Shown: positions 1 through 64,000 of the stretch, in pieces
How the letters are laid out: every line of letters begins with the position of its first letter
Numbering within the stretch: position 1 is the stretch's first letter
Origin: Candidatus Hydrothermarchaeales archaeon
GTDB taxonomy: Archaea > Hydrothermarchaeota > Hydrothermarchaeia > Hydrothermarchaeales > JAZGAD01
Assembly: GCA_036444275.1 (NCBI GenBank)
Contig: JAZGAD010000047.1
Location: forward strand, 1-64,000
Length of the DNA: 64,000 bases
Direction: 5' to 3'
Notes under the pieces: generated by a model
Database searches by the model: none
What the model was told of the DNA's origin: nothing
What the model saw: only the letters and a program-made list of their open reading frames with translations
Made by a program: the position numbers and the translations under genes

Positions 1-23
1 CAACGGACAACCTGCTAGCATTT

Positions 24-1286
24 ATGGCTGTTTACAACTTGCTGGCATTCCTAGCTGTTTACTTGAAGCGCTCTGGCATCGAATTTGTAGATGAAGTCAT
101 GGATACTGTGCTCTGCCCTGACCTCAAGGCTGATTTGAAGCTCAGGGATTATCAAGAGGATGCACTGAGCACTTGGTTCAGGTCCGGGAAGCGCGGCGTA
201 ATAGTACTTCCAACAGGCTCCGGGAAGACCGTTATTGGAATAGAGGCTATCTCCCTATGTAATGTCTCCAGTTTAGTAGTTGTGCCTACTCTTGATTTGA
301 TGGATCAGTGGAAACAGCGTTTGGAGGGTGAATTCAACGTAGAGGTTGGAAGCTATGGTGGCGGCTCCCATGAGCTCCAGGGAATAACTGTGTCCACCTA
401 TGATACTGCTTATCTCCGAGCAGAAGAACTCGGGAATCAATTCGCGCTCATAATATTCGACGAAGTTCATCACCTGCCAGCGCCTGGGTATTCCAACATT
501 GCAGAGATGTTTGCTTCGCCCTACCGCCTGGGTTTGACGGCCACCTATGAGCGGGAGGATGGACTGCACAAGGAGCTCCCTAGGCTGGTGGGCGGCAAGG
601 TCTTCGAGATGGAGGTGAAGGAGCTAGCGGGTAAGCATCTGGCGAATTACGATCTTGAGCTCATCCGCACTGAACTCACGCCTGACGAGAAGAGGGAATA
701 CGACGAGAACTATGGGGAATATCTAAACTATCTCAGGGCTACTCGGATCAAAATTAAGACGCCTAGGGACTTCCAGCGCTTCATAATGAGAACAGGCACA
801 GATCCTAAGGCGAGAAAGGCGCTGCTCGCCAGGCATAGAGCCAAGTCGATAGCCCTTAACTCTTTCTCGAAGATTCATGTATTGAGGGACCTACTAGCAA
901 AGCATAGCGGCAGTAGGATGCTCATCTTCACCCAGCACAACGAGCTGGTGCACCGGATATCTAGGGAATTCCTGATACCGTCGATCACCCATAAGACGGC
1001 TAAGGATGAACGTAGGGAGAACCTGGATCGCTTTAGAGATGGAAGGTATGGTACCCTGGTTACGTCTAAGGTGCTTGATGAGGGCGTGGATGTGCCAGAG
1101 GCAAATATTGGCGTGATACTGAGCGGCAGTGGCAGCACACGGGAATACCGGCAGCGCCTGGGTAGATTGTTGAGGAAGAAGGATGGAAAGCGAGCTATCT
1201 TGTATGAGATAGTGTCCAGAGGCACATCCGAGGTCGGCACTTCTCGGAGGAGGCACACACCAGTTGCTAAAAAGCTGAGGGGTTGA
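24..1286 (+). CDS. xpb: XPB/Rad25-type SF2 DNA repair helicase (frame open to window edge; true start may lie upstream)
   Basis: LRDYQ Q-motif, LPTGSGKT Walker A, DEVH, TAT, RED (YEREDG), VLDEGVDVP, QRLGR motifs; followed by Bax1-like gene. Confidence 0.88.
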   Translation: MAVYNLLAFLAVYLKRSGIEFVDEVMDTVLCPDLKADLKLRDYQEDALSTWFRSGKRGVIVLPTGSGKTVIGIEAISLCNVSSLVVVPTLDLMDQWKQRLEGEFNVEVGSYGGGSHELQGITVSTYDTAYLRAEELGNQFALIIFDEVHHLPAPGYSNIAEMFASPYRLGLTATYEREDGLHKELPRLVGGKVFEMEVKELAGKHLANYDLELIRTELTPDEKREYDENYGEYLNYLRATRIKIKTPRDFQRFIMRTGTDPKARKALLARHRAKSIALNSFSKIHVLRDLLAKHSGSRMLIFTQHNELVHRISREFLIPSITHKTAKDERRENLDRFRDGRYGTLVTSKVLDEGVDVPEANIGVILSGSGSTREYRQRLGRLLRKKDGKRAILYEIVSRGTSEVGTSRRRHTPVAKKLRG

Positions 1287-1295
1287 GAAAGGATA

Positions 1296-2819
1296 ATGCT
1301 CCCGAGCGAGCTTTTAGTGGCGAGGCAGAGAAGTGGGAAGGTATTCCCAAAGTTCGTTGAGATAACCGAGAATAACTTGGAGCTGGCTTCTAGCCTTATA
1401 GACATTTTCAAGGGCTACATTGGTAAGAAGTTCGGTGAGTTAGCTAAGATAGTTGACGAGATAGAGGAAGACAGTGCATTTGACCACCGCCTGATAAGGG
1501 GTCTTGAAACGCTATTGCTGAGGCGCTGCGAGTTTGAGTTGGAGAGTGTGGTAAACCCGTTTACGGCGAGGCGGGCTGTGTTTGAGGAGGCAAATAAGGC
1601 TGGAGCTGTCACCACAGATGAAAGTAGGAACGCAGTGCTCGCCAAAGTGGCTGATAACTTTAGTATATCAGTAGATGATCTGGAGAGATCCCTATGGGCT
1701 GACCAGGAGGAAGAGCAGGTGCTCCGGAACTTCGATTCCCAAGCACCAGAAGACCTACTAAAGCAATACAATCTCTCCCTGGCGCAGACCATGCTTTTCA
1801 GGGCTTCTGGCATGCAGGTATCACTATCTGGGAACTATAAGGAGGTATTCAAGAGAATTAAATATTTTGGTTTGATGTACACTGCCGAGAAAAAAGATGA
1901 GAGATTCTATGTCGATATAGAAGGGCCATTAGCTCTCCTGAAGATGACCGAGAAGTACGGCGTGTCGCTGGCGAAATTGCTGCCAAGCATAATCAGAACA
2001 GAGGATTGGGATATACATGCAAGGGTATTGTGGAGGGATAAGAAGACCCTGATTTTTGAGTTGGATAGCAGTTATAAGAGGCTTTTCCCATCAGATAAGG
2101 TAGAGGAGGCATATGACAGCACTGTTGAGGAAAAGTTCGCCTCTAAATTCAATTCGTTGCAGACTGGCTGGACCTTGAAGAGGGAGCCAGAGGCCTTGAT
2201 CGCCGGTAGCTCCATTATGATCCCTGATTTTGGGTTTCAAAAACGCGGTATGAAATTTTATATGGAAGTCGTGGGGTTCTGGACCCCCGAGTACCTCAAG
2301 AAGAAGCTGGAGAAGCTATCCAAGGTAGAGGAGGACCTTATCTTAGCTGTGGACAAAGCCCTAGCGTGCTCTAAGTTCGAGGAATTCGGGAAGGTAATCT
2401 ACTACACTAAGGAGGTCTCGGTGAAGGCTGTTCTCGACATCCTGCGGATGCATGAAAAAGAAGAGACAGAGAAAGAGCTGAAGGAGATCGCTACACGGGA
2501 GATAGATCTGGGTGGGAGAGCTGTCATAAGCCTTGAGGACCTATCACAGGAGCAAGATATCAGTATAGATGCAGCAAAGAAATATTCTGAAAGCCTTGAG
2601 GACTATGTCTTGATCGGGAGGGAGTTAGTAAGCTATAAAAAGATGGAAGAAATCCGAGAGGAATTAAAGGATAAGCTAGGTTCAAAATACTCTGACGTAG
2701 CCTCTTTTCTAGAACAGGAAGGTATCTCAAGTACAAATCAAATGCTCAGCCATCTAGGGTATGCTGTGACGTGGCAAGGTCTGAATCCTGATAGCGCAGT
2801 AGTGGTTAAAAAAAGCTGA
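1296..2819 (+). CDS. bax1: Bax1/DUF790 family endonuclease, partner of XPB
   Basis: MLPSELL N-terminus, YDSTVEEKF, REPE, IPDF, EVVGFWTPEYL motifs typical of DUF790; 9 bp downstream of xpb. Confidence 0.85.
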   Translation: MLPSELLVARQRSGKVFPKFVEITENNLELASSLIDIFKGYIGKKFGELAKIVDEIEEDSAFDHRLIRGLETLLLRRCEFELESVVNPFTARRAVFEEANKAGAVTTDESRNAVLAKVADNFSISVDDLERSLWADQEEEQVLRNFDSQAPEDLLKQYNLSLAQTMLFRASGMQVSLSGNYKEVFKRIKYFGLMYTAEKKDERFYVDIEGPLALLKMTEKYGVSLAKLLPSIIRTEDWDIHARVLWRDKKTLIFELDSSYKRLFPSDKVEEAYDSTVEEKFASKFNSLQTGWTLKREPEALIAGSSIMIPDFGFQKRGMKFYMEVVGFWTPEYLKKKLEKLSKVEEDLILAVDKALACSKFEEFGKVIYYTKEVSVKAVLDILRMHEKEETEKELKEIATREIDLGGRAVISLEDLSQEQDISIDAAKKYSESLEDYVLIGRELVSYKKMEEIREELKDKLGSKYSDVASFLEQEGISSTNQMLSHLGYAVTWQGLNPDSAVVVKKS

Positions 2820-2883
2820 GACTAGCTAGTTAGTATCGTATCGTTCCGGTAAATTTATATCATGAAATTCGAATGGAGAAGCA

Positions 2884-3891
2884 ATGCCTGGAGTCGTTGA
2901 AGCCCTCTTAAAGCCAGACGCCTATGATGTGGAAGTGAAAGGCGAGATCAAGCTGATGCAGACCCACATCTCCTACGTATTCCTCACAGGTGACTATGCC
3001 TACAAGGTTAAGAAGCCTGTGGACTTCGGCTTCCTGGATTTTACTACCTTGGACAAGCGCCAGTTCTACTGCCAAGAGGAGCTCAGGCTGAACAGACGAC
3101 TTTGCGGCGATATGTATCTCGAAGTTGTACCCATTAACCGCTATAACGATGTTATAAAGATGAAAGGACCCGGCGAGACTGTGGAGTATGCTGTTAAGAT
3201 GCGACAGCTCCCCCAGGAAGCGATTATGAGCGAGCTGCTGGAGAAAGGGGATGTAACGGAAAAACAAATCGAGGAGATAGCCCGCCTGCTTGTGGATTTC
3301 CACACTAGGGCAACGGTTGGTGGATTAGATGAGGACTACGGCTCTGTCGAACAGGTGCGGGCGAACTGGATCCAGAATTTCGAACAGACTAGGCACCTGC
3401 GCGGAGGCGTGGTGGATGCTAGTGCTTACGACCGCCTTGAAGATAAAGTCATGAAGTTCATAGAGGAGAAAGAGGGACTGATTGAGGAGCGCGTAGTAGC
3501 GGGCAGGGTGCGGGAATGCCACGGCGACGTGCACTCCGGGAACATCTTCATAGTGGGCGACGAAATTTACATCTTTGATGGTATAGAGTTCAACAAGGCC
3601 TTCAGCTTCACCGATGTGGCTGCGGAGGTGGCCTTCCTAGCCATGGACCTGGAATTTTATAATAGAGAAGATCTGGCTGGACTATTCCTTGAGGAATACG
3701 TGAAGAGGAGCGGAGACCAAGGGTTGAAGCAACTCCTTCCCTTCTACAAGTGCTATCGAGCCTACGTCAGAGCCAAGGTGACGGGTTTAAGGCTGACAGA
3801 AAAAAATCTTGACCCTGTGGAAAGGAAGGGGATAGAAGAAGGGGCCCGGCTATATTTCGAACTGGCATCGAGATATGCAGAGGGGCTCTAG
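2884..3891 (+). CDS. Aminoglycoside-phosphotransferase-like kinase (COG2187-type N-terminal domain)
   Basis: THISYVFLTGDYAYKVKKPVDFGFLDF, ELRLNRRL, ECHGDVHSGNI, FDGIEFN, DVAAEVAFLAMDL. Confidence 0.8.
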   Translation: MPGVVEALLKPDAYDVEVKGEIKLMQTHISYVFLTGDYAYKVKKPVDFGFLDFTTLDKRQFYCQEELRLNRRLCGDMYLEVVPINRYNDVIKMKGPGETVEYAVKMRQLPQEAIMSELLEKGDVTEKQIEEIARLLVDFHTRATVGGLDEDYGSVEQVRANWIQNFEQTRHLRGGVVDASAYDRLEDKVMKFIEEKEGLIEERVVAGRVRECHGDVHSGNIFIVGDEIYIFDGIEFNKAFSFTDVAAEVAFLAMDLEFYNREDLAGLFLEEYVKRSGDQGLKQLLPFYKCYRAYVRAKVTGLRLTEKNLDPVERKGIEEGARLYFELASRYAEGL

Positions 3892-3900
3892 TCATTTGAG

Positions 3901-4416
3901 CTATCTGCGACTCCACTTTTGGAGGTCCATCTTATTGTAAAGCTCGCTCAAGTTGTCCCTCAAGGGATTACTAGTATCCAGTATGATATGCTCCCTCTTT
4001 ATGGGCTCGTACTGGACCTTGACTTTCTTGTAGACCTCGTAGTCAGCGTCAGACAGAGTCCTCCGCCTGGCACGCCTCTCCATCCTCCTCTTAATAACGC
4101 TTTCAGGGGCGATGCACTCCACTACGGTCATCTCACTCCTCGTCGCAGCTGCAATGCTGTATATCCGCCTCCTTAACTCCATTTTATAAAAGGTGCCGTC
4201 TATAATGACATTCCGCCTCGCTCTCAAGAGGTGTTCAGCGATGAGAAAGGTCGCCTTGTAGACCAGTTCCTTTTCCTCCTCAGAGTATGTGAGCGGCTCA
4301 AGGATGCGCTTTCTCACCTCGTCTGTTCTAAGAACGCTGGCTCGAATATTCCTTGCGAGACGATAGGAGATGGTGCTCTTTCCTGTACCCGGCAGTCCAG
4401 TAATCAATACCAGCAT
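3901..4416 (-). CDS. AAA_33/gluconate-kinase-like P-loop kinase (COG0645-type)
   Basis: GLPGTGKST Walker A, LRTDEVRK, IIDGTF, SDAD motif. Confidence 0.8.
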   Translation of the reverse strand: MLVLITGLPGTGKSTISYRLARNIRASVLRTDEVRKRILEPLTYSEEEKELVYKATFLIAEHLLRARRNVIIDGTFYKMELRRRIYSIAAATRSEMTVVECIAPESVIKRRMERRARRRTLSDADYEVYKKVKVQYEPIKREHIILDTSNPLRDNLSELYNKMDLQKWSRR

Positions 4417-4493
4417 AGTATGGAGTTAGAGCACACATCATATAAATTAAACGTTGGGAAAATACTTATACAGTCCCAGCACTCTTTAATATA

Positions 4494-5405
4494 ATGATTG
4501 CCATAGCCCATGATAGAGACGTGGACGGCCTAGCATGTCACGCTATCCTACGCAGATACTGCTTTTCCAGTGACAGAAAAATCAGACACATATTTGCAGA
4601 CTACACCGACCTCTGTTTGAAAGTGGAGGGAATACGCGGGAGCAGAGGGGAGGAGATAGTTATAGCAGACCTAGGTTTCAGCGAGCCTGTAGCGGGCTGC
4701 CTGCCTCTTTTGAAAGAGCTGGCTAAAGATAATGAGGTAAAATGGTTTGACCACCATGACTGGTCGGGAGTAAAGATTCCAAGGTCCATCAAGTTGCATG
4801 TGGATATGGAACACTGTGCCGCAGAGCTCGTGGCCGGGAACTACATGCCAAGAGATGATGTAGCATTGAAGCTTGCAGCTTTAGCTAGAGCGCAGGATTT
4901 CATGGAAAAAAACAATGATGCATGGAGACTTTATGACGTAATTTCAGCAGGCTTTGACAAACTGCACCTCGTAAAGCTTCTAGCCAAAGGCGTTTTCTGG
5001 AACATTGAACTGGAGACATGCTACAGGGATTACCAAGAGGTAAAGGACCAGGGATTCGTATATCTAAAGGAGCACTCCAAGTACTATCGAATCGGCGAAT
5101 GGATGTGTCTAATGGGCTATTCCAAAGACGAGTTGAGTTCCACCATAGCAAGCACACACTTATTGGAGAAGAAGTCCGACTTTGCCATATGCACCTGGCC
5201 CAATGGAAAGATGAGCTTCAGGAGGAATAATCCCGAAATAGACCTCAAAAAGATAGCCGCCCTATTCAAAGGCGGTGGAAGAGAGACTGCAGCAGGAGGC
5301 CACTATGAAGGCGAGGTAACAGAAGAGGATTACCTCCGAGTATTCGATGCAATAATGGAGAGGATCAGTCGGAGCTACGAGGAATTGAACGGATTTCGAT
5401 CTTGA
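4494..5405 (+). CDS. DHH/DHHA1 family phosphoesterase
   Basis: HDRDVDG, ADLG, FDHH, C-terminal SFRR...GGGR..AAG. Confidence 0.8.
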   Translation: MIAIAHDRDVDGLACHAILRRYCFSSDRKIRHIFADYTDLCLKVEGIRGSRGEEIVIADLGFSEPVAGCLPLLKELAKDNEVKWFDHHDWSGVKIPRSIKLHVDMEHCAAELVAGNYMPRDDVALKLAALARAQDFMEKNNDAWRLYDVISAGFDKLHLVKLLAKGVFWNIELETCYRDYQEVKDQGFVYLKEHSKYYRIGEWMCLMGYSKDELSSTIASTHLLEKKSDFAICTWPNGKMSFRRNNPEIDLKKIAALFKGGGRETAAGGHYEGEVTEEDYLRVFDAIMERISRSYEELNGFRS

Positions 5406-6687
5406 CTCTGAGTTCCTCTTCTTCTAATCCAGAGAGTTCTTCCTCTAACTTGGATCTTAAGTCAGGTATTTGTTTTTTCAAATCCTTGCTTTCTTTCTTG
5501 AGCGTTTCTTTTTCATCCCTTATACGCTTCACGTCATCCCTGATTTTTTCCAGATCACCAAGTAATCTCTCATGCTTCTCTTCTATCTCAGGATCTATGG
5601 GCATGTCCGTTAGTCCTTGGAATTCCTTCATTAAGTCGTCCATCAGGGCTTCCTCCAAATGAAGTTTCTCCTTTTCCTTCGTGCTCAGTACGAGGGAGCC
5701 CTCTTCTACTGTCCTTCGAAGCCCTTCCATGATTCCTTTTAAGCCGGAATATCCGGCTTCCTCGGAGAAGAAGGTGGATGATGGGTCCTTGATATACCCA
5801 TTCAAGATTTTGTCTTTTTCACCCGGACTTCCTAGTAGTTTCTTGTATTTCCTGAATATTCTATTCTTAGGTCCAATTATGTTCAAAACCCTAGACCTAA
5901 GCATTTCCCTCTTTTGCTCCTGCCCTCCCAACTGCTCTCTTTTTTTAAGATACCCCTGGTATGTCTCACCAGATTCCCAAGCTGATATCTCCCTCCCCTT
6001 CGCCTTCTCCGCACGCTCTAAATCATTGCTCTCTTTTTTTAAGTCCCGCTTTCTATCCGCTATACCTCTCAGCAGGACAAGCTTCTCTTCTAATTCCTGT
6101 CTCTTTGAATCTAAGTCCTCAATGAGTCCCAGCTTCTCCTCGCTTTCACTCAGCAGCTCCCCCATCTCCTGATTTATGTCTATAATACGGTTCAATACTT
6201 TCCCCAAGCTAAGCAGCTCCTCCCTGAAAACTACTACGAGATATCTCCCTTGATGGAGCTGGACCTTTTCAACGGCCTTTAGTGCTGCAAGAGTAGCTTT
6301 ATAAAATTCCTTAAGCCCTTCGAATGACTCTTGCGGCAGCGACATACCTGAGATAGCCTCATGGACACCCCTGATGTAAGTGGGCCTGTGGGTAATGGCC
6401 GGCTTATACACCCTCTTCTTAACATCCTCAGGGAATTCATGCTCTCCCAGCTCATCCACACTGTCTACTACCCCCTTCTTCAGGTCCAAGATTTTCTCAG
6501 CCTTTTCCATCAGCAATTTACTGGCCCGTTCCCGCTCAACAGCCATACTGCTCTTAAGCCGCTTCTCCAGACCTTTCAAATTCAATTTTTCCCCAGAGAG
6601 TTGCTTCCCTTTATCCTCTCTCTTTTTCTTCATGCCAAATAATCTATCTAGGAATCCCACCATCCTCCATACATTATACCTTACCAC
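5365..6687 (-). CDS. Long coiled-coil hypothetical protein (start probably near 6663)
   Basis: Lys/Glu/Leu-rich heptad pattern, GFLDRLFG amphipathic N-terminus, no catalytic motif seen. Confidence 0.65.
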   Translation of the reverse strand: MVRYNVWRMVGFLDRLFGMKKKREDKGKQLSGEKLNLKGLEKRLKSSMAVERERASKLLMEKAEKILDLKKGVVDSVDELGEHEFPEDVKKRVYKPAITHRPTYIRGVHEAISGMSLPQESFEGLKEFYKATLAALKAVEKVQLHQGRYLVVVFREELLSLGKVLNRIIDINQEMGELLSESEEKLGLIEDLDSKRQELEEKLVLLRGIADRKRDLKKESNDLERAEKAKGREISAWESGETYQGYLKKREQLGGQEQKREMLRSRVLNIIGPKNRIFRKYKKLLGSPGEKDKILNGYIKDPSSTFFSEEAGYSGLKGIMEGLRRTVEEGSLVLSTKEKEKLHLEEALMDDLMKEFQGLTDMPIDPEIEEKHERLLGDLEKIRDDVKRIRDEKETLKKESKDLKKQIPDLRSKLEEELSGLEEEELRVKIEIRSIPRSSD

Positions 6688-6742
6688 ATAAAAATTATTT
6701 CAATCCCCCCTCACCCCCACGACCACTAAAATCGAAAGACTG

Positions 6743-8149
6743 TCAGTTCATGGAGTATTCTACTATCCTGGCGAATGCCGTTCGGGTTATAAATACGCCA
6801 GCAGTAGCACCTATAATGGTTGTTACAGCAAAGCCCTCCAACATACCTAGTGCTATGATAAAGAGGGGCACCATGGCCGCGACTAAGGTGAAATACGTGC
6901 CCATGACAATGAAGAAAGCCTTCGATATCCTGGTCCTGACCCGCCCTGCCGTCTCCAACAGGATCTCATCGAGTATGACTATCTGGTCATCTACGCCTGT
7001 GCCAACTGCAGCTATTATCCCTGCTATGGCAGGCATGTCTATATCCCATCTTATCAGGGAGGCTACCCCTAAGATTATTATCACCTCGCTTAGGCCTGTT
7101 ACTAGTATCGGCAAGACCAAGACTGGCTTCCTATACCTGAGGAACACTACTGCAGCGACACCTAGGAAGGCCAAGAAGCCAGCGAGTAAAGCATTCCTTG
7201 CGAAGCCTGCGCCCAGAGTAGGGGATATACCATAGGTCCCAACCACAGAGACCTTTATAGGCAGAGCCCCGGATCGGAGGATCGCTTCTATACGCTTTGC
7301 TTCCAGTCTTCCATCCTCACCGCTACCTGTTTCGATGATCAAGCCCTTTACCACCTGCCCAGCTGCCAGCTCTGCCTGCAGGCCTGGGCTGATAGGGGCA
7401 GCATTGACCAAGCCGGTTCTAGCATAGGTTATATTTCTTACATCTACACCTCGGTCTTCCAGCACCCCTTCTATTCTCTCTTTTCCACGCTCCCCTAACT
7501 CGTCTAGGGTCACATCAAGGGTTATAGTAGCAGCAAAGCCCGTTAGGTTACTACTGGCAGTGACAATCTTTCCCTCGTATCCCAGATCCTTCAGTATGTC
7601 TTCTCCCACCTCTTGGTCACTCAATATCCTTATCCCTGTTTCCTCGTCCATATACATGTAAACCCTATCGAAATCCGTAGCCACCGCAACATCCCTGAAT
7701 TTCTCCGCCGCCTGGTCTGAGAGAGTAAAAGGCACCCCCCAGCCTCCAGAGCGGGTATTCTTCCCAAATGGGTCAACCCTCTTCAATTCATCACCCGTAA
7801 AGGCAATGAAGTCACCGACTCTGACCACGAGCCTTCCGGGCTTACCTAGTAATTTCTCGGCGTCCTCTGGACTGACTCCAGCTATCTTTATGATTATGAA
7901 TTCCTCGCCCCACGGTACGACGCTGACGTCCCTCACCCCTAAGCCGCCTCTCAGCCTCTGGTCCATTATCATCACTACTTGGTCCATTTCGCTGGCGCTC
8001 AGGGAGCGCTCAGTCTGAATCTGAATAAGGCTTCCACCTTGTATATCCAAACCAGTGGATATACCTCTAGAGAATATGAGTAAAAGGGATATAACAACGG
8101 CAGCTACCATCAGGCGGACCCTGAAGTCTTCTGTTATCTTCTTGTTCAT
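6743..8149 (-). CDS. secD: Preprotein translocase subunit SecD
   Basis: GLDIQGG, LRSGALP, ISPTLG, IAGIIAAVGTGVDDQIVI; start taken at MNKKITED. Confidence 0.92.
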   Translation of the reverse strand: MNKKITEDFRVRLMVAAVVISLLLIFSRGISTGLDIQGGSLIQIQTERSLSASEMDQVVMIMDQRLRGGLGVRDVSVVPWGEEFIIIKIAGVSPEDAEKLLGKPGRLVVRVGDFIAFTGDELKRVDPFGKNTRSGGWGVPFTLSDQAAEKFRDVAVATDFDRVYMYMDEETGIRILSDQEVGEDILKDLGYEGKIVTASSNLTGFAATITLDVTLDELGERGKERIEGVLEDRGVDVRNITYARTGLVNAAPISPGLQAELAAGQVVKGLIIETGSGEDGRLEAKRIEAILRSGALPIKVSVVGTYGISPTLGAGFARNALLAGFLAFLGVAAVVFLRYRKPVLVLPILVTGLSEVIIILGVASLIRWDIDMPAIAGIIAAVGTGVDDQIVILDEILLETAGRVRTRISKAFFIVMGTYFTLVAAMVPLFIIALGMLEGFAVTTIIGATAGVFITRTAFARIVEYSMN

Positions 8150-8165
8150 TCCATAGTCACTCCCG

Positions 8166-9008
8166 TCATATTCCTTGTTTCTCAGCGTACCACTGGAGTA
8201 TCCTCGCATTCTGGAGCCAGGTATTCACTAGGTCTACTAAGAGCCCTATAAGCAGGACCACGGCTATCTCCCTCAATACCTCAGAAGTGGCTACCAAGAG
8301 GAGGATGACGACCGCAGAAAGCGTGGTGACTGTCATAGTTAGGCCAGTCTTCATTGCTTTTTCAAGTCTCTCTTCAAAACTTCCAATCTTTCTTACCAAT
8401 ATGCGGGTTGCTAACACGATGTCTGTATCCACAGAATAACCTATGAGTAAGAGGAGCGCCACAAATGAGCCTGGTGACAGTTGAATCCCTAAGAGAATCA
8501 TCACTGCGATAGTGGTAACGATATCAGAGAATGCAGAGAGTACCACTGCTAGGGATGGAGCAAGGGCTTTAAACCTTATGAAGACTACTGCTGCCATGAA
8601 TAGGAAGGCAAAAAGCACCGCTTTTACAGCTTCCCTTAGAAACCTTGCAGAGAGGCTGGGGCCAACGCTCTTGATGGCTATCTCCTCTTCTGGCACGCCC
8701 CTGGAAACTAGGAAAGTCGTTATCTCATCCTTCACAGCGCCCTCCAGATAGACGTTGGTCTCAATAGTCCTGCCTACCTCGTTGCCTGAGAGATCATTTA
8801 CTGTGCCGAATTTAAAATCAATTCCAAAGTTCTCTTCTAGTGCAGCCTCTAGTTCGCCACCGTTCGGCACATTATAGGCCGTGATCAGTGTTCCCCCTTT
8901 GAGTTCGATGCTCATTGGAATAGTGCCAGCTCTATAGTTAGACGCAAGGATGAAGCTGGCAATAAGGAGCATCCCAATAGGGACTAACACAAGTTTTTTT
9001 AAGTTCAT
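8166..9008 (-). CDS. secF: Preprotein translocase subunit SecF
   Basis: IELKGGT, VGPSL, LLLIGYSVDTDI, DLVNTWLQNA; directly upstream of secD. Confidence 0.92.
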   Translation of the reverse strand: MNLKKLVLVPIGMLLIASFILASNYRAGTIPMSIELKGGTLITAYNVPNGGELEAALEENFGIDFKFGTVNDLSGNEVGRTIETNVYLEGAVKDEITTFLVSRGVPEEEIAIKSVGPSLSARFLREAVKAVLFAFLFMAAVVFIRFKALAPSLAVVLSAFSDIVTTIAVMILLGIQLSPGSFVALLLLIGYSVDTDIVLATRILVRKIGSFEERLEKAMKTGLTMTVTTLSAVVILLLVATSEVLREIAVVLLIGLLVDLVNTWLQNARILQWYAEKQGI

Positions 9009-9102
9009 CCTAGTTATAATAGCAAGCAATTCCATAAGACCTTGAAGAATCCGTTAGGATATAAAAATTTTGGGTAAAGAAAAAATTGGAGGACTAGTAA
9101 AA

Positions 9103-9345
9103 ATGAAGGGCTACGAGATCCTATCCATTGGTTTTATCCTCATACTTCTAGGCTTCTCGCTAGTATTCATAGGTATTATAACCCACGCCACTAAGGATGC
9201 AGGTGAAATAAGGGGCGGAGGAGTGGTGATGATAGGGTCCATACCAATTGTTTTCGGAACAGACACCGAATCCGTTAAGATAGTAGTCGTCCTTGTGATA
9301 ATCCTAATCCTAGTCGCCATGCTAGCCTTGAGGTGGTGGAGTTGA
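9103..9345 (+). CDS. TIGR00304/DUF131 family small membrane protein
   Basis: GGGVVMIGSIPIVFGTD signature, two hydrophobic helices. Confidence 0.8.
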   Translation: MKGYEILSIGFILILLGFSLVFIGIITHATKDAGEIRGGGVVMIGSIPIVFGTDTESVKIVVVLVIILILVAMLALRWWS

Positions 9346-10061
9346 AACTACTCATCGACTGCAAAGGGAGGAAGTACTTAGTCGAAGGAGAAGAAATGCA
9401 CACCAATATGGGTATAGTGAAGTTCGCAGACACCAAGAATGGAAAAGTGAAGTCTCATTTAGGCCATGAGTTCTCGGTACTTGAGCCGAGAATAGTAGAT
9501 CTATACGAGAAGATGCCCCGTGCTGGAAGCATAATCCTTAAGAAAGATCTAGGAGCCATACTCGCCTACACAGGACTGGGAACCGGCGACGTGGTAGTGG
9601 ATGCTGGTGTTGGAACCGGTGCGATAGCCATTTACCTTGCCAATATAGTGCGCCCCACTGGGAAGGTCTATACATACGAGATAAGGGAGAAGCACGCTGA
9701 GATAGCCAAGAAGAACATAGCGAGGGCCGACCTCGAGGAATTCGTTGAGGTAAAGCTCATGGATATTCGTGAAGGCATAGAAGAAAAGGAGGTGGATGTA
9801 GTCACACTAGACCTTCCAGAACCCTGGAGTGTAGCGGCCAGCGCTTATAGTGCACTGAAGCATGGTGGCTTTATTGCGGCCTATACTCCTTATGTGGAGC
9901 AGACCCGAAGGGCTACTGAATCCTTCAAGGATATCGGCTTCCGGGACTTGAAAGTCCTTGAACTTTTGGAGAGAGGTCTGGAGATCAAGGAAGTAGGATG
10001 CAGACCCAAAACGAGGATGCTCGGCCATACTGCCTACCTTACCTTTGCGAGAAAGAGGTAG
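9333..10061 (+). CDS. trmI: tRNA (adenine-N1)-methyltransferase TrmI
   Basis: VDAGVGTGA SAM motif, YEIRE, LDLPEPW, YTPYVEQ, MLGHTAYL. Confidence 0.92.
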   Translation: MVELKLLIDCKGRKYLVEGEEMHTNMGIVKFADTKNGKVKSHLGHEFSVLEPRIVDLYEKMPRAGSIILKKDLGAILAYTGLGTGDVVVDAGVGTGAIAIYLANIVRPTGKVYTYEIREKHAEIAKKNIARADLEEFVEVKLMDIREGIEEKEVDVVTLDLPEPWSVAASAYSALKHGGFIAAYTPYVEQTRRATESFKDIGFRDLKVLELLERGLEIKEVGCRPKTRMLGHTAYLTFARKR

Positions 10062-10095
10062 CTGTCTACTTCTCAACTAGCAGTCACTTCTAACT

Positions 10096-10566
10096 TCAAA
10101 ATCTCAAGTCTGACAATACATCGGCCAAAAGCTTGTTATCCCAATCCAGGGGGTCTTCACCCAGTCTCTTGCCTAGGACATTGTTCAAGATGACGTATTC
10201 ACCCTCATTGATATCTTTAAGCCAAGAATGTTCAACATGACTTGGCAAGACTACCTCACCCTTCAAAGATTTCCGATAGGCATCAGGCATATCCTTATCA
10301 AGGGGAACTAGATGGAACCATTTCTTATAGAACAGCGGCCGTGTCTCCCTAGATTCCAGCTTCTTTAAGGTAACCTTGTCCTCGAAGGGAACCAACTCAG
10401 TACTCTCCAAGTGCTCCCTATTGAGCCCCAACTGATGCTCCTTCAAATCCACTGACCAGCCGCCAAAAGGCGCCAAATACTGATCCCTTAGTATACGGAT
10501 GGGAAACTTAAAACTACATTGGAAGCGTGACATCGGATTCTCTCTCCAGCATAACATTTGCGTCAA
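10096..10566 (-). CDS. Hypothetical protein
   Basis: Only sizeable ORF in the interval, protein-like composition, no recognised motif. Confidence 0.55.
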   Translation of the reverse strand: MTQMLCWRENPMSRFQCSFKFPIRILRDQYLAPFGGWSVDLKEHQLGLNREHLESTELVPFEDKVTLKKLESRETRPLFYKKWFHLVPLDKDMPDAYRKSLKGEVVLPSHVEHSWLKDINEGEYVILNNVLGKRLGEDPLDWDNKLLADVLSDLRF

Positions 10567-10630
10567 TTTCTATAATCACGTCATATATCGGAAACTATAA
10601 AAGCCAAGACGCTGAAGCATTTTTATTTAG

Positions 10631-11553
<923 letters not shown>

Positions 11554-11554
<1 letters not shown>

Positions 11555-12015
11555 TGGTCAAGGACATAAGGGTCAGGAAGATAAAGAGTGGAACAGTAAT
11601 AGACCACATCGCTCCTGGGCAGGCCATGAACGTCCTCAAGATCATCGGTATAACTGAGGAGTATCCCAAGACTACGTTAACTGTAGCCATGAACGTCCCA
11701 TCTAGAAAGGCCGGCACAAAGGATATAGTAAAGGTGGAAGGCAGGGAGTTAAGGGCAGAGGAAGTGGACAAGATCTCCCTTATCGCCCCAAATGCAATAA
11801 TAAACATAATCCGGGATTACGACGTTGTTGAAAAAAAAGAAGTAAGCATTCCAGATAGAGTAGAGGGCGTGCTGCGCTGCGCTAATCCCAACTGTATAAC
11901 CAACTCTGAAGGGATAAAATCCAAATTCATCGTAGAGCGAAAAGAACCCATAAAAATTCGCTGCACCTACTGTGAGCGCATTATGGAAGAAGAGGATCTC
12001 GTGAGGCAGTTCTGA
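11554..12015 (+). CDS. pyrI: Aspartate carbamoyltransferase regulatory subunit
   Basis: GTVIDHI, KDIVKVE, CANPNCIT and CTYCE Zn ligands; TAATG coupling to pyrB. Confidence 0.96.
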
Positions 12016-12050
12016 TCCACGGATCAACCTTGGAGGTTAGAACGCTGCAG

Positions 12051-12064
12051 AAAAATCAATTTTT
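12051..12064. repeat. Palindromic 14-mer AAAAATCAATTTTT, left copy
   Basis: Identical copy at 18659-18672; both lie between convergent genes at the ends of an accessory block. Confidence 0.6.
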
Positions 12065-12176
12065 CATTCGTTTAAGTATATATTTGCTCTTCTTCTCAGC
12101 AACCATCTATTAGTTCCTATTGGTTGGCAATCATAGCCTTGATTACTAAGTTCGATTATTTCCTTTTCGGTTGAAA

Positions 12177-13298
12177 CTATCTTGCCTTTGTTTTTCTAAC
12201 GTGGCATGCTGCTGCGAGCTCCACGAATCCACCGCATCGTGGACATGTCATGACAGACGTTGCCGTATAAGTAAGGGAAGACGGTACGCCAGAACAGGCA
12301 CCACACACCACGATATTGCACTTCGGACAATATCTAGCTGCCCTTCTTGCTATATCTGGAGTCCATATCGGGATTGTGTCAGAGCCTAGAGGCCTACCCA
12401 ATGCCATACATGCCCTACCACACTTTTTGCATTCTACTGCAAAAGAACTATTGGTGTGTTCAGCATTCTCGAGCTTCTCAAACTTTTCTTTATGTTCCCT
12501 TTCGTATGCCTTTACAGCTTCTTTGGCTTTCTTGGTGCGAAATTTCCTTAGTGCTCTGAGAGCATCTTCAGGGTCCCACTTAGTCTTAAGAGCCTGAATA
12601 AGTGGTTCTACAGCTCGGCTGTCTCCTATCTCTCCAAGAGCCTCTGCGGCTTTACGTCGAACATCGCTATCTTTATGCTTCAAGGCTTTTATCAGCCCCT
12701 CAACGTCTTTCTTCTCCACTAACATCTTAGCCCAAGATTCAGGGTCCTCTTCAAGCTTTTTGCGAGCAACATCTTCCTTTATCTTTTCAAGAGCCTCTAA
12801 TGCCCTCAATCGAAGCTTTTCATCCTTAATATCATCGATGATAGGTTTTAATCCTATGAGAGCTTTTGCCGCTGCCTCCCGAGGTTTTTGTTTTTTATCC
12901 TTTAAAGCCTGAATGAGAGGCTCTATCGCTCTGGCGTCTCCTATCCTTCCAAGAGCCTTCGCGGCTCTAACTCGAATATCCCACTCTGCACTCTTTAAAG
13001 CCTGAATGAGGGGCTCTATCGCCCTTTTATCTTTCATCTTTATCAGGGCTTCTATCGCAACTTTCCGAACACCCTTATATACGTACTTTAGGTCCTCATC
13101 CAATGCAACCTGAATGAGTGGTTCTACTGCCCTTGTATCACCTATACTGCCAAGAGCCTCTGCCGCTTTCTCACCCGTAATTCCATCTAGAACTTCTGAA
13201 TAATTCTTATCCTTGAGAGCTTTTATCAGCCCATCAACATCTTTCTTAGCTTTCATCTTTTCAACATTCGGCTTAAATAACGAATCAAATATTCCCAT
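12177..13298 (-). CDS. HEAT/PBS-lyase repeat protein with C-terminal Cys-rich Zn-binding domain
   Basis: Repeated [19 protein letters not shown] units; CKKC, CPKC, CGAC, CPRC at C-terminus. Confidence 0.85.
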
Positions 13299-13369
13299 TT
13301 TTTACCTCTAAAATTCTAATCTGCTTTTCCACGTATAAACATCATTTTGGATTTATAATTCCTATCACT

Positions 13370-14989
13370 TTATATTCTCCTTCGCCTCACAAAATATGCC
13401 ACTGCTAGCAATCCAGCTAATGCCACTGTAGCCAGTCCAACTACTGCGAGCACTGCTTCGAATCCAGGCTGTTCAAGATTCTCACGGGCTAGTTCCCTAT
13501 TTTGCAACGCTATCTCATGTGTTGGATCTATCTCAAGTGCCTTATCGTATGCATCTATAGCCTCTGCGTATCTACCTAAACGAGCAAGAAGCAATCCCTT
13601 GTTGTGCCATGCATCCACATCTCTTGGATCTATCTCAAGCGCCTTATCATATGCATCTATAGCCTCTTCATACCTGCCTAATTCATCTAAAGCAAGTCCT
13701 TTGTTGAACCATGTCCCCTCATTTTGTGGGTCTAGCTCGATAGCTTTATTACAGGCTGTTATAGCTTCCTCATACCTGCCCAAATCAAGTAGAGCAGCTC
13801 CTTTGTTGTGCCATGCATCCACATCTCTTGGATCTATCTCAAGCGCCTTGTCGAGTGCATTTATGGCCTCGTCGTACCTGCCTAACTCACCAAGAATCCG
13901 TCCTTTGTTGCTCCATGCTTCTTTTAGAGTGGAGTCTATCTCAAGCGCCTTATCATATGCCTCTATAGCCTCTTCATATCTATCCAAATGAAGAAGAGTA
14001 ACTCCTTTACCATACCATGCTTCTTTTAGAGTGGAGTCTATCTCAAGCGCCTTATCATATGCCTCTATAGCCTCTGCGTATCTACCTAGACTAGCAAGGA
14101 CAATCCCCTTGTTGTACAATGCTTTCGTGTCGTTTGGGTTGATCTCAATCGCCTCGTCGTATGCTTTTATAGCATTTGCAAGATCGGTATCATCCCACCA
14201 CCTATCACTCTGATTTGAGTCTATTGACACAGGATCTGACGGTACGCCACCTGGTTCCACGACAGAGGTCTGATACTGTTCTACTACCACGGTTTTTGTC
14301 TTAGCCAGGTCCGAGAGCTCAACTGCACCATCGAAAACAGTGACGATGGTGGTGCCGTCTTCAGCCACCTCTAAGGTGTATTCAGTTCCACGGCGTCCTG
14401 TAGTGGAAGTAGGCGTGTGAATCTCATGTTTATGTTTAACCCGAAATTTTTCTATTGTTCCTCTCCAGAATGTATGGACCTTGCCCCACCAGATTTTCAG
14501 CACGGACCCCGTCTCTTTAAGTTCCACAACTTCTATTTTGGTGTTTTCACCGACATTTACCCGCGTCTCATCACCAAATGACAGCTCCGCTCGCTGGTTC
14601 TTTCCTGTAACCGTAGTATCTCCTGTTTTTATTGTTTGTGTTCTGTAGCCAGGAGTCGTATGTTCCCTTGTTTCTGTTCTGTATACAGGCCTCTTAAAAC
14701 ATGTGTCTGACTTTTCTTTTCTGTAGACGGCCTTCTCAAAACACGTCTCTTTTGTTCTTCCTCCCCCTATCCGTGGAAAGGAAGAGCATATAGTTTCGTA
14801 ATGGTCAATCACAAACTCAGTAAGGCACAAAGGTTCTTCGTAATGGTCAATCACAAGATAGGACAGAGTCATCGTTTTCCAGGTCCGCATCTCTATCGTC
14901 TCAGACCCCGACTCAGCACTCGCAGCTCCAACGAATACCGACACCAGCATTACGATTGCAAAAACACTCACAGCAGGTTTTCTTACCAC
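13370..14989 (-). CDS. Secreted FecR-like domain + TPR repeat protein with PGF-CTERM anchor
   Basis: Signal peptide (VSVFAIVMLVSVFVGAASA), FecR-like motifs (IKTGD, IHTPTSTTGRRGTEY, VTVFDGAV), six full 34-aa TPRs, QPGFEA-TM-RRRR tail; GTG start inferred. Confidence 0.82.
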   Translation of the reverse strand: MVRKPAVSVFAIVMLVSVFVGAASAESGSETIEMRTWKTMTLSYLVIDHYEEPLCLTEFVIDHYETICSSFPRIGGGRTKETCFEKAVYRKEKSDTCFKRPVYRTETREHTTPGYRTQTIKTGDTTVTGKNQRAELSFGDETRVNVGENTKIEVVELKETGSVLKIWWGKVHTFWRGTIEKFRVKHKHEIHTPTSTTGRRGTEYTLEVAEDGTTIVTVFDGAVELSDLAKTKTVVVEQYQTSVVEPGGVPSDPVSIDSNQSDRWWDDTDLANAIKAYDEAIEINPNDTKALYNKGIVLASLGRYAEAIEAYDKALEIDSTLKEAWYGKGVTLLHLDRYEEAIEAYDKALEIDSTLKEAWSNKGRILGELGRYDEAINALDKALEIDPRDVDAWHNKGAALLDLGRYEEAITACNKAIELDPQNEGTWFNKGLALDELGRYEEAIDAYDKALEIDPRDVDAWHNKGLLLARLGRYAEAIDAYDKALEIDPTHEIALQNRELARENLEQPGFEAVLAVVGLATVALAGLLAVAYFVRRRRI

Positions 14990-15088
14990 ACAATTTAGAG
15001 CTCTTAGGAATCCGGGCATGGTTCTCACATCTTTAAAGGCTATCCATGGGGATTCGTAACTACTTATCGGACACCGCCCCACAGGCCA

Positions 15089-15745
15089 CTATCTTTTAGT
15101 TTCTATTGCAACGCCACGGTAACACCTGTCCTTTATCTCACGGTCAGTTATTTTTTCACAAATACTAGCGTCTTTAGCTTCTTCTGCAACGATGCTGTAA
15201 CAGGTGTCCTTATTCTCACTGTCAGTTATTTTTTCACAAATACTAGCGTCTTTAGCTTCTGCTGCAACGCCAATGTAACACGAGTCCTTTATCTCACGGT
15301 CAGTTATTTTTTCACACAGACTAACATCTTTAGTTTCTTCTGCAACTTCACCGTAACAGATGTCCTTAACGCCCTTATCAAAATTGCCAGTTATTTTTTC
15401 ACAAAGACTAACATCTTTAGTTTCTGCTGCAACGCCAATGTAACAAAAACCCTTATCAAAATTGCCAGTTATTTTTTCACAAAGACTAACATCTTTAGTT
15501 TCTACTGCAACGTCACTGTAACAGACGTCCTTATCAATACTGTCAGTTATTTTTTCACAATCACCAGCAGTTTTGGTTAGCACTTTTTCAGTGGGCAGAG
15601 CTTTCTCTTCCGATGGAGGGGTTGTTTCTCCTGGTAGCGTTCCTGCTCCTGTTTTTTCCCCAACACATCCTCCCACTACTAGAACTAAACCAATAAGTAA
15701 AACGATTGAAACCGTTAAACCAAACTTCTTTTCCAACCGCCCCAT
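15089..15745 (-). CDS. Lipoprotein with six Cys-pair tandem repeats
   Basis: Lipobox-like VVGGC after hydrophobic stretch, Pro/Thr linker, six CEKIT...CY repeats. Confidence 0.8.
   Translation of the reverse strand: MGRLEKKFGLTVSIVLLIGLVLVVGGCVGEKTGAGTLPGETTPPSEEKALPTEKVLTKTAGDCEKITDSIDKDVCYSDVAVETKDVSLCEKITGNFDKGFCYIGVAAETKDVSLCEKITGNFDKGVKDICYGEVAEETKDVSLCEKITDREIKDSCYIGVAAEAKDASICEKITDSENKDTCYSIVAEEAKDASICEKITDREIKDRCYRGVAIETKR
15092..15559 (-). repeat. Intragenic tandem repeat, ~78 bp unit x6
   Basis: Recurrent cagttattttttcaca and ctttag(t/c)ttct elements. Confidence 0.85.
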
Positions 15746-15872
15746 GTTGAATACCTCCGGTCTTATATCACAACCCCGAATATTTAAACTTTACTAAAAC
15801 TTTACTACATACAAGTAGCCTTAGAAATATTCAACAACTTTAAATTTCTTTAAAAAATTTACTTCATGAGGT

Positions 15873-15889
15873 GTGCACTAATCGTGCAC
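15873..15889. promoter_or_regulatory. GTGCAC-N5-GTGCAC palindrome, candidate autoregulatory operator of HxlR-like gene
   Basis: Two GTGCAC half-sites immediately before ATG 15891; a second inverted repeat TAAATTT-N7-AAATTTA at 15841-15861. Confidence 0.4.
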
Positions 15890-15890
15890 C

Positions 15891-16148
15891 ATGAACAAAC
15901 TCATAGAGGTAGTTAGCCGTAAAGGTGCAGAAGAAATCTTACATTTGCTTGAGGATGAGGGGAAATACTACATGCAGATAGAAACGAATGTTGGTCTAAA
16001 CTCAAGAACTTTGGTGACAAGATTACGGGAGCTATCAAAAATCGGATTAATTGAAAGAAAAGTCAGAGACAATAGGAGGGTTCTGTACAGCATTACAGAA
16101 AGAGGAAGAAGAGCCGTTGAAAAACTGCGTGAATTTCAAAAAATATGA
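15891..16148 (+). CDS. HxlR-family winged-helix transcriptional regulator
   Basis: SRTLVTRLREL..IGLIER...RRVLYSITERG pattern. Confidence 0.82.
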   Translation: MNKLIEVVSRKGAEEILHLLEDEGKYYMQIETNVGLNSRTLVTRLRELSKIGLIERKVRDNRRVLYSITERGRRAVEKLREFQKI

Positions 16149-16244
16149 GAATTTTTTGCTCTCATTTTATAAACCCCCAATCCTTTGCCTCATCGAAAAC
16201 AGCGTACATTTTTGCCTCCTATCTCCAATTCATATCGCCACCCA

Positions 16245-17027
16245 TCAGTCCCATTTAAATAGATCCTCCAGCGACAGTCTTTTCAGGTATTTCGTGTCTA
16301 TGGCGACTGTAAGGTCTCCAAGCTTGTCCATAAGTTCCTCGATTTCTTCCTTGGTTCTCCCGGTTTTCCTTACCAAAGTGCTAACCGGCGTGTTCAACAG
16401 ATTTACTATTCTTTCGTCCCCGATGCTCTCGTAGTTGCTCCTGCTTACTTCAACGGCGCACGCCATCTCCGCCTTTCTTATAAGTTCTGCAAGCTTAAGC
16501 GTGGAGATGCCTACCACTTTGGATAACTCCAGGGCTTCCTTTCCGACTAAGTCGCCTATCCTCCTTATCCCAGCGGATGCCAAGCTCTCCTTCCTCTTCT
16601 CTCTCACCCCATCGATGTAGACAACGCTCAGCTCCACCAGCGAAAAAACGGCGCACCTATATTCTATCTTATAGCACCCGGCGATGTTTATTCCCCTGCC
16701 GCTCTTCAACGTCGCCACGTTCTTAAACGCTGTTCCTCCCTCCGTCAATACGCTCTCGACGAGCAACTGAGTTGTACCGGTATTCTCCAAGCGGAACCAC
16801 ACCGGCAGGGGGTCTATCCGTCTCCAGTAGGGTAGAAGAGTTAAATAGAATGCGCCGACTTCAAGATTGATTTCTTCCGTTGACCGATAATCCTCAAGCC
16901 GCCAGCTCTCTGCCACCTTGTTATCCAGATATCCTATCTTTTTCACCTCAACGCCGTCTATCCTAACCGCCACGTCAGGGTCAGTGATCGTCACTTTTAC
17001 AAATGCTCCTTCTGTTGGGCTGTTCAT
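16245..17027 (-). CDS. Hypothetical protein, unknown N-domain + C-terminal helix-hairpin-helix (DUF4332/RadA-N-like)
   Basis: YIDGV.....LASAGIRRIGDL, LSKVVGIS HhH-like motifs; paralog of 17024-17803. Confidence 0.7.
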   Translation of the reverse strand: MNSPTEGAFVKVTITDPDVAVRIDGVEVKKIGYLDNKVAESWRLEDYRSTEEINLEVGAFYLTLLPYWRRIDPLPVWFRLENTGTTQLLVESVLTEGGTAFKNVATLKSGRGINIAGCYKIEYRCAVFSLVELSVVYIDGVREKRKESLASAGIRRIGDLVGKEALELSKVVGISTLKLAELIRKAEMACAVEVSRSNYESIGDERIVNLLNTPVSTLVRKTGRTKEEIEELMDKLGDLTVAIDTKYLKRLSLEDLFKWD

Positions 17028-17803
17028 CTTCCCTTCACCCTCCCAAAGATGTCTCTTAATCTAAGCGTCTTGAAAACCTGGACAATGAGGGCCTGGGATA
17101 GATTGTCCAGCTGCGAAAGAAGTTTTTCTGCGTCTCCCTCGGTTGCACCGCTTTCTTCAGCTATCTTGGCGGCGCTCCACTTCAGGACAGCCCTCACGTA
17201 TCTATCGCCGATTTCAGCGAACTTGTCCTGCTCTACCGAGATGTTGCATAGCAGTCTTGCCCTGTCGAGTATAATACCGGTATTATCTCCAAAAACCCGG
17301 GATATCTGTGCATACTTATCTTTGTTTAGCAAGTCCTTTACTATGACTATACCATTTTCCACAAGCTTCTTCAGGTGTTCTACCGTGACACCATTGATTT
17401 TAGTGGCGTCTAGCCAGCCTAGCCAAAAACACAACAGCCTGTATTCCAAGTTCAGGCACGCAGGCACAGGAAGATTCTTTCCTCTTTCTATAATGCCCAA
17501 GTCCTTGAACTGCATCTCCTTTCCCTTTTGCAACTCACTTAAGACGCATTTTGCGATCAACTTCCTCTTGCCGTTATTGTATACCTTGAACCACACCGGG
17601 AGAGGATCTACTATTTCAAAATACGGCCAGAGCCTCAGGTAGAATTTCCCATCTTTGAGGTCTATGTCATCTGTAGATTGATAATTTCCAAGTCGCCACA
17701 CCCTCCCTACTACCGCATCATTCTTTGTTCTCCTCCTTTCCACGCTTACTCTATCCACAACGTCTGGGTCGGCTATCCTTATTTTGACAACATATTTTGG
17801 CAT
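17024..17803 (-). CDS. Hypothetical protein, paralog of downstream gene, C-terminal HhH-like region
   Basis: Shared DPDV, WRL..Y.ST, FYL.L.PY, DPLPVWF, EYR motifs; KINGV....LVENGI..VKDLL; ATGA overlap with next gene; start taken at MPKYVVK. Confidence 0.7.
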   Translation of the reverse strand: MPKYVVKIRIADPDVVDRVSVERRRTKNDAVVGRVWRLGNYQSTDDIDLKDGKFYLRLWPYFEIVDPLPVWFKVYNNGKRKLIAKCVLSELQKGKEMQFKDLGIIERGKNLPVPACLNLEYRLLCFWLGWLDATKINGVTVEHLKKLVENGIVIVKDLLNKDKYAQISRVFGDNTGIILDRARLLCNISVEQDKFAEIGDRYVRAVLKWSAAKIAEESGATEGDAEKLLSQLDNLSQALIVQVFKTLRLRDIFGRVKGR

Positions 17804-17887
17804 TTCAATCTCGTCTCTTACAATATAATCTTGAAACAAGATTTGAGTGTTTATCGTTCTTAAGCTTTTCTTTTGAACCTTTCAAGT

Positions 17888-18061
17888 ATGAAACAAGATT
17901 ATTTTGCACAGGCGAAGGTGACGGTGAGGAAGCAGATAGCGATCCCGAAGAAAGTCCGAGAGAAGCTAGGCGGCGTTGAAGAGGGGGACTACCTGCTCTT
18001 CTACGAGGAAGGCGGGAGGATATACGTCGAGAAGGGTGTGCTAGTCCTGAAGAGCAGATAG
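17888..18061 (+). CDS. AbrB/MazE/SpoVT family DNA-binding protein
   Basis: AKVTVRKQIAIPKKVREKLG.VEEGDYLLF signature. Confidence 0.85.
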   Translation: MKQDYFAQAKVTVRKQIAIPKKVREKLGGVEEGDYLLFYEEGGRIYVEKGVLVLKSR

Positions 18062-18285
18062 AATGAGGATTATGGAAAGGCTCATACTTCCTAGGATCTA
18101 GAAATGAGCTTGATTCTCCTTTTATTTGTTTAGAACTGAATATAGATGAGTGATAGGAAGTGTTAAACAACACAACTTTCTACCTCCTCGACATTCCTCT
18201 ATTAGTACCTCATATACTTAAAAGTAACGTCTTTAGCACGTCTACTATTCTTAACGTGTTTCAACTTATTTTTCTAGTGGTGTTT

Positions 18286-18468
18286 ATGTCTGAGAGGATT
18301 ATCAGCAAAAAGGCTAAGAAATTGGTGCGGTGGCATGATAACTACGTTGTTTTTGTAACTCCTGAGGCTAAGCAGGCTAATTGGAACGAGAAGACAATTG
18401 TCAAAGTCTCTTTGGTAGAGAAGAATGGGGAAAAGAAGATTATTATAGAAAAAGGCATGGAACTTTAA
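18286..18468 (+). CDS. Small basic protein, possible divergent AbrB-like swapped hairpin
   Basis: GGTG RBS before ATG 18286; KLVRW..NYVVFVTPEAKQ..W....IVKVSL...KIIIEK pattern. Confidence 0.5.
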   Translation: MSERIISKKAKKLVRWHDNYVVFVTPEAKQANWNEKTIVKVSLVEKNGEKKIIIEKGMEL

Positions 18469-18658
18469 TAAGGTAAAAAAATCTAGCTGAGACCTTCCCC
18501 TCCACAAAACGTTAAATTTAATCGCTCTTATACGCTATGCGTCTGATGAGCTATGGAGCGATACATTTTCCGGGACCACTAAATATTAAAATACCTTGGA
18601 TGAGTTGTAAAGTGGATATGAGCAAACATGTTTAACCAAATGGGAAGTTGAACTTCGC

Positions 18659-18672
18659 AAAAATCAATTTTT
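18659..18672. repeat. Palindromic 14-mer AAAAATCAATTTTT, right copy
   Basis: Identical to 12051-12064. Confidence 0.6.
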
Positions 18673-18711
18673 GTAGTTAACTGGAGAGATATATGAAATC
18701 TGCTTCAATTG

Positions 18712-19110
18712 CTACTTTCCAGCTGGTTGGAACTTGAACCCATAGTGAATTAATCCAGCATCGCCGTCCTCTTGTATCCTCCTGAATACCCGCTCCACCT
18801 TCATTCCTATCTTTACATCGCTGGACTCGCAGTTGACGATTTGGGTGGTGAAAGCAGGTCCCTCTTCAGATTTCACGATAGCCATTATATACGGGGATTG
18901 GCTCTCAAAACCCACTGGAGCTGCATGAATAATAGTATAAGTTAGTACTTCACCTCGCCCACTAAGCTTCGTTTCCTCCAGCTTGCTCTGCCTCCTGCAT
19001 TTTGGACAGAACTTCCTTGGCGGGAAATACACATTGTTGCAGTTCAGGCACTTCGTCGCTATGAGGTTATACCTGCTCGGCAGATTCCTCCAGAACCTGG
19101 GTATGCTCAT
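18712..19110 (-). CDS. DUF35 Zn-ribbon/OB-fold scaffold of the thiolase-HMG-CoA synthase complex
   Basis: CLNC...PPRKFCPKC, GLIHYGFKF; third gene of HMGS-thiolase-DUF35 operon. Confidence 0.9.
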   Translation of the reverse strand: MSIPRFWRNLPSRYNLIATKCLNCNNVYFPPRKFCPKCRRQSKLEETKLSGRGEVLTYTIIHAAPVGFESQSPYIMAIVKSEEGPAFTTQIVNCESSDVKIGMKVERVFRRIQEDGDAGLIHYGFKFQPAGK

Positions 19111-19117
19111 TATCTCG

Positions 19118-20281
19118 TCACCCCTTCTCCAGTATGTGCACTACGGCGGTGCCTCCAGAGCCGCCCACATTATGGGTCAGCCCTCTATCTGCATCTACCT
19201 GGCGCTTGCCAGCTTTTCCCCTCAATTGGAGGACTATCTCAATTGCCTGCGCCACTCCAGTAGCTCCCACAGGATGCCCCTTCGCCTTTAGCCCGCCCGA
19301 TGTATTCACAGGTATATCCCCCCCTCTTTTGGTCATACCTTCCTCAATTGCTTTCCCCCCTTCACCTATCTCAACGAAGCCCAGCTCCTCGATAGCCAGT
19401 ATCTCGCCAATAGTAAAGGCATCATGCACTTCAGCCACATGGATATCCTTCGGTCCAACCTTAGCCCTCTTATATGCCTCCTTTGCGGCGTTGACTGTTG
19501 AGTCTATTAATGCTATTCTATCCCTATCGTGCAAGGCTATACTGCTCGATGCTTGGCCGCTTCCAGTGATATACACCGGGGAGTTTCCATATTCTTTTGC
19601 CTTCTCCTCACTTGCCAGGATCATGCAGGCTGCACCGTCAGTTATGGGTGAACAGTCCAACAGCCTAAGAGGATCGGCCACCATCGGCGAAGACAGTACC
19701 TGCTCAACGGTTACATCGAATCTGAACTGGGCGTATGGATTATCCTTGGCATTGCTGTGGTTCTTGACGCTTACCATTGCGAGTTGCTCCCTTGTTGTGC
19801 CGTATTCATACATGTGCCTCCTGGCCATCATAGCATATAAACCAGGAAAAGTCATGCCCAAGAAGGCCTCCCATTCTTGGTCTGCAGCTGTAGCTAGAGT
19901 CTGCGTGGTCCTCTCAGTCAGGATATCGGTCATCTTCTCCACCCCACCTACTACGACTAGGTCATGGAAGCCGGAATTTATCGCCGCTATTCCCTGCCTT
20001 AAAGCCAAGCCCCCTGAGGCGCATGCTGCTTCCACTCTAGTTGAAGGTATAGGTGTTAAGCCTACTTGACCAGCTATTAACGAGGAAATGTGCTCCTGGT
20101 CTATGAAGCGCCCCCCAGACATGTTGCCCACGAATATCGCTTCAACATCTTTGCCGTCTACGCCTGCATCGCGAAGTGCATTTGCCCCTGCTTCAACGAA
20201 GAGATGGCTGAAGGAAGCCTCCCAATGCTCTCCGAATTTGGTTAACCCGACACCTATAACTGCAACTCTTTTCATATTCAA
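19118..20281 (-). CDS. Acetoacetyl-CoA thiolase (archaeal mevalonate pathway)
   Basis: [35 protein letters not shown]. Confidence 0.93.
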
Positions 20282-21315
20282 ACCTTTATTTTCTTCCTCA
20301 ACCTGACGTAAGTGGCATAGTCTATGTACTTCTTCACTTGTATGAAGTCCTCAACATGTGGGGAGTTCCTCTTTCCCTCTATTCCATCTTCCACAAGGAT
20401 GCTGAAGGAGTCCCCTCCAGCTCCCGAGCCAAAGGACGTGATCATAATCCTTTCCCCCGGCTTGGCATCATCTAAAATTCTAGCCAGACCTAAGAGCGAC
20501 GAACCAGAGTAGGCATTCCCGATCCTGTCAACGAGAAGTCCCTTCTCCATCTGCTTCTGTGTGAAGCCCAGCATATCGGCTACCCGCCTAGGAAACTTGC
20601 CGTTAGGCTGGTGGAAGACCACGTACTGAAAGTCCCCTGGCTTTAACCCCAACTTGTCCATCAATCCTTTCGAGGCATTATAGACATGCTTGAAATAGGC
20701 TGGAGCACCAGTAAAGCGCCCGCCGTGACTTGGATAAGATTGCCCTTCCCTGCGCCAGAAGTCTGGGGTGTCAGTAGTATAGGAATATGTGCCCTCGAAG
20801 CTAGCTATGACTCCATTTCTACCGATGATGAAGGCTGCACCTCCAGCAGCAGCTGCAAATTCTAGGGCATCTCCGGGCGCCCCTTGAGCTGTATCAGCCC
20901 CAATTGCTAGACCATACTTGATCATCTTAGATGCTACTAGGCCCATGCAAGTCTGCATTGCGGCAGTGCCGGCTTTGCAGGCGAATTCATAAGACGCTGC
21001 AGTTAACTCCGGTGTTGCTTCTAGCGCTTCCGCTACTATAGTTGCCGTAGGCTTCACAGTGTAGGGATGACTCTCGGAACCGATGTAGATGGCGCCTATC
21101 TCTTGGGGATTGATGCCTGCCATTGTCAAGGCATTCCTACCCGCCTCTACTGATATCGTCGTGGTATCCTCGTCTAGATCAGGTACCGCCTTCTCTGCGA
21201 TCTGCAGGCTCTTTTTGATGTTCTCCGGGTCTTTGCCCCATACTCTAGCTATCTCCTCCACCTTTATCCTGTATCTCGGGATATAGGCTCCATAGCCAAC
21301 TATGCCTGTCTTCAT
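20278..21315 (-). CDS. Hydroxymethylglutaryl-CoA synthase
   Basis: [39 protein letters not shown]. Confidence 0.95.
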
Positions 21316-22073
21316 GCAGTATTCCTCCTCAACTCACCGAGGAGTTCTTCTACATCCTCTATCCCTGAGAGTATGACTGGAATCCTCTCTCTTTCAGCTA
21401 TCTCTATCCCTAACGCATCTACTTTCTTAAGCCCATGTAGGACCACGAGACCCGGTTTTATGCTGGAAACACGGATTGCGATGAAAGGCGACCTACCACC
21501 GCCAACCCTGGTGAATATCAAGGCCCTTTCAGACGTGAGCCCATAGATGCGGTAGAAGTCTCCAGAAGATAATTCCAATATTGCCGTCACGCTGTCTAGG
21601 GCCGTATAGCCGTAGACATCCTTGTTTAGTAATCCCTCGTTGACCACTACCGTCCCCTTAACTATATCTAGGATATCACTAGCTTTCATGGGCGATGCGA
21701 ATTCTTTCATGTCTAGGATGCCTTCTAGGCTGGGTGTACCACTTAGACCCTTGGTATATGCCTTTAATAAGCTGGAGCCTCTCTCGCTGTCTGCCTTTAC
21801 TAAAGCCTGGACTATCCTCTTGACCATCTTAGATCCAGGGCTCCTCCGCTTCCGCTCATAGTCGCTTATCACAGAAGATGAGACATCAAGGCTCTGTGAT
21901 AAATCACTCTGGGATATACCTACTAACTCCCTCCACTTCCGGATGGTCCTTCCTTGTTCGCCTGAAAGCACTATCTCTCCGGCCATCTTAGTGGAAAGTT
22001 CATCTTCCACGCTCAACGTATCACCTTCACCTTTCCCGAGTAAAGCAGAGGCACTATTTAAGGTTTTCGTCAA
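21312..22073 (-). CDS. Conserved archaeal HTH (XRE) transcriptional regulator upstream of HMGS (true start likely downstream of ORF start)
   Basis: AGEIVLS, RKWRE...[35 protein letters not shown]. Confidence 0.82.
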
Positions 22074-22144
22074 AAAACTTATATATTATAGACAATCGTC
22101 GAACAAAGGTTTAAATTCTTCCTTGGACGTTGGGAGATTTAGTT

Positions 22145-22219
22145 GGGGCCGTAGGGTAGCATGGTCGATCCTCGTGGCTTCGGGAGCCATGGACCTGAGT
22201 TCAAATCTCAGCGGCCCCA
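22145..22219 (+). tRNA. tRNA-Pro (anticodon CGG)
   Basis: GGGGCCG/CGGCCCC acceptor stem, anticodon arm GTGGC-TTCGGGA-GCCAT, T-loop GTTCAAATC; no encoded CCA. Confidence 0.95.
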
Positions 22220-22299
22220 TCAATAATTTCTGAATTATCTTCAGAGAAAATATAAATCCAAATGAAGCTCAGCAAAAACAGCTAGGACTGGATTCTTCA

Positions 22300-23220
22300 T
22301 CACGATAGAACAAGCTCGATCTCCAAGGTCTCTGCTATCTCTTTGTATCTATTCCTTATTGTGACTTCTGTTACGCCAGCGACATCGGCGACTTCCTTCT
22401 GCGTTCTTCTCTCCCCCATAAGCACACTGGCTATATAAATCGCGGCTGCTGATACTCCGGTTGGCCCTCTACCTGAAGTGAGCTCCTTGTCCATAGCCTT
22501 CTCTGATATTTCTACAGCACGACGCTGCACATCCGTATTCAAATTAAGCTCAGAGCAGAAGCGCGGGATATAGTCGATAGGCGTGGTGGGATTCAGGTTG
22601 AAGCTCAGCTCTCTAGAGATGTACCTGTATGCCTTGCCTATCTCCTTCCTACTCATGAGGGAAGCCTCTGCCACCTCATCGAGAGTGCGCGGTACCTTGC
22701 ACTGCCTGCAGGCAGCATATATGCATGCGGTGGCGACAGCCTCAATACTCCGCCCCCTTATCAGCCCCTTTGCCAGCGCTTTCCTGTAGACCATGGATGA
22801 CGCCTCGCGCACATTCTTGGAGAGATTCAGCTTTGAAGAGAGCTTGCTGAGCTCTACGAGGGCTATGGCGAGATTCCGCTCCTTTGCATTGGATATGCGG
22901 ACACGCTGTTGCCACTTCCTTATTCTGTAGAGCTGGGCCATCTTCCTCGAGGCTATGGGCCGCCCTGAAAAATCCTGATTCCGCCAATCTATAGTGGTAG
23001 ATAAACCCTTATCATGAACTAGATAATTCATTGGCGCTCCAGTGCGGCTACGCTTACTCATCTGCTCGCTGTCGAAGGCACGCCACTCAGGGCCATAGTC
23101 TATTATGTCTTCATCCACTACTCGCCCGCAGTCGTTACAAATTATCTCAGCCCGCTCATAGTCTTTAGTAAGGCTTTTGCTCCCGCATTCAGGGCAGGCA
23201 ATTGTGTACTCTACTTCCAT
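22300..23220 (-). CDS. tfb: Transcription initiation factor IIB
   Basis: CPECGS...CNDCG Zn ribbon, [26 protein letters not shown]; AGGTGA RBS before MEVEY. Confidence 0.96.
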
Positions 23221-23413
23221 GTTATCACCTAAAGCGCTTATACCTAACCTCAACAAATTATTTTCAGATAACCTCTAATGAGAATTAGATTTCAAGCCAG
23301 GCAGAAGTAAATCGTCGACAGTGGATTCCCAGCTCTAGATGTGACAAAAGACCCACCATTTTTTTGAAATTTTGCATTAAGCATGAAGCAATAGCATTCT
23401 TATATAACATTAT

Positions 23414-23438
23414 TTAACATTATATTTTCATATGTTAA
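23414..23438. promoter_or_regulatory. Inverted repeat TTAACAT-N11-ATGTTAA upstream of cdhC
   Basis: Perfect 7-bp arms plus TAACATTA direct repeat beside a TATA-like tract. Confidence 0.4.
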
Positions 23439-23487
23439 AATGGAGAAGTAGGCTACTATCCTGGCCTAAAAGTAAGAGGTAAAGCGC

Positions 23488-24855
23488 ATGATAAAGGACC
23501 TTCCGGTTGATGTCGGGCTTATCTACGAAGGGGAGAGGATAAGAAAGAATTTAATGTATGTGGACCTCGCCGGGCCTAAAAGCAAGGGGGCAGAGCTTCT
23601 TAGAGTGGCACCAGCGGCGAAGGTGAAGGACACCAAGGTAAAGGTTGTCGGCCTTGATATAACTGACATGGAAGAGGGCAAAGCATATCCATTCAGCATT
23701 CTGGTGGAAGTCGCCGGCAAAACATTGGAGGAGGACTTGGAAGGAGTCTTCGAGAGACGCATTCACTATTTCCTCAACTATATACAGGGCTTCATGCACC
23801 TCAACAGCAGGGACATAATATGGTGCAGGGTTGGCAAGGATTCAGCCAAGAAGGGCATTACTCTAAAACACATAGGGCAAGCCCTCATGGACCTCTTTAA
23901 ATCCGAGTTCGACACCATAGAGAAGATACAGGTGACCTTTTACACCAGCGATAAGGAGGTAGATAAGTTTCTAGCTAAAGCGAGGAAGGTCTATGAAAAA
24001 CGCGATTCCAGGATACGCGGTCTTCGCGATGAAGACGTCGATACATTTTATGGTTGTGCCCTGTGCCAGAGTTTCGCCCCGCAGCACCTATGTACGATAA
24101 CACCGAGTAGGACATCCTCCTGCGGATCTATATCCTGGTTCGAGGGCAGAGCTGCTGCCAAGGTGGACCCGAAGGGGCCTATATTCGCTATATCCAAGGG
24201 AGAACTAATAGATGAACTAAAGGGAGAGTACTCCGGGCCAGACGAAGCGACATATGAGCGCTCCAGTGGCACTGTATCCAAGGTATATCTGCATAGCCTC
24301 TTCGATTATCCTCACACATCCTGCGGTTGCTTTGAGGCCATAGCCTTCTACATGCCTGATGTGGATGGGATAGGGATCGTATCCAGGAGCTTTAATGGAA
24401 AGACGCCCTTTGGTATACCATTCTCAACTATAGCTGGACAGGTTGGCGGCGGCTTGCAGAGCACTGGATTCGCCGGTATAGCCGTAGAGTATCTGCGCTC
24501 ACCCAAATACCTCCAAGCAGACGGCGGCTGGGAGCGAACAGTCTGGTTGCCCAAGGAACTCAAGGAGAGGATCGGCGATGACATACCAGAGCACATGAGG
24601 GATAAGATAGCCACTGAGGAGGACGCTACAGATCTAGAATCCTTAAAGAAATTCCTCCAAGAAAAAGGACATCCAGTCATTGAGCGGTGGAAAAAAGAAG
24701 CTGTCGAGGTAGAAAAAACGAGTAAGCCTGTTGAGGTATCAGAGCTTCAGGTACTTGAGGGCATGCCGCTTGATGGAAGTGGGGTAACTATCGTCTTCAA
24801 GAACGCCAAGATCTATGCTGAAAAGGTGATCATCAAGCGGAAGGGGACGAGATAA
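23488..24855 (+). CDS. cdhC: Acetyl-CoA decarbonylase/synthase beta subunit (ACS)
   Basis: EGERIRK, FYGCALCQSFAP.H.C..TP.R...CG, HTSCGCFE A-cluster ligands. Confidence 0.95.
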   Translation: MIKDLPVDVGLIYEGERIRKNLMYVDLAGPKSKGAELLRVAPAAKVKDTKVKVVGLDITDMEEGKAYPFSILVEVAGKTLEEDLEGVFERRIHYFLNYIQGFMHLNSRDIIWCRVGKDSAKKGITLKHIGQALMDLFKSEFDTIEKIQVTFYTSDKEVDKFLAKARKVYEKRDSRIRGLRDEDVDTFYGCALCQSFAPQHLCTITPSRTSSCGSISWFEGRAAAKVDPKGPIFAISKGELIDELKGEYSGPDEATYERSSGTVSKVYLHSLFDYPHTSCGCFEAIAFYMPDVDGIGIVSRSFNGKTPFGIPFSTIAGQVGGGLQSTGFAGIAVEYLRSPKYLQADGGWERTVWLPKELKERIGDDIPEHMRDKIATEEDATDLESLKKFLQEKGHPVIERWKKEAVEVEKTSKPVEVSELQVLEGMPLDGSGVTIVFKNAKIYAEKVIIKRKGTR

Positions 24856-26003
24856 TGAGGTATGATCTCGATGAACTTATCGCCTCCTTAGTTGATGCGG
24901 AAACAGTCGAACTTGAGAATGTCACTATAGATACTGAAGAACTGGTCCTTGAAATCAGGAGGCTCGCAGGAGCCCGAAGACCTCTACATCCACCTATTCT
25001 GAAGCCCGAGAGACTGAAATTCCAAGTTCCCAAGGGAGAGTACAGGGGAGAAGTAGTAGAAGTGCAGTTCGGGGCTACGAAGGGCGATGGCGGGACTAGA
25101 GGAAAGGCAATTAAGATAGGTGGACAGCGAAGCCTCTACTCCTTTGAGGATGGCATGCCAAATAGACCAGTTATCGCATATGATGTCTTCGATATGCCTA
25201 TGCCAAGCTTTGCTAAATCGCTGAGAGAGGAGTGGCAGGATGCCTGGGATACCCCAGCGGAATGGGCAAAGAAAGCTGTGAAGCTGGGTGCAGATATGAT
25301 AACCCTCCACTTAATATCAACAGATCCAGGGATCAAAGATACCTCTCCTAAGGAAGCTGCTAAAACCGTGGAGGACGTGCTGCAGGCCGTAGATGTTCCC
25401 TTGGTTATCGGGGGCTCAGGTAATCCAGAGAAGGACCCTGTGCTCTTCGAGAAGGTAGCTGAAGCTGCTGAGGGGGAGCTATGCCTACTCGCCTCTGCAA
25501 ACCTTGACTTGGATCATAAGAGGATAGTGGATGCTGCCAATAAGTACCGACACAACGTCCTATCCTGGACTTCTATGAATATAACAGACCAGCAGATGCT
25601 CAATAAACTCCTCCTCGACGAAGGGCTTCCGCAGGAGCGCATGGTCCAAGATCCCACTACAGGAGCGCTCGGCTATGGTTTGGAGTACACGTATTCCATC
25701 ATTGAAAGGCTTAAGCTCAGCGCACTTAAGGGAGAGAAGATATTGCAGAGCCCTATCTCCTGCGGTGTGACAAATGCATGGGCCGCTAGAGAAGCCTGGA
25801 TGAATGAGCCTAGCTGGGGTGCACGGGAGTACCGCGGTCCCCTGTGGGAGATAGTAACTGCAGTCACTGTGCTATTGGCAGGAGCTGACATGATGATGAT
25901 GCTTCACCCTGGAGCCGTGAAGGCTGTGAAGGATATAATAGGGGCTATATCTGGAGAATTGAAAACCGAGCCCCTAGCTTACGAGGAATGGATCGCTCTA
26001 TAG
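24855..26003 (+). CDS. cdhD: ACDS delta subunit (corrinoid Fe-S protein small subunit)
   Basis: GATKGDGGTR, GGSGNPEKD, DPTTGALGYGLEY, NAWAAREAW. Confidence 0.95.
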   Translation: MRYDLDELIASLVDAETVELENVTIDTEELVLEIRRLAGARRPLHPPILKPERLKFQVPKGEYRGEVVEVQFGATKGDGGTRGKAIKIGGQRSLYSFEDGMPNRPVIAYDVFDMPMPSFAKSLREEWQDAWDTPAEWAKKAVKLGADMITLHLISTDPGIKDTSPKEAAKTVEDVLQAVDVPLVIGGSGNPEKDPVLFEKVAEAAEGELCLLASANLDLDHKRIVDAANKYRHNVLSWTSMNITDQQMLNKLLLDEGLPQERMVQDPTTGALGYGLEYTYSIIERLKLSALKGEKILQSPISCGVTNAWAAREAWMNEPSWGAREYRGPLWEIVTAVTVLLAGADMMMMLHPGAVKAVKDIIGAISGELKTEPLAYEEWIAL

Positions 26004-26010
26004 GGGGCCT

Positions 26011-27435
26011 GTGATGGTCAAGATATCACCACTGGAGATATACAAGCTCCTCCCAGGTACCAACTGCAAAGAGTGCGGCGAGGAGAGCTGCATGGCATTT
26101 GCCTCCAAGCTCATTGAGAGAGCGAAGGGAGTGGGAGATTGCCCACCTCTTGCAGAGGATAAATATTTAGAAAAGAGGGAGAAGCTGATAGAGCTCGTTA
26201 CACCCCCGGTGAAGGAAGTAGTTGTAGGTGTTGGGGAAAGAGCAGTTGCTATCGGTGGGGAGGAAGTCATGTATCGCCATGAGCTCACCTTCTTCAACAA
26301 GACAGCCTTCTTCATAGATGTTCACGATGAGATGAGCCAAGAGGAGTTGGCAAAGAAGGTTGAAGCCATAGACAAGTTCACCTTTGGAAGGGTCGGCCAA
26401 GAGTTGAAGCTCCAGGGGGTAGCGGTTAGGGCTAAGAGCGGGGAGCCCACGAAGTTCGGCGAGGCAGTGCTAGTAGTGACTGAGAAAACCGACCTCCCTC
26501 TAATGCTCTGCTCCTATGATCCAAAGCTGCTGGAAGTGGCTCTGGAGATAGCATTGGATAGAAGGCCTCTCATCTATGCGGCGACAAAGGATAACTGGGA
26601 GCAGGTTGTGAATCTAGCCCTGAAGCATGCCTGCCCGGTAGTTGTGTCGTCGCCAGGCGACATAGAGGGATTGATTGAGCTATCACAGAACTTGATGGAG
26701 AATGGAATAGAGGATATTGTCTTGGACATAGGCACTTATCCTGACGGTGGACAGCTTAAAGCCATGGAGGAGAATCTGGTCATGCTCAGGAGATCTGCTA
26801 TAGAGGAAGAGGTAAAGCCCTTGGGATTCCCCATCTTGGGCGTGCCGATGGTAGCTGGTATGAGGGAGAAAGATCCAGTTAAGGCTGCTATGGCAGAGGT
26901 AACACTAGGTGCTTCGTTGATACTGAAATACTGCGATATCATGGTAGTTAGCTCCATGGAGGTCTGGTCCCTTTTACCACTTCTCACCATACGGCAGAAT
27001 ATCTACACGGATCCGAGGATGCCCCTCCAGGTGGAAGCAGGTCTCAAGATTCTAGGCAGCCCCGACGAGAATGCACCTGTCTTTCTCACCTCCAATTTCG
27101 CCTTGACCTATTACACTGTGGCATCTGATCTGGAGGCAGCGAAGATACCATGCTATGTATTAGTAGCTGATACAGATGGACACGCAGTGGAGGTAAGCAT
27201 GGCTGGTCAGAAGCTAACTGCAGACGTGGTCAAAAACGTTCTAGAGTCTTCTAAGGTCGCGGAAAAAGTGAAGCATAAAAAGCTCATCATTCCTGGTAGA
27301 GCATCTAGGATAAGCGGAGAGATCGAAGACGCTACGGGCTGGGAGGTAATGGTGGGTCCCATAGACTCGGCCAGAATACCAAAGTTCCTGGATGAAAAGT
27401 GGAATGGCACGGCAGTCAGTAAAGGTCGTCAATAA
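26011..27435 (+). CDS. cdhE: ACDS gamma subunit (corrinoid Fe-S protein large subunit)
   Basis: LPGTNCKECG..CMAFA...CP Fe-S motif, GGEEVMYRHE, NIYTDPR, TSNFALTY. Confidence 0.95.
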   Translation: MMVKISPLEIYKLLPGTNCKECGEESCMAFASKLIERAKGVGDCPPLAEDKYLEKREKLIELVTPPVKEVVVGVGERAVAIGGEEVMYRHELTFFNKTAFFIDVHDEMSQEELAKKVEAIDKFTFGRVGQELKLQGVAVRAKSGEPTKFGEAVLVVTEKTDLPLMLCSYDPKLLEVALEIALDRRPLIYAATKDNWEQVVNLALKHACPVVVSSPGDIEGLIELSQNLMENGIEDIVLDIGTYPDGGQLKAMEENLVMLRRSAIEEEVKPLGFPILGVPMVAGMREKDPVKAAMAEVTLGASLILKYCDIMVVSSMEVWSLLPLLTIRQNIYTDPRMPLQVEAGLKILGSPDENAPVFLTSNFALTYYTVASDLEAAKIPCYVLVADTDGHAVEVSMAGQKLTADVVKNVLESSKVAEKVKHKKLIIPGRASRISGEIEDATGWEVMVGPIDSARIPKFLDEKWNGTAVSKGRQ

Positions 27436-27667
27436 ATCGTTGGAGCTCCTCCAGGTCCTCTTCTACCCTCTCTTCTACTTTTTCTTCTGCCTGAAACAGC
27501 TCTTTCTTCATCTGTTTCTTCTTCTCTTTGTATTCCTCGATATCACGCAGGAGGCGGCTTATCGCTGTCCTACAGAAATCAGACATGCTGGAGAACATCC
27601 CCTTGTCTATCAGGACTTGGATCTTCTCCTTATCATCGCTAGGTATTTTAGCACTTAGGGAAGCCAT
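27416..27667 (-). CDS. Ribbon-helix-helix (CopG/Arc) DNA-binding protein with acidic coiled tail
   Basis: SLSAKIP....KIQVLIDKGMFSSMSDFCRTAISRLL. Confidence 0.75.
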   Translation of the reverse strand: MASLSAKIPSDDKEKIQVLIDKGMFSSMSDFCRTAISRLLRDIEEYKEKKKQMKKELFQAEEKVEERVEEDLEELQRFIDDLY

Positions 27668-28193
27668 GTTAAACCCTCTTTGGATATTTAAATTTAAATA
27701 ATGTTCTCAGCAGTGATGTTTTTTGGGGTATGGTTAGGGGTGACAGGCAGAAAGCAACGGCAGGTAAGTAGATTAATTTGACTTCAACTTTCTGGGCCAT
27801 CGCGCTTCGCCTTCTTCATCGCGCCGACGCCCTACTCTCCGGCTTGAGCTTCACGAGCAATATAGAGCCCAATGCAGCCCCAGGATGAGTGAAGTAGGGT
27901 ATGCTGACCTGCGCTTGCACCGCACCTCTAAAAGTGTAATACACTGCAAATAACTGATTATTATGATTTTCCACATTCGTATGAAGCGTGTGATAAATAA
28001 CTGTTATAACGCTGTAGAGTCCTACAAGTTTGAGCCTTATAAAGCCCTCTATTTTCTATGTCTTCTTTCAACATTCCAACTATCACTCCCCGTGCTCCAG
28101 AAACACCTTTAGCAATGCCTTAATCCCCTTGTCTCTTAGAAGGCCAAAACTGGATCGCCAGCACTTTATCGACGGAGTTAATACTAGTCCAGT

Positions 28194-29102
28194 CTATTTG
28201 GACGCACTATCTTCCTTTTCTTTTTCTGATTCAGCAAGATATACTCCGAAGAGCACGAGCGCTGCATTAGCAATTACGAAGCCTGTGACGGCCTCCTGGA
28301 GAAAGAAGTAGGCGAAGATTGTTGCAAAAACCGGTATAAAGAAGATGAAGAAGCTCACCTTCGAGGCTTCCATCCTCTTCAATGCCTCAAACCAAAACAA
28401 GAATGCAACAGCTGTAGGCAGAATCGCCAGTGCAATAACTATGCCCCATGCATGTGGACTGAGACGCAGTACCACATCTACAGGCTCGTAGAATGGTGTA
28501 AACGCAATAAGTAGGAGGGAGCCCAAGATAGTGCTCCAGCTGACAACGAGTATTGGATCTCTGTCGCGTACTCCGATTTTAGCGAGAATAGTGGACGGGC
28601 CGTAGCTGACAGCTGAAAGCAGTAAGAGGATATTCCCAAATGTGTGACTGGACAGTTCCCTCACAGCAGCGATATCACCCTGGGTGGAAATCATAGCGGC
28701 GCCAAATAGAGCTATGCCTATGCCGATTATCTTCCTTGCACCGAGACTCTCCCCCAGGAAAATAGCAGCTAATACAGCGACAAATATCGGTCCGGTTGCC
28801 ATGAGAATGCTCGAGATAGAAGCTGTCGTGTACTGCATGCCAATGTTCTGTAGAACGTTAGGAAGGAATATCCCGGTAAATCCTATGCCAGATAATATCA
28901 AGAAGTCCTCTTTGAGGCAGCCGATGCTCTCCCTCAACTTATACCGTGATATAGCAGCTAAGAAAATCAGAGAAGCAAAGGAGAAACGTAGGGTGGCTAG
29001 GGTGACAGGCGGGATCTCCTCTAAACCTACTTTGATAAGAACAAAAGAGGCACCCCACATGAGGGTCGCAGCTAGGAGTAGAAGGGTCGCTATCGTTATC
29101 AT
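28194..29102 (-). CDS. DMT/EamA family transporter
   Basis: WGASFVLIK, ATLRF, ~10 TM helices in two EamA repeats, PVFATIFAYFFLQE. Confidence 0.9.
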   Translation of the reverse strand: MITIATLLLLAATLMWGASFVLIKVGLEEIPPVTLATLRFSFASLIFLAAISRYKLRESIGCLKEDFLILSGIGFTGIFLPNVLQNIGMQYTTASISSILMATGPIFVAVLAAIFLGESLGARKIIGIGIALFGAAMISTQGDIAAVRELSSHTFGNILLLLSAVSYGPSTILAKIGVRDRDPILVVSWSTILGSLLLIAFTPFYEPVDVVLRLSPHAWGIVIALAILPTAVAFLFWFEALKRMEASKVSFFIFFIPVFATIFAYFFLQEAVTGFVIANAALVLFGVYLAESEKEKEDSASK

Positions 29103-29207
29103 TATTTGTACCCTTCCAAGCTCTCAGCAGCATATTCTATGACGCCTGAGAAGAAGTCTCTGGTTTCTGAATCTAAATTTGCAGGCATTCCCTCATAAAG
29201 CTCCACT

Positions 29208-29903
29208 TTACCGCCTCTTACCCGTTAGTAGGACGTGGTCCTTATCATATGGTTCAAGATTCAGCGAAACAATCTTGAAGCCAGCTTCCTTAAGCCTCAA
29301 TTCTTCTCTTCTAAAGATCGCCTCTGGTTCCTCGGTGACATCTATACTCCTCGCCTTTACAGCCATAGCGACATACCCCCCTGTCTTTAGATAGAGGCCA
29401 GCATTCTCCAGCAATATCTCACCCTGGTTTGGCTGGGCTATATCCTGATAGACGAGGTCGCACTTCTCCAAGAAAGAGAGATATCTTCTGGGTTGAGAGG
29501 CATCTGCGAGGATCGGTATCATATTCTTTCTTGGCTCGCACACATACATGAGCTCCCTGAAGACCCTGGGAGAAAAGTCCACACAATATACCATACCATC
29601 AGCGGCGATGTCTGAGACATGAGATGCAGTAGTGCCAGAGGCAGCACCCAGGTAGAGAATCCTTGAATCTCTTTTAATGGGAAGATTTTCTAGCCCGTTG
29701 TATATAGCAGCAGCAAGCTTGCTCCTCTTAGGGTTCCAGAGACGGTACTCCACGCCGTTCACAGGTACAAGCCTCTCCCCATAGACAGCTGTCCCCGGAA
29801 CGAGGTTCTTGGTCGCTAACCTATCTCCTATAACGGCTAGGTTATCTACAGCATTTACATCGAGCTTGAATATAGACTCATTACCCTTCGGGTGCCTCGC
29901 CAT
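29208..29903 (-). CDS. flpA: Fibrillarin-like rRNA/tRNA 2'-O-methyltransferase
   Basis: VYGER, YRLWNPKRSKLAAAI, LYLGAASGTTASHVSDI, QDIAQPNQ. Confidence 0.96.
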   Translation of the reverse strand: MARHPKGNESIFKLDVNAVDNLAVIGDRLATKNLVPGTAVYGERLVPVNGVEYRLWNPKRSKLAAAIYNGLENLPIKRDSRILYLGAASGTTASHVSDIAADGMVYCVDFSPRVFRELMYVCEPRKNMIPILADASQPRRYLSFLEKCDLVYQDIAQPNQGEILLENAGLYLKTGGYVAMAVKARSIDVTEEPEAIFRREELRLKEAGFKIVSLNLEPYDKDHVLLTGKRR

Positions 29904-30040
29904 TAGCTCTCTTCCTTTTGCATCTCATCGTAAAAGGTGTCCCTGCAGTTCCTGCTGCAGAAGAACAACCCGTCTCCACATCCCTGATAGGCCTCGTCTT
30001 CCTCCACCTTCTCACTGCAGTAGCTACACGTCACCTTCAT
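29903..30040 (-). CDS. 45-aa TRASH/YHS-like Zn-finger micro-protein (not in ORF track)
   Basis: Manual translation MKVTCSYCSEKVEEDEAYQGCGDGLFFCSRNCRDTFYDEMQKEES; start overlaps nop5 stop (ATGA), stop overlaps flpA start (TAATG). Confidence 0.8.
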   Translation of the reverse strand: MKVTCSYCSEKVEEDEAYQGCGDGLFFCSRNCRDTFYDEMQKEES

Positions 30041-31164
30041 TTTGACCACTTTCTGCCTTTCTTCCTCTTATTTTTTCTGCCTTGCGGTCTTTCTCTGCGT
30101 ATTATTCTCATTCTTTTTGGCTCGGGCAGCTTCCTCACTTCGGCCACTCTTGCAGCGAGGGCGTCCTTCAGCTCATCAGCTATATACGCTTTTGAATAGG
30201 CGTCTGCCCTTGCCGCGATCGCAATCTTACCAGCGAAGCTCCTGGCTATCCTTCCTCTCTGCCACCATGGCGCTGTTTTAATAAGCGGGTGCTGGAAGAT
30301 GGCACCATGTTTCGGCGGAGTTCCCTTCTTCCGGAGGTGTCTGAATAAGGCCTTCTCTGCTCCGATCACCTGAATCCTGCTTCCAGGCATTCTGGCCAGT
30401 TTCTCTAGGCCGCCTGCTAGAGAGATGAGTTTGGCGCCCACAAGGGCACCTGCTAAACTAGATAGATTCGGAGCAACCTCTTGCATCTTATAAGATATAT
30501 AGCCATCTAGCTCCGATCTAAATTCATAGAGCGTGCATACTTGCTCCGCAAACTTTGAGAGTATATTGCTGTCCTTTTCACCTATCTCCGCGCCTGCTGA
30601 TGTAGCAGCGAGCTCCCTGAATTCCGAGCTGGCCTTGAAGCGCTCTCTGGAGCCGAATTCCCTTAGCAATCTGGCGTACTTCTCGTGGTCCTCCACCTTG
30701 TCCAGCTCTGGGAAGTGTAGGGAATACCACTCCCTAATCCGCTCTGAAAGGATATTCAAGCTTTCATCAACATCGGCTAGAGCCTCAGCAGCCTGTATAA
30801 TGAGTCCGTCCTCTCTCCCGAAGGCCTCCTTCATCTCGCTCTTAGCAGTAGAGATGGATACCTCTCTAAGGATATTTTCGTATTCCTCCCTTGATACATC
30901 GAGCTCTTTGAGGATACCATCCAATTTGCTCACCAAGAACTCCCCAGCTGGATTTGTAACGCGAGCATCCTCGAAGATGCATTCATATCCGCTCAGCTTC
31001 TCTATAATCCTCTTTCCCTCGAGCGTTGATGCACTGTAAGTCCTTAACTTCTCCGAGATCTCTTTTGTATCTCTAGGGAATGCCTCGTAGACAAGGAGCT
31101 CGCCCTCCTTGGTAAAGGCAAAAAGTCCAAGGACGTTGCCTGCCACATATGCTTTTTTCGACAT
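30037..31164 (-). CDS. nop5: Box C/D RNP protein Nop5 (Nop56/58)
   Basis: ERIREWYSLHFPEL, APNLSSLAG, IQVIGAEKALFRHL, PPKHGAIFQHP. Confidence 0.96.
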   Translation of the reverse strand: MSKKAYVAGNVLGLFAFTKEGELLVYEAFPRDTKEISEKLRTYSASTLEGKRIIEKLSGYECIFEDARVTNPAGEFLVSKLDGILKELDVSREEYENILREVSISTAKSEMKEAFGREDGLIIQAAEALADVDESLNILSERIREWYSLHFPELDKVEDHEKYARLLREFGSRERFKASSEFRELAATSAGAEIGEKDSNILSKFAEQVCTLYEFRSELDGYISYKMQEVAPNLSSLAGALVGAKLISLAGGLEKLARMPGSRIQVIGAEKALFRHLRKKGTPPKHGAIFQHPLIKTAPWWQRGRIARSFAGKIAIAARADAYSKAYIADELKDALAARVAEVRKLPEPKRMRIIRRERPQGRKNKRKKGRKWSK

Positions 31165-31173
31165 AGCTTCACC

Positions 31174-31917
31174 TTAAGTGGTGCTCTTGAATAGTTGACT
31201 GCCCACCGCAGTACTGAAGATCAGGAACGCTAGCACAATAAGGAAATCCACCCATAGGGGGAACTGCGACATCCCTATCAAAGAACCTCTAAGCCCATCC
31301 ACCCCGTAAGTCAAGGGGTCTGCATAAGATAGCATCTTAAGCCATGTGGGGAGCCTATCTAGGGGGAAGAGAGCGCCAGATAGGAAGAAAACAGGCAGGA
31401 CAACGAAGCTCATGATGAGTTGGAAGCCGTGTGGATCCTCCATCTTTGATGCAAAGGCGATGCCCAAGCTTATAAAGGAGGCTGATATGAGCATCATGAA
31501 CACTATGGATATGAGGACGCCTTCCCAGCCCACGATTTTTACTCCCATAAGTATGGATATCATCAGTATCACTATCCCTTGAAGTGTGGATATAGTAGCT
31601 CCTCCTAGCGTCTTACCAATGACTACTGCCGCCCTACTTACCGGTGCAACTAGGATCTCCTTGAGGAAGCCGAACTGTCTGTCCCACAGCACTGATAGTC
31701 CTGAGAACATCGCTGAGAAGATAAGGGACATGCCTATTATTCCTGGCGCCATAAAGGTTAGGTAATCGGTTGAGAGGTCCATGCGAAAAGATGATTTAAA
31801 GCCTATGCCTACGAAGGCAAGCCAGAAGAACGGGGTTGCTATACTTCCAAGCAATCTGCTCCTAGCCCTTAAGAACAGTTTCATCTCCCTCAGCCAAATT
31901 GTCGATACTGCACCCAT
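31174..31917 (-). CDS. ABC-2 type exporter permease
   Basis: DRQFGFLKEILVAPVSR, FLSGALFPL, PLTYGVDGLR. Confidence 0.9.
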   Translation of the reverse strand: MGAVSTIWLREMKLFLRARSRLLGSIATPFFWLAFVGIGFKSSFRMDLSTDYLTFMAPGIIGMSLIFSAMFSGLSVLWDRQFGFLKEILVAPVSRAAVVIGKTLGGATISTLQGIVILMISILMGVKIVGWEGVLISIVFMMLISASFISLGIAFASKMEDPHGFQLIMSFVVLPVFFLSGALFPLDRLPTWLKMLSYADPLTYGVDGLRGSLIGMSQFPLWVDFLIVLAFLIFSTAVGSQLFKSTT

Positions 31918-31921
31918 AATG

Positions 31922-32908
31922 TCACCTGGTCCTAGCGCGTACGATGCTCCTTATCGTCTCTCTAGTGCCGCCTTCCTCTTCCCTGATAGTCTTCCCGGTG
32001 TAATGGATGAAGACATCTTCCAGCGTAGGCTTGCGCAGGCCTACAGAGCTTACTTGGATCCCCATGGTTCGCGCTGCCTCTATCACCTTCGGGATTGCGC
32101 CCTCTCCGTCCTTCACATTGAGGCTTATAACCCCGTCTACCAGCTTCATGTTAACTATCCAGTCGAGGTCCTTCAAACCTTTCATTAATTTAGCTTGATT
32201 TGAGGATACCAAGTGTACTACGTCACCAGCTAAAACATTCTTCAATTCATTAGGGGTACCTAGTGCGATTATATTCCCCTCATCGATTATGGCTATGCGC
32301 TGGCAGAGGGCATCGGCCTCATCCATGTAGTGTGTTGTCAAGATGATGCTGATCTTCTTCTCCTGGTTGAGCTTTTTGATGTATTCCCAAATGGCACGCC
32401 TGGTCTGGGGATCTAAACCTAAGGTGGGCTCGTCTAAGAAGAGGACTCTTGGAGAGTGCAATAGTCCCCTAGCTAACTCCAGCCTGCGTCTCATGCCCCC
32501 TGAATATGTCTTCACGAGATGGTCTGCCCTCTCTCTTAGCTCTACTAGGTCAAGAACTTCTTCAATATGTTTTTTCCTCTCCTCTTTCTCCATGCCATAG
32601 AGCCTACCATGGAAATCCAGGTTCTCCCTGCCGGTTAAATACTGATCTAAACTCGGATCTTGGAATACGACGCCTATGCACTTCCTGACCTCGCTGGGCT
32701 CTCTTTCAACGTCATATCCACATACCTGCGCCTTGCCACTAGTGGGCTTTTGCATGGTGTAAAGCATGGATATGAAGGTGGTCTTCCCAGCTCCATTTGG
32801 CCCTAATAAACCGAAGAGTTCTCCTTCAGGTATATCCAAAGTAACCTGGTTAACAGCTAGCAAACCATCGAATTCCTTGGTCAACCCTAAGGTGGATATA
32901 GCTGGCAT
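31922..32908 (-). CDS. ABC exporter ATP-binding protein (DrrA-like)
   Basis: GPNGAGKTT, YSGGM, LFLDEPT, TTHY, PTLEDVF. Confidence 0.92.
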   Translation of the reverse strand: MPAISTLGLTKEFDGLLAVNQVTLDIPEGELFGLLGPNGAGKTTFISMLYTMQKPTSGKAQVCGYDVEREPSEVRKCIGVVFQDPSLDQYLTGRENLDFHGRLYGMEKEERKKHIEEVLDLVELRERADHLVKTYSGGMRRRLELARGLLHSPRVLFLDEPTLGLDPQTRRAIWEYIKKLNQEKKISIILTTHYMDEADALCQRIAIIDEGNIIALGTPNELKNVLAGDVVHLVSSNQAKLMKGLKDLDWIVNMKLVDGVISLNVKDGEGAIPKVIEAARTMGIQVSSVGLRKPTLEDVFIHYTGKTIREEEGGTRETIRSIVRARTR

Positions 32909-33118
32909 ATCTGAATTATAAATGCTAGCATAGAAAAAAGTTATTGAGCCTAGCCTTCTCATCTTCTCTTAAGTAAGTATCGAAAAGAAGATAAGGTAAG
33001 AAATAAATACAAATTTAAAAATAATAACAATAATTTTAACAAAGGGTGGCTGAAAGATGGCGAGGGAATCGCAAGAGGGGCATTATTGGGTGGTAGTACA
33101 TTTACCTGAAGGTGTACT

Positions 33119-34570
33119 ATGACAGAAGCTAGTCTCTTAATAGTAGATGATGCGGAGGGTATACGGGAAACCCTCTCGGATATATTCAAGGAGAAGGGTT
33201 ACGGTACCGATGTAGCTGAGGATGGCCGGGCAGCTATAGAGAAGGTAAAGAAGAGCTTCTTTAACGTCGTGCTCCTGGATATAAGGCTACCTGATATCTT
33301 GGGTGTAGAGGTATTGGAGAGTTTGAAGGAGATACGGCCAGATATAGAAGTGATAATGATTACAGCATATGCCTCTCTTGAGACCTCTATTGAGGCACTG
33401 AATAAGGGAGCATATGCCTATATCATGAAGCCCCTTAACATGGGGGTGGTGATAGCTACCGTTAAGAAAGCCCTGGAGAAACAGCGCCTATCCGCAGAGA
33501 ACATGTGGTTAACGGAATTCAACGAACGCATTATAAAGAATGCACCGATTGGGATCTTAACCACCGATGAAAAGGGCGATATAACGAGTGCGAATCCAGC
33601 TATTCTTGAGATTCTGGATAGCTTGGAGACGGAAAAATTGATTGGGCTTAGCGTATTAACCCTCCCAACCAGTAGGGCAATGGGCTTAGATAAGGAACTC
33701 AAGAAAGTATTGTCTGAGGGAAAGGAGATAGAGCTAGCGGGGAAGTATGTTTCTGAATCTGGAGCAGATGTTTTTCTCCATATCAGAAGCACCCCATTGA
33801 GAAACGAAAAAAGAGACATAACAGGGCTCCTAGCGATAATCGAGGACGTAACTGAGAGAAAGAAGCTTGACAGCATGAAGGATGCGTTTATCTCCAATGT
33901 CTCGCATGAGTTGAGGACTCCCCTTACATCTATCCTCACTTCTCTGGAGCTTCTTTCAAAGGAAACTGTAGAGAAGGAGAAGCGTAAGCTCTTGGAAATC
34001 TGTGATAGGAATGCTTTGAGGCTAAATCGATTGGTGGACAATCTATTGGAAGTCAGCCGGATTGAAGTAGAGACATTAGATGTTCGGACACTCGACGTTA
34101 CTCGGGTAGTGGCAGAGATAATATCAGAGCTGCAGGATTTTGCCGTTGTGAGTAAAGTTACGCTAAAATCCCTTATCGAGGATGAGTTCCTCGTAAGGGC
34201 CGATAAAAAATCACTACGGCTTGTCTTCCTGAATCTGATCAGCAATGCCATCAAGTTTAATAAAGAAGGGGGTAAGGTAACGATATCCGGCGAGCGGGAG
34301 GATTCATTTACCAGGTTCTGCGTAGAGGATACAGGCATAGGCATTCCAAGAGGAGATTTGAAAGAAATATTCAAGAGTTTCTACCAAATCGATGCAAGCA
34401 TAAGGCGCAGGTACCCTGGAGCTGGTGTTGGTCTAACTATAACGAAAAACATAGTAGACGCCCATGGAGGCAAGATATGGGCTGAGAGCAAGCCCGGTAA
34501 AGGAAGCAAGTTCTGTTTCACTCTACCCTCTGGAAGTAGAACCGGGAAGAAGATAAAAGAGGTAGGATAA
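33119..34570 (+). CDS. Cytoplasmic hybrid kinase REC-PAS-HisKA-HATPase
   Basis: LIVDD...LLDIRLP...MITAY...KP receiver; PAS (GILTTD.KG.I..AN); SHELRTPL H-box, NLISNAIKF, DTGIG, GAGVGL. Confidence 0.92.
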   Translation: MTEASLLIVDDAEGIRETLSDIFKEKGYGTDVAEDGRAAIEKVKKSFFNVVLLDIRLPDILGVEVLESLKEIRPDIEVIMITAYASLETSIEALNKGAYAYIMKPLNMGVVIATVKKALEKQRLSAENMWLTEFNERIIKNAPIGILTTDEKGDITSANPAILEILDSLETEKLIGLSVLTLPTSRAMGLDKELKKVLSEGKEIELAGKYVSESGADVFLHIRSTPLRNEKRDITGLLAIIEDVTERKKLDSMKDAFISNVSHELRTPLTSILTSLELLSKETVEKEKRKLLEICDRNALRLNRLVDNLLEVSRIEVETLDVRTLDVTRVVAEIISELQDFAVVSKVTLKSLIEDEFLVRADKKSLRLVFLNLISNAIKFNKEGGKVTISGEREDSFTRFCVEDTGIGIPRGDLKEIFKSFYQIDASIRRRYPGAGVGLTITKNIVDAHGGKIWAESKPGKGSKFCFTLPSGSRTGKKIKEVG

Positions 34571-34706
34571 GGATAGAAAAAGATTAGATAACCCGCAGAA
34601 GACGTTTAGTAATTTACGTCTCACAATTCAGGGGGAATAGATGCAACATCTAAGCAATGACAAGAGAGCAATTTACGAACGTATAAGACGGAAAAACGGA
34701 TGAGCT

Positions 34707-35381
34707 CTATACCTCTTTCCCCTCTGCCAATTCTTCCAGCTCCAACGGGTGCTCATGTTCCATTTGTTCTTTACTCAGTGTTCCAGTTATCCATTGCTTT
34801 GCCATTGGAAATATATCTGGATTCAAAATCGCCGCGTATAAATGTACGACTATTACAACAGAAAATGCCAAGATGGCCTCCCACCCATGTATCAACCAAG
34901 CATAATTGACGAACTGTAGCGGTAGGACTTCCAAGGTCATATCGAATGTGAACCACATCATAAGTCCTGTTACAACTACTATGAGAGAACCAACAGCTCC
35001 GGCCCAGTAATCGAACTTCTGCTCCCAGGTATACCTCCCCATTTTTGGCATTTCGTCGGTCATCCGTAAATTGTATTTGATGTGGTGTATAGCGTCATCG
35101 AAATCTTTCCTTTGCGGCATTATGTCCTTCTTTCCTCTGTCGATCATGGTGTAATATATCACATGTATAAGGCCTGTACCGATGAATACTACTGCAGCAA
35201 TTTGATGATATAAACCTCTATTAGCCGGACCCCCAAGCAAGTCAACTATACTCTGTGCCCAGGATGTGTGGGCGTATTTCAATGGGAATCCCGTCAATGC
35301 CAAGATGAAAAACGATAAAGCCCAAAGGACGTGTTGTATCCTCTGAAAGACGGTAAATCTTAAGAATTCTTCTTCGGTCAT
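34707..35381 (-). CDS. Di-heme cytochrome b membrane subunit (FdnI/Ni-hydrogenase cyt b type)
   Basis: RF...QRIQH, LTGFP, LYHQ, LIH, GRYTWEQKFDYWA, LIHGWEA...VHLY; four TM helices. Confidence 0.85.
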   Translation of the reverse strand: MTEEEFLRFTVFQRIQHVLWALSFFILALTGFPLKYAHTSWAQSIVDLLGGPANRGLYHQIAAVVFIGTGLIHVIYYTMIDRGKKDIMPQRKDFDDAIHHIKYNLRMTDEMPKMGRYTWEQKFDYWAGAVGSLIVVVTGLMMWFTFDMTLEVLPLQFVNYAWLIHGWEAILAFSVVIVVHLYAAILNPDIFPMAKQWITGTLSKEQMEHEHPLELEELAEGKEV

Positions 35382-35947
35382 TTCGCACGCCCCCCTTTCC
35401 TACTCTTACCTAACCTCCGACTAAAGTCCAATATCTCAAAGACTACGAAGAATCCTAGCACCGCGGAGATAAGTGTTTTATAGAAGAAGTTTATCAGCCC
35501 ATTCACGGAGATTGGGCCTAGAGAGTATATATCGCTTCCATGCATCGATCCCTTGCCGGCATTGGCCAATTTAACATCATGACAATCTTCCCTCGCGCAT
35601 ATATCAGGTCTATTCTTAGGATTAGTGGGTGAATTTGGATCGCTCTGCGGAAGGAAATACATCCAGTCCACCATGCCGTGGCAATCCGTACAAGTTGGGA
35701 CACCCTCTTTTCCGAGGGCAGCCGCTTTACCATGAGGGGACTCTTGGTACGTCTTGTTCGCATATTCAAAGGTATATGCAAGGTTATACCTCGTCTTAGC
35801 CTCAGAAGGTAGGGGGCTCTTCCATCCCTCACTCCTGTATTTCTCCATGTCCCTCTTCTGGACTTCCTGAGCCTCCACGACATGGCTCAGGGATATGAAG
35901 CCTAAAAGGAAGAGTATTAGAACCCCGCCCTTTACCAACTCTCTCAT
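35378..35947 (-). CDS. Membrane-anchored small c-type cytochrome (CXXCH + CX4CH)
   Basis: Signal peptide, SPHG...PTCTDCHG, CAREDCH, C-terminal TM helix; ATGA coupling to cytochrome b. Confidence 0.78.
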   Translation of the reverse strand: MRELVKGGVLILFLLGFISLSHVVEAQEVQKRDMEKYRSEGWKSPLPSEAKTRYNLAYTFEYANKTYQESPHGKAAALGKEGVPTCTDCHGMVDWMYFLPQSDPNSPTNPKNRPDICAREDCHDVKLANAGKGSMHGSDIYSLGPISVNGLINFFYKTLISAVLGFFVVFEILDFSRRLGKSRKGGRAK

Positions 35948-35974
35948 TGGTCCTGTTCTCCTTGTAAAATTTTA

Positions 35975-37474
35975 TTATTCATGCAGACGCGGAGGTTCGA
36001 GGTATTCTTGGAGTACCCAAGGCGAAACGTGGTTGTGGCATCCGTTGCATGAGTTGGGCTGCACATTCCAGAGCAGATCGTCCAGGGTTTTTCCTGCGGA
36101 CATAGCTTCTCGGGCTTTTTTCTTGAGCAGCTCTTCCACTTGGGTCGTGTTAAGGCCTTCTACATCTTTAGCCTCGAGGCCGTAGAAACCCAGGACGGTG
36201 TTATCCTTCTTCGCGGCTTTGTCAACTAGGAGTTTTATGCTGACCTCTGGTTTAATGACCTTGAACCTGTGGCTCCTAATATCTCCGGGGTTAATGTTCT
36301 TTGCAGTCGGGGGCATATGGCAGCCGACGCAGTTCCCGAAGTCGTGGATAGTATGGCTCAACCCAGCGAGGCCTGGAACCCTCCTCGGCTCACCGTGGCA
36401 GGCTTTGCACAGCGCAGTGCCTGCTAGCTTGGTCTCGAACCTGCCTTCACCTTTAGAGTGAACGGTGTGGCAGTCCCAACAGGTTATTCCTGCCTTCGCA
36501 TGCTCACTTATCTGCCAATCTGGATACTGTTGGTGGTGTGATTTGGAGTCTCCACTCGGCCAGAAGCGTTTTGGTGTATCTTTTTCGCGTGTAACAGGAT
36601 CGTACAGGGGTATCAAGTTCATACCGGGTTTGTAGCCAACGGGATATCCGTATTTCGCATCGAGGGTAGAATGACCTCGGGTGTGGCATGAGCCACAAAC
36701 CATGACCCCTATATCTGTTTGTGGGATCTTTGCTGGGTTTACGATCGTATCCTTCTTGTAGGGGGTATCGGCCAATATGTGGTTGCTCCCCGGTCCGTGG
36801 CAAGCTTCACATCTGGCTCCGTTATCTATCCAAGTTGAGGCATAGGTATCCGTGACTTCATCGTAGTTTATTTGAAAGCCTGTTGTATGGCAACCAGCGC
36901 ATTTATACTGCCAGATCCTTCCCTTGCTGCTCCAATAATTTTTGGGATCATCATAATCATATTTCTCCAGCCCATGGTAGTCTTGCCACTTCTGTTCCCT
37001 AATATTCCATTGAACAGGGAGTATATGGAATTCTCCATTGTCGAACTTCGTGAGATATCTCTGCTTCCAGGCACTACCGATGGTATAGAGCACTTCGTAG
37101 ATGTGCTCTTCTCCATCAGGACCGATAGTAGTTATATAATATTTTCCGTCCTCTGTCGACATCGTGGTGTTCTTATCCTTAACGGTCAATTCGTTGTTCT
37201 TGACAAAATCGCCGAGGACGACGTTTTCGCCGATTTCCTGTATTTTATATGGATGCAGTGTCGTTTTCCAACCGGCGTAAGTTCTCTCGTGGCATTGCTT
37301 ACATTGAACAGAACCGACGTAAGTAGCCCCCTCAGTGGTGGTTGGCTTTTCTTCTCCTATTCTAAATCGTTCTAAGAAGCTGAATCCAGGCGTTAAGGTT
37401 ATAAATGCAATCGTTACTACTACAAACGCGGCTACAAGCAACCGCGAGATTCTTTTTCTCTCCTCTTGCTGCAT
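35975..37474 (-). CDS. Octaheme c-type cytochrome (c554-like N-terminus), N-terminal membrane anchor
   Basis: Eight CXXCH: CKQCH, CAGCH, CEACH, CGSCH, CWDCH, CKACH, CVGCH, CNGCH; YVGS..C..CH...Y..W....H; CEACHGPGSNH. Confidence 0.9.
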   Translation of the reverse strand: MQQEERKRISRLLVAAFVVVTIAFITLTPGFSFLERFRIGEEKPTTTEGATYVGSVQCKQCHERTYAGWKTTLHPYKIQEIGENVVLGDFVKNNELTVKDKNTTMSTEDGKYYITTIGPDGEEHIYEVLYTIGSAWKQRYLTKFDNGEFHILPVQWNIREQKWQDYHGLEKYDYDDPKNYWSSKGRIWQYKCAGCHTTGFQINYDEVTDTYASTWIDNGARCEACHGPGSNHILADTPYKKDTIVNPAKIPQTDIGVMVCGSCHTRGHSTLDAKYGYPVGYKPGMNLIPLYDPVTREKDTPKRFWPSGDSKSHHQQYPDWQISEHAKAGITCWDCHTVHSKGEGRFETKLAGTALCKACHGEPRRVPGLAGLSHTIHDFGNCVGCHMPPTAKNINPGDIRSHRFKVIKPEVSIKLLVDKAAKKDNTVLGFYGLEAKDVEGLNTTQVEELLKKKAREAMSAGKTLDDLLWNVQPNSCNGCHNHVSPWVLQEYLEPPRLHE

Positions 37475-37730
37475 GGATTCCGCTCCATTTCGAGATTTTA
37501 AAAAATCTATTTTAGTTTTTGCTCTTCCTCTTATATATATTTATATTAAGTCGGCATGGGTATTGCGCTGAATCGTCGTTTAGAATTATTTGGTCCCCCT
37601 CTCTTTAGGTTGGCAATTCATCTCTAAAAAAACAGAATAGGTCAAGATAAAAAAAAGAACCAGTAAAAGCAACCCTAGATTGGAAGGGTATGACAACTCG
37701 TATCGAATAAAAACTCAAAGAAGTAAGGCA

Positions 37731-38519
37731 TCAGTCCTTTTTCTTACTCTTATAGGCTTCAAAGACTTCCAAGAACGGTTTAAATAGGTCTATCGGCACC
37801 GGGAATATGACGTTTGAGCCCCGTTCTCCTGAGATCTCGACTAGGGATTGCAGATATCTCAATTGGAGTGCCATTGGATGGGGTCCAATAATCTCTGCTG
37901 CTTCCGCGAGTTTTTCTGCTGCTTGGAATTCTCCCAAGGCGTTGATCACCTTTGCCCTTCTCTCCCTCTCTGCCTCGGCTTGCCTCGCCATAGCCCTCTT
38001 CATGACTTCTGGAAGCTCGACATCCTTGACCTCAACACATGATACCTTCACTCCCCAGGGTTCTGTATGTGAATCTATAATCCTTTGAAGAGTATAATTG
38101 ATCTTATCCCTCTCTGCGAGCAGTTCGTCCAGCTCATGTTGCCCAATAACACCCCGTAAGGTTGTCTGAGATATCAGCGTGGTAGATGCCACGTAGTCCG
38201 CCACCTCTACTGTGGATTTCACTGCATCCATTACGTTGAAGTATATAACGGCATCGACTTTGGTCGTCACATTGTCCTTGGTGATAACGTCTTGGGCCGA
38301 GACATTTTCTGTAACTACCCTCAGATCTACCCTGAAGATCTTATCCACAAAGGGTATTATAAAGACTAAGCCCGGTCCTCTTGCATCTTGCAACCTCCCC
38401 ATCCTGAAGAGAACCCCTCGCTCGTACTCTTTAAATACCCATATCGACATCTTGAGAAGTACCGAGACTACCAAAACTACGAGTATAGTAATTATAGTAA
38501 TATACGTCCCTACAGGCAT
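37731..38519 (-). CDS. SPFH/band-7 (stomatin/slipin) protein
   Basis: EYERGVLFRMGR, QDVITKDN, QTTLRGVIG, AMARQAEAERERRAKVI, ALQLRYLQ. Confidence 0.93.
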   Translation of the reverse strand: MPVGTYITIITILVVLVVSVLLKMSIWVFKEYERGVLFRMGRLQDARGPGLVFIIPFVDKIFRVDLRVVTENVSAQDVITKDNVTTKVDAVIYFNVMDAVKSTVEVADYVASTTLISQTTLRGVIGQHELDELLAERDKINYTLQRIIDSHTEPWGVKVSCVEVKDVELPEVMKRAMARQAEAERERRAKVINALGEFQAAEKLAEAAEIIGPHPMALQLRYLQSLVEISGERGSNVIFPVPIDLFKPFLEVFEAYKSKKKD

Positions 38520-38810
38520 TAATTTTCACCCTACAAAAAATTGTCAGTACTCCTATATATTATTTGTCCTACCTACTGCCTAGCTAGGGCAATTCGTTCT
38601 CTACCGTGCCTCAGATTGCAGAAATCATTTTATAGATTGAACTTCAAATATTATACACATATATCCTACCAATGGAGAGATAAAAAGATTGGAGGAGAGA
38701 TCAAGGATCACATAGCCTTTATCTGCAGGAAAAAATGTATGGTGTGGGGGGTCCAAAATAAGAGGAATTGGTATGGTAAACACCTTACCTCAAGTTCATA
38801 GGCGTAATAG

Positions 38811-41351
38811 ATGATTGTGAGGTCCAAAAGTCGATATGAAATACCGAAAATGGAGAAAATGGATTGGATGAACAAAGAACAACAAAAAGCGGCGCTCATT
38901 TTGGTAGTGGCATTTATTGGTAGTGCACTTACAGTAAACGGAACGCTTACAGCGGCGGAAGAAAAATATAGTACGATATTAAGCGCTGTGAGAACAAACG
39001 AAACGATAATCATAGATGGGCAGTTAAAGGAGTCTTCATGGAATGAGACAAAGACACTGATCATCCCAGTGGTGGATGGAAAGGTCGGGGATGTAGATGT
39101 GGAGATGAAGGCATTATACGATACTGACTATATCTACATGTACATCGTATGGCCTGATCCGACCCAAAGCGATGCTTTATTCTGGGGATATAATGGCACT
39201 GCTTGGAACCCCCCAAATAAAAATACAGAGGATATTTTCACGATCTTCTGGAATATAAGGGACTCGGTTGAGGGATATGATATAGCTGGATGCGCCATTA
39301 CTTGCCACGCAAATAGGATGCATACCAATACCCCCGAAGAAAGACTCGATTACTGGAAATGGAAGGCAGAGAAAGGCAACCCCTCCGGCTATATGTGGGA
39401 TGGATTCCTAGACGATATCGTGGTTATCGGGGAGAAGATATATCCCGGTTTTTCTAGGACCTTTATGATCGAGAAGGCATGGCATTCACACAAGCTAGAT
39501 GAAACATCGGGTGACTATGTGGAGGAGAGAAAGAACGCGATTATCGATGAGAGAGGCAATTTCATTGGGCCGAGATATTATGAACCTGACGCAAGGGGCG
39601 AAGATGCGAAACACATCACGATGGAGGAGATCCTTAGGGACGAGGCCGTGGAATTTTTGAATTTAACAAAACTGAACGATGGAAGAGAGATCTCGATCGG
39701 CTTCAAAGTGCCTGTATACATCTCCGAAAAACCGACAGGAAGTGCTAGAGATATAAGCGCCAAAGGGGTTTATTATGACGGGAAGTGGCATCTGGAATTC
39801 AAGAGAAAATTGCAGACCGGGCACGACGACGATGTCCTGTTCGATATCGCGAAGACCTATCGTTTCAGCATAGCTGTGAATGACGATTCTCACGGATCCG
39901 CCAACGAGGGTTATGGCCAAGGACACAGCATAAGCATGCTGGCGCGAACCCTAGAATTTGGCGGGATTGGTTCTGAAGAGATAACCCAACTGGCACTAAT
40001 CCGCGATTATCTTCAGACCGCCAAGGCATATACCGGGCGCGGGGAATCGGGAATGGCGCTTTCAGAGGTCGATCATGCGTTGGCGATTTTCAATGCGATC
40101 AGGGGAGCAGTCGCCGACGAAGACCCAGAACTCTACATGGACATTAGAAAGAGATTTGTAGAGGCCAAGAGGAATCCCTCGATCGATAACCTTGATGTCG
40201 TGCTTCAAGGCATCGAGGTTGCTACATTAACTTTGCAGGGAAAGAGAGAGCCGCCAGAAGCGCCGTGGAATGTAAAGCTCCTAGTTCTCTGGGGGAGCGT
40301 ACAACTTTACGTCTTTGTCTTTATATCGATATTTGTTCTCTATCCCCTCTACAAAACGATACAAACAACTAGAATACCGGAAATGCGCTATTTCGGCATC
40401 TTCCTATTTATAGTCATCCTCCCCCTATTTCTTGAAGGCGTTGGGAGGTTTGGGGTCCTTTTCAAGATCAGATTTTTGCAGAACTTCAGTTTCACAACAA
40501 ATGAATACATAACCTTGCTCTGGGCGATAGGCATGTTCATAGCCTTGCTCATAGCCAAAGTTGGATTCACCGAAATAGATGAGACCATTCGCTCATTAAA
40601 ATATTACAGCGCTGAAGTCGAAACTAAGATGGAGGAGTTGAGAAAATCGCAAGAGCAACTGGTCAAGTCAGAGAGGATGGCTTCCATAGGGCAACTGGCA
40701 GCGAGTGTTGGCCACGAGTTGAGAAATCCTCTTGGAGTGATCAAGAACGTGAGCTACTATCTCAGCATGGCCCTAGCCGAGAAAGATGAAAAGGTGAAGA
40801 AGCACTTAAATATCCTAGAAAGGGAACTAGATACCTCCAACAAAATCATCACCGACTTATTGGACTTTTCACGGGGGGAGATAGAACCCACTTTTGGGGA
40901 AGCCAACATCAATGCGATCCTTAAGGATACATTGGCCAGGGCATCGGTACCTGACAATGTCAAAGTGGAAACTTATCTGGCCGATTTACCCTCAATGAGA
41001 GTAGATGGAGAGCAATTACAGCGGGTGTTCTTGAATATGATTTCAAACGCTGTTCATGCGATGCCCGATGGTGGTAAATTGATTATCAGAACCAAAAGTA
41101 AGGGCAACTCCGTAGAGATAGAGTTCGAGGACACCGGCAAAGGGATTTCGAAAGAGGATATAAAGAAGATCTTCGAACCGCTCTTTACCACTAAGGCAAA
41201 AGGGATTGGGTTGGGGTTAGCGATCTGTAAACAAATCATCGATGGGCATGGGGGCACCATCGATGCGGTGAGCGCTGTAGACCAGGGGGCAACTTTTATC
41301 ATCAAACTACCCGTGATGGAAGTAGAGGAAGATGAAGAAAAGGAAAACTAG
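38811..41351 (+). CDS. Membrane sensor histidine kinase with extracellular EB_dh/DOMON-like heme-binding domain (CX3CH)
   Basis: N-terminal TM; IDG....W, MKALYD.DYIY....WPDPT, GCAITCH, DYWKWK, W.LEFKRKL.TG.DDD; three TMs; GHELRNPL, N-box, DTGKG, GIGLGL. Confidence 0.85.
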   Translation: MIVRSKSRYEIPKMEKMDWMNKEQQKAALILVVAFIGSALTVNGTLTAAEEKYSTILSAVRTNETIIIDGQLKESSWNETKTLIIPVVDGKVGDVDVEMKALYDTDYIYMYIVWPDPTQSDALFWGYNGTAWNPPNKNTEDIFTIFWNIRDSVEGYDIAGCAITCHANRMHTNTPEERLDYWKWKAEKGNPSGYMWDGFLDDIVVIGEKIYPGFSRTFMIEKAWHSHKLDETSGDYVEERKNAIIDERGNFIGPRYYEPDARGEDAKHITMEEILRDEAVEFLNLTKLNDGREISIGFKVPVYISEKPTGSARDISAKGVYYDGKWHLEFKRKLQTGHDDDVLFDIAKTYRFSIAVNDDSHGSANEGYGQGHSISMLARTLEFGGIGSEEITQLALIRDYLQTAKAYTGRGESGMALSEVDHALAIFNAIRGAVADEDPELYMDIRKRFVEAKRNPSIDNLDVVLQGIEVATLTLQGKREPPEAPWNVKLLVLWGSVQLYVFVFISIFVLYPLYKTIQTTRIPEMRYFGIFLFIVILPLFLEGVGRFGVLFKIRFLQNFSFTTNEYITLLWAIGMFIALLIAKVGFTEIDETIRSLKYYSAEVETKMEELRKSQEQLVKSERMASIGQLAASVGHELRNPLGVIKNVSYYLSMALAEKDEKVKKHLNILERELDTSNKIITDLLDFSRGEIEPTFGEANINAILKDTLARASVPDNVKVETYLADLPSMRVDGEQLQRVFLNMISNAVHAMPDGGKLIIRTKSKGNSVEIEFEDTGKGISKEDIKKIFEPLFTTKAKGIGLGLAICKQIIDGHGGTIDAVSAVDQGATFIIKLPVMEVEEDEEKEN

Positions 41352-41706
41352 CATTTTGGTAGTAGATGACGATATAGGCACGTGTGAAACCTTGGCCGAT
41401 ATTCTGACTGCGAAAGGATATAATGTAACTACTGCAGAGAGCGGAATTGAAGCGGTTGAGAAACTCAAGGGGGAGCTCTTCAAAGTTATCCTCATGGATA
41501 TAAAGATGATGGGAATAAACGGCATAGAGACAATTAGGGAGATCAAGAAGATAGTATATCCTGAGGTGGCGATAATTATGATGACGGCCTACGTCGCCGA
41601 GGCCCTCGTAACAGAAGCTTTGAGGGAAGGGGCATATGCCGTTGTCTACAAACCTTTGGATATTGAGAGGATAATAAAGCTCATTGAAAGTGCAACAGTT
41701 AAGTAG
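41332..41706 (+). CDS. Stand-alone response regulator receiver
   Basis: LVVDDD, LMDIKM, MTAY, KP; no output domain. Confidence 0.92.
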   Translation: MKKRKTSILVVDDDIGTCETLADILTAKGYNVTTAESGIEAVEKLKGELFKVILMDIKMMGINGIETIREIKKIVYPEVAIIMMTAYVAEALVTEALREGAYAVVYKPLDIERIIKLIESATVK

Positions 41707-41765
41707 GATACAAATGGCCGTTACATTATGTAAATGTGAGATATTTAGGGAGAAGATGACTCGGA

Positions 41766-43403
41766 ATGTCCGAAGAAAGCAGCATCTTGATAATTGACGA
41801 TGATAAAGGGATGCGCGAGACCCTTACAGACATACTCCAGGTGAAGGGCTACAAGACGGAGAGCGCAAAGGACGGAGAAGCGGCCTTGGATAAGCTGAAG
41901 GAGAAGTCCTTCAATGTAGCGCTCGTCGACATAAAGCTCCCGGATATTTCAGGCACAGAGGTATTGAAAAAACTCAAAGAGATTCAGCCGGATACGATAG
42001 TGATCATGATCACTGCTTTCGCTTCTCTCAATACTTCGATTAAGGCTTTGAAAGAGGGGGCATATGGCTATATCATGAAACCCTTGAATATGGATGAATT
42101 ATTCGCTACCATCGGAGAAGGTCTCGAGAAACAGCGGTTGCAAAAAGAATTAAAAAAGTACTCTGAGCAACTGGAAGAGATGGTGAAAGCTAGGACTGAG
42201 GAATTACAGAATGCCTATGAAGAACTCAAAGGCCTCGCCATCGAGAGAGCCCGTAATATCGAAGTAATACAAGAGCAATCGAGGGAACTCAAGGAAGCTA
42301 AGGACTTCTTGGATAACGTGATAGACAGTAGCGCTGACGCGATAATCACTACTGGGTTGGACGGTACGATAACCTCTTTTAGCAGGGGTGCTGAGGAGCT
42401 CTATAAATACAAGGCTAAAGAGGTTATAGGCAAGCCGGCCCTCTCCCTTTACCCAAAGGAGCTTCGAGAAGAGAGGAGGGCTGGGTTGGATACGCTTCTT
42501 AAGGGCGAGACTATACGGAATATGAGAACCAGGATATACAATGCCGATGGAGAGCTTGTAGATATAAGTCTCTCTCTTTCCCGGCTCAGAGATATCTCCG
42601 GAAAGGCTATTGGTACTGTCGGAGTCTCAAAGGATATATCCAAGGAGATAGAGGGAGAAAAACGTCTGACGGAGGCATATGAGAGGCTTGTCGAATTGGA
42701 TAAGATGAAGGACGAGTTCCTATCCAATATTTCACATGAGCTACGCACACCTATAACCTCGATTGTGACCTCCCTAGAGTTATTAGAGGAAGAAAGTCTA
42801 CCGGGGGAGAGGGAGAAACTTCTGGAGGTATCTAAGAGGAATGTTTGGAGGCTGGATAATCTCGTCGGCAACCTACTGGAGTTCAGCCGCTTAGGAACGC
42901 AGAAGCTGCAAATGCAACCATTGAACGCAAGTGTGCTGGTTCGTGAGCTTATAGCTGAAATGGAGAACTTTGCGGCAAGCAATGAAGTGGAGGTTAAGTC
43001 CTTTCTAAAGGAAGAAACCATGATCATGGCTGATAAAAAGTTCGTAGGGCCTATATTCGGGAATCTCATTGGCAATGCCATAAAATTCAATAAGCGGGGG
43101 GGCAAGGTTAGGGTATCGGCGGAGGAAGAGAATTCGTGGATAAAGTTTTGCGTAGAAGATACCGGTGTAGGAATCCCCAAAGAAGGCTTGGACAAGGTAT
43201 TCGATAGATTCTACCAGATCGATGCAAGCATCAGACGCAGGTACCCAGGCACAGGCTTAGGGCTGACCATAGCCAAGGAGATGGTGGAGCGCCAGGGAGG
43301 CATGATATGGGCTGAAAGCGAATTGGGAAAGGGTAGCAGGTTCTATTTCACTCTGCCCTCGGAACCTAGAACTAGAACCAGAAAAAAGATAAACGAGAAA
43401 TGA
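41766..43403 (+). CDS. Cytoplasmic hybrid kinase REC-coiled coil-PAS-HisKA-HATPase
   Basis: IIDDD...LVDIKLP; DAIITTGLDGTITSFSRGAEELY PAS; SHELRTPI; GTGLGL; paralog of 33119-34570. Confidence 0.92.
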   Translation: MSEESSILIIDDDKGMRETLTDILQVKGYKTESAKDGEAALDKLKEKSFNVALVDIKLPDISGTEVLKKLKEIQPDTIVIMITAFASLNTSIKALKEGAYGYIMKPLNMDELFATIGEGLEKQRLQKELKKYSEQLEEMVKARTEELQNAYEELKGLAIERARNIEVIQEQSRELKEAKDFLDNVIDSSADAIITTGLDGTITSFSRGAEELYKYKAKEVIGKPALSLYPKELREERRAGLDTLLKGETIRNMRTRIYNADGELVDISLSLSRLRDISGKAIGTVGVSKDISKEIEGEKRLTEAYERLVELDKMKDEFLSNISHELRTPITSIVTSLELLEEESLPGEREKLLEVSKRNVWRLDNLVGNLLEFSRLGTQKLQMQPLNASVLVRELIAEMENFAASNEVEVKSFLKEETMIMADKKFVGPIFGNLIGNAIKFNKRGGKVRVSAEEENSWIKFCVEDTGVGIPKEGLDKVFDRFYQIDASIRRRYPGTGLGLTIAKEMVERQGGMIWAESELGKGSRFYFTLPSEPRTRTRKKINEK

Positions 43404-43432
43404 CAACAAGGTATTGGAAGGGCTGTTAAGGA

Positions 43433-45883
43433 ATGCAAAGGAGAGCGAGGGACTTTTATCAATTAAGCTTGTTTAGTAGGGCTAAACGTAAGGATACGGC
43501 TATTTACATACCTAAAATTATACTTATAGTGATAATACTCGCTAGTTTTGCAGTTGTAGCAGGAGAGGTAGTGGAAAGACAGAGCACCATTTTGACAGCT
43601 GAGAGGGTCACTGAGCCGGTCGAGGTAGATGGGCTAGCTACTGAGAGTGCTTGGGATAGCGCGAGGCCGCTGGTGGTCACGGTCCAAGATGGTAGTATAG
43701 GGAGGATAGACGTATACCTCAAGGCATTATACGATTCTGACTACATCTACATCTATGCCACGTGGCCTGATCCAACTGAGAGTGTTAGTAAGCGTATGTG
43801 GGGCTTCAATGGCATAAACTGGTCTTTTTCTGACGACGAAGACAGATTTTCGGTCTTCTGGAATATAGACGATTCCGTCAAGGGCTTCAATGTCGGTGGT
43901 TGTGCGATGCTCTGTCACGGTGATAGGATGCATGCTAATGCAGAGGGTGAGAAGGCTGACTCTTGGCACTGGAAGAGCAGTAGAACCAATCCAGTTGGTT
44001 ATGCAGACGACAAATACGTAGACTCCCACGTTGTGCCTTACGAGGGTGGAGAGAAAATGGTAGGTCGCCATGGAGACCAAGCAGTCAGCGGGGGTTACAT
44101 GCGTAACATCAATGACGAGGGCACTAAGCCACTCTACTATGAGCCCTTGCCTGAGGATGAGTTGGATGCCTTGTTCCTATTGGAGGAGGAAGTCGAGGAT
44201 GGTGAGGCAGTATTGTTGGATGAGGCGGAGCTTAAGTCGGGTATAGTTGTACCTGGTTATATCCTTAGTAAGCCAAGTGGCAGCAGAGGCGACATCGATT
44301 CTAAAGGTGTATGGCAAAACGAGAGGTGGGCTGTGGAGTTTCGTAGGAAGCTTGTGACTGGGCACGATGATGATGTCCAGTTTGATACTAGTAGGACGTA
44401 TCGTTTTGGTATAGCTGTGATGGACAATACGGGTGGCTTTGAGGGCTTCGGAAAGGGTCATAGCTTTGACTTGGGTGCCAGGACGCTTGAGTTCGGCGGC
44501 ATTGGGAGCGAAGAGGTGACTCAGTTGGTCTTGATACGGGACTACCTAGTTACTGCCAAAGCACATGTTAGAGATGGAAAACCAGGATTGGCACTTTCAG
44601 AAGCCAACGATGGTCTCACATTGTACAACGAGATCCGCGACGAGGTTGCAGACGTGGATCCAGAGCTCTACATAACTATAAAAAATGCATTCGTGGATTC
44701 TGTGAGGAATCCCACACTAAGCAATATAGACATCCTGATAAGAAACATCGACGATGTTGTGCTAACTTTCCAGGGAAAGAGGCAACCAGCTGAACCGACG
44801 TGGAATCTAAAGCTCCTCATCGCATGGGGGCGGATACAGCTCTATGTGTTCGTCGTGCTCTCAATACTTGTAACATACCCCATCTATAAGACAGTAAAGA
44901 CGAGCGCGAGACCAGAATTACGCCATCTGAGTCTCTTCTTGCTGATAGTAATGGCTCCGATATTCCTCGAGGGAGTGGGCCGCTTTGGTGTTCTTGCTAA
45001 GATTCATTTTCTGCAGAAGTTCAGTTTCACGACAAATGAATATATAACAATGATATGGGCGATAGGCATGTTCATAGCTTTGTATGTCGCTAAGATAGGA
45101 TTCAACGAAGTAGATGATACCATCAAGTCGCTGGGTTACTACAGCACTGAACTCGAGACCAAGATGGAGGAGCTGAGGAAATCACAGGCAAAACTTTTAG
45201 GAGCAGAGAAATTGGCTTCTATAGGGCAGCTGACTGCAAGCATCGGGCATGAGCTGCGTAATCCGTTGGGCGTGATTAAGAACATAAGCTACTATCTCGA
45301 CATGAAATTAGGCGATAGGGATGAAAAAATTAAGAAACATCTGCGGCTCTTGGATGAGGAGCTTGTCAGGTCAAATGAGATAATAAGCGATCTTTTGGAC
45401 TTCTCTAGGGGTATAGAGCCGACTCTTCACGATGTTGACATCAATCCAGTCGTGGGGGAAGCCCTATTGAGAGCCACGATACCAGGTAACATCGAAGTGA
45501 GCACAAATTTTGAGGATGCATCACCTAAGGTCTCCGTGGATAGCGAGCATATAGTGAGGGTATTTATGAATATAATCTCGAATGCAGTTCAGGCGATGCC
45601 AGAAGGTGGGAGTTTAAGGATAAGAACAGTGAAAAAGGATGATTTCATAGGAATAGAGATCACGGACACAGGCGTTGGAATCCCGAAAGAAGATGTAGGG
45701 AAAGTCTTTGAACCTTTATTTAGTACGAAGGCGAAGGGGATAGGCCTGGGCCTAGCCATTAGTAGGCAGATCATAGAGAGACATGGCGGTAGCATTGAAG
45801 TAGAGAGCGTCCTAGATAGTGGGACTACATTTATTGTAAAACTCCCGATAAAAAGGAGTCAGGGCGATGAAGGGGAAGACTAG
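43433..45883 (+). CDS. Second membrane sensor histidine kinase with EB_dh/DOMON-like heme-binding domain (CX3CH)
   Basis: VDG....AW, LKALYD.DYIY...WPDPT, GCAMLCH, DSWHWK, WAVEFRRKL.TGHDDD; three TMs; GHELRNPL; paralog of 38811-41351. Confidence 0.85.
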   Translation: MQRRARDFYQLSLFSRAKRKDTAIYIPKIILIVIILASFAVVAGEVVERQSTILTAERVTEPVEVDGLATESAWDSARPLVVTVQDGSIGRIDVYLKALYDSDYIYIYATWPDPTESVSKRMWGFNGINWSFSDDEDRFSVFWNIDDSVKGFNVGGCAMLCHGDRMHANAEGEKADSWHWKSSRTNPVGYADDKYVDSHVVPYEGGEKMVGRHGDQAVSGGYMRNINDEGTKPLYYEPLPEDELDALFLLEEEVEDGEAVLLDEAELKSGIVVPGYILSKPSGSRGDIDSKGVWQNERWAVEFRRKLVTGHDDDVQFDTSRTYRFGIAVMDNTGGFEGFGKGHSFDLGARTLEFGGIGSEEVTQLVLIRDYLVTAKAHVRDGKPGLALSEANDGLTLYNEIRDEVADVDPELYITIKNAFVDSVRNPTLSNIDILIRNIDDVVLTFQGKRQPAEPTWNLKLLIAWGRIQLYVFVVLSILVTYPIYKTVKTSARPELRHLSLFLLIVMAPIFLEGVGRFGVLAKIHFLQKFSFTTNEYITMIWAIGMFIALYVAKIGFNEVDDTIKSLGYYSTELETKMEELRKSQAKLLGAEKLASIGQLTASIGHELRNPLGVIKNISYYLDMKLGDRDEKIKKHLRLLDEELVRSNEIISDLLDFSRGIEPTLHDVDINPVVGEALLRATIPGNIEVSTNFEDASPKVSVDSEHIVRVFMNIISNAVQAMPEGGSLRIRTVKKDDFIGIEITDTGVGIPKEDVGKVFEPLFSTKAKGIGLGLAISRQIIERHGGSIEVESVLDSGTTFIVKLPIKRSQGDEGED

Positions 45884-46232
45884 AGTATTGGTAGTGGACG
45901 ACGACGCTGGAACCTGCGAAACCTTATCAGACATCCTCTTGGAAACTACCTGTCAAGTTACTATGGCACGCGATGGATTTGAGGCCATAGAGAAGATGAA
46001 GGGGGAAAGCTTCGATGTTGTTCTTATGGATATAAAGATGCCAGGCATAAACGGGGTGGAGACTTACAAAGAGATGAAGAAGATAAATCCAGAGGCGAAA
46101 GTGGTTATGATGACAGCCTACGTTGGGGACGATCTAGTGGCAGAGGCCCTGAAGGAGGGGGCATCTACTGTGCTCTATAAGCCTTTGGATATAGGTAAGA
46201 TGATAGACATCATAAAGGGAAAATCCACATAA
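45867..46232 (+). CDS. Stand-alone response regulator receiver
   Basis: LVVDDD, LMDIKMPG, MTAY, KP; paralog of 41332-41706. Confidence 0.92.
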   Translation: MKGKTRVLVVDDDAGTCETLSDILLETTCQVTMARDGFEAIEKMKGESFDVVLMDIKMPGINGVETYKEMKKINPEAKVVMMTAYVGDDLVAEALKEGASTVLYKPLDIGKMIDIIKGKST

Positions 46233-46316
46233 AAAGGAAGGAGAGGGTGTATAATTGGCACCAAATGATGGTAAGGTTTATATACGCACCAGTAACTGCG
46301 ATAAAACGGTGCCGAA

Positions 46317-46454
46317 ATGAAGGTGCAAATAGACTGCAAGTTTGTGGAGATCGTGAAAAAAGAGGACTATGGCTATCTGAATTGCAATCTCCGGAGGTCT
46401 ACGACCTTCAGCTGTCCCACCTGTTTGGAAGGTTTGATGGTCAGCAAGCGATAA
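46317..46454 (+). CDS. 45-aa four-Cys micro-protein (not in ORF track)
   Basis: Manual translation MKVQIDCKFVEIVKKEDYGYLNCNLRRSTTFSCPTCLEGLMVSKR; TTTATATA box at 46277 and GGTG 5 nt before ATG. Confidence 0.5.
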   Translation: MKVQIDCKFVEIVKKEDYGYLNCNLRRSTTFSCPTCLEGLMVSKR

Positions 46455-46527
46455 ACAAATTAAAGCTCCAGAAAAATAGAGCGATCCAAGCCGGAGTCCG
46501 TTAGACGAGAGAAGTCCTGTAGCAATT

Positions 46528-47436
46528 CTAATGTTTCAGTTCGCTCGTATGGAACTTCTTTAATAGGTTCTTTATCTTATTAGCGTATGGATAAACCAAG
46601 GGGTGCATCAAGAGCTTCCTAGTTGGACCGTGCTCTAGTAGTAGTGTCCCCAGCTTCTCTATGTTTCCTCTCACGGGTACCTCTAAGTCCAAATTCAGCT
46701 CGAAATTTGAGACAAGCTCGTCTGTTGCTCCATATTTCTCAGAGGCTAAGTGAATGTGCTTTATCCTCGATGGTTCCATGCCTATTATCTTGCAAACAGC
46801 TCTATCCAGAGATACGACATCCTTGGAAGCTAGGAGGAAGTCAGTCTTCCTCACCCTACCACTTATAGGTCCATATCCGTCCATAACGTAGCTTGCATCC
46901 AATATGTTTATACAGGGCTTGAGGAATCCCAGTAAATAGACTAATAAATCATCTATTACTGAGTGATACTTCGATTTATCTTTATCCTGCAACAGGCCGA
47001 ATAGATTCTTTATACCGAAGGTTACACCTGTGAGGGAGTGGGTCTTCAGTACTGGGGCATTTATAATTTTTGAGTCCAGTGCTATCTTGGGGAGATTAAG
47101 GGTACCCCAAGGAGAATCGATGGCATGGGTCTCCTCGTCAGAGAGGTTCACGAGGTCGCAGTCTAGGTCGAAGTTTGCCTCTAACTGTTTGAAGTCCTTT
47201 CCGAACGAATGCGTCTCCCCTATGAATACATCCTGCGTCCTCTCCTTGAGGATCGCAATTATGTGTCCTAAAAGCTCCATATTAGTAGTGACTCCGTTCC
47301 TGAGCCTGTGTGTACAGAAGTTGGGCTTGATCATCACCCTGTCGCCGTTGCCTATTGTATCTCTCCAGGATAGCTGCTCTAGTAGCTCTCTAATATTAGA
47401 CTCCAAATCATCTATTCTCTTCAGATATACTTCCAT
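46528..47436 (-). CDS. DUF362 family protein
   Basis: VMIKPN, GVTT, INAPVLKTH..TGVTFGIKNLFG, LDA...MDGYGP..G, DVVSLD. Confidence 0.85.
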   Translation of the reverse strand: MEVYLKRIDDLESNIRELLEQLSWRDTIGNGDRVMIKPNFCTHRLRNGVTTNMELLGHIIAILKERTQDVFIGETHSFGKDFKQLEANFDLDCDLVNLSDEETHAIDSPWGTLNLPKIALDSKIINAPVLKTHSLTGVTFGIKNLFGLLQDKDKSKYHSVIDDLLVYLLGFLKPCINILDASYVMDGYGPISGRVRKTDFLLASKDVVSLDRAVCKIIGMEPSRIKHIHLASEKYGATDELVSNFELNLDLEVPVRGNIEKLGTLLLEHGPTRKLLMHPLVYPYANKIKNLLKKFHTSELKH

Positions 47437-48677
47437 AACGTAGCCCTCAATATCAACGTAGACGTTATCCCAGCAAAGACGAAACTTATGCTAGTGGCGT
47501 AAGCAGCACCCAGGATTTGGTATCTCGGTATTAACATAATATTGAGGAATATGTCGAAGACCGCTGCGAATGCAAGGATCCTCAGTGGTACAACCGGCTT
47601 TCCCAAGCCCTGAAAGATCCCGGAGTTCACCATAAAGATACCGAAGAAAGCGGCGCCCACAATGAGAACCTTGAAGGAAGCACTAGCCATGATATAGGCA
47701 CTGCCAAATAATAGGGAAATTATTGTACTGGAGAATAAGATAGAAAAAGCAACTACGGGCAGAAGTACTGCAAATGCCATCTTATAGGCATAGACTATGT
47801 ATCTCTTTATTTCTCCCACTTTTTTCTTGGCCTTCAACTCAGATATAGAGGGGAGTAGAGTCGCATATATCGCGGTAGTGAATGCTAGGATGAGCCTGGA
47901 TGTAGGTGAGGCTGCCGAATAGATACCCACTTCTTCAGGCGTGAGATAGACTCCCAAAAGGAGTACATCAGCGTAGGCAAGAGTGAAGCCAGCTAGTGCA
48001 GTGGCTGATACTGGTAGAGAGAAGCGGAAGACCTCCTCAAAGTCGCGTATGCTACAGTTGGAGAATCTCTGACCTATTCTTTTGAAAAGGAGATAGGCTA
48101 TGGGAACAGCGACTACAAAACCGAGTGTAGAGCCCCAGATGGCCCCGATGACGCTGAAGCCAGAGTAGACCAAGGCAAAAGCAAAGACTATCCTCAGCAC
48201 TTGTTCCAACACGAGCGTCAGCCCCATATAGTCCATTCTCTTGTATCCTTGGAAGACCCCGGTATAAGCAGCAACTAGAAAGCCGAAGCCCAGTGCTATA
48301 GAGGATACCTTCAATGGCAGGATAACATTGAGGTCATGGAAGACGTAAACACCTATAGGCGAGGCAAGAGCGTAGAAGAGGAAGCCTAGGAGAAAGCCCA
48401 GCAGGGTGAAGAAGACTAGTGATGAAGAGATAATAGAATCTCTCCTTTTAAAATCTCCTTTTGCCTCTTGTTCTGCCACGAACTTTGCAACACTTGGTGC
48501 CACACCTGCAGAGGTTAGCACCAGAATCAAATATTGGAGGGGTAAAGCCAGGTTAAGCAGGCCGAATTCATAGGGCGTGAGCATACGCCCCATTAGGATA
48601 CGGTAGATATGGCCAGCAACCCTGACAAGCAGATTGCTAGATGCCAGGATTATGCTCCCCTTCAATAGGTCCCTCAT
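47421..48677 (-). CDS. Oligosaccharide flippase (Wzx/MOP superfamily)
   Basis: ~12 TM helices, GRMLTP.EFG, DVLLLG...EVGIYSAA, LNIMLIPRY.ILGAA.AT. Confidence 0.87.
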   Translation of the reverse strand: MRDLLKGSIILASSNLLVRVAGHIYRILMGRMLTPYEFGLLNLALPLQYLILVLTSAGVAPSVAKFVAEQEAKGDFKRRDSIISSSLVFFTLLGFLLGFLFYALASPIGVYVFHDLNVILPLKVSSIALGFGFLVAAYTGVFQGYKRMDYMGLTLVLEQVLRIVFAFALVYSGFSVIGAIWGSTLGFVVAVPIAYLLFKRIGQRFSNCSIRDFEEVFRFSLPVSATALAGFTLAYADVLLLGVYLTPEEVGIYSAASPTSRLILAFTTAIYATLLPSISELKAKKKVGEIKRYIVYAYKMAFAVLLPVVAFSILFSSTIISLLFGSAYIMASASFKVLIVGAAFFGIFMVNSGIFQGLGKPVVPLRILAFAAVFDIFLNIMLIPRYQILGAAYATSISFVFAGITSTLILRATLWKYI

Positions 48678-48859
48678 TAACCAGGGTTATTGATTTAATT
48701 AATAAAAATCCTTCGAAGTCGTTATAGTAGTTTAGCTAGACGGCATACTTGAGAATGGCAGAGAAGTCAGTGTAGACTAGAATAGCGTAGCCCGGTTGAA
48801 ACCAACCGGAACCAGACCGACAGATTTAAATATCTTCCACTTAAATTCCATCCGATACC

Positions 48860-49078
48860 ATGGCTCAGAGACCTCTCGACGTTCTGCATAGCTCCTTGGA
48901 ATCCCCGGTCCTAGTGGGGTTGAAAGGGGGAAAAGAGTACAGAGGAATCCTCAAGGGATACGACATACACATGAACGTTGTAATCCAAGGTGCCGAGGAA
49001 TTGAAGGACGGCTCTGCTGTAAGAAAGCTTGGCTTGGTAATAATTCGAGGAGACAGTGTAGTCTTCATCTCTCCGTGA
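48860..49078 (+). CDS. Sm/Lsm archaeal protein (SmAP1)
   Basis: [30 protein letters not shown]; upstream of rpl37e as conserved in archaea. Confidence 0.94.
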
Positions 49079-49087
49079 GGCGCGAGT

Positions 49088-49276
49088 ATGTCTAAGGGCA
49101 CACCTTCTATGGGAAAACGGAATAAGCGGCTTCATATCCGCTGCCGGCGATGCGGCAGGAACTCTTTTCATGTGAAGCACGGCTATTGTGCAGCCTGCGG
49201 CTTCGGCAGGACTAAGAAGCTACGTAACTATTCTTGGCAGACTAAAACTAATAACAGAAAGAGAAGACTCCACTAG
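49088..49276 (+). CDS. rpl37e: 50S ribosomal protein L37e
   Basis: [21 protein letters not shown]....CAACGFG. Confidence 0.96.
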
Positions 49277-49444
49277 TCGGAAAATTTTATAAGCCTATGT
49301 CGGGAGATCAAACTTGATGGAAGGTATCGAAGGTCCCTTTACCCTCTACACGTCTTTTAGCCTACAGCTACGTCCTAGTGTGGGCAACATAGGCATTATG
49401 CGTATTGCTATTGATTACCCATGCATCTCTAAATCTGAAGGTGG

Positions 49445-50851
49445 ATGATGTTGCTGAGAGAGAAATGCGGCGTCGTTGGGTTCTACTCAAAAGGAGCACA
49501 CCGTGTGTCATCCTCCATGTTCTACGCCCTCTTTTCCCTTCAGCACCGCGGTCAGGAGTCATGCGGTATCACCACCTTTGATGGGGAGTTCCATACCGAA
49601 AAAGGTATGGGCCTTGTGCCAGAGGTCTTCGACACCGAGCGTTTGGAGAGGCTCCCAGGTAGCTTCGGAATAGGCCATGTGAGATATTCCACAACAGGTG
49701 ACAGCAGGATAGAGTGTGCCCAGCCCTTTGTTGTGACTCACTCCAAGGGCACATTGGCAATAGCCCACAATGGAAACCTAGTAAATGCTCTTGAGCTGAG
49801 GAAGAAGCTCGAGGATGTTGGCCAAACATTCGTATCTGACACTGACACCGAGGTAATAGCTAACTTAATCATAAGGGAATTTGTGAGGAGTGGCGATATC
49901 GTCGATGCAATAACAGAGGTGATGAAGAAGATGGTAGGCTCCTATTCCCTAGTACTGTTAACAGATGAGGAGCTCATTGCGGTCCGCGATCCTCTTGGTA
50001 TCAAGCCCCTTTGCATGGGCGGGAATGAAGATGCCACGATGATTGCATCCGAGAGCGTGAGTTTCGATGTCCTGGACATGCCCTACACCAGAGAGGTAAA
50101 CCCTGGGGAGATAGTGGTAATCAATGAAAATGGCGTCACCAGCCATAGGCCTTTTAAGCTGAATAGGAGTGCCTACTGCATGTTTGAATACGTCTATTTT
50201 GCTAGGGCTGACTCAGTGCTAAATGGCATACCAGTCTACAACGTGAGGGAGAGGATAGGAAAGATAATGGGAAACGATGATGATATAGCCGCTGATTTCG
50301 TTACCCCTGTTCCAGACTCTGCGATACCCTTTGCCTTAGGTTACTCTCGGAAGACTGGCATACCATACAAAGAAAGCCTGATAAGGAATAGATATGTTGG
50401 GAGGACCTTCATCTTGCCCAATCAGCAGAGCAGGGAGCTTGCTGTTAGACTGAAGCTCAATCCCCTTTTGGAAGAGGTCAAGGGAAAGCGTGTGGTGCTA
50501 TTCGATGACAGCATAGTACGGGGGACAACTTCGGGTAAGGTGATACGCATTCTCAAGAGGGCTGGAGCAAGTGAGGTGCACATGCGTGTTGGGTGCCCGC
50601 CCATAAAGTCTCTCTGCAAGCTGGGTATAGATATGCCCACTGACCGAGAGCTCATAGCCAGCGACAAGGAGATAGCGCAGATACAGGCATGGATAGGAGC
50701 GGATTCCCTGAAATATCTGACATTGGAGGGCTTGACGGATGCAATCGGATTGGGGGAGAACGAGCTCTGCCTCGGTTGCCTGACCGAGCAGTATCCAGTG
50801 GAGATTTCCAAAGCGGAACAGGTCTCTCTGCCGTCATTCGTAGATGATTAA
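49445..50851 (+). CDS. purF: Amidophosphoribosyltransferase
   Basis: EKCGVVG, LQHRGQES, GHVRYST, HNGNL, DDSIVRGTTS, CLGC. Confidence 0.96.
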   Translation: MMLLREKCGVVGFYSKGAHRVSSSMFYALFSLQHRGQESCGITTFDGEFHTEKGMGLVPEVFDTERLERLPGSFGIGHVRYSTTGDSRIECAQPFVVTHSKGTLAIAHNGNLVNALELRKKLEDVGQTFVSDTDTEVIANLIIREFVRSGDIVDAITEVMKKMVGSYSLVLLTDEELIAVRDPLGIKPLCMGGNEDATMIASESVSFDVLDMPYTREVNPGEIVVINENGVTSHRPFKLNRSAYCMFEYVYFARADSVLNGIPVYNVRERIGKIMGNDDDIAADFVTPVPDSAIPFALGYSRKTGIPYKESLIRNRYVGRTFILPNQQSRELAVRLKLNPLLEEVKGKRVVLFDDSIVRGTTSGKVIRILKRAGASEVHMRVGCPPIKSLCKLGIDMPTDRELIASDKEIAQIQAWIGADSLKYLTLEGLTDAIGLGENELCLGCLTEQYPVEISKAEQVSLPSFVDD

Positions 50852-50919
50852 CTAAGTTTGTTATCGATAGGTTTATTTCCCACTGGAAAACAATATAACT
50901 GCTTTTCTCTTTTAGATTA

Positions 50920-50992
50920 GGGCCCGTAGCTCAGTTGGAAGAGTGCTCGCTTGGCATGCGAGCGGCCCCGGGTTCAAGTCCCGGCGGGTCCA
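50920..50992 (+). tRNA. tRNA-Ala (anticodon GGC)
   Basis: GGGCCCG/CGGGTCC stem with G3:U70, anticodon arm CTCGC-TTGGCAT-GCGAG, GGTTCAAGTCC. Confidence 0.96.
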
Positions 50993-51046
50993 CTATCCTT
51001 TTTGATCCAAGTATTGTACACCCTCCACTCTATGCCGCTGAAAAAC

Positions 51047-51466
51047 TCATCTTCCTTTAAAGAGCATTTTCCCCAGGCCTGAAACTGCTCCTACTTTTTC
51101 ATACTTGGCCTTAAATATATCACTCGCAGTGATTATCCCGGCCAGCTTCCCCTCGCTTAAAACCGGCAGTTTTTTGATATTCCTCTTTGTCATCAAGTCA
51201 ATGGCATAGTCTATGTCTTTATCCTCTTCAACTGTGAGTATACCTTTCGTCATAATATCCATAATACGCAAGTTTTCAAGGTGCATATCAGTTGCAAGTG
51301 CTCTTTTCAGCATATCCCTTTCAGTGAGTATCCCTTTGACTTTTCTGTCTTCGACTACGAGGAGACATCCCACATTATTTCGCGACATCAAGTAGGCTGC
51401 GTCCTTTATCGTTGCATTTGGACTAATCACAATTACATTCGTGGTCATCAAATCTCTTATCAACAT
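51047..51466 (-). CDS. CBS-domain pair protein
   Basis: IRDLMT, VGCLLVV...GILTERD, IKKLPV...GIITASDI. Confidence 0.9.
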   Translation of the reverse strand: MLIRDLMTTNVIVISPNATIKDAAYLMSRNNVGCLLVVEDRKVKGILTERDMLKRALATDMHLENLRIMDIMTKGILTVEEDKDIDYAIDLMTKRNIKKLPVLSEGKLAGIITASDIFKAKYEKVGAVSGLGKMLFKGR

Positions 51467-51591
51467 GAGATTGTCCTTCCGTTGAATGTATTATATAATT
51501 ACTATCATATCTACTTTTCTTATTATACCCTCAACATCAGTGTACATAACATACAAAGCATTAAATTTCCTCTGATTAATAGAAGCTCTAT

Positions 51592-52488
51592 ATGCTCCTG
51601 GAAATTTTAAAACATCATGGCCCAGCTAGGCTGGGTAAATTGGAGCACGAGGGCTGCGAGATAGCAACGCCCAACTTTTTCTCTATCATAGCTAGAGATG
51701 TCGCCCTAGATCATGACATCTATATAGTATCTCACGATGTAAAGACCAGCAGGAAGCCACTTATCTACAATTATGGGAGTCTAAAAACCAAGAAGGATAT
51801 AGGTGCATTTGGGATCCTACCCGATGACGGGGCGGCGTTAAAGGTCCCAAAGGAAATCGCTGAATTCTCAGTAGAGAGTACGCTGAAATTCGCAGAAAAG
51901 TACCCTGGTTACGGTGCAGTCATACAGGGCTCAAAATATCCAGCGCTAAGGATGAAATGCGCCAGAGCTCTTAAAGAACATCCCTTACTAGTGATCGCGG
52001 ACGCAGGAGAGCTCTTAGAAAACCCGAGACTCCTAGTGGAGATAGTTACAGGAATAAGGGAGGTGATTCCCCCGAATACAGCTTTGTATTTCCCCTTCGC
52101 CTCTCCTCACATGTTCTACCTGCTAGCATATATGGGCGTAGACCTCTTCGATTCAGGCGACTGTATACTAAAAGCCAGGAGGAACGAGATCATAACTACT
52201 AGGGGGCACCTCTACCTGAAGGATTTAAAGGAACTTCCCTGCACATGCTCTGTATGCAGGGATAGAAGTCCTGAAGAATTGGTAGAAGATTTCAATGCTG
52301 TATTGAAGCATAATTTTGATCTCTCAGTATGCGTCGTTAGAGAGATAAGAGAAGCGATAAGAAAGGGCATACTAAGGGAGCTAGTGGAAGAGAAAGCCGC
52401 AGGCGGCACCCTAGCAATGACGATGCTGAGGCTATTGGATCAAGAAAAACAGGACTTCTTAGAGAGATACACGCCTGTAGTGCCCTAG
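51592..52488 (+). CDS. arcS: Archaeosine synthase ArcS, N-terminal TGT-like half
   Basis: GPARLG, TPN, LLAYMGVDLFD, LPCTCSVC...HN Zn site, LRELVE. Confidence 0.72.
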   Translation: MLLEILKHHGPARLGKLEHEGCEIATPNFFSIIARDVALDHDIYIVSHDVKTSRKPLIYNYGSLKTKKDIGAFGILPDDGAALKVPKEIAEFSVESTLKFAEKYPGYGAVIQGSKYPALRMKCARALKEHPLLVIADAGELLENPRLLVEIVTGIREVIPPNTALYFPFASPHMFYLLAYMGVDLFDSGDCILKARRNEIITTRGHLYLKDLKELPCTCSVCRDRSPEELVEDFNAVLKHNFDLSVCVVREIREAIRKGILRELVEEKAAGGTLAMTMLRLLDQEKQDFLERYTPVVP

Positions 52489-53643
52489 AAAATGAAGCTC
52501 GAGTCTAAATTTAACTCTAGAAAAGGCCTCGACTGCAAGAGCTGAAAAGCCGAGTATTCCAGCGAGAATCAGCATCTCCCTCCACTTCGCTCTAGAACCA
52601 GAAGGCTCATCTACAGCTGCGGGCGAGGGCGCTCGAAGCACGAGGTCGTCTTCAGACTCTTCTTGAAGTCTTAGTACAGGCTCCTTCTGCTCCTCTTCAT
52701 GTCTAGACCTTTCCGCGGCAACATCTACTACAGTCACTTCAACAGCACGAGGTGCAATTTCTTCCACTGGCGCAAGAGCTGGAACCGGAACCGGCATCTC
52801 CTTGATTACCGGTGGGAGCGCAACTTCAATCCCAGCTACCCATATATCGTACATGCCGCCCTCATCAGAGGCATAGGCTATCTTGGCGCCGTCTGGACTC
52901 CAAGCTGGGCCCACCTGCCAGGATTTCTTGGTAGTCATCCTCTCCATGCTTCCTTCTTCCAATATCCAAATGTCATAATTGCCCTCCCGATAGGACACAA
53001 AGGCTATACTCTCACCGTCAGGGCTCCAAGAGAGCTGGCCCTTCCAATAGGCATCTCCTACTAGAAGCCTCTTATCTTCTGTCTCTGGATTTATTAGCCA
53101 GATGTTGTAGCCCCCGTCAGTGGAGAGATAGGCTACTCCATCCCCCTTAGGATTCCACACAGGTGACCGAGACTTTCCATCGCTGGTGACGCGCTTAGCA
53201 CCATTTCCATCGGCATTGATCACCCAGATATGTCCTTCACCGTTTTGTCTTGGAGAAAGGATGAATGCTATCTTGCCATCTGGACTCCACGTAGGCGAAT
53301 GCTTCCAGCCATCCCCTGTTGTTATCTGCCTTGCATCGCTTCCATCGCTTCTCATCACCCAGAGCTCCTGCTTCCCCTGGTGCTCAGAGATGAATGCTAT
53401 AAATTTGCCGTCAGGACTCCAAACTGGCTGTTCATCCCGGTATATATCCGATGTCAAAGCCTTCTGCTGGGCCCCATCAGCATTCATAACCCAGATATCA
53501 TAGCTGGGGGACTGATATACTATAAATCTGCCGTCAGGACTCCAGGAGGGGGCTACGCCAAGAGAAGAGGTCGGCTGCCCCTCCAATGCATAGCCTTGAC
53601 TGACGCAGACAAGCAGTGCCAAAAAGAATACCCAAACCCGCAT
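52459..53643 (-). CDS. Secreted TolB-like beta-propeller (PD40 repeats) with C-terminal TM anchor
   Basis: Repeated P.WSPDG..IAF / IWV.NADG units, signal peptide, Pro/Glu linker, C-terminal hydrophobic helix. Confidence 0.85.
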   Translation of the reverse strand: MRVWVFFLALLVCVSQGYALEGQPTSSLGVAPSWSPDGRFIVYQSPSYDIWVMNADGAQQKALTSDIYRDEQPVWSPDGKFIAFISEHQGKQELWVMRSDGSDARQITTGDGWKHSPTWSPDGKIAFILSPRQNGEGHIWVINADGNGAKRVTSDGKSRSPVWNPKGDGVAYLSTDGGYNIWLINPETEDKRLLVGDAYWKGQLSWSPDGESIAFVSYREGNYDIWILEEGSMERMTTKKSWQVGPAWSPDGAKIAYASDEGGMYDIWVAGIEVALPPVIKEMPVPVPALAPVEEIAPRAVEVTVVDVAAERSRHEEEQKEPVLRLQEESEDDLVLRAPSPAAVDEPSGSRAKWREMLILAGILGFSALAVEAFSRVKFRLELHFLGHYRRVSL

Positions 53644-53689
53644 GACTATATATTACGTGAACACGGTATAAAAATTTAGGGTTTCAAAT

Positions 53690-54616
53690 ATGCTTCTATC
53701 GACAGCAGAATCATTAAATAGACCAGAAGTAGCTAGGTGGCATGATAGAATTCTGAATAGGTATACTCCGCCACCGGGAATAAAGCTTAGTGTGCTCTTA
53801 CCATGCTCTGCCAGGAAGCCGTACTCCAAGTCGAAGTCGCATATCCTCTTCAGGAAGTACATCAAGAGGGGAGCCGGGAGTAAACTGCACCTAGTGCATG
53901 AGGTCATCCTCACCTCGCCCCTGGGTTTAGTTCCTCGTGAACTTGAGAACCTCTATCCAGCTGCCCACTACGACGTTCCGGTAACCGGTCACTGGAGTGG
54001 AGAGGAGAAAGAAATTGCTATCAATTTGCTCTCTAGCTATATGAAAAAAGCTGAGGCACCAGCGCTAGCCCACGTCGAGGGTGCCTATCGAGAGATATGC
54101 GGCAGCCTATCGATTCCAATGACTGCAGGTGGACTGAATAAGAGTACGCTTGAGGAGTTACAAAGAAAAATCTACGACGCTCTCAAGGACTGTCAGCCTG
54201 TCAAGGTGAATAGAAGGCTTGAGAATCTGAGGAGAGCCTGCGACTTTCAATTCGGCTTGGGAGCTGGTAACATCTTGATCCCAGAAGAGACTGCGATTAA
54301 GGGGTATCAGTTATTCCTCAAAGGGGAGCAGATAGCAGCGATTAAGCCTGGAGATGGTTTTCTAGCTCTTGCCTCTGCCGGTGGAAGACTCCTCAAGGAT
54401 TATGGCAGGTATTGGGTGGAGATATCCTTCAAGCCAGATACCAACAGCATCTTCTCCGTCGGCGTGGATAAAGCTGACAAACGAATAAGGCCCAACGATG
54501 AGGTCGTCGTCCTCTACAATGGTGATGTGGTAGGCGTTGGAAAGGCACTCTTAAATGGCGAAGAGATGACGAGAGCAGAGAAAGGATTGGCAGTAGAGCT
54601 GAGGCATAGGCTTTAG
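53690..54616 (+). CDS. arcS: Archaeosine synthase ArcS, C-terminal half (DUF5591 + PUA)
   Basis: LLPCSARKPYSKSKSH, TSPLGLVPRELE, YDVPVTGHW, DFQFG, PUA (IRPNDEVVV...GVGKA). Confidence 0.8.
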   Translation: MLLSTAESLNRPEVARWHDRILNRYTPPPGIKLSVLLPCSARKPYSKSKSHILFRKYIKRGAGSKLHLVHEVILTSPLGLVPRELENLYPAAHYDVPVTGHWSGEEKEIAINLLSSYMKKAEAPALAHVEGAYREICGSLSIPMTAGGLNKSTLEELQRKIYDALKDCQPVKVNRRLENLRRACDFQFGLGAGNILIPEETAIKGYQLFLKGEQIAAIKPGDGFLALASAGGRLLKDYGRYWVEISFKPDTNSIFSVGVDKADKRIRPNDEVVVLYNGDVVGVGKALLNGEEMTRAEKGLAVELRHRL

Positions 54617-54622
54617 TTCTGC

Positions 54623-55027
54623 TTAGCGTATCTCGACCTTTTCTTCTATAAATCCTTCTTTCTCGTCCCAGATCCAAGAGGTAACAGGTATCTTACTGGG
54701 CAGGGATACGACGACGTAGGAGTGCCCCGGCCAAGTTGCTGTGGCCTCATCAACAGCTGAAGGTTCTGAAAGAGCCATTGGATGTGAGTGGTAGAAGCCC
54801 AGTACCTCTAGTCCACTTTCCTCGATCTCTGTAATTACACGAAGAAGTTCCTCTGGGCTTATCTCATAGCGTGCGTTTGAAAAAGCAATGTTTTTGCATT
54901 CGTAGACCTGCTCTACGAACTTATCCTTCGTTGATACTCCGGCAAGGATACCACAAGCCTCCTTCGGCGCTTCTCTCTGGGCATGAGCAATTAACCTATG
55001 AATTAACTCTCTAGCAAAGACAAGCAT
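54623..55027 (-). CDS. JAMM/MPN+ (M67) metalloprotease
   Basis: PKEACGIL, GFYHSHP....PS..D. Confidence 0.9.
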   Translation of the reverse strand: MLVFARELIHRLIAHAQREAPKEACGILAGVSTKDKFVEQVYECKNIAFSNARYEISPEELLRVITEIEESGLEVLGFYHSHPMALSEPSAVDEATATWPGHSYVVVSLPSKIPVTSWIWDEKEGFIEEKVEIR

Positions 55028-55115
55028 GAATAGGAATCACTACGATGGATAGATAAATTGTTACCCAATAATATTCCGACTGCAAGAGGGCTAGACCTTG
55101 TGAGAAGTTATAAGA

Positions 55116-55946
55116 CTACATCTCTCCTTCGAAGACAAACTCTACTGGACCCCGCAGTAACACCTTCTCTATCACCCCGTCTTTCTCCACAACCTCGACG
55201 AATAACTTTCCTCCCTTAGCATCAATTGCAATAGGGCTATCGCTTTTAGCTTTGCCTAGAGCAACCGCCACTGCCGCGGAGGCCCCTATCCCGGTACCGC
55301 AGGCAAGAGTCTCGGCCTCTACACCCCGCTCATAGGTCCTTATCTTGAACCTGTTTTCTCCTGCCGCCTGCAGGAAGTTCACATTAGTACCTTTTGGGAA
55401 TAGCTCGCTCCCCCTTATCCTTCTTCCTATCCCGGAGACATCGATGTTATCTATATCCTCGTCCTCGGCAAATGCTACGACATGGGGCACACCTAGATTG
55501 ACAGCTGAGACTAATATGCCTTCCACTTCCTCGTTTAGAAACGTGCCATTCCCACTAGCGGGGATCTTTGCCCTATCAAATTCAGGCCTCCCGAGGTCCG
55601 CACCTACTTCTTTTCCGTTATCTACAGTTACTTCTAGAGGGCCTGCTAGGGTCTCTATCACCATCCTCTCTTTAGCAACTATACTCTTATCGTATGCATA
55701 TTTAGCCAAGCAGCGTATGCCGTTTCCACACATCTCAGCTTCACTGCCATCTGGATTGAAAATACGCATTTGAATGTCAGCTGTCGTGGAGGATTCAAGA
55801 AAGATAAGCCCATCCCCACCCACTCCAAATCTACGGTGGCACAGCCTCCTCGCTAATTCAGCCTTTTTATCCTGTGGGACTTGATCCAACAGTGAATTAA
55901 TCAATATGAAATCATTTCCAGCGCCGTGATACTTGTAGAACCTCAT
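55116..55946 (-). CDS. dapF: Diaminopimelate epimerase
   Basis: KYHGAGNDF, EMCGNGIRC, GVPH, TNVNF, TYERGV..ETLACGTG. Confidence 0.96.
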   Translation of the reverse strand: MRFYKYHGAGNDFILINSLLDQVPQDKKAELARRLCHRRFGVGGDGLIFLESSTTADIQMRIFNPDGSEAEMCGNGIRCLAKYAYDKSIVAKERMVIETLAGPLEVTVDNGKEVGADLGRPEFDRAKIPASGNGTFLNEEVEGILVSAVNLGVPHVVAFAEDEDIDNIDVSGIGRRIRGSELFPKGTNVNFLQAAGENRFKIRTYERGVEAETLACGTGIGASAAVAVALGKAKSDSPIAIDAKGGKLFVEVVEKDGVIEKVLLRGPVEFVFEGEM

Positions 55947-56133
55947 GAGGTTGGATATCTTATTAGAGTATTAAAAATTTTGTGACCTCCGTATGTTCTG
56001 GAGTTAAATTAATCCCCCGTCTTCTTTTTCAACGATAATACCTTTCCATTGGCAGTGAGCTCAAAATCCACGAGAAGCTGCGGAAGGAACGATAAGGAGG
56101 GACTTTGGCACCGGCACTAGGAGAAAGGGTATA

Positions 56134-56268
56134 TCACCATTCATCGGATAAACATCTCTTGCAGAGCAAGACCTCGAGGTCTCCGCAGCCAGGGCAGTAC
56201 AACTCCTCACATCTCTGACATTCGTATATCATGAGCGAATTCTGACCGCAGACATCGCAGGCTGTCAT
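56134..56268 (-). CDS. 44-aa eight-Cys Zn-finger micro-protein (not in ORF track)
   Basis: Manual translation MTACDVCGQNSLMIYECQRCEELYCPGCGDLEVLLCKRCLSDEW, four CXXC pairs. Confidence 0.7.
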   Translation of the reverse strand: MTACDVCGQNSLMIYECQRCEELYCPGCGDLEVLLCKRCLSDEW

Positions 56269-56352
56269 TTAGCATTCAATTTTTTGGATACCCTTTTTAA
56301 ATCTTTCGCTCAAGCGACCAGCACTAACACCCCAAAAGACAGATATCATTGT

Positions 56353-57276
56353 CTAAGGATTATCCGTTATTTCTCCTTTCAGATATCTCAGGGTCTTCTC
56401 TAAGCCTTTCTCGATGCTGACCTGCGCCTTCCAACCTAATTCCGCTTTCGCCCTAGAGGCATCGAGACTTATTCTCCTAACTTCTCCTGGAATCGGAGAG
56501 CCGAAGTCTGCCTCCATCTTTACACCTAATATCTGTCTCATGGTCTCAAATATTTGGTTGACAGAGGTCTCTTTACCAGTGCCTATATTGTAGATCCCGT
56601 TCCCCTCTTCCATTGACAATAGATTTGCCCTGGCAATATCTTCAACATAGACGAAGTCCCGGGTCTGCTCTCCGTCTCCAAAGATCGTCGGTTGCTCACT
56701 CCGGAGCATCTTGCCTCCGAAAATTGCGATCACTCCGGCTTCGCCAAATGGGTCCTGCCTTGGACCGTAAACATTGCCGTATCTGAGGGAAACATAGCCC
56801 AAGCCATAGACATCACTATAAATCTGTAAATACTTCTCAACAGCGTATTTAGAGGCTCCATAGGGAGAAAGAGGATTTACCGGATGCTCTTCGTCTACAG
56901 GCAGGTACTGAGGCTCACCGTATACAGCCCCACCACTAGAGGCATAGATGAACTTTTTCGCGTCTCGGCAACATTCCAATAGGTTCAGCGAACCGAGGAT
57001 ATTCACCTTAGCATCGAATACAGGATCCTCCAACGATCTTCGTACCTGTGCCTGAGCGGCATGATGCACCACATATTCAATCCCCTCTTTCCGGACAAGT
57101 TCCTTAATCTCCTCGCTGGTGATATCTACCTTGTAAAAGGTTGCCTCTTTGCTGACGTTTTCCAGTTTACCTGTAGAGAGGTTGTCTACTATTACGACGT
57201 CGTATTCTCTAGCAAGCAGTAAATCAGCCACATGCGAGCCTATGAAGCCCGCTCCACCAGTAACGAGAACCTTCAT
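56353..57276 (-). CDS. UDP-glucose 4-epimerase-like SDR
   Basis: VTGGAGFIGS, SSGGAVYG, YGASK, RYGNVYGPRQ, GDGEQTRDFVYV. Confidence 0.88.
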   Translation of the reverse strand: MKVLVTGGAGFIGSHVADLLLAREYDVVIVDNLSTGKLENVSKEATFYKVDITSEEIKELVRKEGIEYVVHHAAQAQVRRSLEDPVFDAKVNILGSLNLLECCRDAKKFIYASSGGAVYGEPQYLPVDEEHPVNPLSPYGASKYAVEKYLQIYSDVYGLGYVSLRYGNVYGPRQDPFGEAGVIAIFGGKMLRSEQPTIFGDGEQTRDFVYVEDIARANLLSMEEGNGIYNIGTGKETSVNQIFETMRQILGVKMEADFGSPIPGEVRRISLDASRAKAELGWKAQVSIEKGLEKTLRYLKGEITDNP

Positions 57277-57315
57277 CTCAAAAATACCCTTTGGCTGTTT
57301 ATGACATGCATTACC

Positions 57316-58335
57316 TTAAAAAATCTCTTTATTCTCCTGGATCCAGTTCACCAGTCTCTCCACCCCCTCCTTAGGAGATACCTCTGGGCTCCAACCCAGC
57401 TTCTCTTTAGCCTTGGAGATGTCGGAGATATAAGCACGTTGATCACTGGGTCTCCAATCATCGAAGGACACATCAGCTTTCTTACCTGTGAACTCCTCCA
57501 ACACGTTCAAGAGTTCTAATAATGACAGTGTATTCTCAGGGCCCCCGCCCATGTTGAAGACGTCATGGCGTATCTTCTTTCTTCTTTGGATGAAGGCATC
57601 GAAGGCGGCTACTAAATCCGAAACATATAGGACATCTCGCACCTGGTTTCCGTCGCCATATATGGTTATAGGTTTGCCTGTGATAGTAGCTATAGCGAAC
57701 CAGGACACCCAGCCTTGATCCGCTATTCCAAACTGCCGCGTGCCGTATATGCAAGACATACGGAAGACCGCAGTATCCAAGCCATATAGGTGACCATAGT
57801 CCTGGACATATAGGTCTCCAGCTAGCTTGGAACAGCCATAAGGGGTATGCTCACATAAATCAATGGAATAATCTTCTGGTACGCCTTTCTCTCGCGTGAG
57901 CCCATATCGCCCATTCTTTTTCACCACTAGCTCGTTTACATTCCCACCATAGACCTTGTTAGTCGAGCAATAGACAATTGCTGGATCACTCCCCGAATTC
58001 CTTGCAGCCTCTACGACATTGAAGGTGCCCAAAGCATTATCCCCGAAATCACCTCTAGGATTCTGGACTGAAAGAGTGACTGCTGTCTGGGCTGCAGCAT
58101 GCACAATAACATCTACGTCTACTAACCCTTCGAGATCCTCGACCCTACGGATATCCCCCTTAACTAGCTTTACACCCTGCTTTTCCCTAAGGTAATCCCA
58201 ATTATACTTGGCTTTAGGCTCCAGGGAAACTCTAGATGCGTTATCCAGTGCTATGACCTCGTGCCCCTGATCTGCATAATATTCCACCACGTGCGAGCCT
58301 ACAAACCCAGCGCCACCAGTAACAAGAAGCTTCAT
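57316..58335 (-). CDS. CDP-paratose 2-epimerase (RfbE)-like extended SDR
   Basis: AQTAVT.S, STNKVYG, TPYGCSK, FRMSCIYG.RQFG..DQGWV, QVRDVL, WRPSDQ. Confidence 0.78.
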   Translation of the reverse strand: MKLLVTGGAGFVGSHVVEYYADQGHEVIALDNASRVSLEPKAKYNWDYLREKQGVKLVKGDIRRVEDLEGLVDVDVIVHAAAQTAVTLSVQNPRGDFGDNALGTFNVVEAARNSGSDPAIVYCSTNKVYGGNVNELVVKKNGRYGLTREKGVPEDYSIDLCEHTPYGCSKLAGDLYVQDYGHLYGLDTAVFRMSCIYGTRQFGIADQGWVSWFAIATITGKPITIYGDGNQVRDVLYVSDLVAAFDAFIQRRKKIRHDVFNMGGGPENTLSLLELLNVLEEFTGKKADVSFDDWRPSDQRAYISDISKAKEKLGWSPEVSPKEGVERLVNWIQENKEIF

Positions 58336-58341
58336 ACCTAC

Positions 58342-59457
58342 CTAACCTCCTATCAACTTCCGCTTCTCCAATTCAGCCTGTGCCTTCTCGAAGAGATCCT
58401 CTACCTCATCCGCAGATTGGGCATTGACCCATTGCACCAGCTTTTGCATGCCATCACGAAACTCGGTTTCTGGTTTATAGCCAAGCCTCTTGATCCTAGA
58501 GATGTCGGCATAGCAGTGCCGGATGTCACCCTCTCTGAACTTATTAACGATCACCGGTGAAAGGTCCTTTCCATATAGGCTTATGAGGACATCGGCAATC
58601 TCACTTATGTTCACCGGTTTGCCTGTCCCAACGTTGAATGCCTGGTAATCTGCATTCCTCTTCAAGGCTAGGATATTAGCCTGGACTATATCGTGCACCG
58701 ATACGAAGTCTCTACTCTGTAGACCATCCTCGTAGATAACCGGGGGGTGATTGTTCCTTATTCGCGAGGAGAAAATAGCACACACACCCGTGTAAGGGTT
58801 CGACAGGGCCTGCCTCGACCCATAGACGTTGAAATATCGAAGTGCCACAGTTGGTATACCATAGGCTTCGCCCACGACGAGGCACATCTCCTCCTGGTCT
58901 CTCTTGGTTATAGCATATATGGAGGTTGGGTGTAGGGGTTTATTCTCGTCTGTCGCAAGGGGTATCGCTTCTCTGCCGCAGGAAGGACACTTCATCTCCC
59001 ATTCCCCAGCCTTGAGTTGCTCCTTGGATCGCAGCTTAGGATATACTATACCGCATTCATCACACTCGTATTTGCCCTCGCCATAGATGCTCATGGAAGA
59101 GGCGACGATGAGCTTCTTAACATCATGCTCCTCATTGACGAGTATCTGCAGGAGCTTGGAAGTAGCGTAAGTGTTATCATTGACATAACTCTGGATCTGG
59201 TACATGCTTTGTCCCACTCCTACTGCAGAGGCTTCATGAAAGATGATTTCGCTTTCCATTACTAGGTCTTTTAATCCTTCATCGCCTACATCGCCCTTGA
59301 TGAATTTCGCATTTTCATTTAGGTACGACGGTAGCCCCCTATGCACTTGTGGATTCAGATTATCCAAGATGGTTACTTCGTTATTCTTCACCAATTCATC
59401 TACTAAATGCGAGCCTATGAATCCAGCTCCACCAGTAACCAATACCTTGTAGCTCAT
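58342..59457 (-). CDS. NDP-sugar epimerase/dehydratase with Zn-ribbon insertion
   Basis: VGVGQSMY, SSMSIYGEG, CDEC...CPSC insert, YAITK, ALSNPYTGV. Confidence 0.85.
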   Translation of the reverse strand: MSYKVLVTGGAGFIGSHLVDELVKNNEVTILDNLNPQVHRGLPSYLNENAKFIKGDVGDEGLKDLVMESEIIFHEASAVGVGQSMYQIQSYVNDNTYATSKLLQILVNEEHDVKKLIVASSMSIYGEGKYECDECGIVYPKLRSKEQLKAGEWEMKCPSCGREAIPLATDENKPLHPTSIYAITKRDQEEMCLVVGEAYGIPTVALRYFNVYGSRQALSNPYTGVCAIFSSRIRNNHPPVIYEDGLQSRDFVSVHDIVQANILALKRNADYQAFNVGTGKPVNISEIADVLISLYGKDLSPVIVNKFREGDIRHCYADISRIKRLGYKPETEFRDGMQKLVQWVNAQSADEVEDLFEKAQAELEKRKLIGG

Positions 59458-59607
59458 ACCAGTTCCTTCTGACCTTGAGACCTATGTGTTTCAGAGACTA
59501 GGATACTTAAATTTTGCCTCCACTTCACTTGCTACTCACGTCCAAAAAGATTTAAATATTTGAAGTATATTTTTGAAGTTATAACAGAGTAACTGTGAGG
59601 TGTTGAT

Positions 59608-59937
59608 TTGGCAAACGTTTGGTTGATAGCAGATTTTGTGTTGATAGCACTCTCCATAGTCTTTGGGCTGCAAGCGATTGTCAAGTTCAAAAACAGCGAC
59701 ATAAATAGTGTGTTTAAAACGCTCAATAATAAAAAAAGACATAAAACGAGCCTTCTTTATTCAACGATATTTCTGGGCATAACCTTCGTCGCTATTGGTA
59801 TAATCCAGGGTTTCAGATATGTTATGGAGATCGAAGTCGCATTCCGGGATTTAATCTTTACCTTATTCTATCTATCCTTTTTAGCGATAACCTACTCTTG
59901 GTATGCACTGCTCAAGGAAGTACCGGCAACCAACTGA
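59608..59937 (+). CDS. Small three-TM hypothetical membrane protein
   Basis: GAGGTG RBS before TTG start, three hydrophobic segments. Confidence 0.55.
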   Translation: MANVWLIADFVLIALSIVFGLQAIVKFKNSDINSVFKTLNNKKRHKTSLLYSTIFLGITFVAIGIIQGFRYVMEIEVAFRDLIFTLFYLSFLAITYSWYALLKEVPATN

Positions 59938-60283
59938 CTTCTATTACTTATTCTTTTATCATAGCCGTCTGAAAAGCTGGAGAAATAGAGGGGATTTACA
60001 ATACACTATATAGATGTACAATGTAATATAGAAAATATCAGCCTCCGCCCTCAACCCAGACCATAAAAGGTGGCATACACCATCAGGAAGAAGGAGGATA
60101 CGACGAAGAGGAGGGCAATCTGTAGAAAGTGTTCATGGTGCCTACTCATGAAGTAATGGACCCTATTGGGCATATAATACCGGTAGGCAGTATTTCTAAA
60201 CATCTTTATCAATACAAAGTCAGCACTGAGAATATTAAGAATATGGTTTACATATTTGCTTTAAATTGATACACAGGGATTGT

Positions 60284-61555
60284 TCACTGATTTTTCTGCA
60301 GTTGCTCCAAGACCTCTCTGGCTCGATCAATGCGCACCTTTTTTTCCCGCAGCAGCACCTCTGCGACTTCATCAATAAGTTCTTCCTCGGCTCCAGCCAT
60401 AACCGCTATATTCCTAGCATGAAGCGCCATGTGCCCCTTCTGTATCCCTTCTGTTGCAAGAACACGGAGAGCAGCTAGGTTCTGGGCTAGGCCGACTGAC
60501 GCCATTACCTCTGCCAACTCCACTGCTGATTTCACCCCCAGAATCTTAATATTCGCTTTTGCAACCGGGTGAACTGCTGTAGCTCCACCTACCAGACCTA
60601 CTGCTATGGGAAGCTCTATTTTGGCTAATATATCTCCATCAGCGTTCTTTTCATAGGTGGTAAGCGGGCTGTATCCACCCTTTATGGCGGCATATGCATG
60701 GGCTCCAGATTCTAGGGCACGAGTGTCATTTCCAGTCGCCAGCACCACAGCAGTGATGCCGTTCATTATCCCTTTGTTATGAGTGGCGCATCTGTAGGGA
60801 TCAGATGCAGCGAGGGCATATGCAGTGAGGATGGCATCTACTACTTCCCTACCCCCTAATGCTTCCTTGGAGAATGTTGCTTCTGCTTTTGCTAGGCGGT
60901 GGACCGCTAGGTTCGATATGATTCTCAGATAGACCTTCCCCCCTGTCAACTCCTCAACATATGGTGCAACTGCTTCTGCCATGGTGTTTACGACATTAGC
61001 CCCCATAGCGTCTCTGCAGTCTACAAGGAGGTGTAACACCAGCATTGGGCCAAGTGCTGTCTGCAGTTCTCTGATCTCAAGGTCCTTGGCTCCACCCCCC
61101 AGTTTTACAAGTAAGGGGTCCTGCTGGTTCGCTATCTCAATTATCCCTTCTTTGCTGGCTAGAACTGCATCTTTCGCCCTAGTAAGGTCTTTAAGACCGG
61201 ATATCTGGATCTGGCCTATCATCACAGGTTCTGTACTGCTGGCTGTAAACCCGCCCTTGTCTCTTGCCATCTTTGCTGCGTTGCTAGCTGCTGCTATCAC
61301 CGAGGGTTCTTCTATGGCCATAGGCACGAGGTATTCCTTGCCGTTGATCAGGAAATTAGTGGCCACGCCTAAGGGCACCTCCATGGTACCAACGGCATTC
61401 TCCACCATCCTGTTTACCTGCTCTATCGTGAGTGCACCTGTACTCTCTATGGCTGCTGCTTCTTCATCTGTCAGACCGGCAAATTCCTTCACAAACTTTA
61501 GCCGTTCCCCAGGGCTGATTTTATAGAAGCCTGGTATGCGCGAACTCCTAACCAT
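60284..61555 (-). CDS. mvaA: HMG-CoA reductase, class II (bacterial-type)
   Basis: [42 protein letters not shown]; start taken at [12 protein letters not shown]. Confidence 0.92.
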
Positions 61556-61636
61556 ATTTTTATTAAATAACGGAAAGCATATAATAATCTTGTGAAACTG
61601 ATTGGTGTCCCCTCCTGTGCTTCTGTCCAATCCAAA

Positions 61637-62944
61637 CTACTTTTTCAGCCTCTCTGGTACTCTCTGCTTGGCTAACAAGTCATCAAGAGTTTCTCTCTCC
61701 CTTATTAACTCGTATTCGCCTTTGCAGACTAAAATCTCGGCAGGCCTAGGCCTTAGATTGTACTGTGAGGCCATTGCAATACAGTATGCACCGGCATCCA
61801 AAAACGCGAGTATATCACCCTCCTCAACCTTAGGCAACTTCCTATCTCTTGCTAGGATATCCCCTGTTTCGCAGACATCACCTGCTATGTCGACCGCTTC
61901 TTCACCTCCAGCTTTCATCTTATTCGCCACTATCACCTCGTGGTATGCATTATACAGGAACGGCCTTGGAAAGACACTGAACCCAGCGTCCACGCCTATG
62001 AACTTCTTATAGGGTGTCTGCTTAATCGTGCTCACTCTCGTCAGCATCACCGCTGAGTCGCCGACTATATACCTACCGGGCTCTAAGTAGAGCACAGGCT
62101 CCTTCAACCCATAGTCCTCGATCTTCTCTCGTAATATAGGGACCAGCGCCTCAGCTAAATCTCTCGGCGTAATATACTCCTTGCTTTCTTCGTACCGGAT
62201 TCCTAGGCCCCCACCTAAGTCGACGAACTCCAAGTCTAAGCCGAGTTCTTTTTTCAGGTTCCCAGCAATATCGAGGAGCTTTACAGTCGCCTCTTTGTAG
62301 GGCGATACCTCCGTGATCTGGGAGCCTATATGCATGTGAATCCCTAGAATTCTAAACCCAAGGTCCCGTGCCTCTTTGTATGCCTTTAGAGCTTCCTCTT
62401 CGTGAATCCCAAACTTGCTCTCCTTTAAACCGGTTGCAAGATGGGGATGGGTCTTTGGAGAGACCGAGGGATTTATTCTGAAGGAGACGCCAGCGTTCTT
62501 ATTCTTCTTGGAACAAATCCTCTTGAGCCTTCGGAGTTCATGAAGCGCATCTATATTTATCGTAATCCCGGCGTCTACCGCCAGCTCCAACTCCTCGTCT
62601 GTCTTGTTATTCCCTGTGAAGATTATTTGCCCGGGCTTTAACCCGACGAGCAGCGCAGTCTTGATGTCGCCGTAGGAGAGCGCATCTGCACCGGCGCCCT
62701 CTCGCCTGAGTATATGACAGACCGATAGACTTGCATTGGCCTTGTAGGCATACCGGATCTCAACTTTCGGGTAGAGCGCCGTAAATGCGCCTAGAAACTC
62801 CTGGTAACGCTCTCTGATGCGTTCCTCATCAATAACGTAGAGAGGTGTTCCAAAGATACGTGCTAGCTCCAGGGTATCAATGCTGCCTATCGTTAAATTA
62901 CCTTCCTTGTTCACCCCAAGGTGTGATCTGTAGTCGAGAATCAT
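61637..62944 (-). CDS. lysA: Diaminopimelate decarboxylase
   Basis: FGTPLYV, YAYKAN, SKFG, HMHIGSQ, EPGRYIV, CETGD, GAYC..MASQYN. Confidence 0.96.
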   Translation of the reverse strand: MILDYRSHLGVNKEGNLTIGSIDTLELARIFGTPLYVIDEERIRERYQEFLGAFTALYPKVEIRYAYKANASLSVCHILRREGAGADALSYGDIKTALLVGLKPGQIIFTGNNKTDEELELAVDAGITINIDALHELRRLKRICSKKNKNAGVSFRINPSVSPKTHPHLATGLKESKFGIHEEEALKAYKEARDLGFRILGIHMHIGSQITEVSPYKEATVKLLDIAGNLKKELGLDLEFVDLGGGLGIRYEESKEYITPRDLAEALVPILREKIEDYGLKEPVLYLEPGRYIVGDSAVMLTRVSTIKQTPYKKFIGVDAGFSVFPRPFLYNAYHEVIVANKMKAGGEEAVDIAGDVCETGDILARDRKLPKVEEGDILAFLDAGAYCIAMASQYNLRPRPAEILVCKGEYELIRERETLDDLLAKQRVPERLKK

Positions 62945-63999
62945 AGGACCCCCTCCAGTCTCTCCAATGCCTCCTTAATCCTCTCCACCGATTGGGTCAG
63001 AGAAAAGCGTATGTAGCCTTCTCCATGCGCGCCGAAGCCCACGCCAGGAGTGCATACCACGTCAGCTTCGCCCAATAGCTTGTCAGCGAAGGCAATAGAG
63101 CTTCCTGGAACTTCCACCCAGAGATAGAAAGTAGCCTTAGGTTTCTCACACTGCATTCCCAGTCTAATCAAACCGTCAACGAGGACGTCCCTCCGCTTCT
63201 GGTATACCCTAATGTTTTCTTGGACACATTCCTGGGAAGAGGTCAGCGCCGTTACCCCTGCCTCCTGTATTATCTGAGATGCCCCTGAGTCTATGTTGGC
63301 CTTCACTCTTCCAAAAGCCTCAATGAACTCTTCACTGCCTACAGCATAGGCAATCCGCCAGCCTGTCATATTATATGTCTTGGAGAGGGAGTCGAAGACT
63401 ATACCTACTTCCCTAGAGTTCTTGACCTCAAAAAGGGACACAGGATTATAGCCGAAAGCTATCTTGGAGTATGCTTCATCAGAGCATAGCACGATCTCAT
63501 TATCGATTGCGAAGTCCACCACCTCCTTGTAGAATTCCATTCCAGCCACAGAGGCGGTAGGATTATTAGGATAGTTGATCCACATCAGCTTGGCCCTCCT
63601 AGCAACTTCCTTTGGTATAGCATTCAGATCTGGTAGGAAGGAGTTCTCTTTCAAAAGGGGCATAGCATGTGTCTCACCACCAGCGAACAATGCACCGGTC
63701 CTGTAGACAGGGTAGCCAGGGTCAGGGTAAAGCACCACGTCTCCAGGGTCGACGAAGGCGAAGTTGATGTTGTGAATCCCCTCCTTGGAGCCTATTAGGG
63801 TTAGGACTTCTCTCTCGGGGTCAAGCTCTACTCCGTAGTCCCTCTTATAGCGCTCTGCAACTGCCCTCCGAAACTTCAGCATGCCCTTATAGCTGGGATA
63901 ACGGTGATTCTCAGGGTTATCAGCTGCCCCACAGCATGCCTCTACTATGTGTCTCGGAGTAGGCAGATCAGGGTCCCCAACACCGAGGTCTATTACGTC
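62941..63999 (-). CDS. dapL: LL-diaminopimelate aminotransferase (5' end beyond window)
   Basis: DLGVGDPD, NHRYPSY, LIGSKEGI, NYPNNPT, SLSKTYNMTGWR; ATGA coupling to lysA. Confidence 0.82.
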   Translation of the reverse strand, partial: DVIDLGVGDPDLPTPRHIVEACCGAADNPENHRYPSYKGMLKFRRAVAERYKRDYGVELDPEREVLTLIGSKEGIHNINFAFVDPGDVVLYPDPGYPVYRTGALFAGGETHAMPLLKENSFLPDLNAIPKEVARRAKLMWINYPNNPTASVAGMEFYKEVVDFAIDNEIVLCSDEAYSKIAFGYNPVSLFEVKNSREVGIVFDSLSKTYNMTGWRIAYAVGSEEFIEAFGRVKANIDSGASQIIQEAGVTALTSSQECVQENIRVYQKRRDVLVDGLIRLGMQCEKPKATFYLWVEVPGSSIAFADKLLGEADVVCTPGVGFGAHGEGYIRFSLTQSVERIKEALERLEGVL

Positions 64000-64000
64000 T

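Follow-up and report, generated by a model that had tools for sequence, protein, structure and literature searches.

Two paralogous archaeal histidine kinases with an EB_dh-type ectodomain and a putative haem c attachment site

The window analysed here comprises 64,000 nucleotides of a contig from a Candidatus Hydrothermarchaeales archaeon. An ORF scan identified it as archaeal, since TFIIB, fibrillarin, Nop and CdhC/D are encoded in it, and the nearest named homologues of its kinases also belong to Candidatus Hydrothermarchaeales. Two membrane histidine kinases, designated HK1 and HK2, were found where the first-pass annotation had placed two sensor kinases (Table 1). They are paralogous, with 54% identity over 795 residues, and their genes provide the only 2 EB_dh matches in the entire genome. 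In the Pfam search that the annotation had proposed, both exceeded the EB_dh cut-off of 33.3, with 94.7 bits for HK1 (E 1.1e-26) and 111.6 bits for HK2 (E 8.1e-32), and a DOMON match in HK1 was sub-threshold (16.5 vs a cut-off of 32.7). The kinase domains, described earlier as intact, scored 45.1 (HK1) and 40.4 (HK2) bits for HisKA (cut-off 26.9) and 93 and 94 bits for HATPase_c (cut-off 26.4). Both proteins contain HELRNP, N..SNA, D.G.G and G.G.GL, representing the phospho-acceptor histidine of the DHp domain and the N, G1 and G2 boxes.

A Kyte-Doolittle hydropathy scan yielded one N-terminal hydrophobic segment and three further segments after the ectodomain in each protein, in agreement with the N-terminal membrane segment or signal and three transmembrane helices read from the sequence before. 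Based on this topology, the EB_dh domain and its CX3CH motif are predicted to lie on the extracytoplasmic side and the kinase inside. The orthologues of HK1 in the related loci L018 and L019 start near residues 17-20. The public gene call for HK2 (P0151, 784 aa) starts 32 codons downstream of the ATG at 43433, so that the hydrophobic anchor would be shortened. In a full-length model of HK2, which was built from 29 sequences and reached a pLDDT of 75.5 and a pTM of 0.46, with values <50 in the motif region, TM4 is part of a long helix that reaches the DHp domain.

Table 1. Features of the kinase genes and their surroundings, in window coordinates
Feature	Position	Strand	Basis and remarks
Divergent gene row	34707-37474	-	ORFs, Pfam; synteny kept in L018, L019
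Cytochrome b561-type membrane protein	34707-35381	-	Pfam
189-aa ORF without a Pfam family	35378-35947	-	ORF, Pfam
Eight-CXXCH cytochrome c	35975-37474	-	ORF, motif count
HK1 sensor histidine kinase	38811-41351	+	846 aa as longest ORF; Pfam EB_dh, HisKA, HATPase_c
HK1 N-terminal hydrophobic segment, residues 28-46, signal anchor or TM1	38892-38948	+	Kyte-Doolittle
HK1 EB_dh/DOMON-fold ectodomain, residues 82-362	39054-39896	+	Pfam match
HK1 CAITCH (C161, C165, H166), putative haem c attachment site	39291-39308	+	Family conservation
HK1 TM2-TM4, residues about 491-585	40281-40565	+	Hydropathy; conserved LEGxGR and QNFSFTT motifs included
HK1 kinase core: HisKA 627-690 (HELRNP, H635), HATPase_c 732-835 (N, G1, G2 boxes)	40689-41315	+	Pfam
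Single-domain receiver, 124 aa	41332-41706	+	Start overlaps HK1 end by 20 nt
REC-PAS-HisKA-HATPase_c hybrid kinase, 545 aa, between HK1 and HK2	41766-43403	+	Pfam
HK2 sensor histidine kinase	43433-45883	+	816 aa from ATG at 43433; Pfam
HK2 N-terminal hydrophobic segment, residues 29-47, basic stretch before	43517-43573	+	Hydropathy, sequence
HK2 EB_dh/DOMON-fold ectodomain, residues 76-333	43658-44431	+	Pfam, model, Foldseek
HK2 CAMLCH (C157, C161, H162), putative haem c attachment site	43901-43918	+	Conservation, model
HK2 M166	43928-43930	+	Alignment of homologues
HK2 H343	44459-44461	+	Alignment of homologues
HK2 four-helix ecto-bundle, residues about 360-446	44510-44770	+	Model, conservation; invariant EFGG.GSEE just before
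HK2 TM2-TM4, residues about 462-556	44816-45100	+	Hydropathy, full-length model
HK2 kinase core: HisKA 598-659 (H606), HATPase_c 703-807	45224-45853	+	Pfam
Single-domain receiver, 121 aa	45867-46232	+	Start overlaps HK2 end by 17 nt

The stop codons of both kinase genes are overlapped by genes encoding only a REC domain. Because of this overlap, which also occurs in locus L019, the 124-aa receiver is the likely cognate partner of HK1. No DNA-binding regulator was found in the window. A query for sequencing runs that contain the sequence listed none of RNA, and DNA runs with a part of it only. The eight-haem cytochrome and the cytochrome b of the divergent row lie 1.3 kb upstream of HK1 and, by position, are candidates for a redox partner or a regulated target of the sensors. 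Of 16 related loci, 5 have flanking cytochrome c genes, in three arrangements that are not related to one another, and the flanks of the other 11 show none; 3 of the 16 loci are contigs of 3.6 kb or less. Of the bases of the window's own genome, 6.1% are no more than 6 kb away from an ORF containing at least three CXXCH motifs. In two archaeal relatives, the sensor gene precedes one for a REC-wHTH regulator and a pair of genes for pentahaem cytochromes. Orthology between the cytochrome neighbours of the archaeal and the Desulfobacterales loci was considered and rejected, since BLASTP returned only similarity at the level of the CXXCH motifs.

The ectodomain of HK2 was modelled by AlphaFold2 with a pLDDT of 94.8 and a pTM of 0.91 as a beta-sandwich followed by four helices of about 87 residues in total, the helical bundle that had been expected behind the beta-rich domain. 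The best PDB matches obtained with Foldseek were NxrC (7b04_C, E 1.4e-11) and EbdC (2ivf_C, E 3.8e-9, target TM 0.74), and the next were the CBM9 sugar binders 1i82_A (E 5.6e-6) and 7nwo (E 5.7e-5). Pfam and Foldseek thus agree on the EB_dh/DOMON-like fold assigned at first sight, with the haem-binding members of the fold outranking CBM9. The sequence marks quoted for it, KALYD..IY...W.D, D.WHWK and W..E..R.L.TG..DD, proved to be conserved columns of the family alignment. The NCBIfam model TIGR03477 for the gamma subunit of type II DMSO reductases scored 17.0 and 17.5 bits, below its cut-off of 169.85. A predicted HK2 ectodomain homodimer with haem scored 0.14 against a mark of 0.42, which bears on haem binding neither way.

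The CX3CH motif was verified in both ORFs, in each case followed by RMH and then by W.WK as originally described, and its cysteine pairs are the sole cysteines of the two ectodomains. In HK1, M170 lies in the RMH after CAITCH, and H372 is the conserved distal histidine. In a search over 1.84 billion proteins, 144 of the 150 best cluster representatives had C-x3-C-H, poor conservation of Cys and His in homologues having been named beforehand as evidence against the haem. The other six comprised two fragments starting past the motif, two sequences with the second Cys and the His only, and two with none of these residues. Loss of the first Cys with retention of CH, as in the representatives P0049 and P0104, is the pattern of single-thioether cytochromes c. 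Among further sensor clusters, the motif was present in 75 of 81, and the remaining six cover 31-57% of the query. Judged from the sequences, such conservation is no chance occurrence. The unbiased count is 144/150 and not the 61/61 of alignment A1, which is partly a product of selection because its rows were picked with the motif list already known. Among shorter relatives of at least 280 aa, 16 of 44 lack the motif, and the whole helix, CX3CH and Met segment is missing in those 16. In these alignments, CX3CH belongs to an inserted helix plus loop that the motif-less relatives do not have. In the HK2 model, a short helix (ecto residues 108-115) holds the first motif Cys in its final turn. PMC11492766 lists CX3CH among the rare haem c motifs. 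Other genomic ORFs with CX3CH (C30, C15 and C12) were ruled out as relatives, being unrelated to HK1 and HK2.

Two further positions are candidates for axial ligands. Among 61 aligned homologues, the position of HK2 M166 is occupied by Met in 44, Lys in 5 and His in 3 (M, K or H in 52), and that of H343 by His in 54 and Lys in 3 (H or K in 57). M166 lies about 2 profile positions from Met155, a haem ligand of NxrC, and H343 is in the same loop as the NxrC ligand Lys305, about 5 profile positions away; the comparison with EbdC and NxrC is based on local HMM alignments outside the loop itself and carries an offset of 2 to 5 positions. An ectodomain-only alignment (A2) was used for the profile search of the PDB, and a closer alignment (A3) for the search of related loci. 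With a spacing of only four residues, H162 and M166 would be strained if they bound opposite haem faces, and we know of no precedent for ligands so spaced on opposite faces of one haem.

The family gave 1315 matches at E ≤0.001 in the representative library, and its public annotation reads only 'ethylbenzene dehydrogenase-related protein'. Stand-alone forms, such as the Vibrio homologue P0281, and cytochrome-fused forms are common, the latter including fusions to class I or multihaem cytochromes (e.g. P0029, P0031, P0111, P0116, P0130 and P0142). Some homologues have weak CBM9_1 Pfam matches. The four-helix bundle is restricted to sensor forms. The unit of ectodomain plus transmembrane helices was found joined elsewhere to HisKA, HisKA_3, PAS, GAF, GGDEF, HD_5 (HD-GYP), DUF835 and REC, and its hosts are Hydrothermarchaeota-type archaea and bacteria of the Desulfobacterota and Nitrospirota; the diguanylate cyclase form P0013, for example, is from Desulfuromonas. 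The architecture had been introduced as that of archaeal sensor kinases, but it is not archaea-specific, since it occurs in bacteria with different output domains.

The genome has one match to CcmE (PF03100) and four to PF01578 (CcmC/CcmF type). Among the 38 genomes of the phylum, 37 have Ccm and 11 have the EB_dh sensor, and the co-occurrence of the two has no discriminating power because Ccm is nearly universal. The first-pass annotation had proposed a covalent haem c on the outer face of both kinases. This proposal is strengthened by the near-universal C-x3-C-H, whose second Cys and His are the last to be lost, by the insertion that bears the motif and is absent from motif-less relatives, by the top structural matches being haem-binding members of the fold, by the Ccm maturation system in the genome, and by the fusion of the same domain elsewhere to class I and multihaem cytochromes c. 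Domain make-up, fold, conservation, hydropathy topology, Ccm genes, variety of outputs and cytochrome neighbours are observations, and the covalent haem itself, which we consider very probable, we infer from sequence and a haem-free model.

We consider it somewhat probable, at roughly 0.6, that the ectodomains of HK1 and HK2 act as haem c redox sensors, which would probably report redox conditions outside the cell. The ligands, signal and output in the following scheme are likewise what we infer. Translational coupling would link each kinase to a single-domain receiver of its own. The conserved sensing unit consists of the N-terminal anchor, the outer EB_dh/DOMON beta-sandwich, the four-helix bundle and three transmembrane helices leading into the DHp helix. 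The archaeal Ccm system would attach one haem c at C-x3-C-H on the outer face via two thioether bonds, with the motif His as the proximal ligand. As the sixth ligand, either the nearby Met166 would serve or the conserved His343, whose loop supplies Lys in EbdC and NxrC. Electron exchange with cytochromes of the extracellular or S-layer space, or with redox-active solutes, would set the oxidation state of the iron. Whenever this state or the ligation changed, the ectodomain and the transmembrane bundle would be altered, and with them autophosphorylation (at H635 in HK1, at H606 in HK2) and phosphotransfer to the receiver.

The same haem c could instead sense a small molecule, with NO, O2, CO or sulfide displacing a weak sixth ligand such as Met166 and so switching the kinase. 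In the sensors, the Met position is variously M, K or H, as one would expect if the ligand could be tuned and replaced. Most sensor loci (11 of 16) have no cytochrome gene in their flanks, and the haem c Cache family, the nearest functional analogue, was reported to bind NO in signalling members in a preprint (PMC12889525). However, no signs of NO, O2 or CO metabolism were found in the window or the related loci, the strong ligands at both likely axial positions suggest a six-coordinate haem, and the domain is mostly stand-alone or cytochrome-fused, which fits electron transfer. We therefore regard gas or anion sensing as rather unlikely, although it is the strongest competitor of redox sensing.

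Other readings dispense with the covalent haem. If the ectodomain bound a non-covalent haem b through Met and His/Lys, as in EbdC and NxrC, the two cysteines, rather than making thioether bonds, would serve as a metal site or as a redox switch of the disulfide or thiol kind. The closest structures are indeed haem b proteins with Met/Lys ligation, the Met (44/61) and His/Lys (57/61) positions are near their ligand positions, and CX3CH is rare as a haem c motif according to PMC11492766. Nevertheless, conservation of the His behind the second Cys equals that of the cysteines, and motif decay drops the first Cys and spares CH (P0049, P0104), unlike the decay of a disulfide. In addition, the model puts the first Cys at a helix end with Cys-His behind it, the arrangement of classical cytochromes c, and the motif travels with CXXCH-rich fusions. 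We hold haem b to be improbable. A haem-free DOMON/CBM9-like module that binds carbohydrates or surfaces and senses a cell-envelope or polymer ligand is more improbable still, to the point of being nearly negligible. The CBM9 structures match significantly, the weak CBM9_1 matches point the same way, and motif-less relatives do occur (16/44), but haem-binding fold members match better, and HK1 and HK2 hold the full set of CX3CH, Met and His that is missing as a block in the motif-less relatives.

Extended from the two kinases to the family, the haem c redox sensor would be one form of an undescribed, widespread receptor module, consisting of the EB_dh haem c domain, the four-helix bundle and three transmembrane helices. 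With it, anaerobic archaea and bacteria might read extracellular redox potential, namely the charge state of their cytochrome network outside the cell or of electron acceptors, whether minerals or solutes, and couple it to phosphorelay, c-di-GMP and other outputs controlling genes for extracellular electron transfer. This generalization is tentative, and we hold it to be possible rather than probable. Few answers exist so far to the question of how the extracellular side is sensed by microbes whose respiration uses minerals, electrodes or partner cells, and the known extracytoplasmic haem sensors use one fold (Cache) that is almost absent from archaea. If the proposal is true, a ligand-binding fold would for a second, independent time have become a haem c receptor by insertion of a short attachment element, and within the EB_dh family CX3CH would define the attachment site of a large haem c branch. 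It would also give a defined input to two-component systems of archaea, most of which lack an assigned signal, and a testable handle on how cytochromes for extracellular electron transfer are regulated in Hydrothermarchaeota, Desulfobacterota and their relatives.

A kinase combining EB_dh and HisKA had been thought to be uncharacterised, and in the literature searched no haem sensor kinase with an EB_dh or DOMON domain was described; the DOMON survey by Iyer, Anantharaman and Aravind (2007) may already list DOMON-kinase fusions. EbdC (2IVF chain C) and NxrC (7B04 chain C) share the EB_dh beta-sandwich and Pfam family with HK1 and HK2, and their Met and Lys haem ligands have M170/M166 and H372/H343 nearby, with an alignment offset of 2 to 5 positions in loops. 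However, they are electron-transfer subunits with a non-covalent haem b docked on an Fe-S subunit, whereas HK1 and HK2 have an extra helix with C-x3-C-H, a transmembrane kinase fusion and no Mo-enzyme partner among the ORFs scanned at 20-49 kb of the window.

Dsui_0143 and Dsui_1177 of Azospira suillum and NirB of Pseudomonas stutzeri, which we take to be the dihaem cytochrome c-552, differ from HK1 and HK2, as compared by description only, in being soluble carriers with an additional CXXCH domain and no signalling output. PMC3884062 presents these PF09459 proteins as EbdC-like haem b/c electron carriers and, as early as 2013, noted in an EbdC-like Azospira protein a CXXCH and an atypical CWXXCH (that is, C-x3-C-H), which was read as a haem c site and is conserved in NirB; the title of the NirB paper cited there names mono-, di- and tetrahaem proteins. 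The first-pass annotation is to be corrected in this respect, since CX3CH in an EbdC-like fold was known earlier from the electron carriers Dsui_0143 and NirB.

The closest functional analogues of the HK1/HK2 sensor are the sCache_haem sensors (DUF3365/Tll0287; Geobacter GSU0582 and GSU0935), which, according to PMC12889525 and PMC3460858, follow the same logic of an extracytoplasmic ligand-binding fold that gained a helix with a haem c motif. According to the preprint PMC12889525, about half of them stand alone or are joined to cytochromes, the others having HK, MCP or GGDEF outputs, and they are nearly absent from archaea, with one archaeal genome in RefSeq. The EB_dh sensor, in contrast, is common in one archaeal phylum (11/38 genomes), and the Cache fold with CXXCH is replaced by a DOMON/EB_dh beta-sandwich with CX3CH. 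FixL, DosS/DosT and Methanosarcina MsmS are histidine kinases controlled by a haem in cytoplasmic PAS or GAF domains. Unlike in these, the haem of HK1 and HK2 would be placed on the outer face, in a different fold, and by the cytochrome c maturation route.

The contig carrying HK1 and HK2, the two paralogous membrane sensor kinases, belongs to a genome of 1.49 Mb that is 81% complete, and the gene content of the window is archaeal (TFIIB, fibrillarin, Nop, and the CdhC/CdhD subunits of acetyl-CoA synthase). The genes of the acetyl-CoA synthase/CO dehydrogenase complex fit a carbon metabolism of the Wood-Ljungdahl type. The nearest named homologues of both kinases came from Candidatus Hydrothermarchaeales and related MAGs, and the two proteins share 54% identity across 795 residues. 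The HMM check bore out the domain assignment of the first-pass annotation, with EB_dh matching at 94.7 bits in HK1 and 111.6 bits in HK2 (Pfam cut-off 33.3), HisKA and HATPase_c above threshold in both, and the kinase boxes H, N, G1, and G2 all intact. A hydropathy scan detected a single N-terminal hydrophobic segment and three more past residue 490 in HK1 and 460 in HK2. Therefore, the large N-terminal domain was placed outside the cell and the kinase inside. The only ectodomain cysteines are those of the C-x3-C-H motifs, which lie exactly where they had been annotated.

The public gene call for HK2 (P0151, 784 aa) starts at 43529 and leaves out the first 32 codons of the ORF that opens with the ATG at 43433, among them a basic stretch and half the hydrophobic anchor. 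In the longer form, this basic stretch precedes a hydrophobic segment of 19 residues, as an exported or anchored protein requires, and the longer form was therefore preferred. Judged by sequence, the ATG at 43433 is more likely the real start, the public one probably being 32 codons too late.

The HK2 ectodomain (residues 45-460), modelled from an alignment of 61 sequences, gave a mean pLDDT of 94.8 and a pTM of 0.91, with a beta-sandwich at residues 9-310 of the model followed by four helices at 316-402. The full-length monomer model was mediocre (pLDDT 75.5, pTM 0.46; motif region <50). A Foldseek search of the PDB with the ectodomain returned eight matches at E <= 0.001, led by Kuenenia NxrC (two chains of 7b04, lowest E 1.4e-11) and including EbdC of ethylbenzene dehydrogenase (2ivf_C; E 3.8e-9, target TM 0.74); the other five chains were CBM9-type carbohydrate binders. 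The ectodomain sequence profile also retrieved NxrC (E 1.1e-18) and EbdC (E 1.3e-5). To our knowledge, haem c is absent from every solved structure of the EB_dh-type fold. The possibility that HK1 and HK2 are themselves gamma subunits of molybdenum enzymes was rejected, as TIGR03477 has a cut-off of 169.85 bits and scored 17. The ORFs scanned at 20-49 kb of the window included no gene for the alpha or beta subunit of such an enzyme.

When the HK2 ectodomain was searched against 1.84 billion cluster representatives, 1315 matches were obtained at E <= 0.001 and 144 at <= 1e-30. The C-x3-C-H motif was present in 144 of the 150 best representatives. P0019 and P0030 are fragments whose match begins past the motif, P0049 and P0104 have lost the first Cys and kept the second Cys and the His, and P0100 and P0107 have no part of it. 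The Cys-His remnant looks as if a single thioether bond held the haem. Both Cys and the His are invariant in the family alignment (61/61), whose rows were picked after the motif list had been seen, so that 144/150 is the fair conservation figure. Further sensor clusters had the motif in 75 of 81 cases, the remaining six spanning only 31-57% of the query. In the HK2 model, a short helix has the first motif Cys in its final turn, and Cys-His comes next; a Cys at a helix end followed by Cys-His is the usual cytochrome c geometry. Among the shorter, more distant stand-alone relatives of at least 280 aa, 28 of 44 carried the motif, and the other 16 aligned without the entire segment comprising the short helix, CX3CH, and a Met loop. 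The attachment element is thus an insertion into the sandwich, and that of the sCache_haem (haem-c Cache) family is likewise described as an insertion in preprint PMC12889525.

The haem b ligands of NxrC are Met155 and Lys305, "as in EBDH" (PMC8387239). Profile alignment pinned the W-H-W-K strand of the family onto NxrC residues 158-170, placing a conserved Met (HK2 M166, HK1 M170) about 2 positions from Met155 and a conserved His (HK2 H343, HK1 H372) in the loop that holds Lys305, about 5 profile positions away from it. In the family alignment, 44 of the 61 sequences had Met at the first position, five had Lys, and three had His, with replacement only by His or Lys in sensor forms, and the distal position was H in 54/61 and K in 3/61. 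Together with the motif His, three residues of haem-ligand type therefore surround one presumed haem. The spacing from motif His to Met (H162/M166 in HK2) is four residues in sensors and up to ~30 in stand-alone forms. The axial pair of HK2 may be H162/H343, with the Met spare or switchable, or another combination.

Regarding maturation, the genome encodes CcmE, four CcmC/CcmF-type matches, and ten ORFs with at least three CXXCH. CX3CH variants are among the substrates of the E. coli Ccm system. In the phylum survey, a Ccm marker was found in 37/38 genomes and the sensor in 11/38 (10/21 genera), proportions that leave their co-occurrence without weight. CX3CH figures among the rare haem-c motifs covered by PMC11492766. 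One of the ten ORFs, on contig C48, ends at 8755 (-) and is open at the contig end; its 2918 or more residues contain 38 CXXCH motifs, besides one CX3CH and three CX4CH, and the product is probably a giant multihaem cytochrome located outside the cell. The CcmC/F-type match beside CcmE (G000:C37:3942-5233, -; locus L006/L007) has an in-frame TAG, and relatives have TAG, TGA or TAA at the comparable match; a two-gene boundary is more likely than recoding.

Features of the sensor cluster and its surroundings in the window
Feature	Position	Strand	Remark
CdhC and two CdhD-type genes	23488-27435	+	acetyl-CoA synthase/CO dehydrogenase complex
REC-PAS-HisKA-HATPase_c gene	33119-34570	+	Pfam
Eight-CXXCH cytochrome c (499 aa), 189-aa ORF without Pfam family, cytochrome b561-type membrane protein	34707-37474	-	upstream of HK1, divergent
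HK1	38811-41351	+	ORF, 846 aa
CAITCH in HK1	39291-39308	+	putative haem-c attachment site
Receiver-only gene	41332-41706	+	overlaps HK1 gene end; Pfam
REC-PAS-HisKA-HATPase_c gene	41766-43403	+	between both sensors; Pfam
HK2	43433-45883	+	ORF, 816 aa
CAMLCH in HK2	43901-43918	+	putative haem-c attachment site
Receiver-only gene	45867-46232	+	overlaps HK2 gene end; Pfam

The two REC-PAS-kinases are similar, soluble, and flank the sensor cluster, which suggests that the relay has several steps and is not a set of simple two-component pairs. Upstream of HK1 and divergent from it lie a Band 7 gene and the cytochrome row, which looks like a membrane-to-outside electron-transfer module and is kept beside the HK1 orthologues in L018 and L019, two loci syntenic with the window. 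Cytochrome c genes occurred in the fetched flanks of 5/16 related loci, namely L011, L013, L018, L019, and L021; absence at three loci says little, as their contigs are <=3.6 kb. The clearest clue to the targets of EB_dh sensors comes from two archaeal relatives (L011:3586-6077 and L013:8750-11266), where the genes of a REC-wHTH (DUF7347) response regulator and of two pentahaem cytochromes come after that of the sensor kinase. In L021 (Desulfobacterales), the sensor has three cytochromes immediately upstream of it, namely a cytochrome b, one of class I with eight haems, and a monohaem one. These arrangements do not share orthologous cytochromes and consequently represent three independent associations of sensor and cytochrome. 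The 6-kb surroundings of ORFs with at least three CXXCH make up only 6.1% of the bases in the window's genome.

The sensor unit is conserved as a whole, from the sandwich through the four-helix bundle to the TM helices (three), with the motifs 'EFGG.GSEE', 'LEGxGR' within TM3, and 'QNFSFTT' kept. Its kinase outputs are HisKA or HisKA_3, with or without PAS or GAF, and hybrid kinases with receivers; other tails are GGDEF, HD_5 (HD-GYP type), DUF835, GerE-type HTH, or a coiled coil alone. Counted by hand, 75 of the 100 sensor-cluster rows listed had HATPase_c. Named sources include Hydrothermarchaeales and Thermoplasmata among archaea, and Thermodesulfobacteriota, Desulfuromonas, Desulfobacterales, and Candidatus Magnetoovum among bacteria. 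Eight proteins of ~620-665 aa (P0155, P0159, P0205, P0011, P0213, P0220, P0222, and P0223) have the full ectodomain-plus-TM unit and only a coiled-coil tail without a catalytic output domain; they may signal via a partner protein. The sandwich alone is far commoner than the sensor unit, occurring as a stand-alone exported protein (such as P0281 from a cultured Vibrio), in tandem arrays, and in fusions with cytochromes c of class I or multihaem type, a pattern suggesting that its ancestral role was electron transfer.

Covalent haem c on the outer face had been proposed to report a redox state or ligand to the kinase. The observation as a whole was confirmed and this interpretation is supported: HK1 and HK2 most likely sense redox state through a haem c outside the cytoplasm and are coupled to receivers of the CheY type. 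We infer with good confidence that they bind haem c, and put the whole mechanism, comprising inferred haem binding, ligands, signal, and output, at a probability of about 0.6. Putative EB_dh haem-c sensors of this kind are widespread, unstudied, and directly testable.

A full-text literature search returned no paper on a haem domain of EB_dh or DOMON type in a kinase or any other receptor; Iyer et al. 2007 on DOMON domains, or supplements, may mention such fusions. The C-x3-C-H motif in an EB_dh fold was already noticed in electron carriers: PMC3884062 describes Azospira EbdC-like carriers with an "atypical CWXXCH" besides a single CXXCH, and P. stutzeri NirB, for which it cites Jüngst et al. 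1991, has both motifs conserved. What is new here is the combination of a haem-based sensor with an EB_dh haem domain, each kind being known. The closest working analogue of HK1 and HK2 is the sCache_haem family (GSU0582, GSU0935); according to a 2026 preprint (PMC12889525), its signalling members bind NO and it is nearly absent from archaea.
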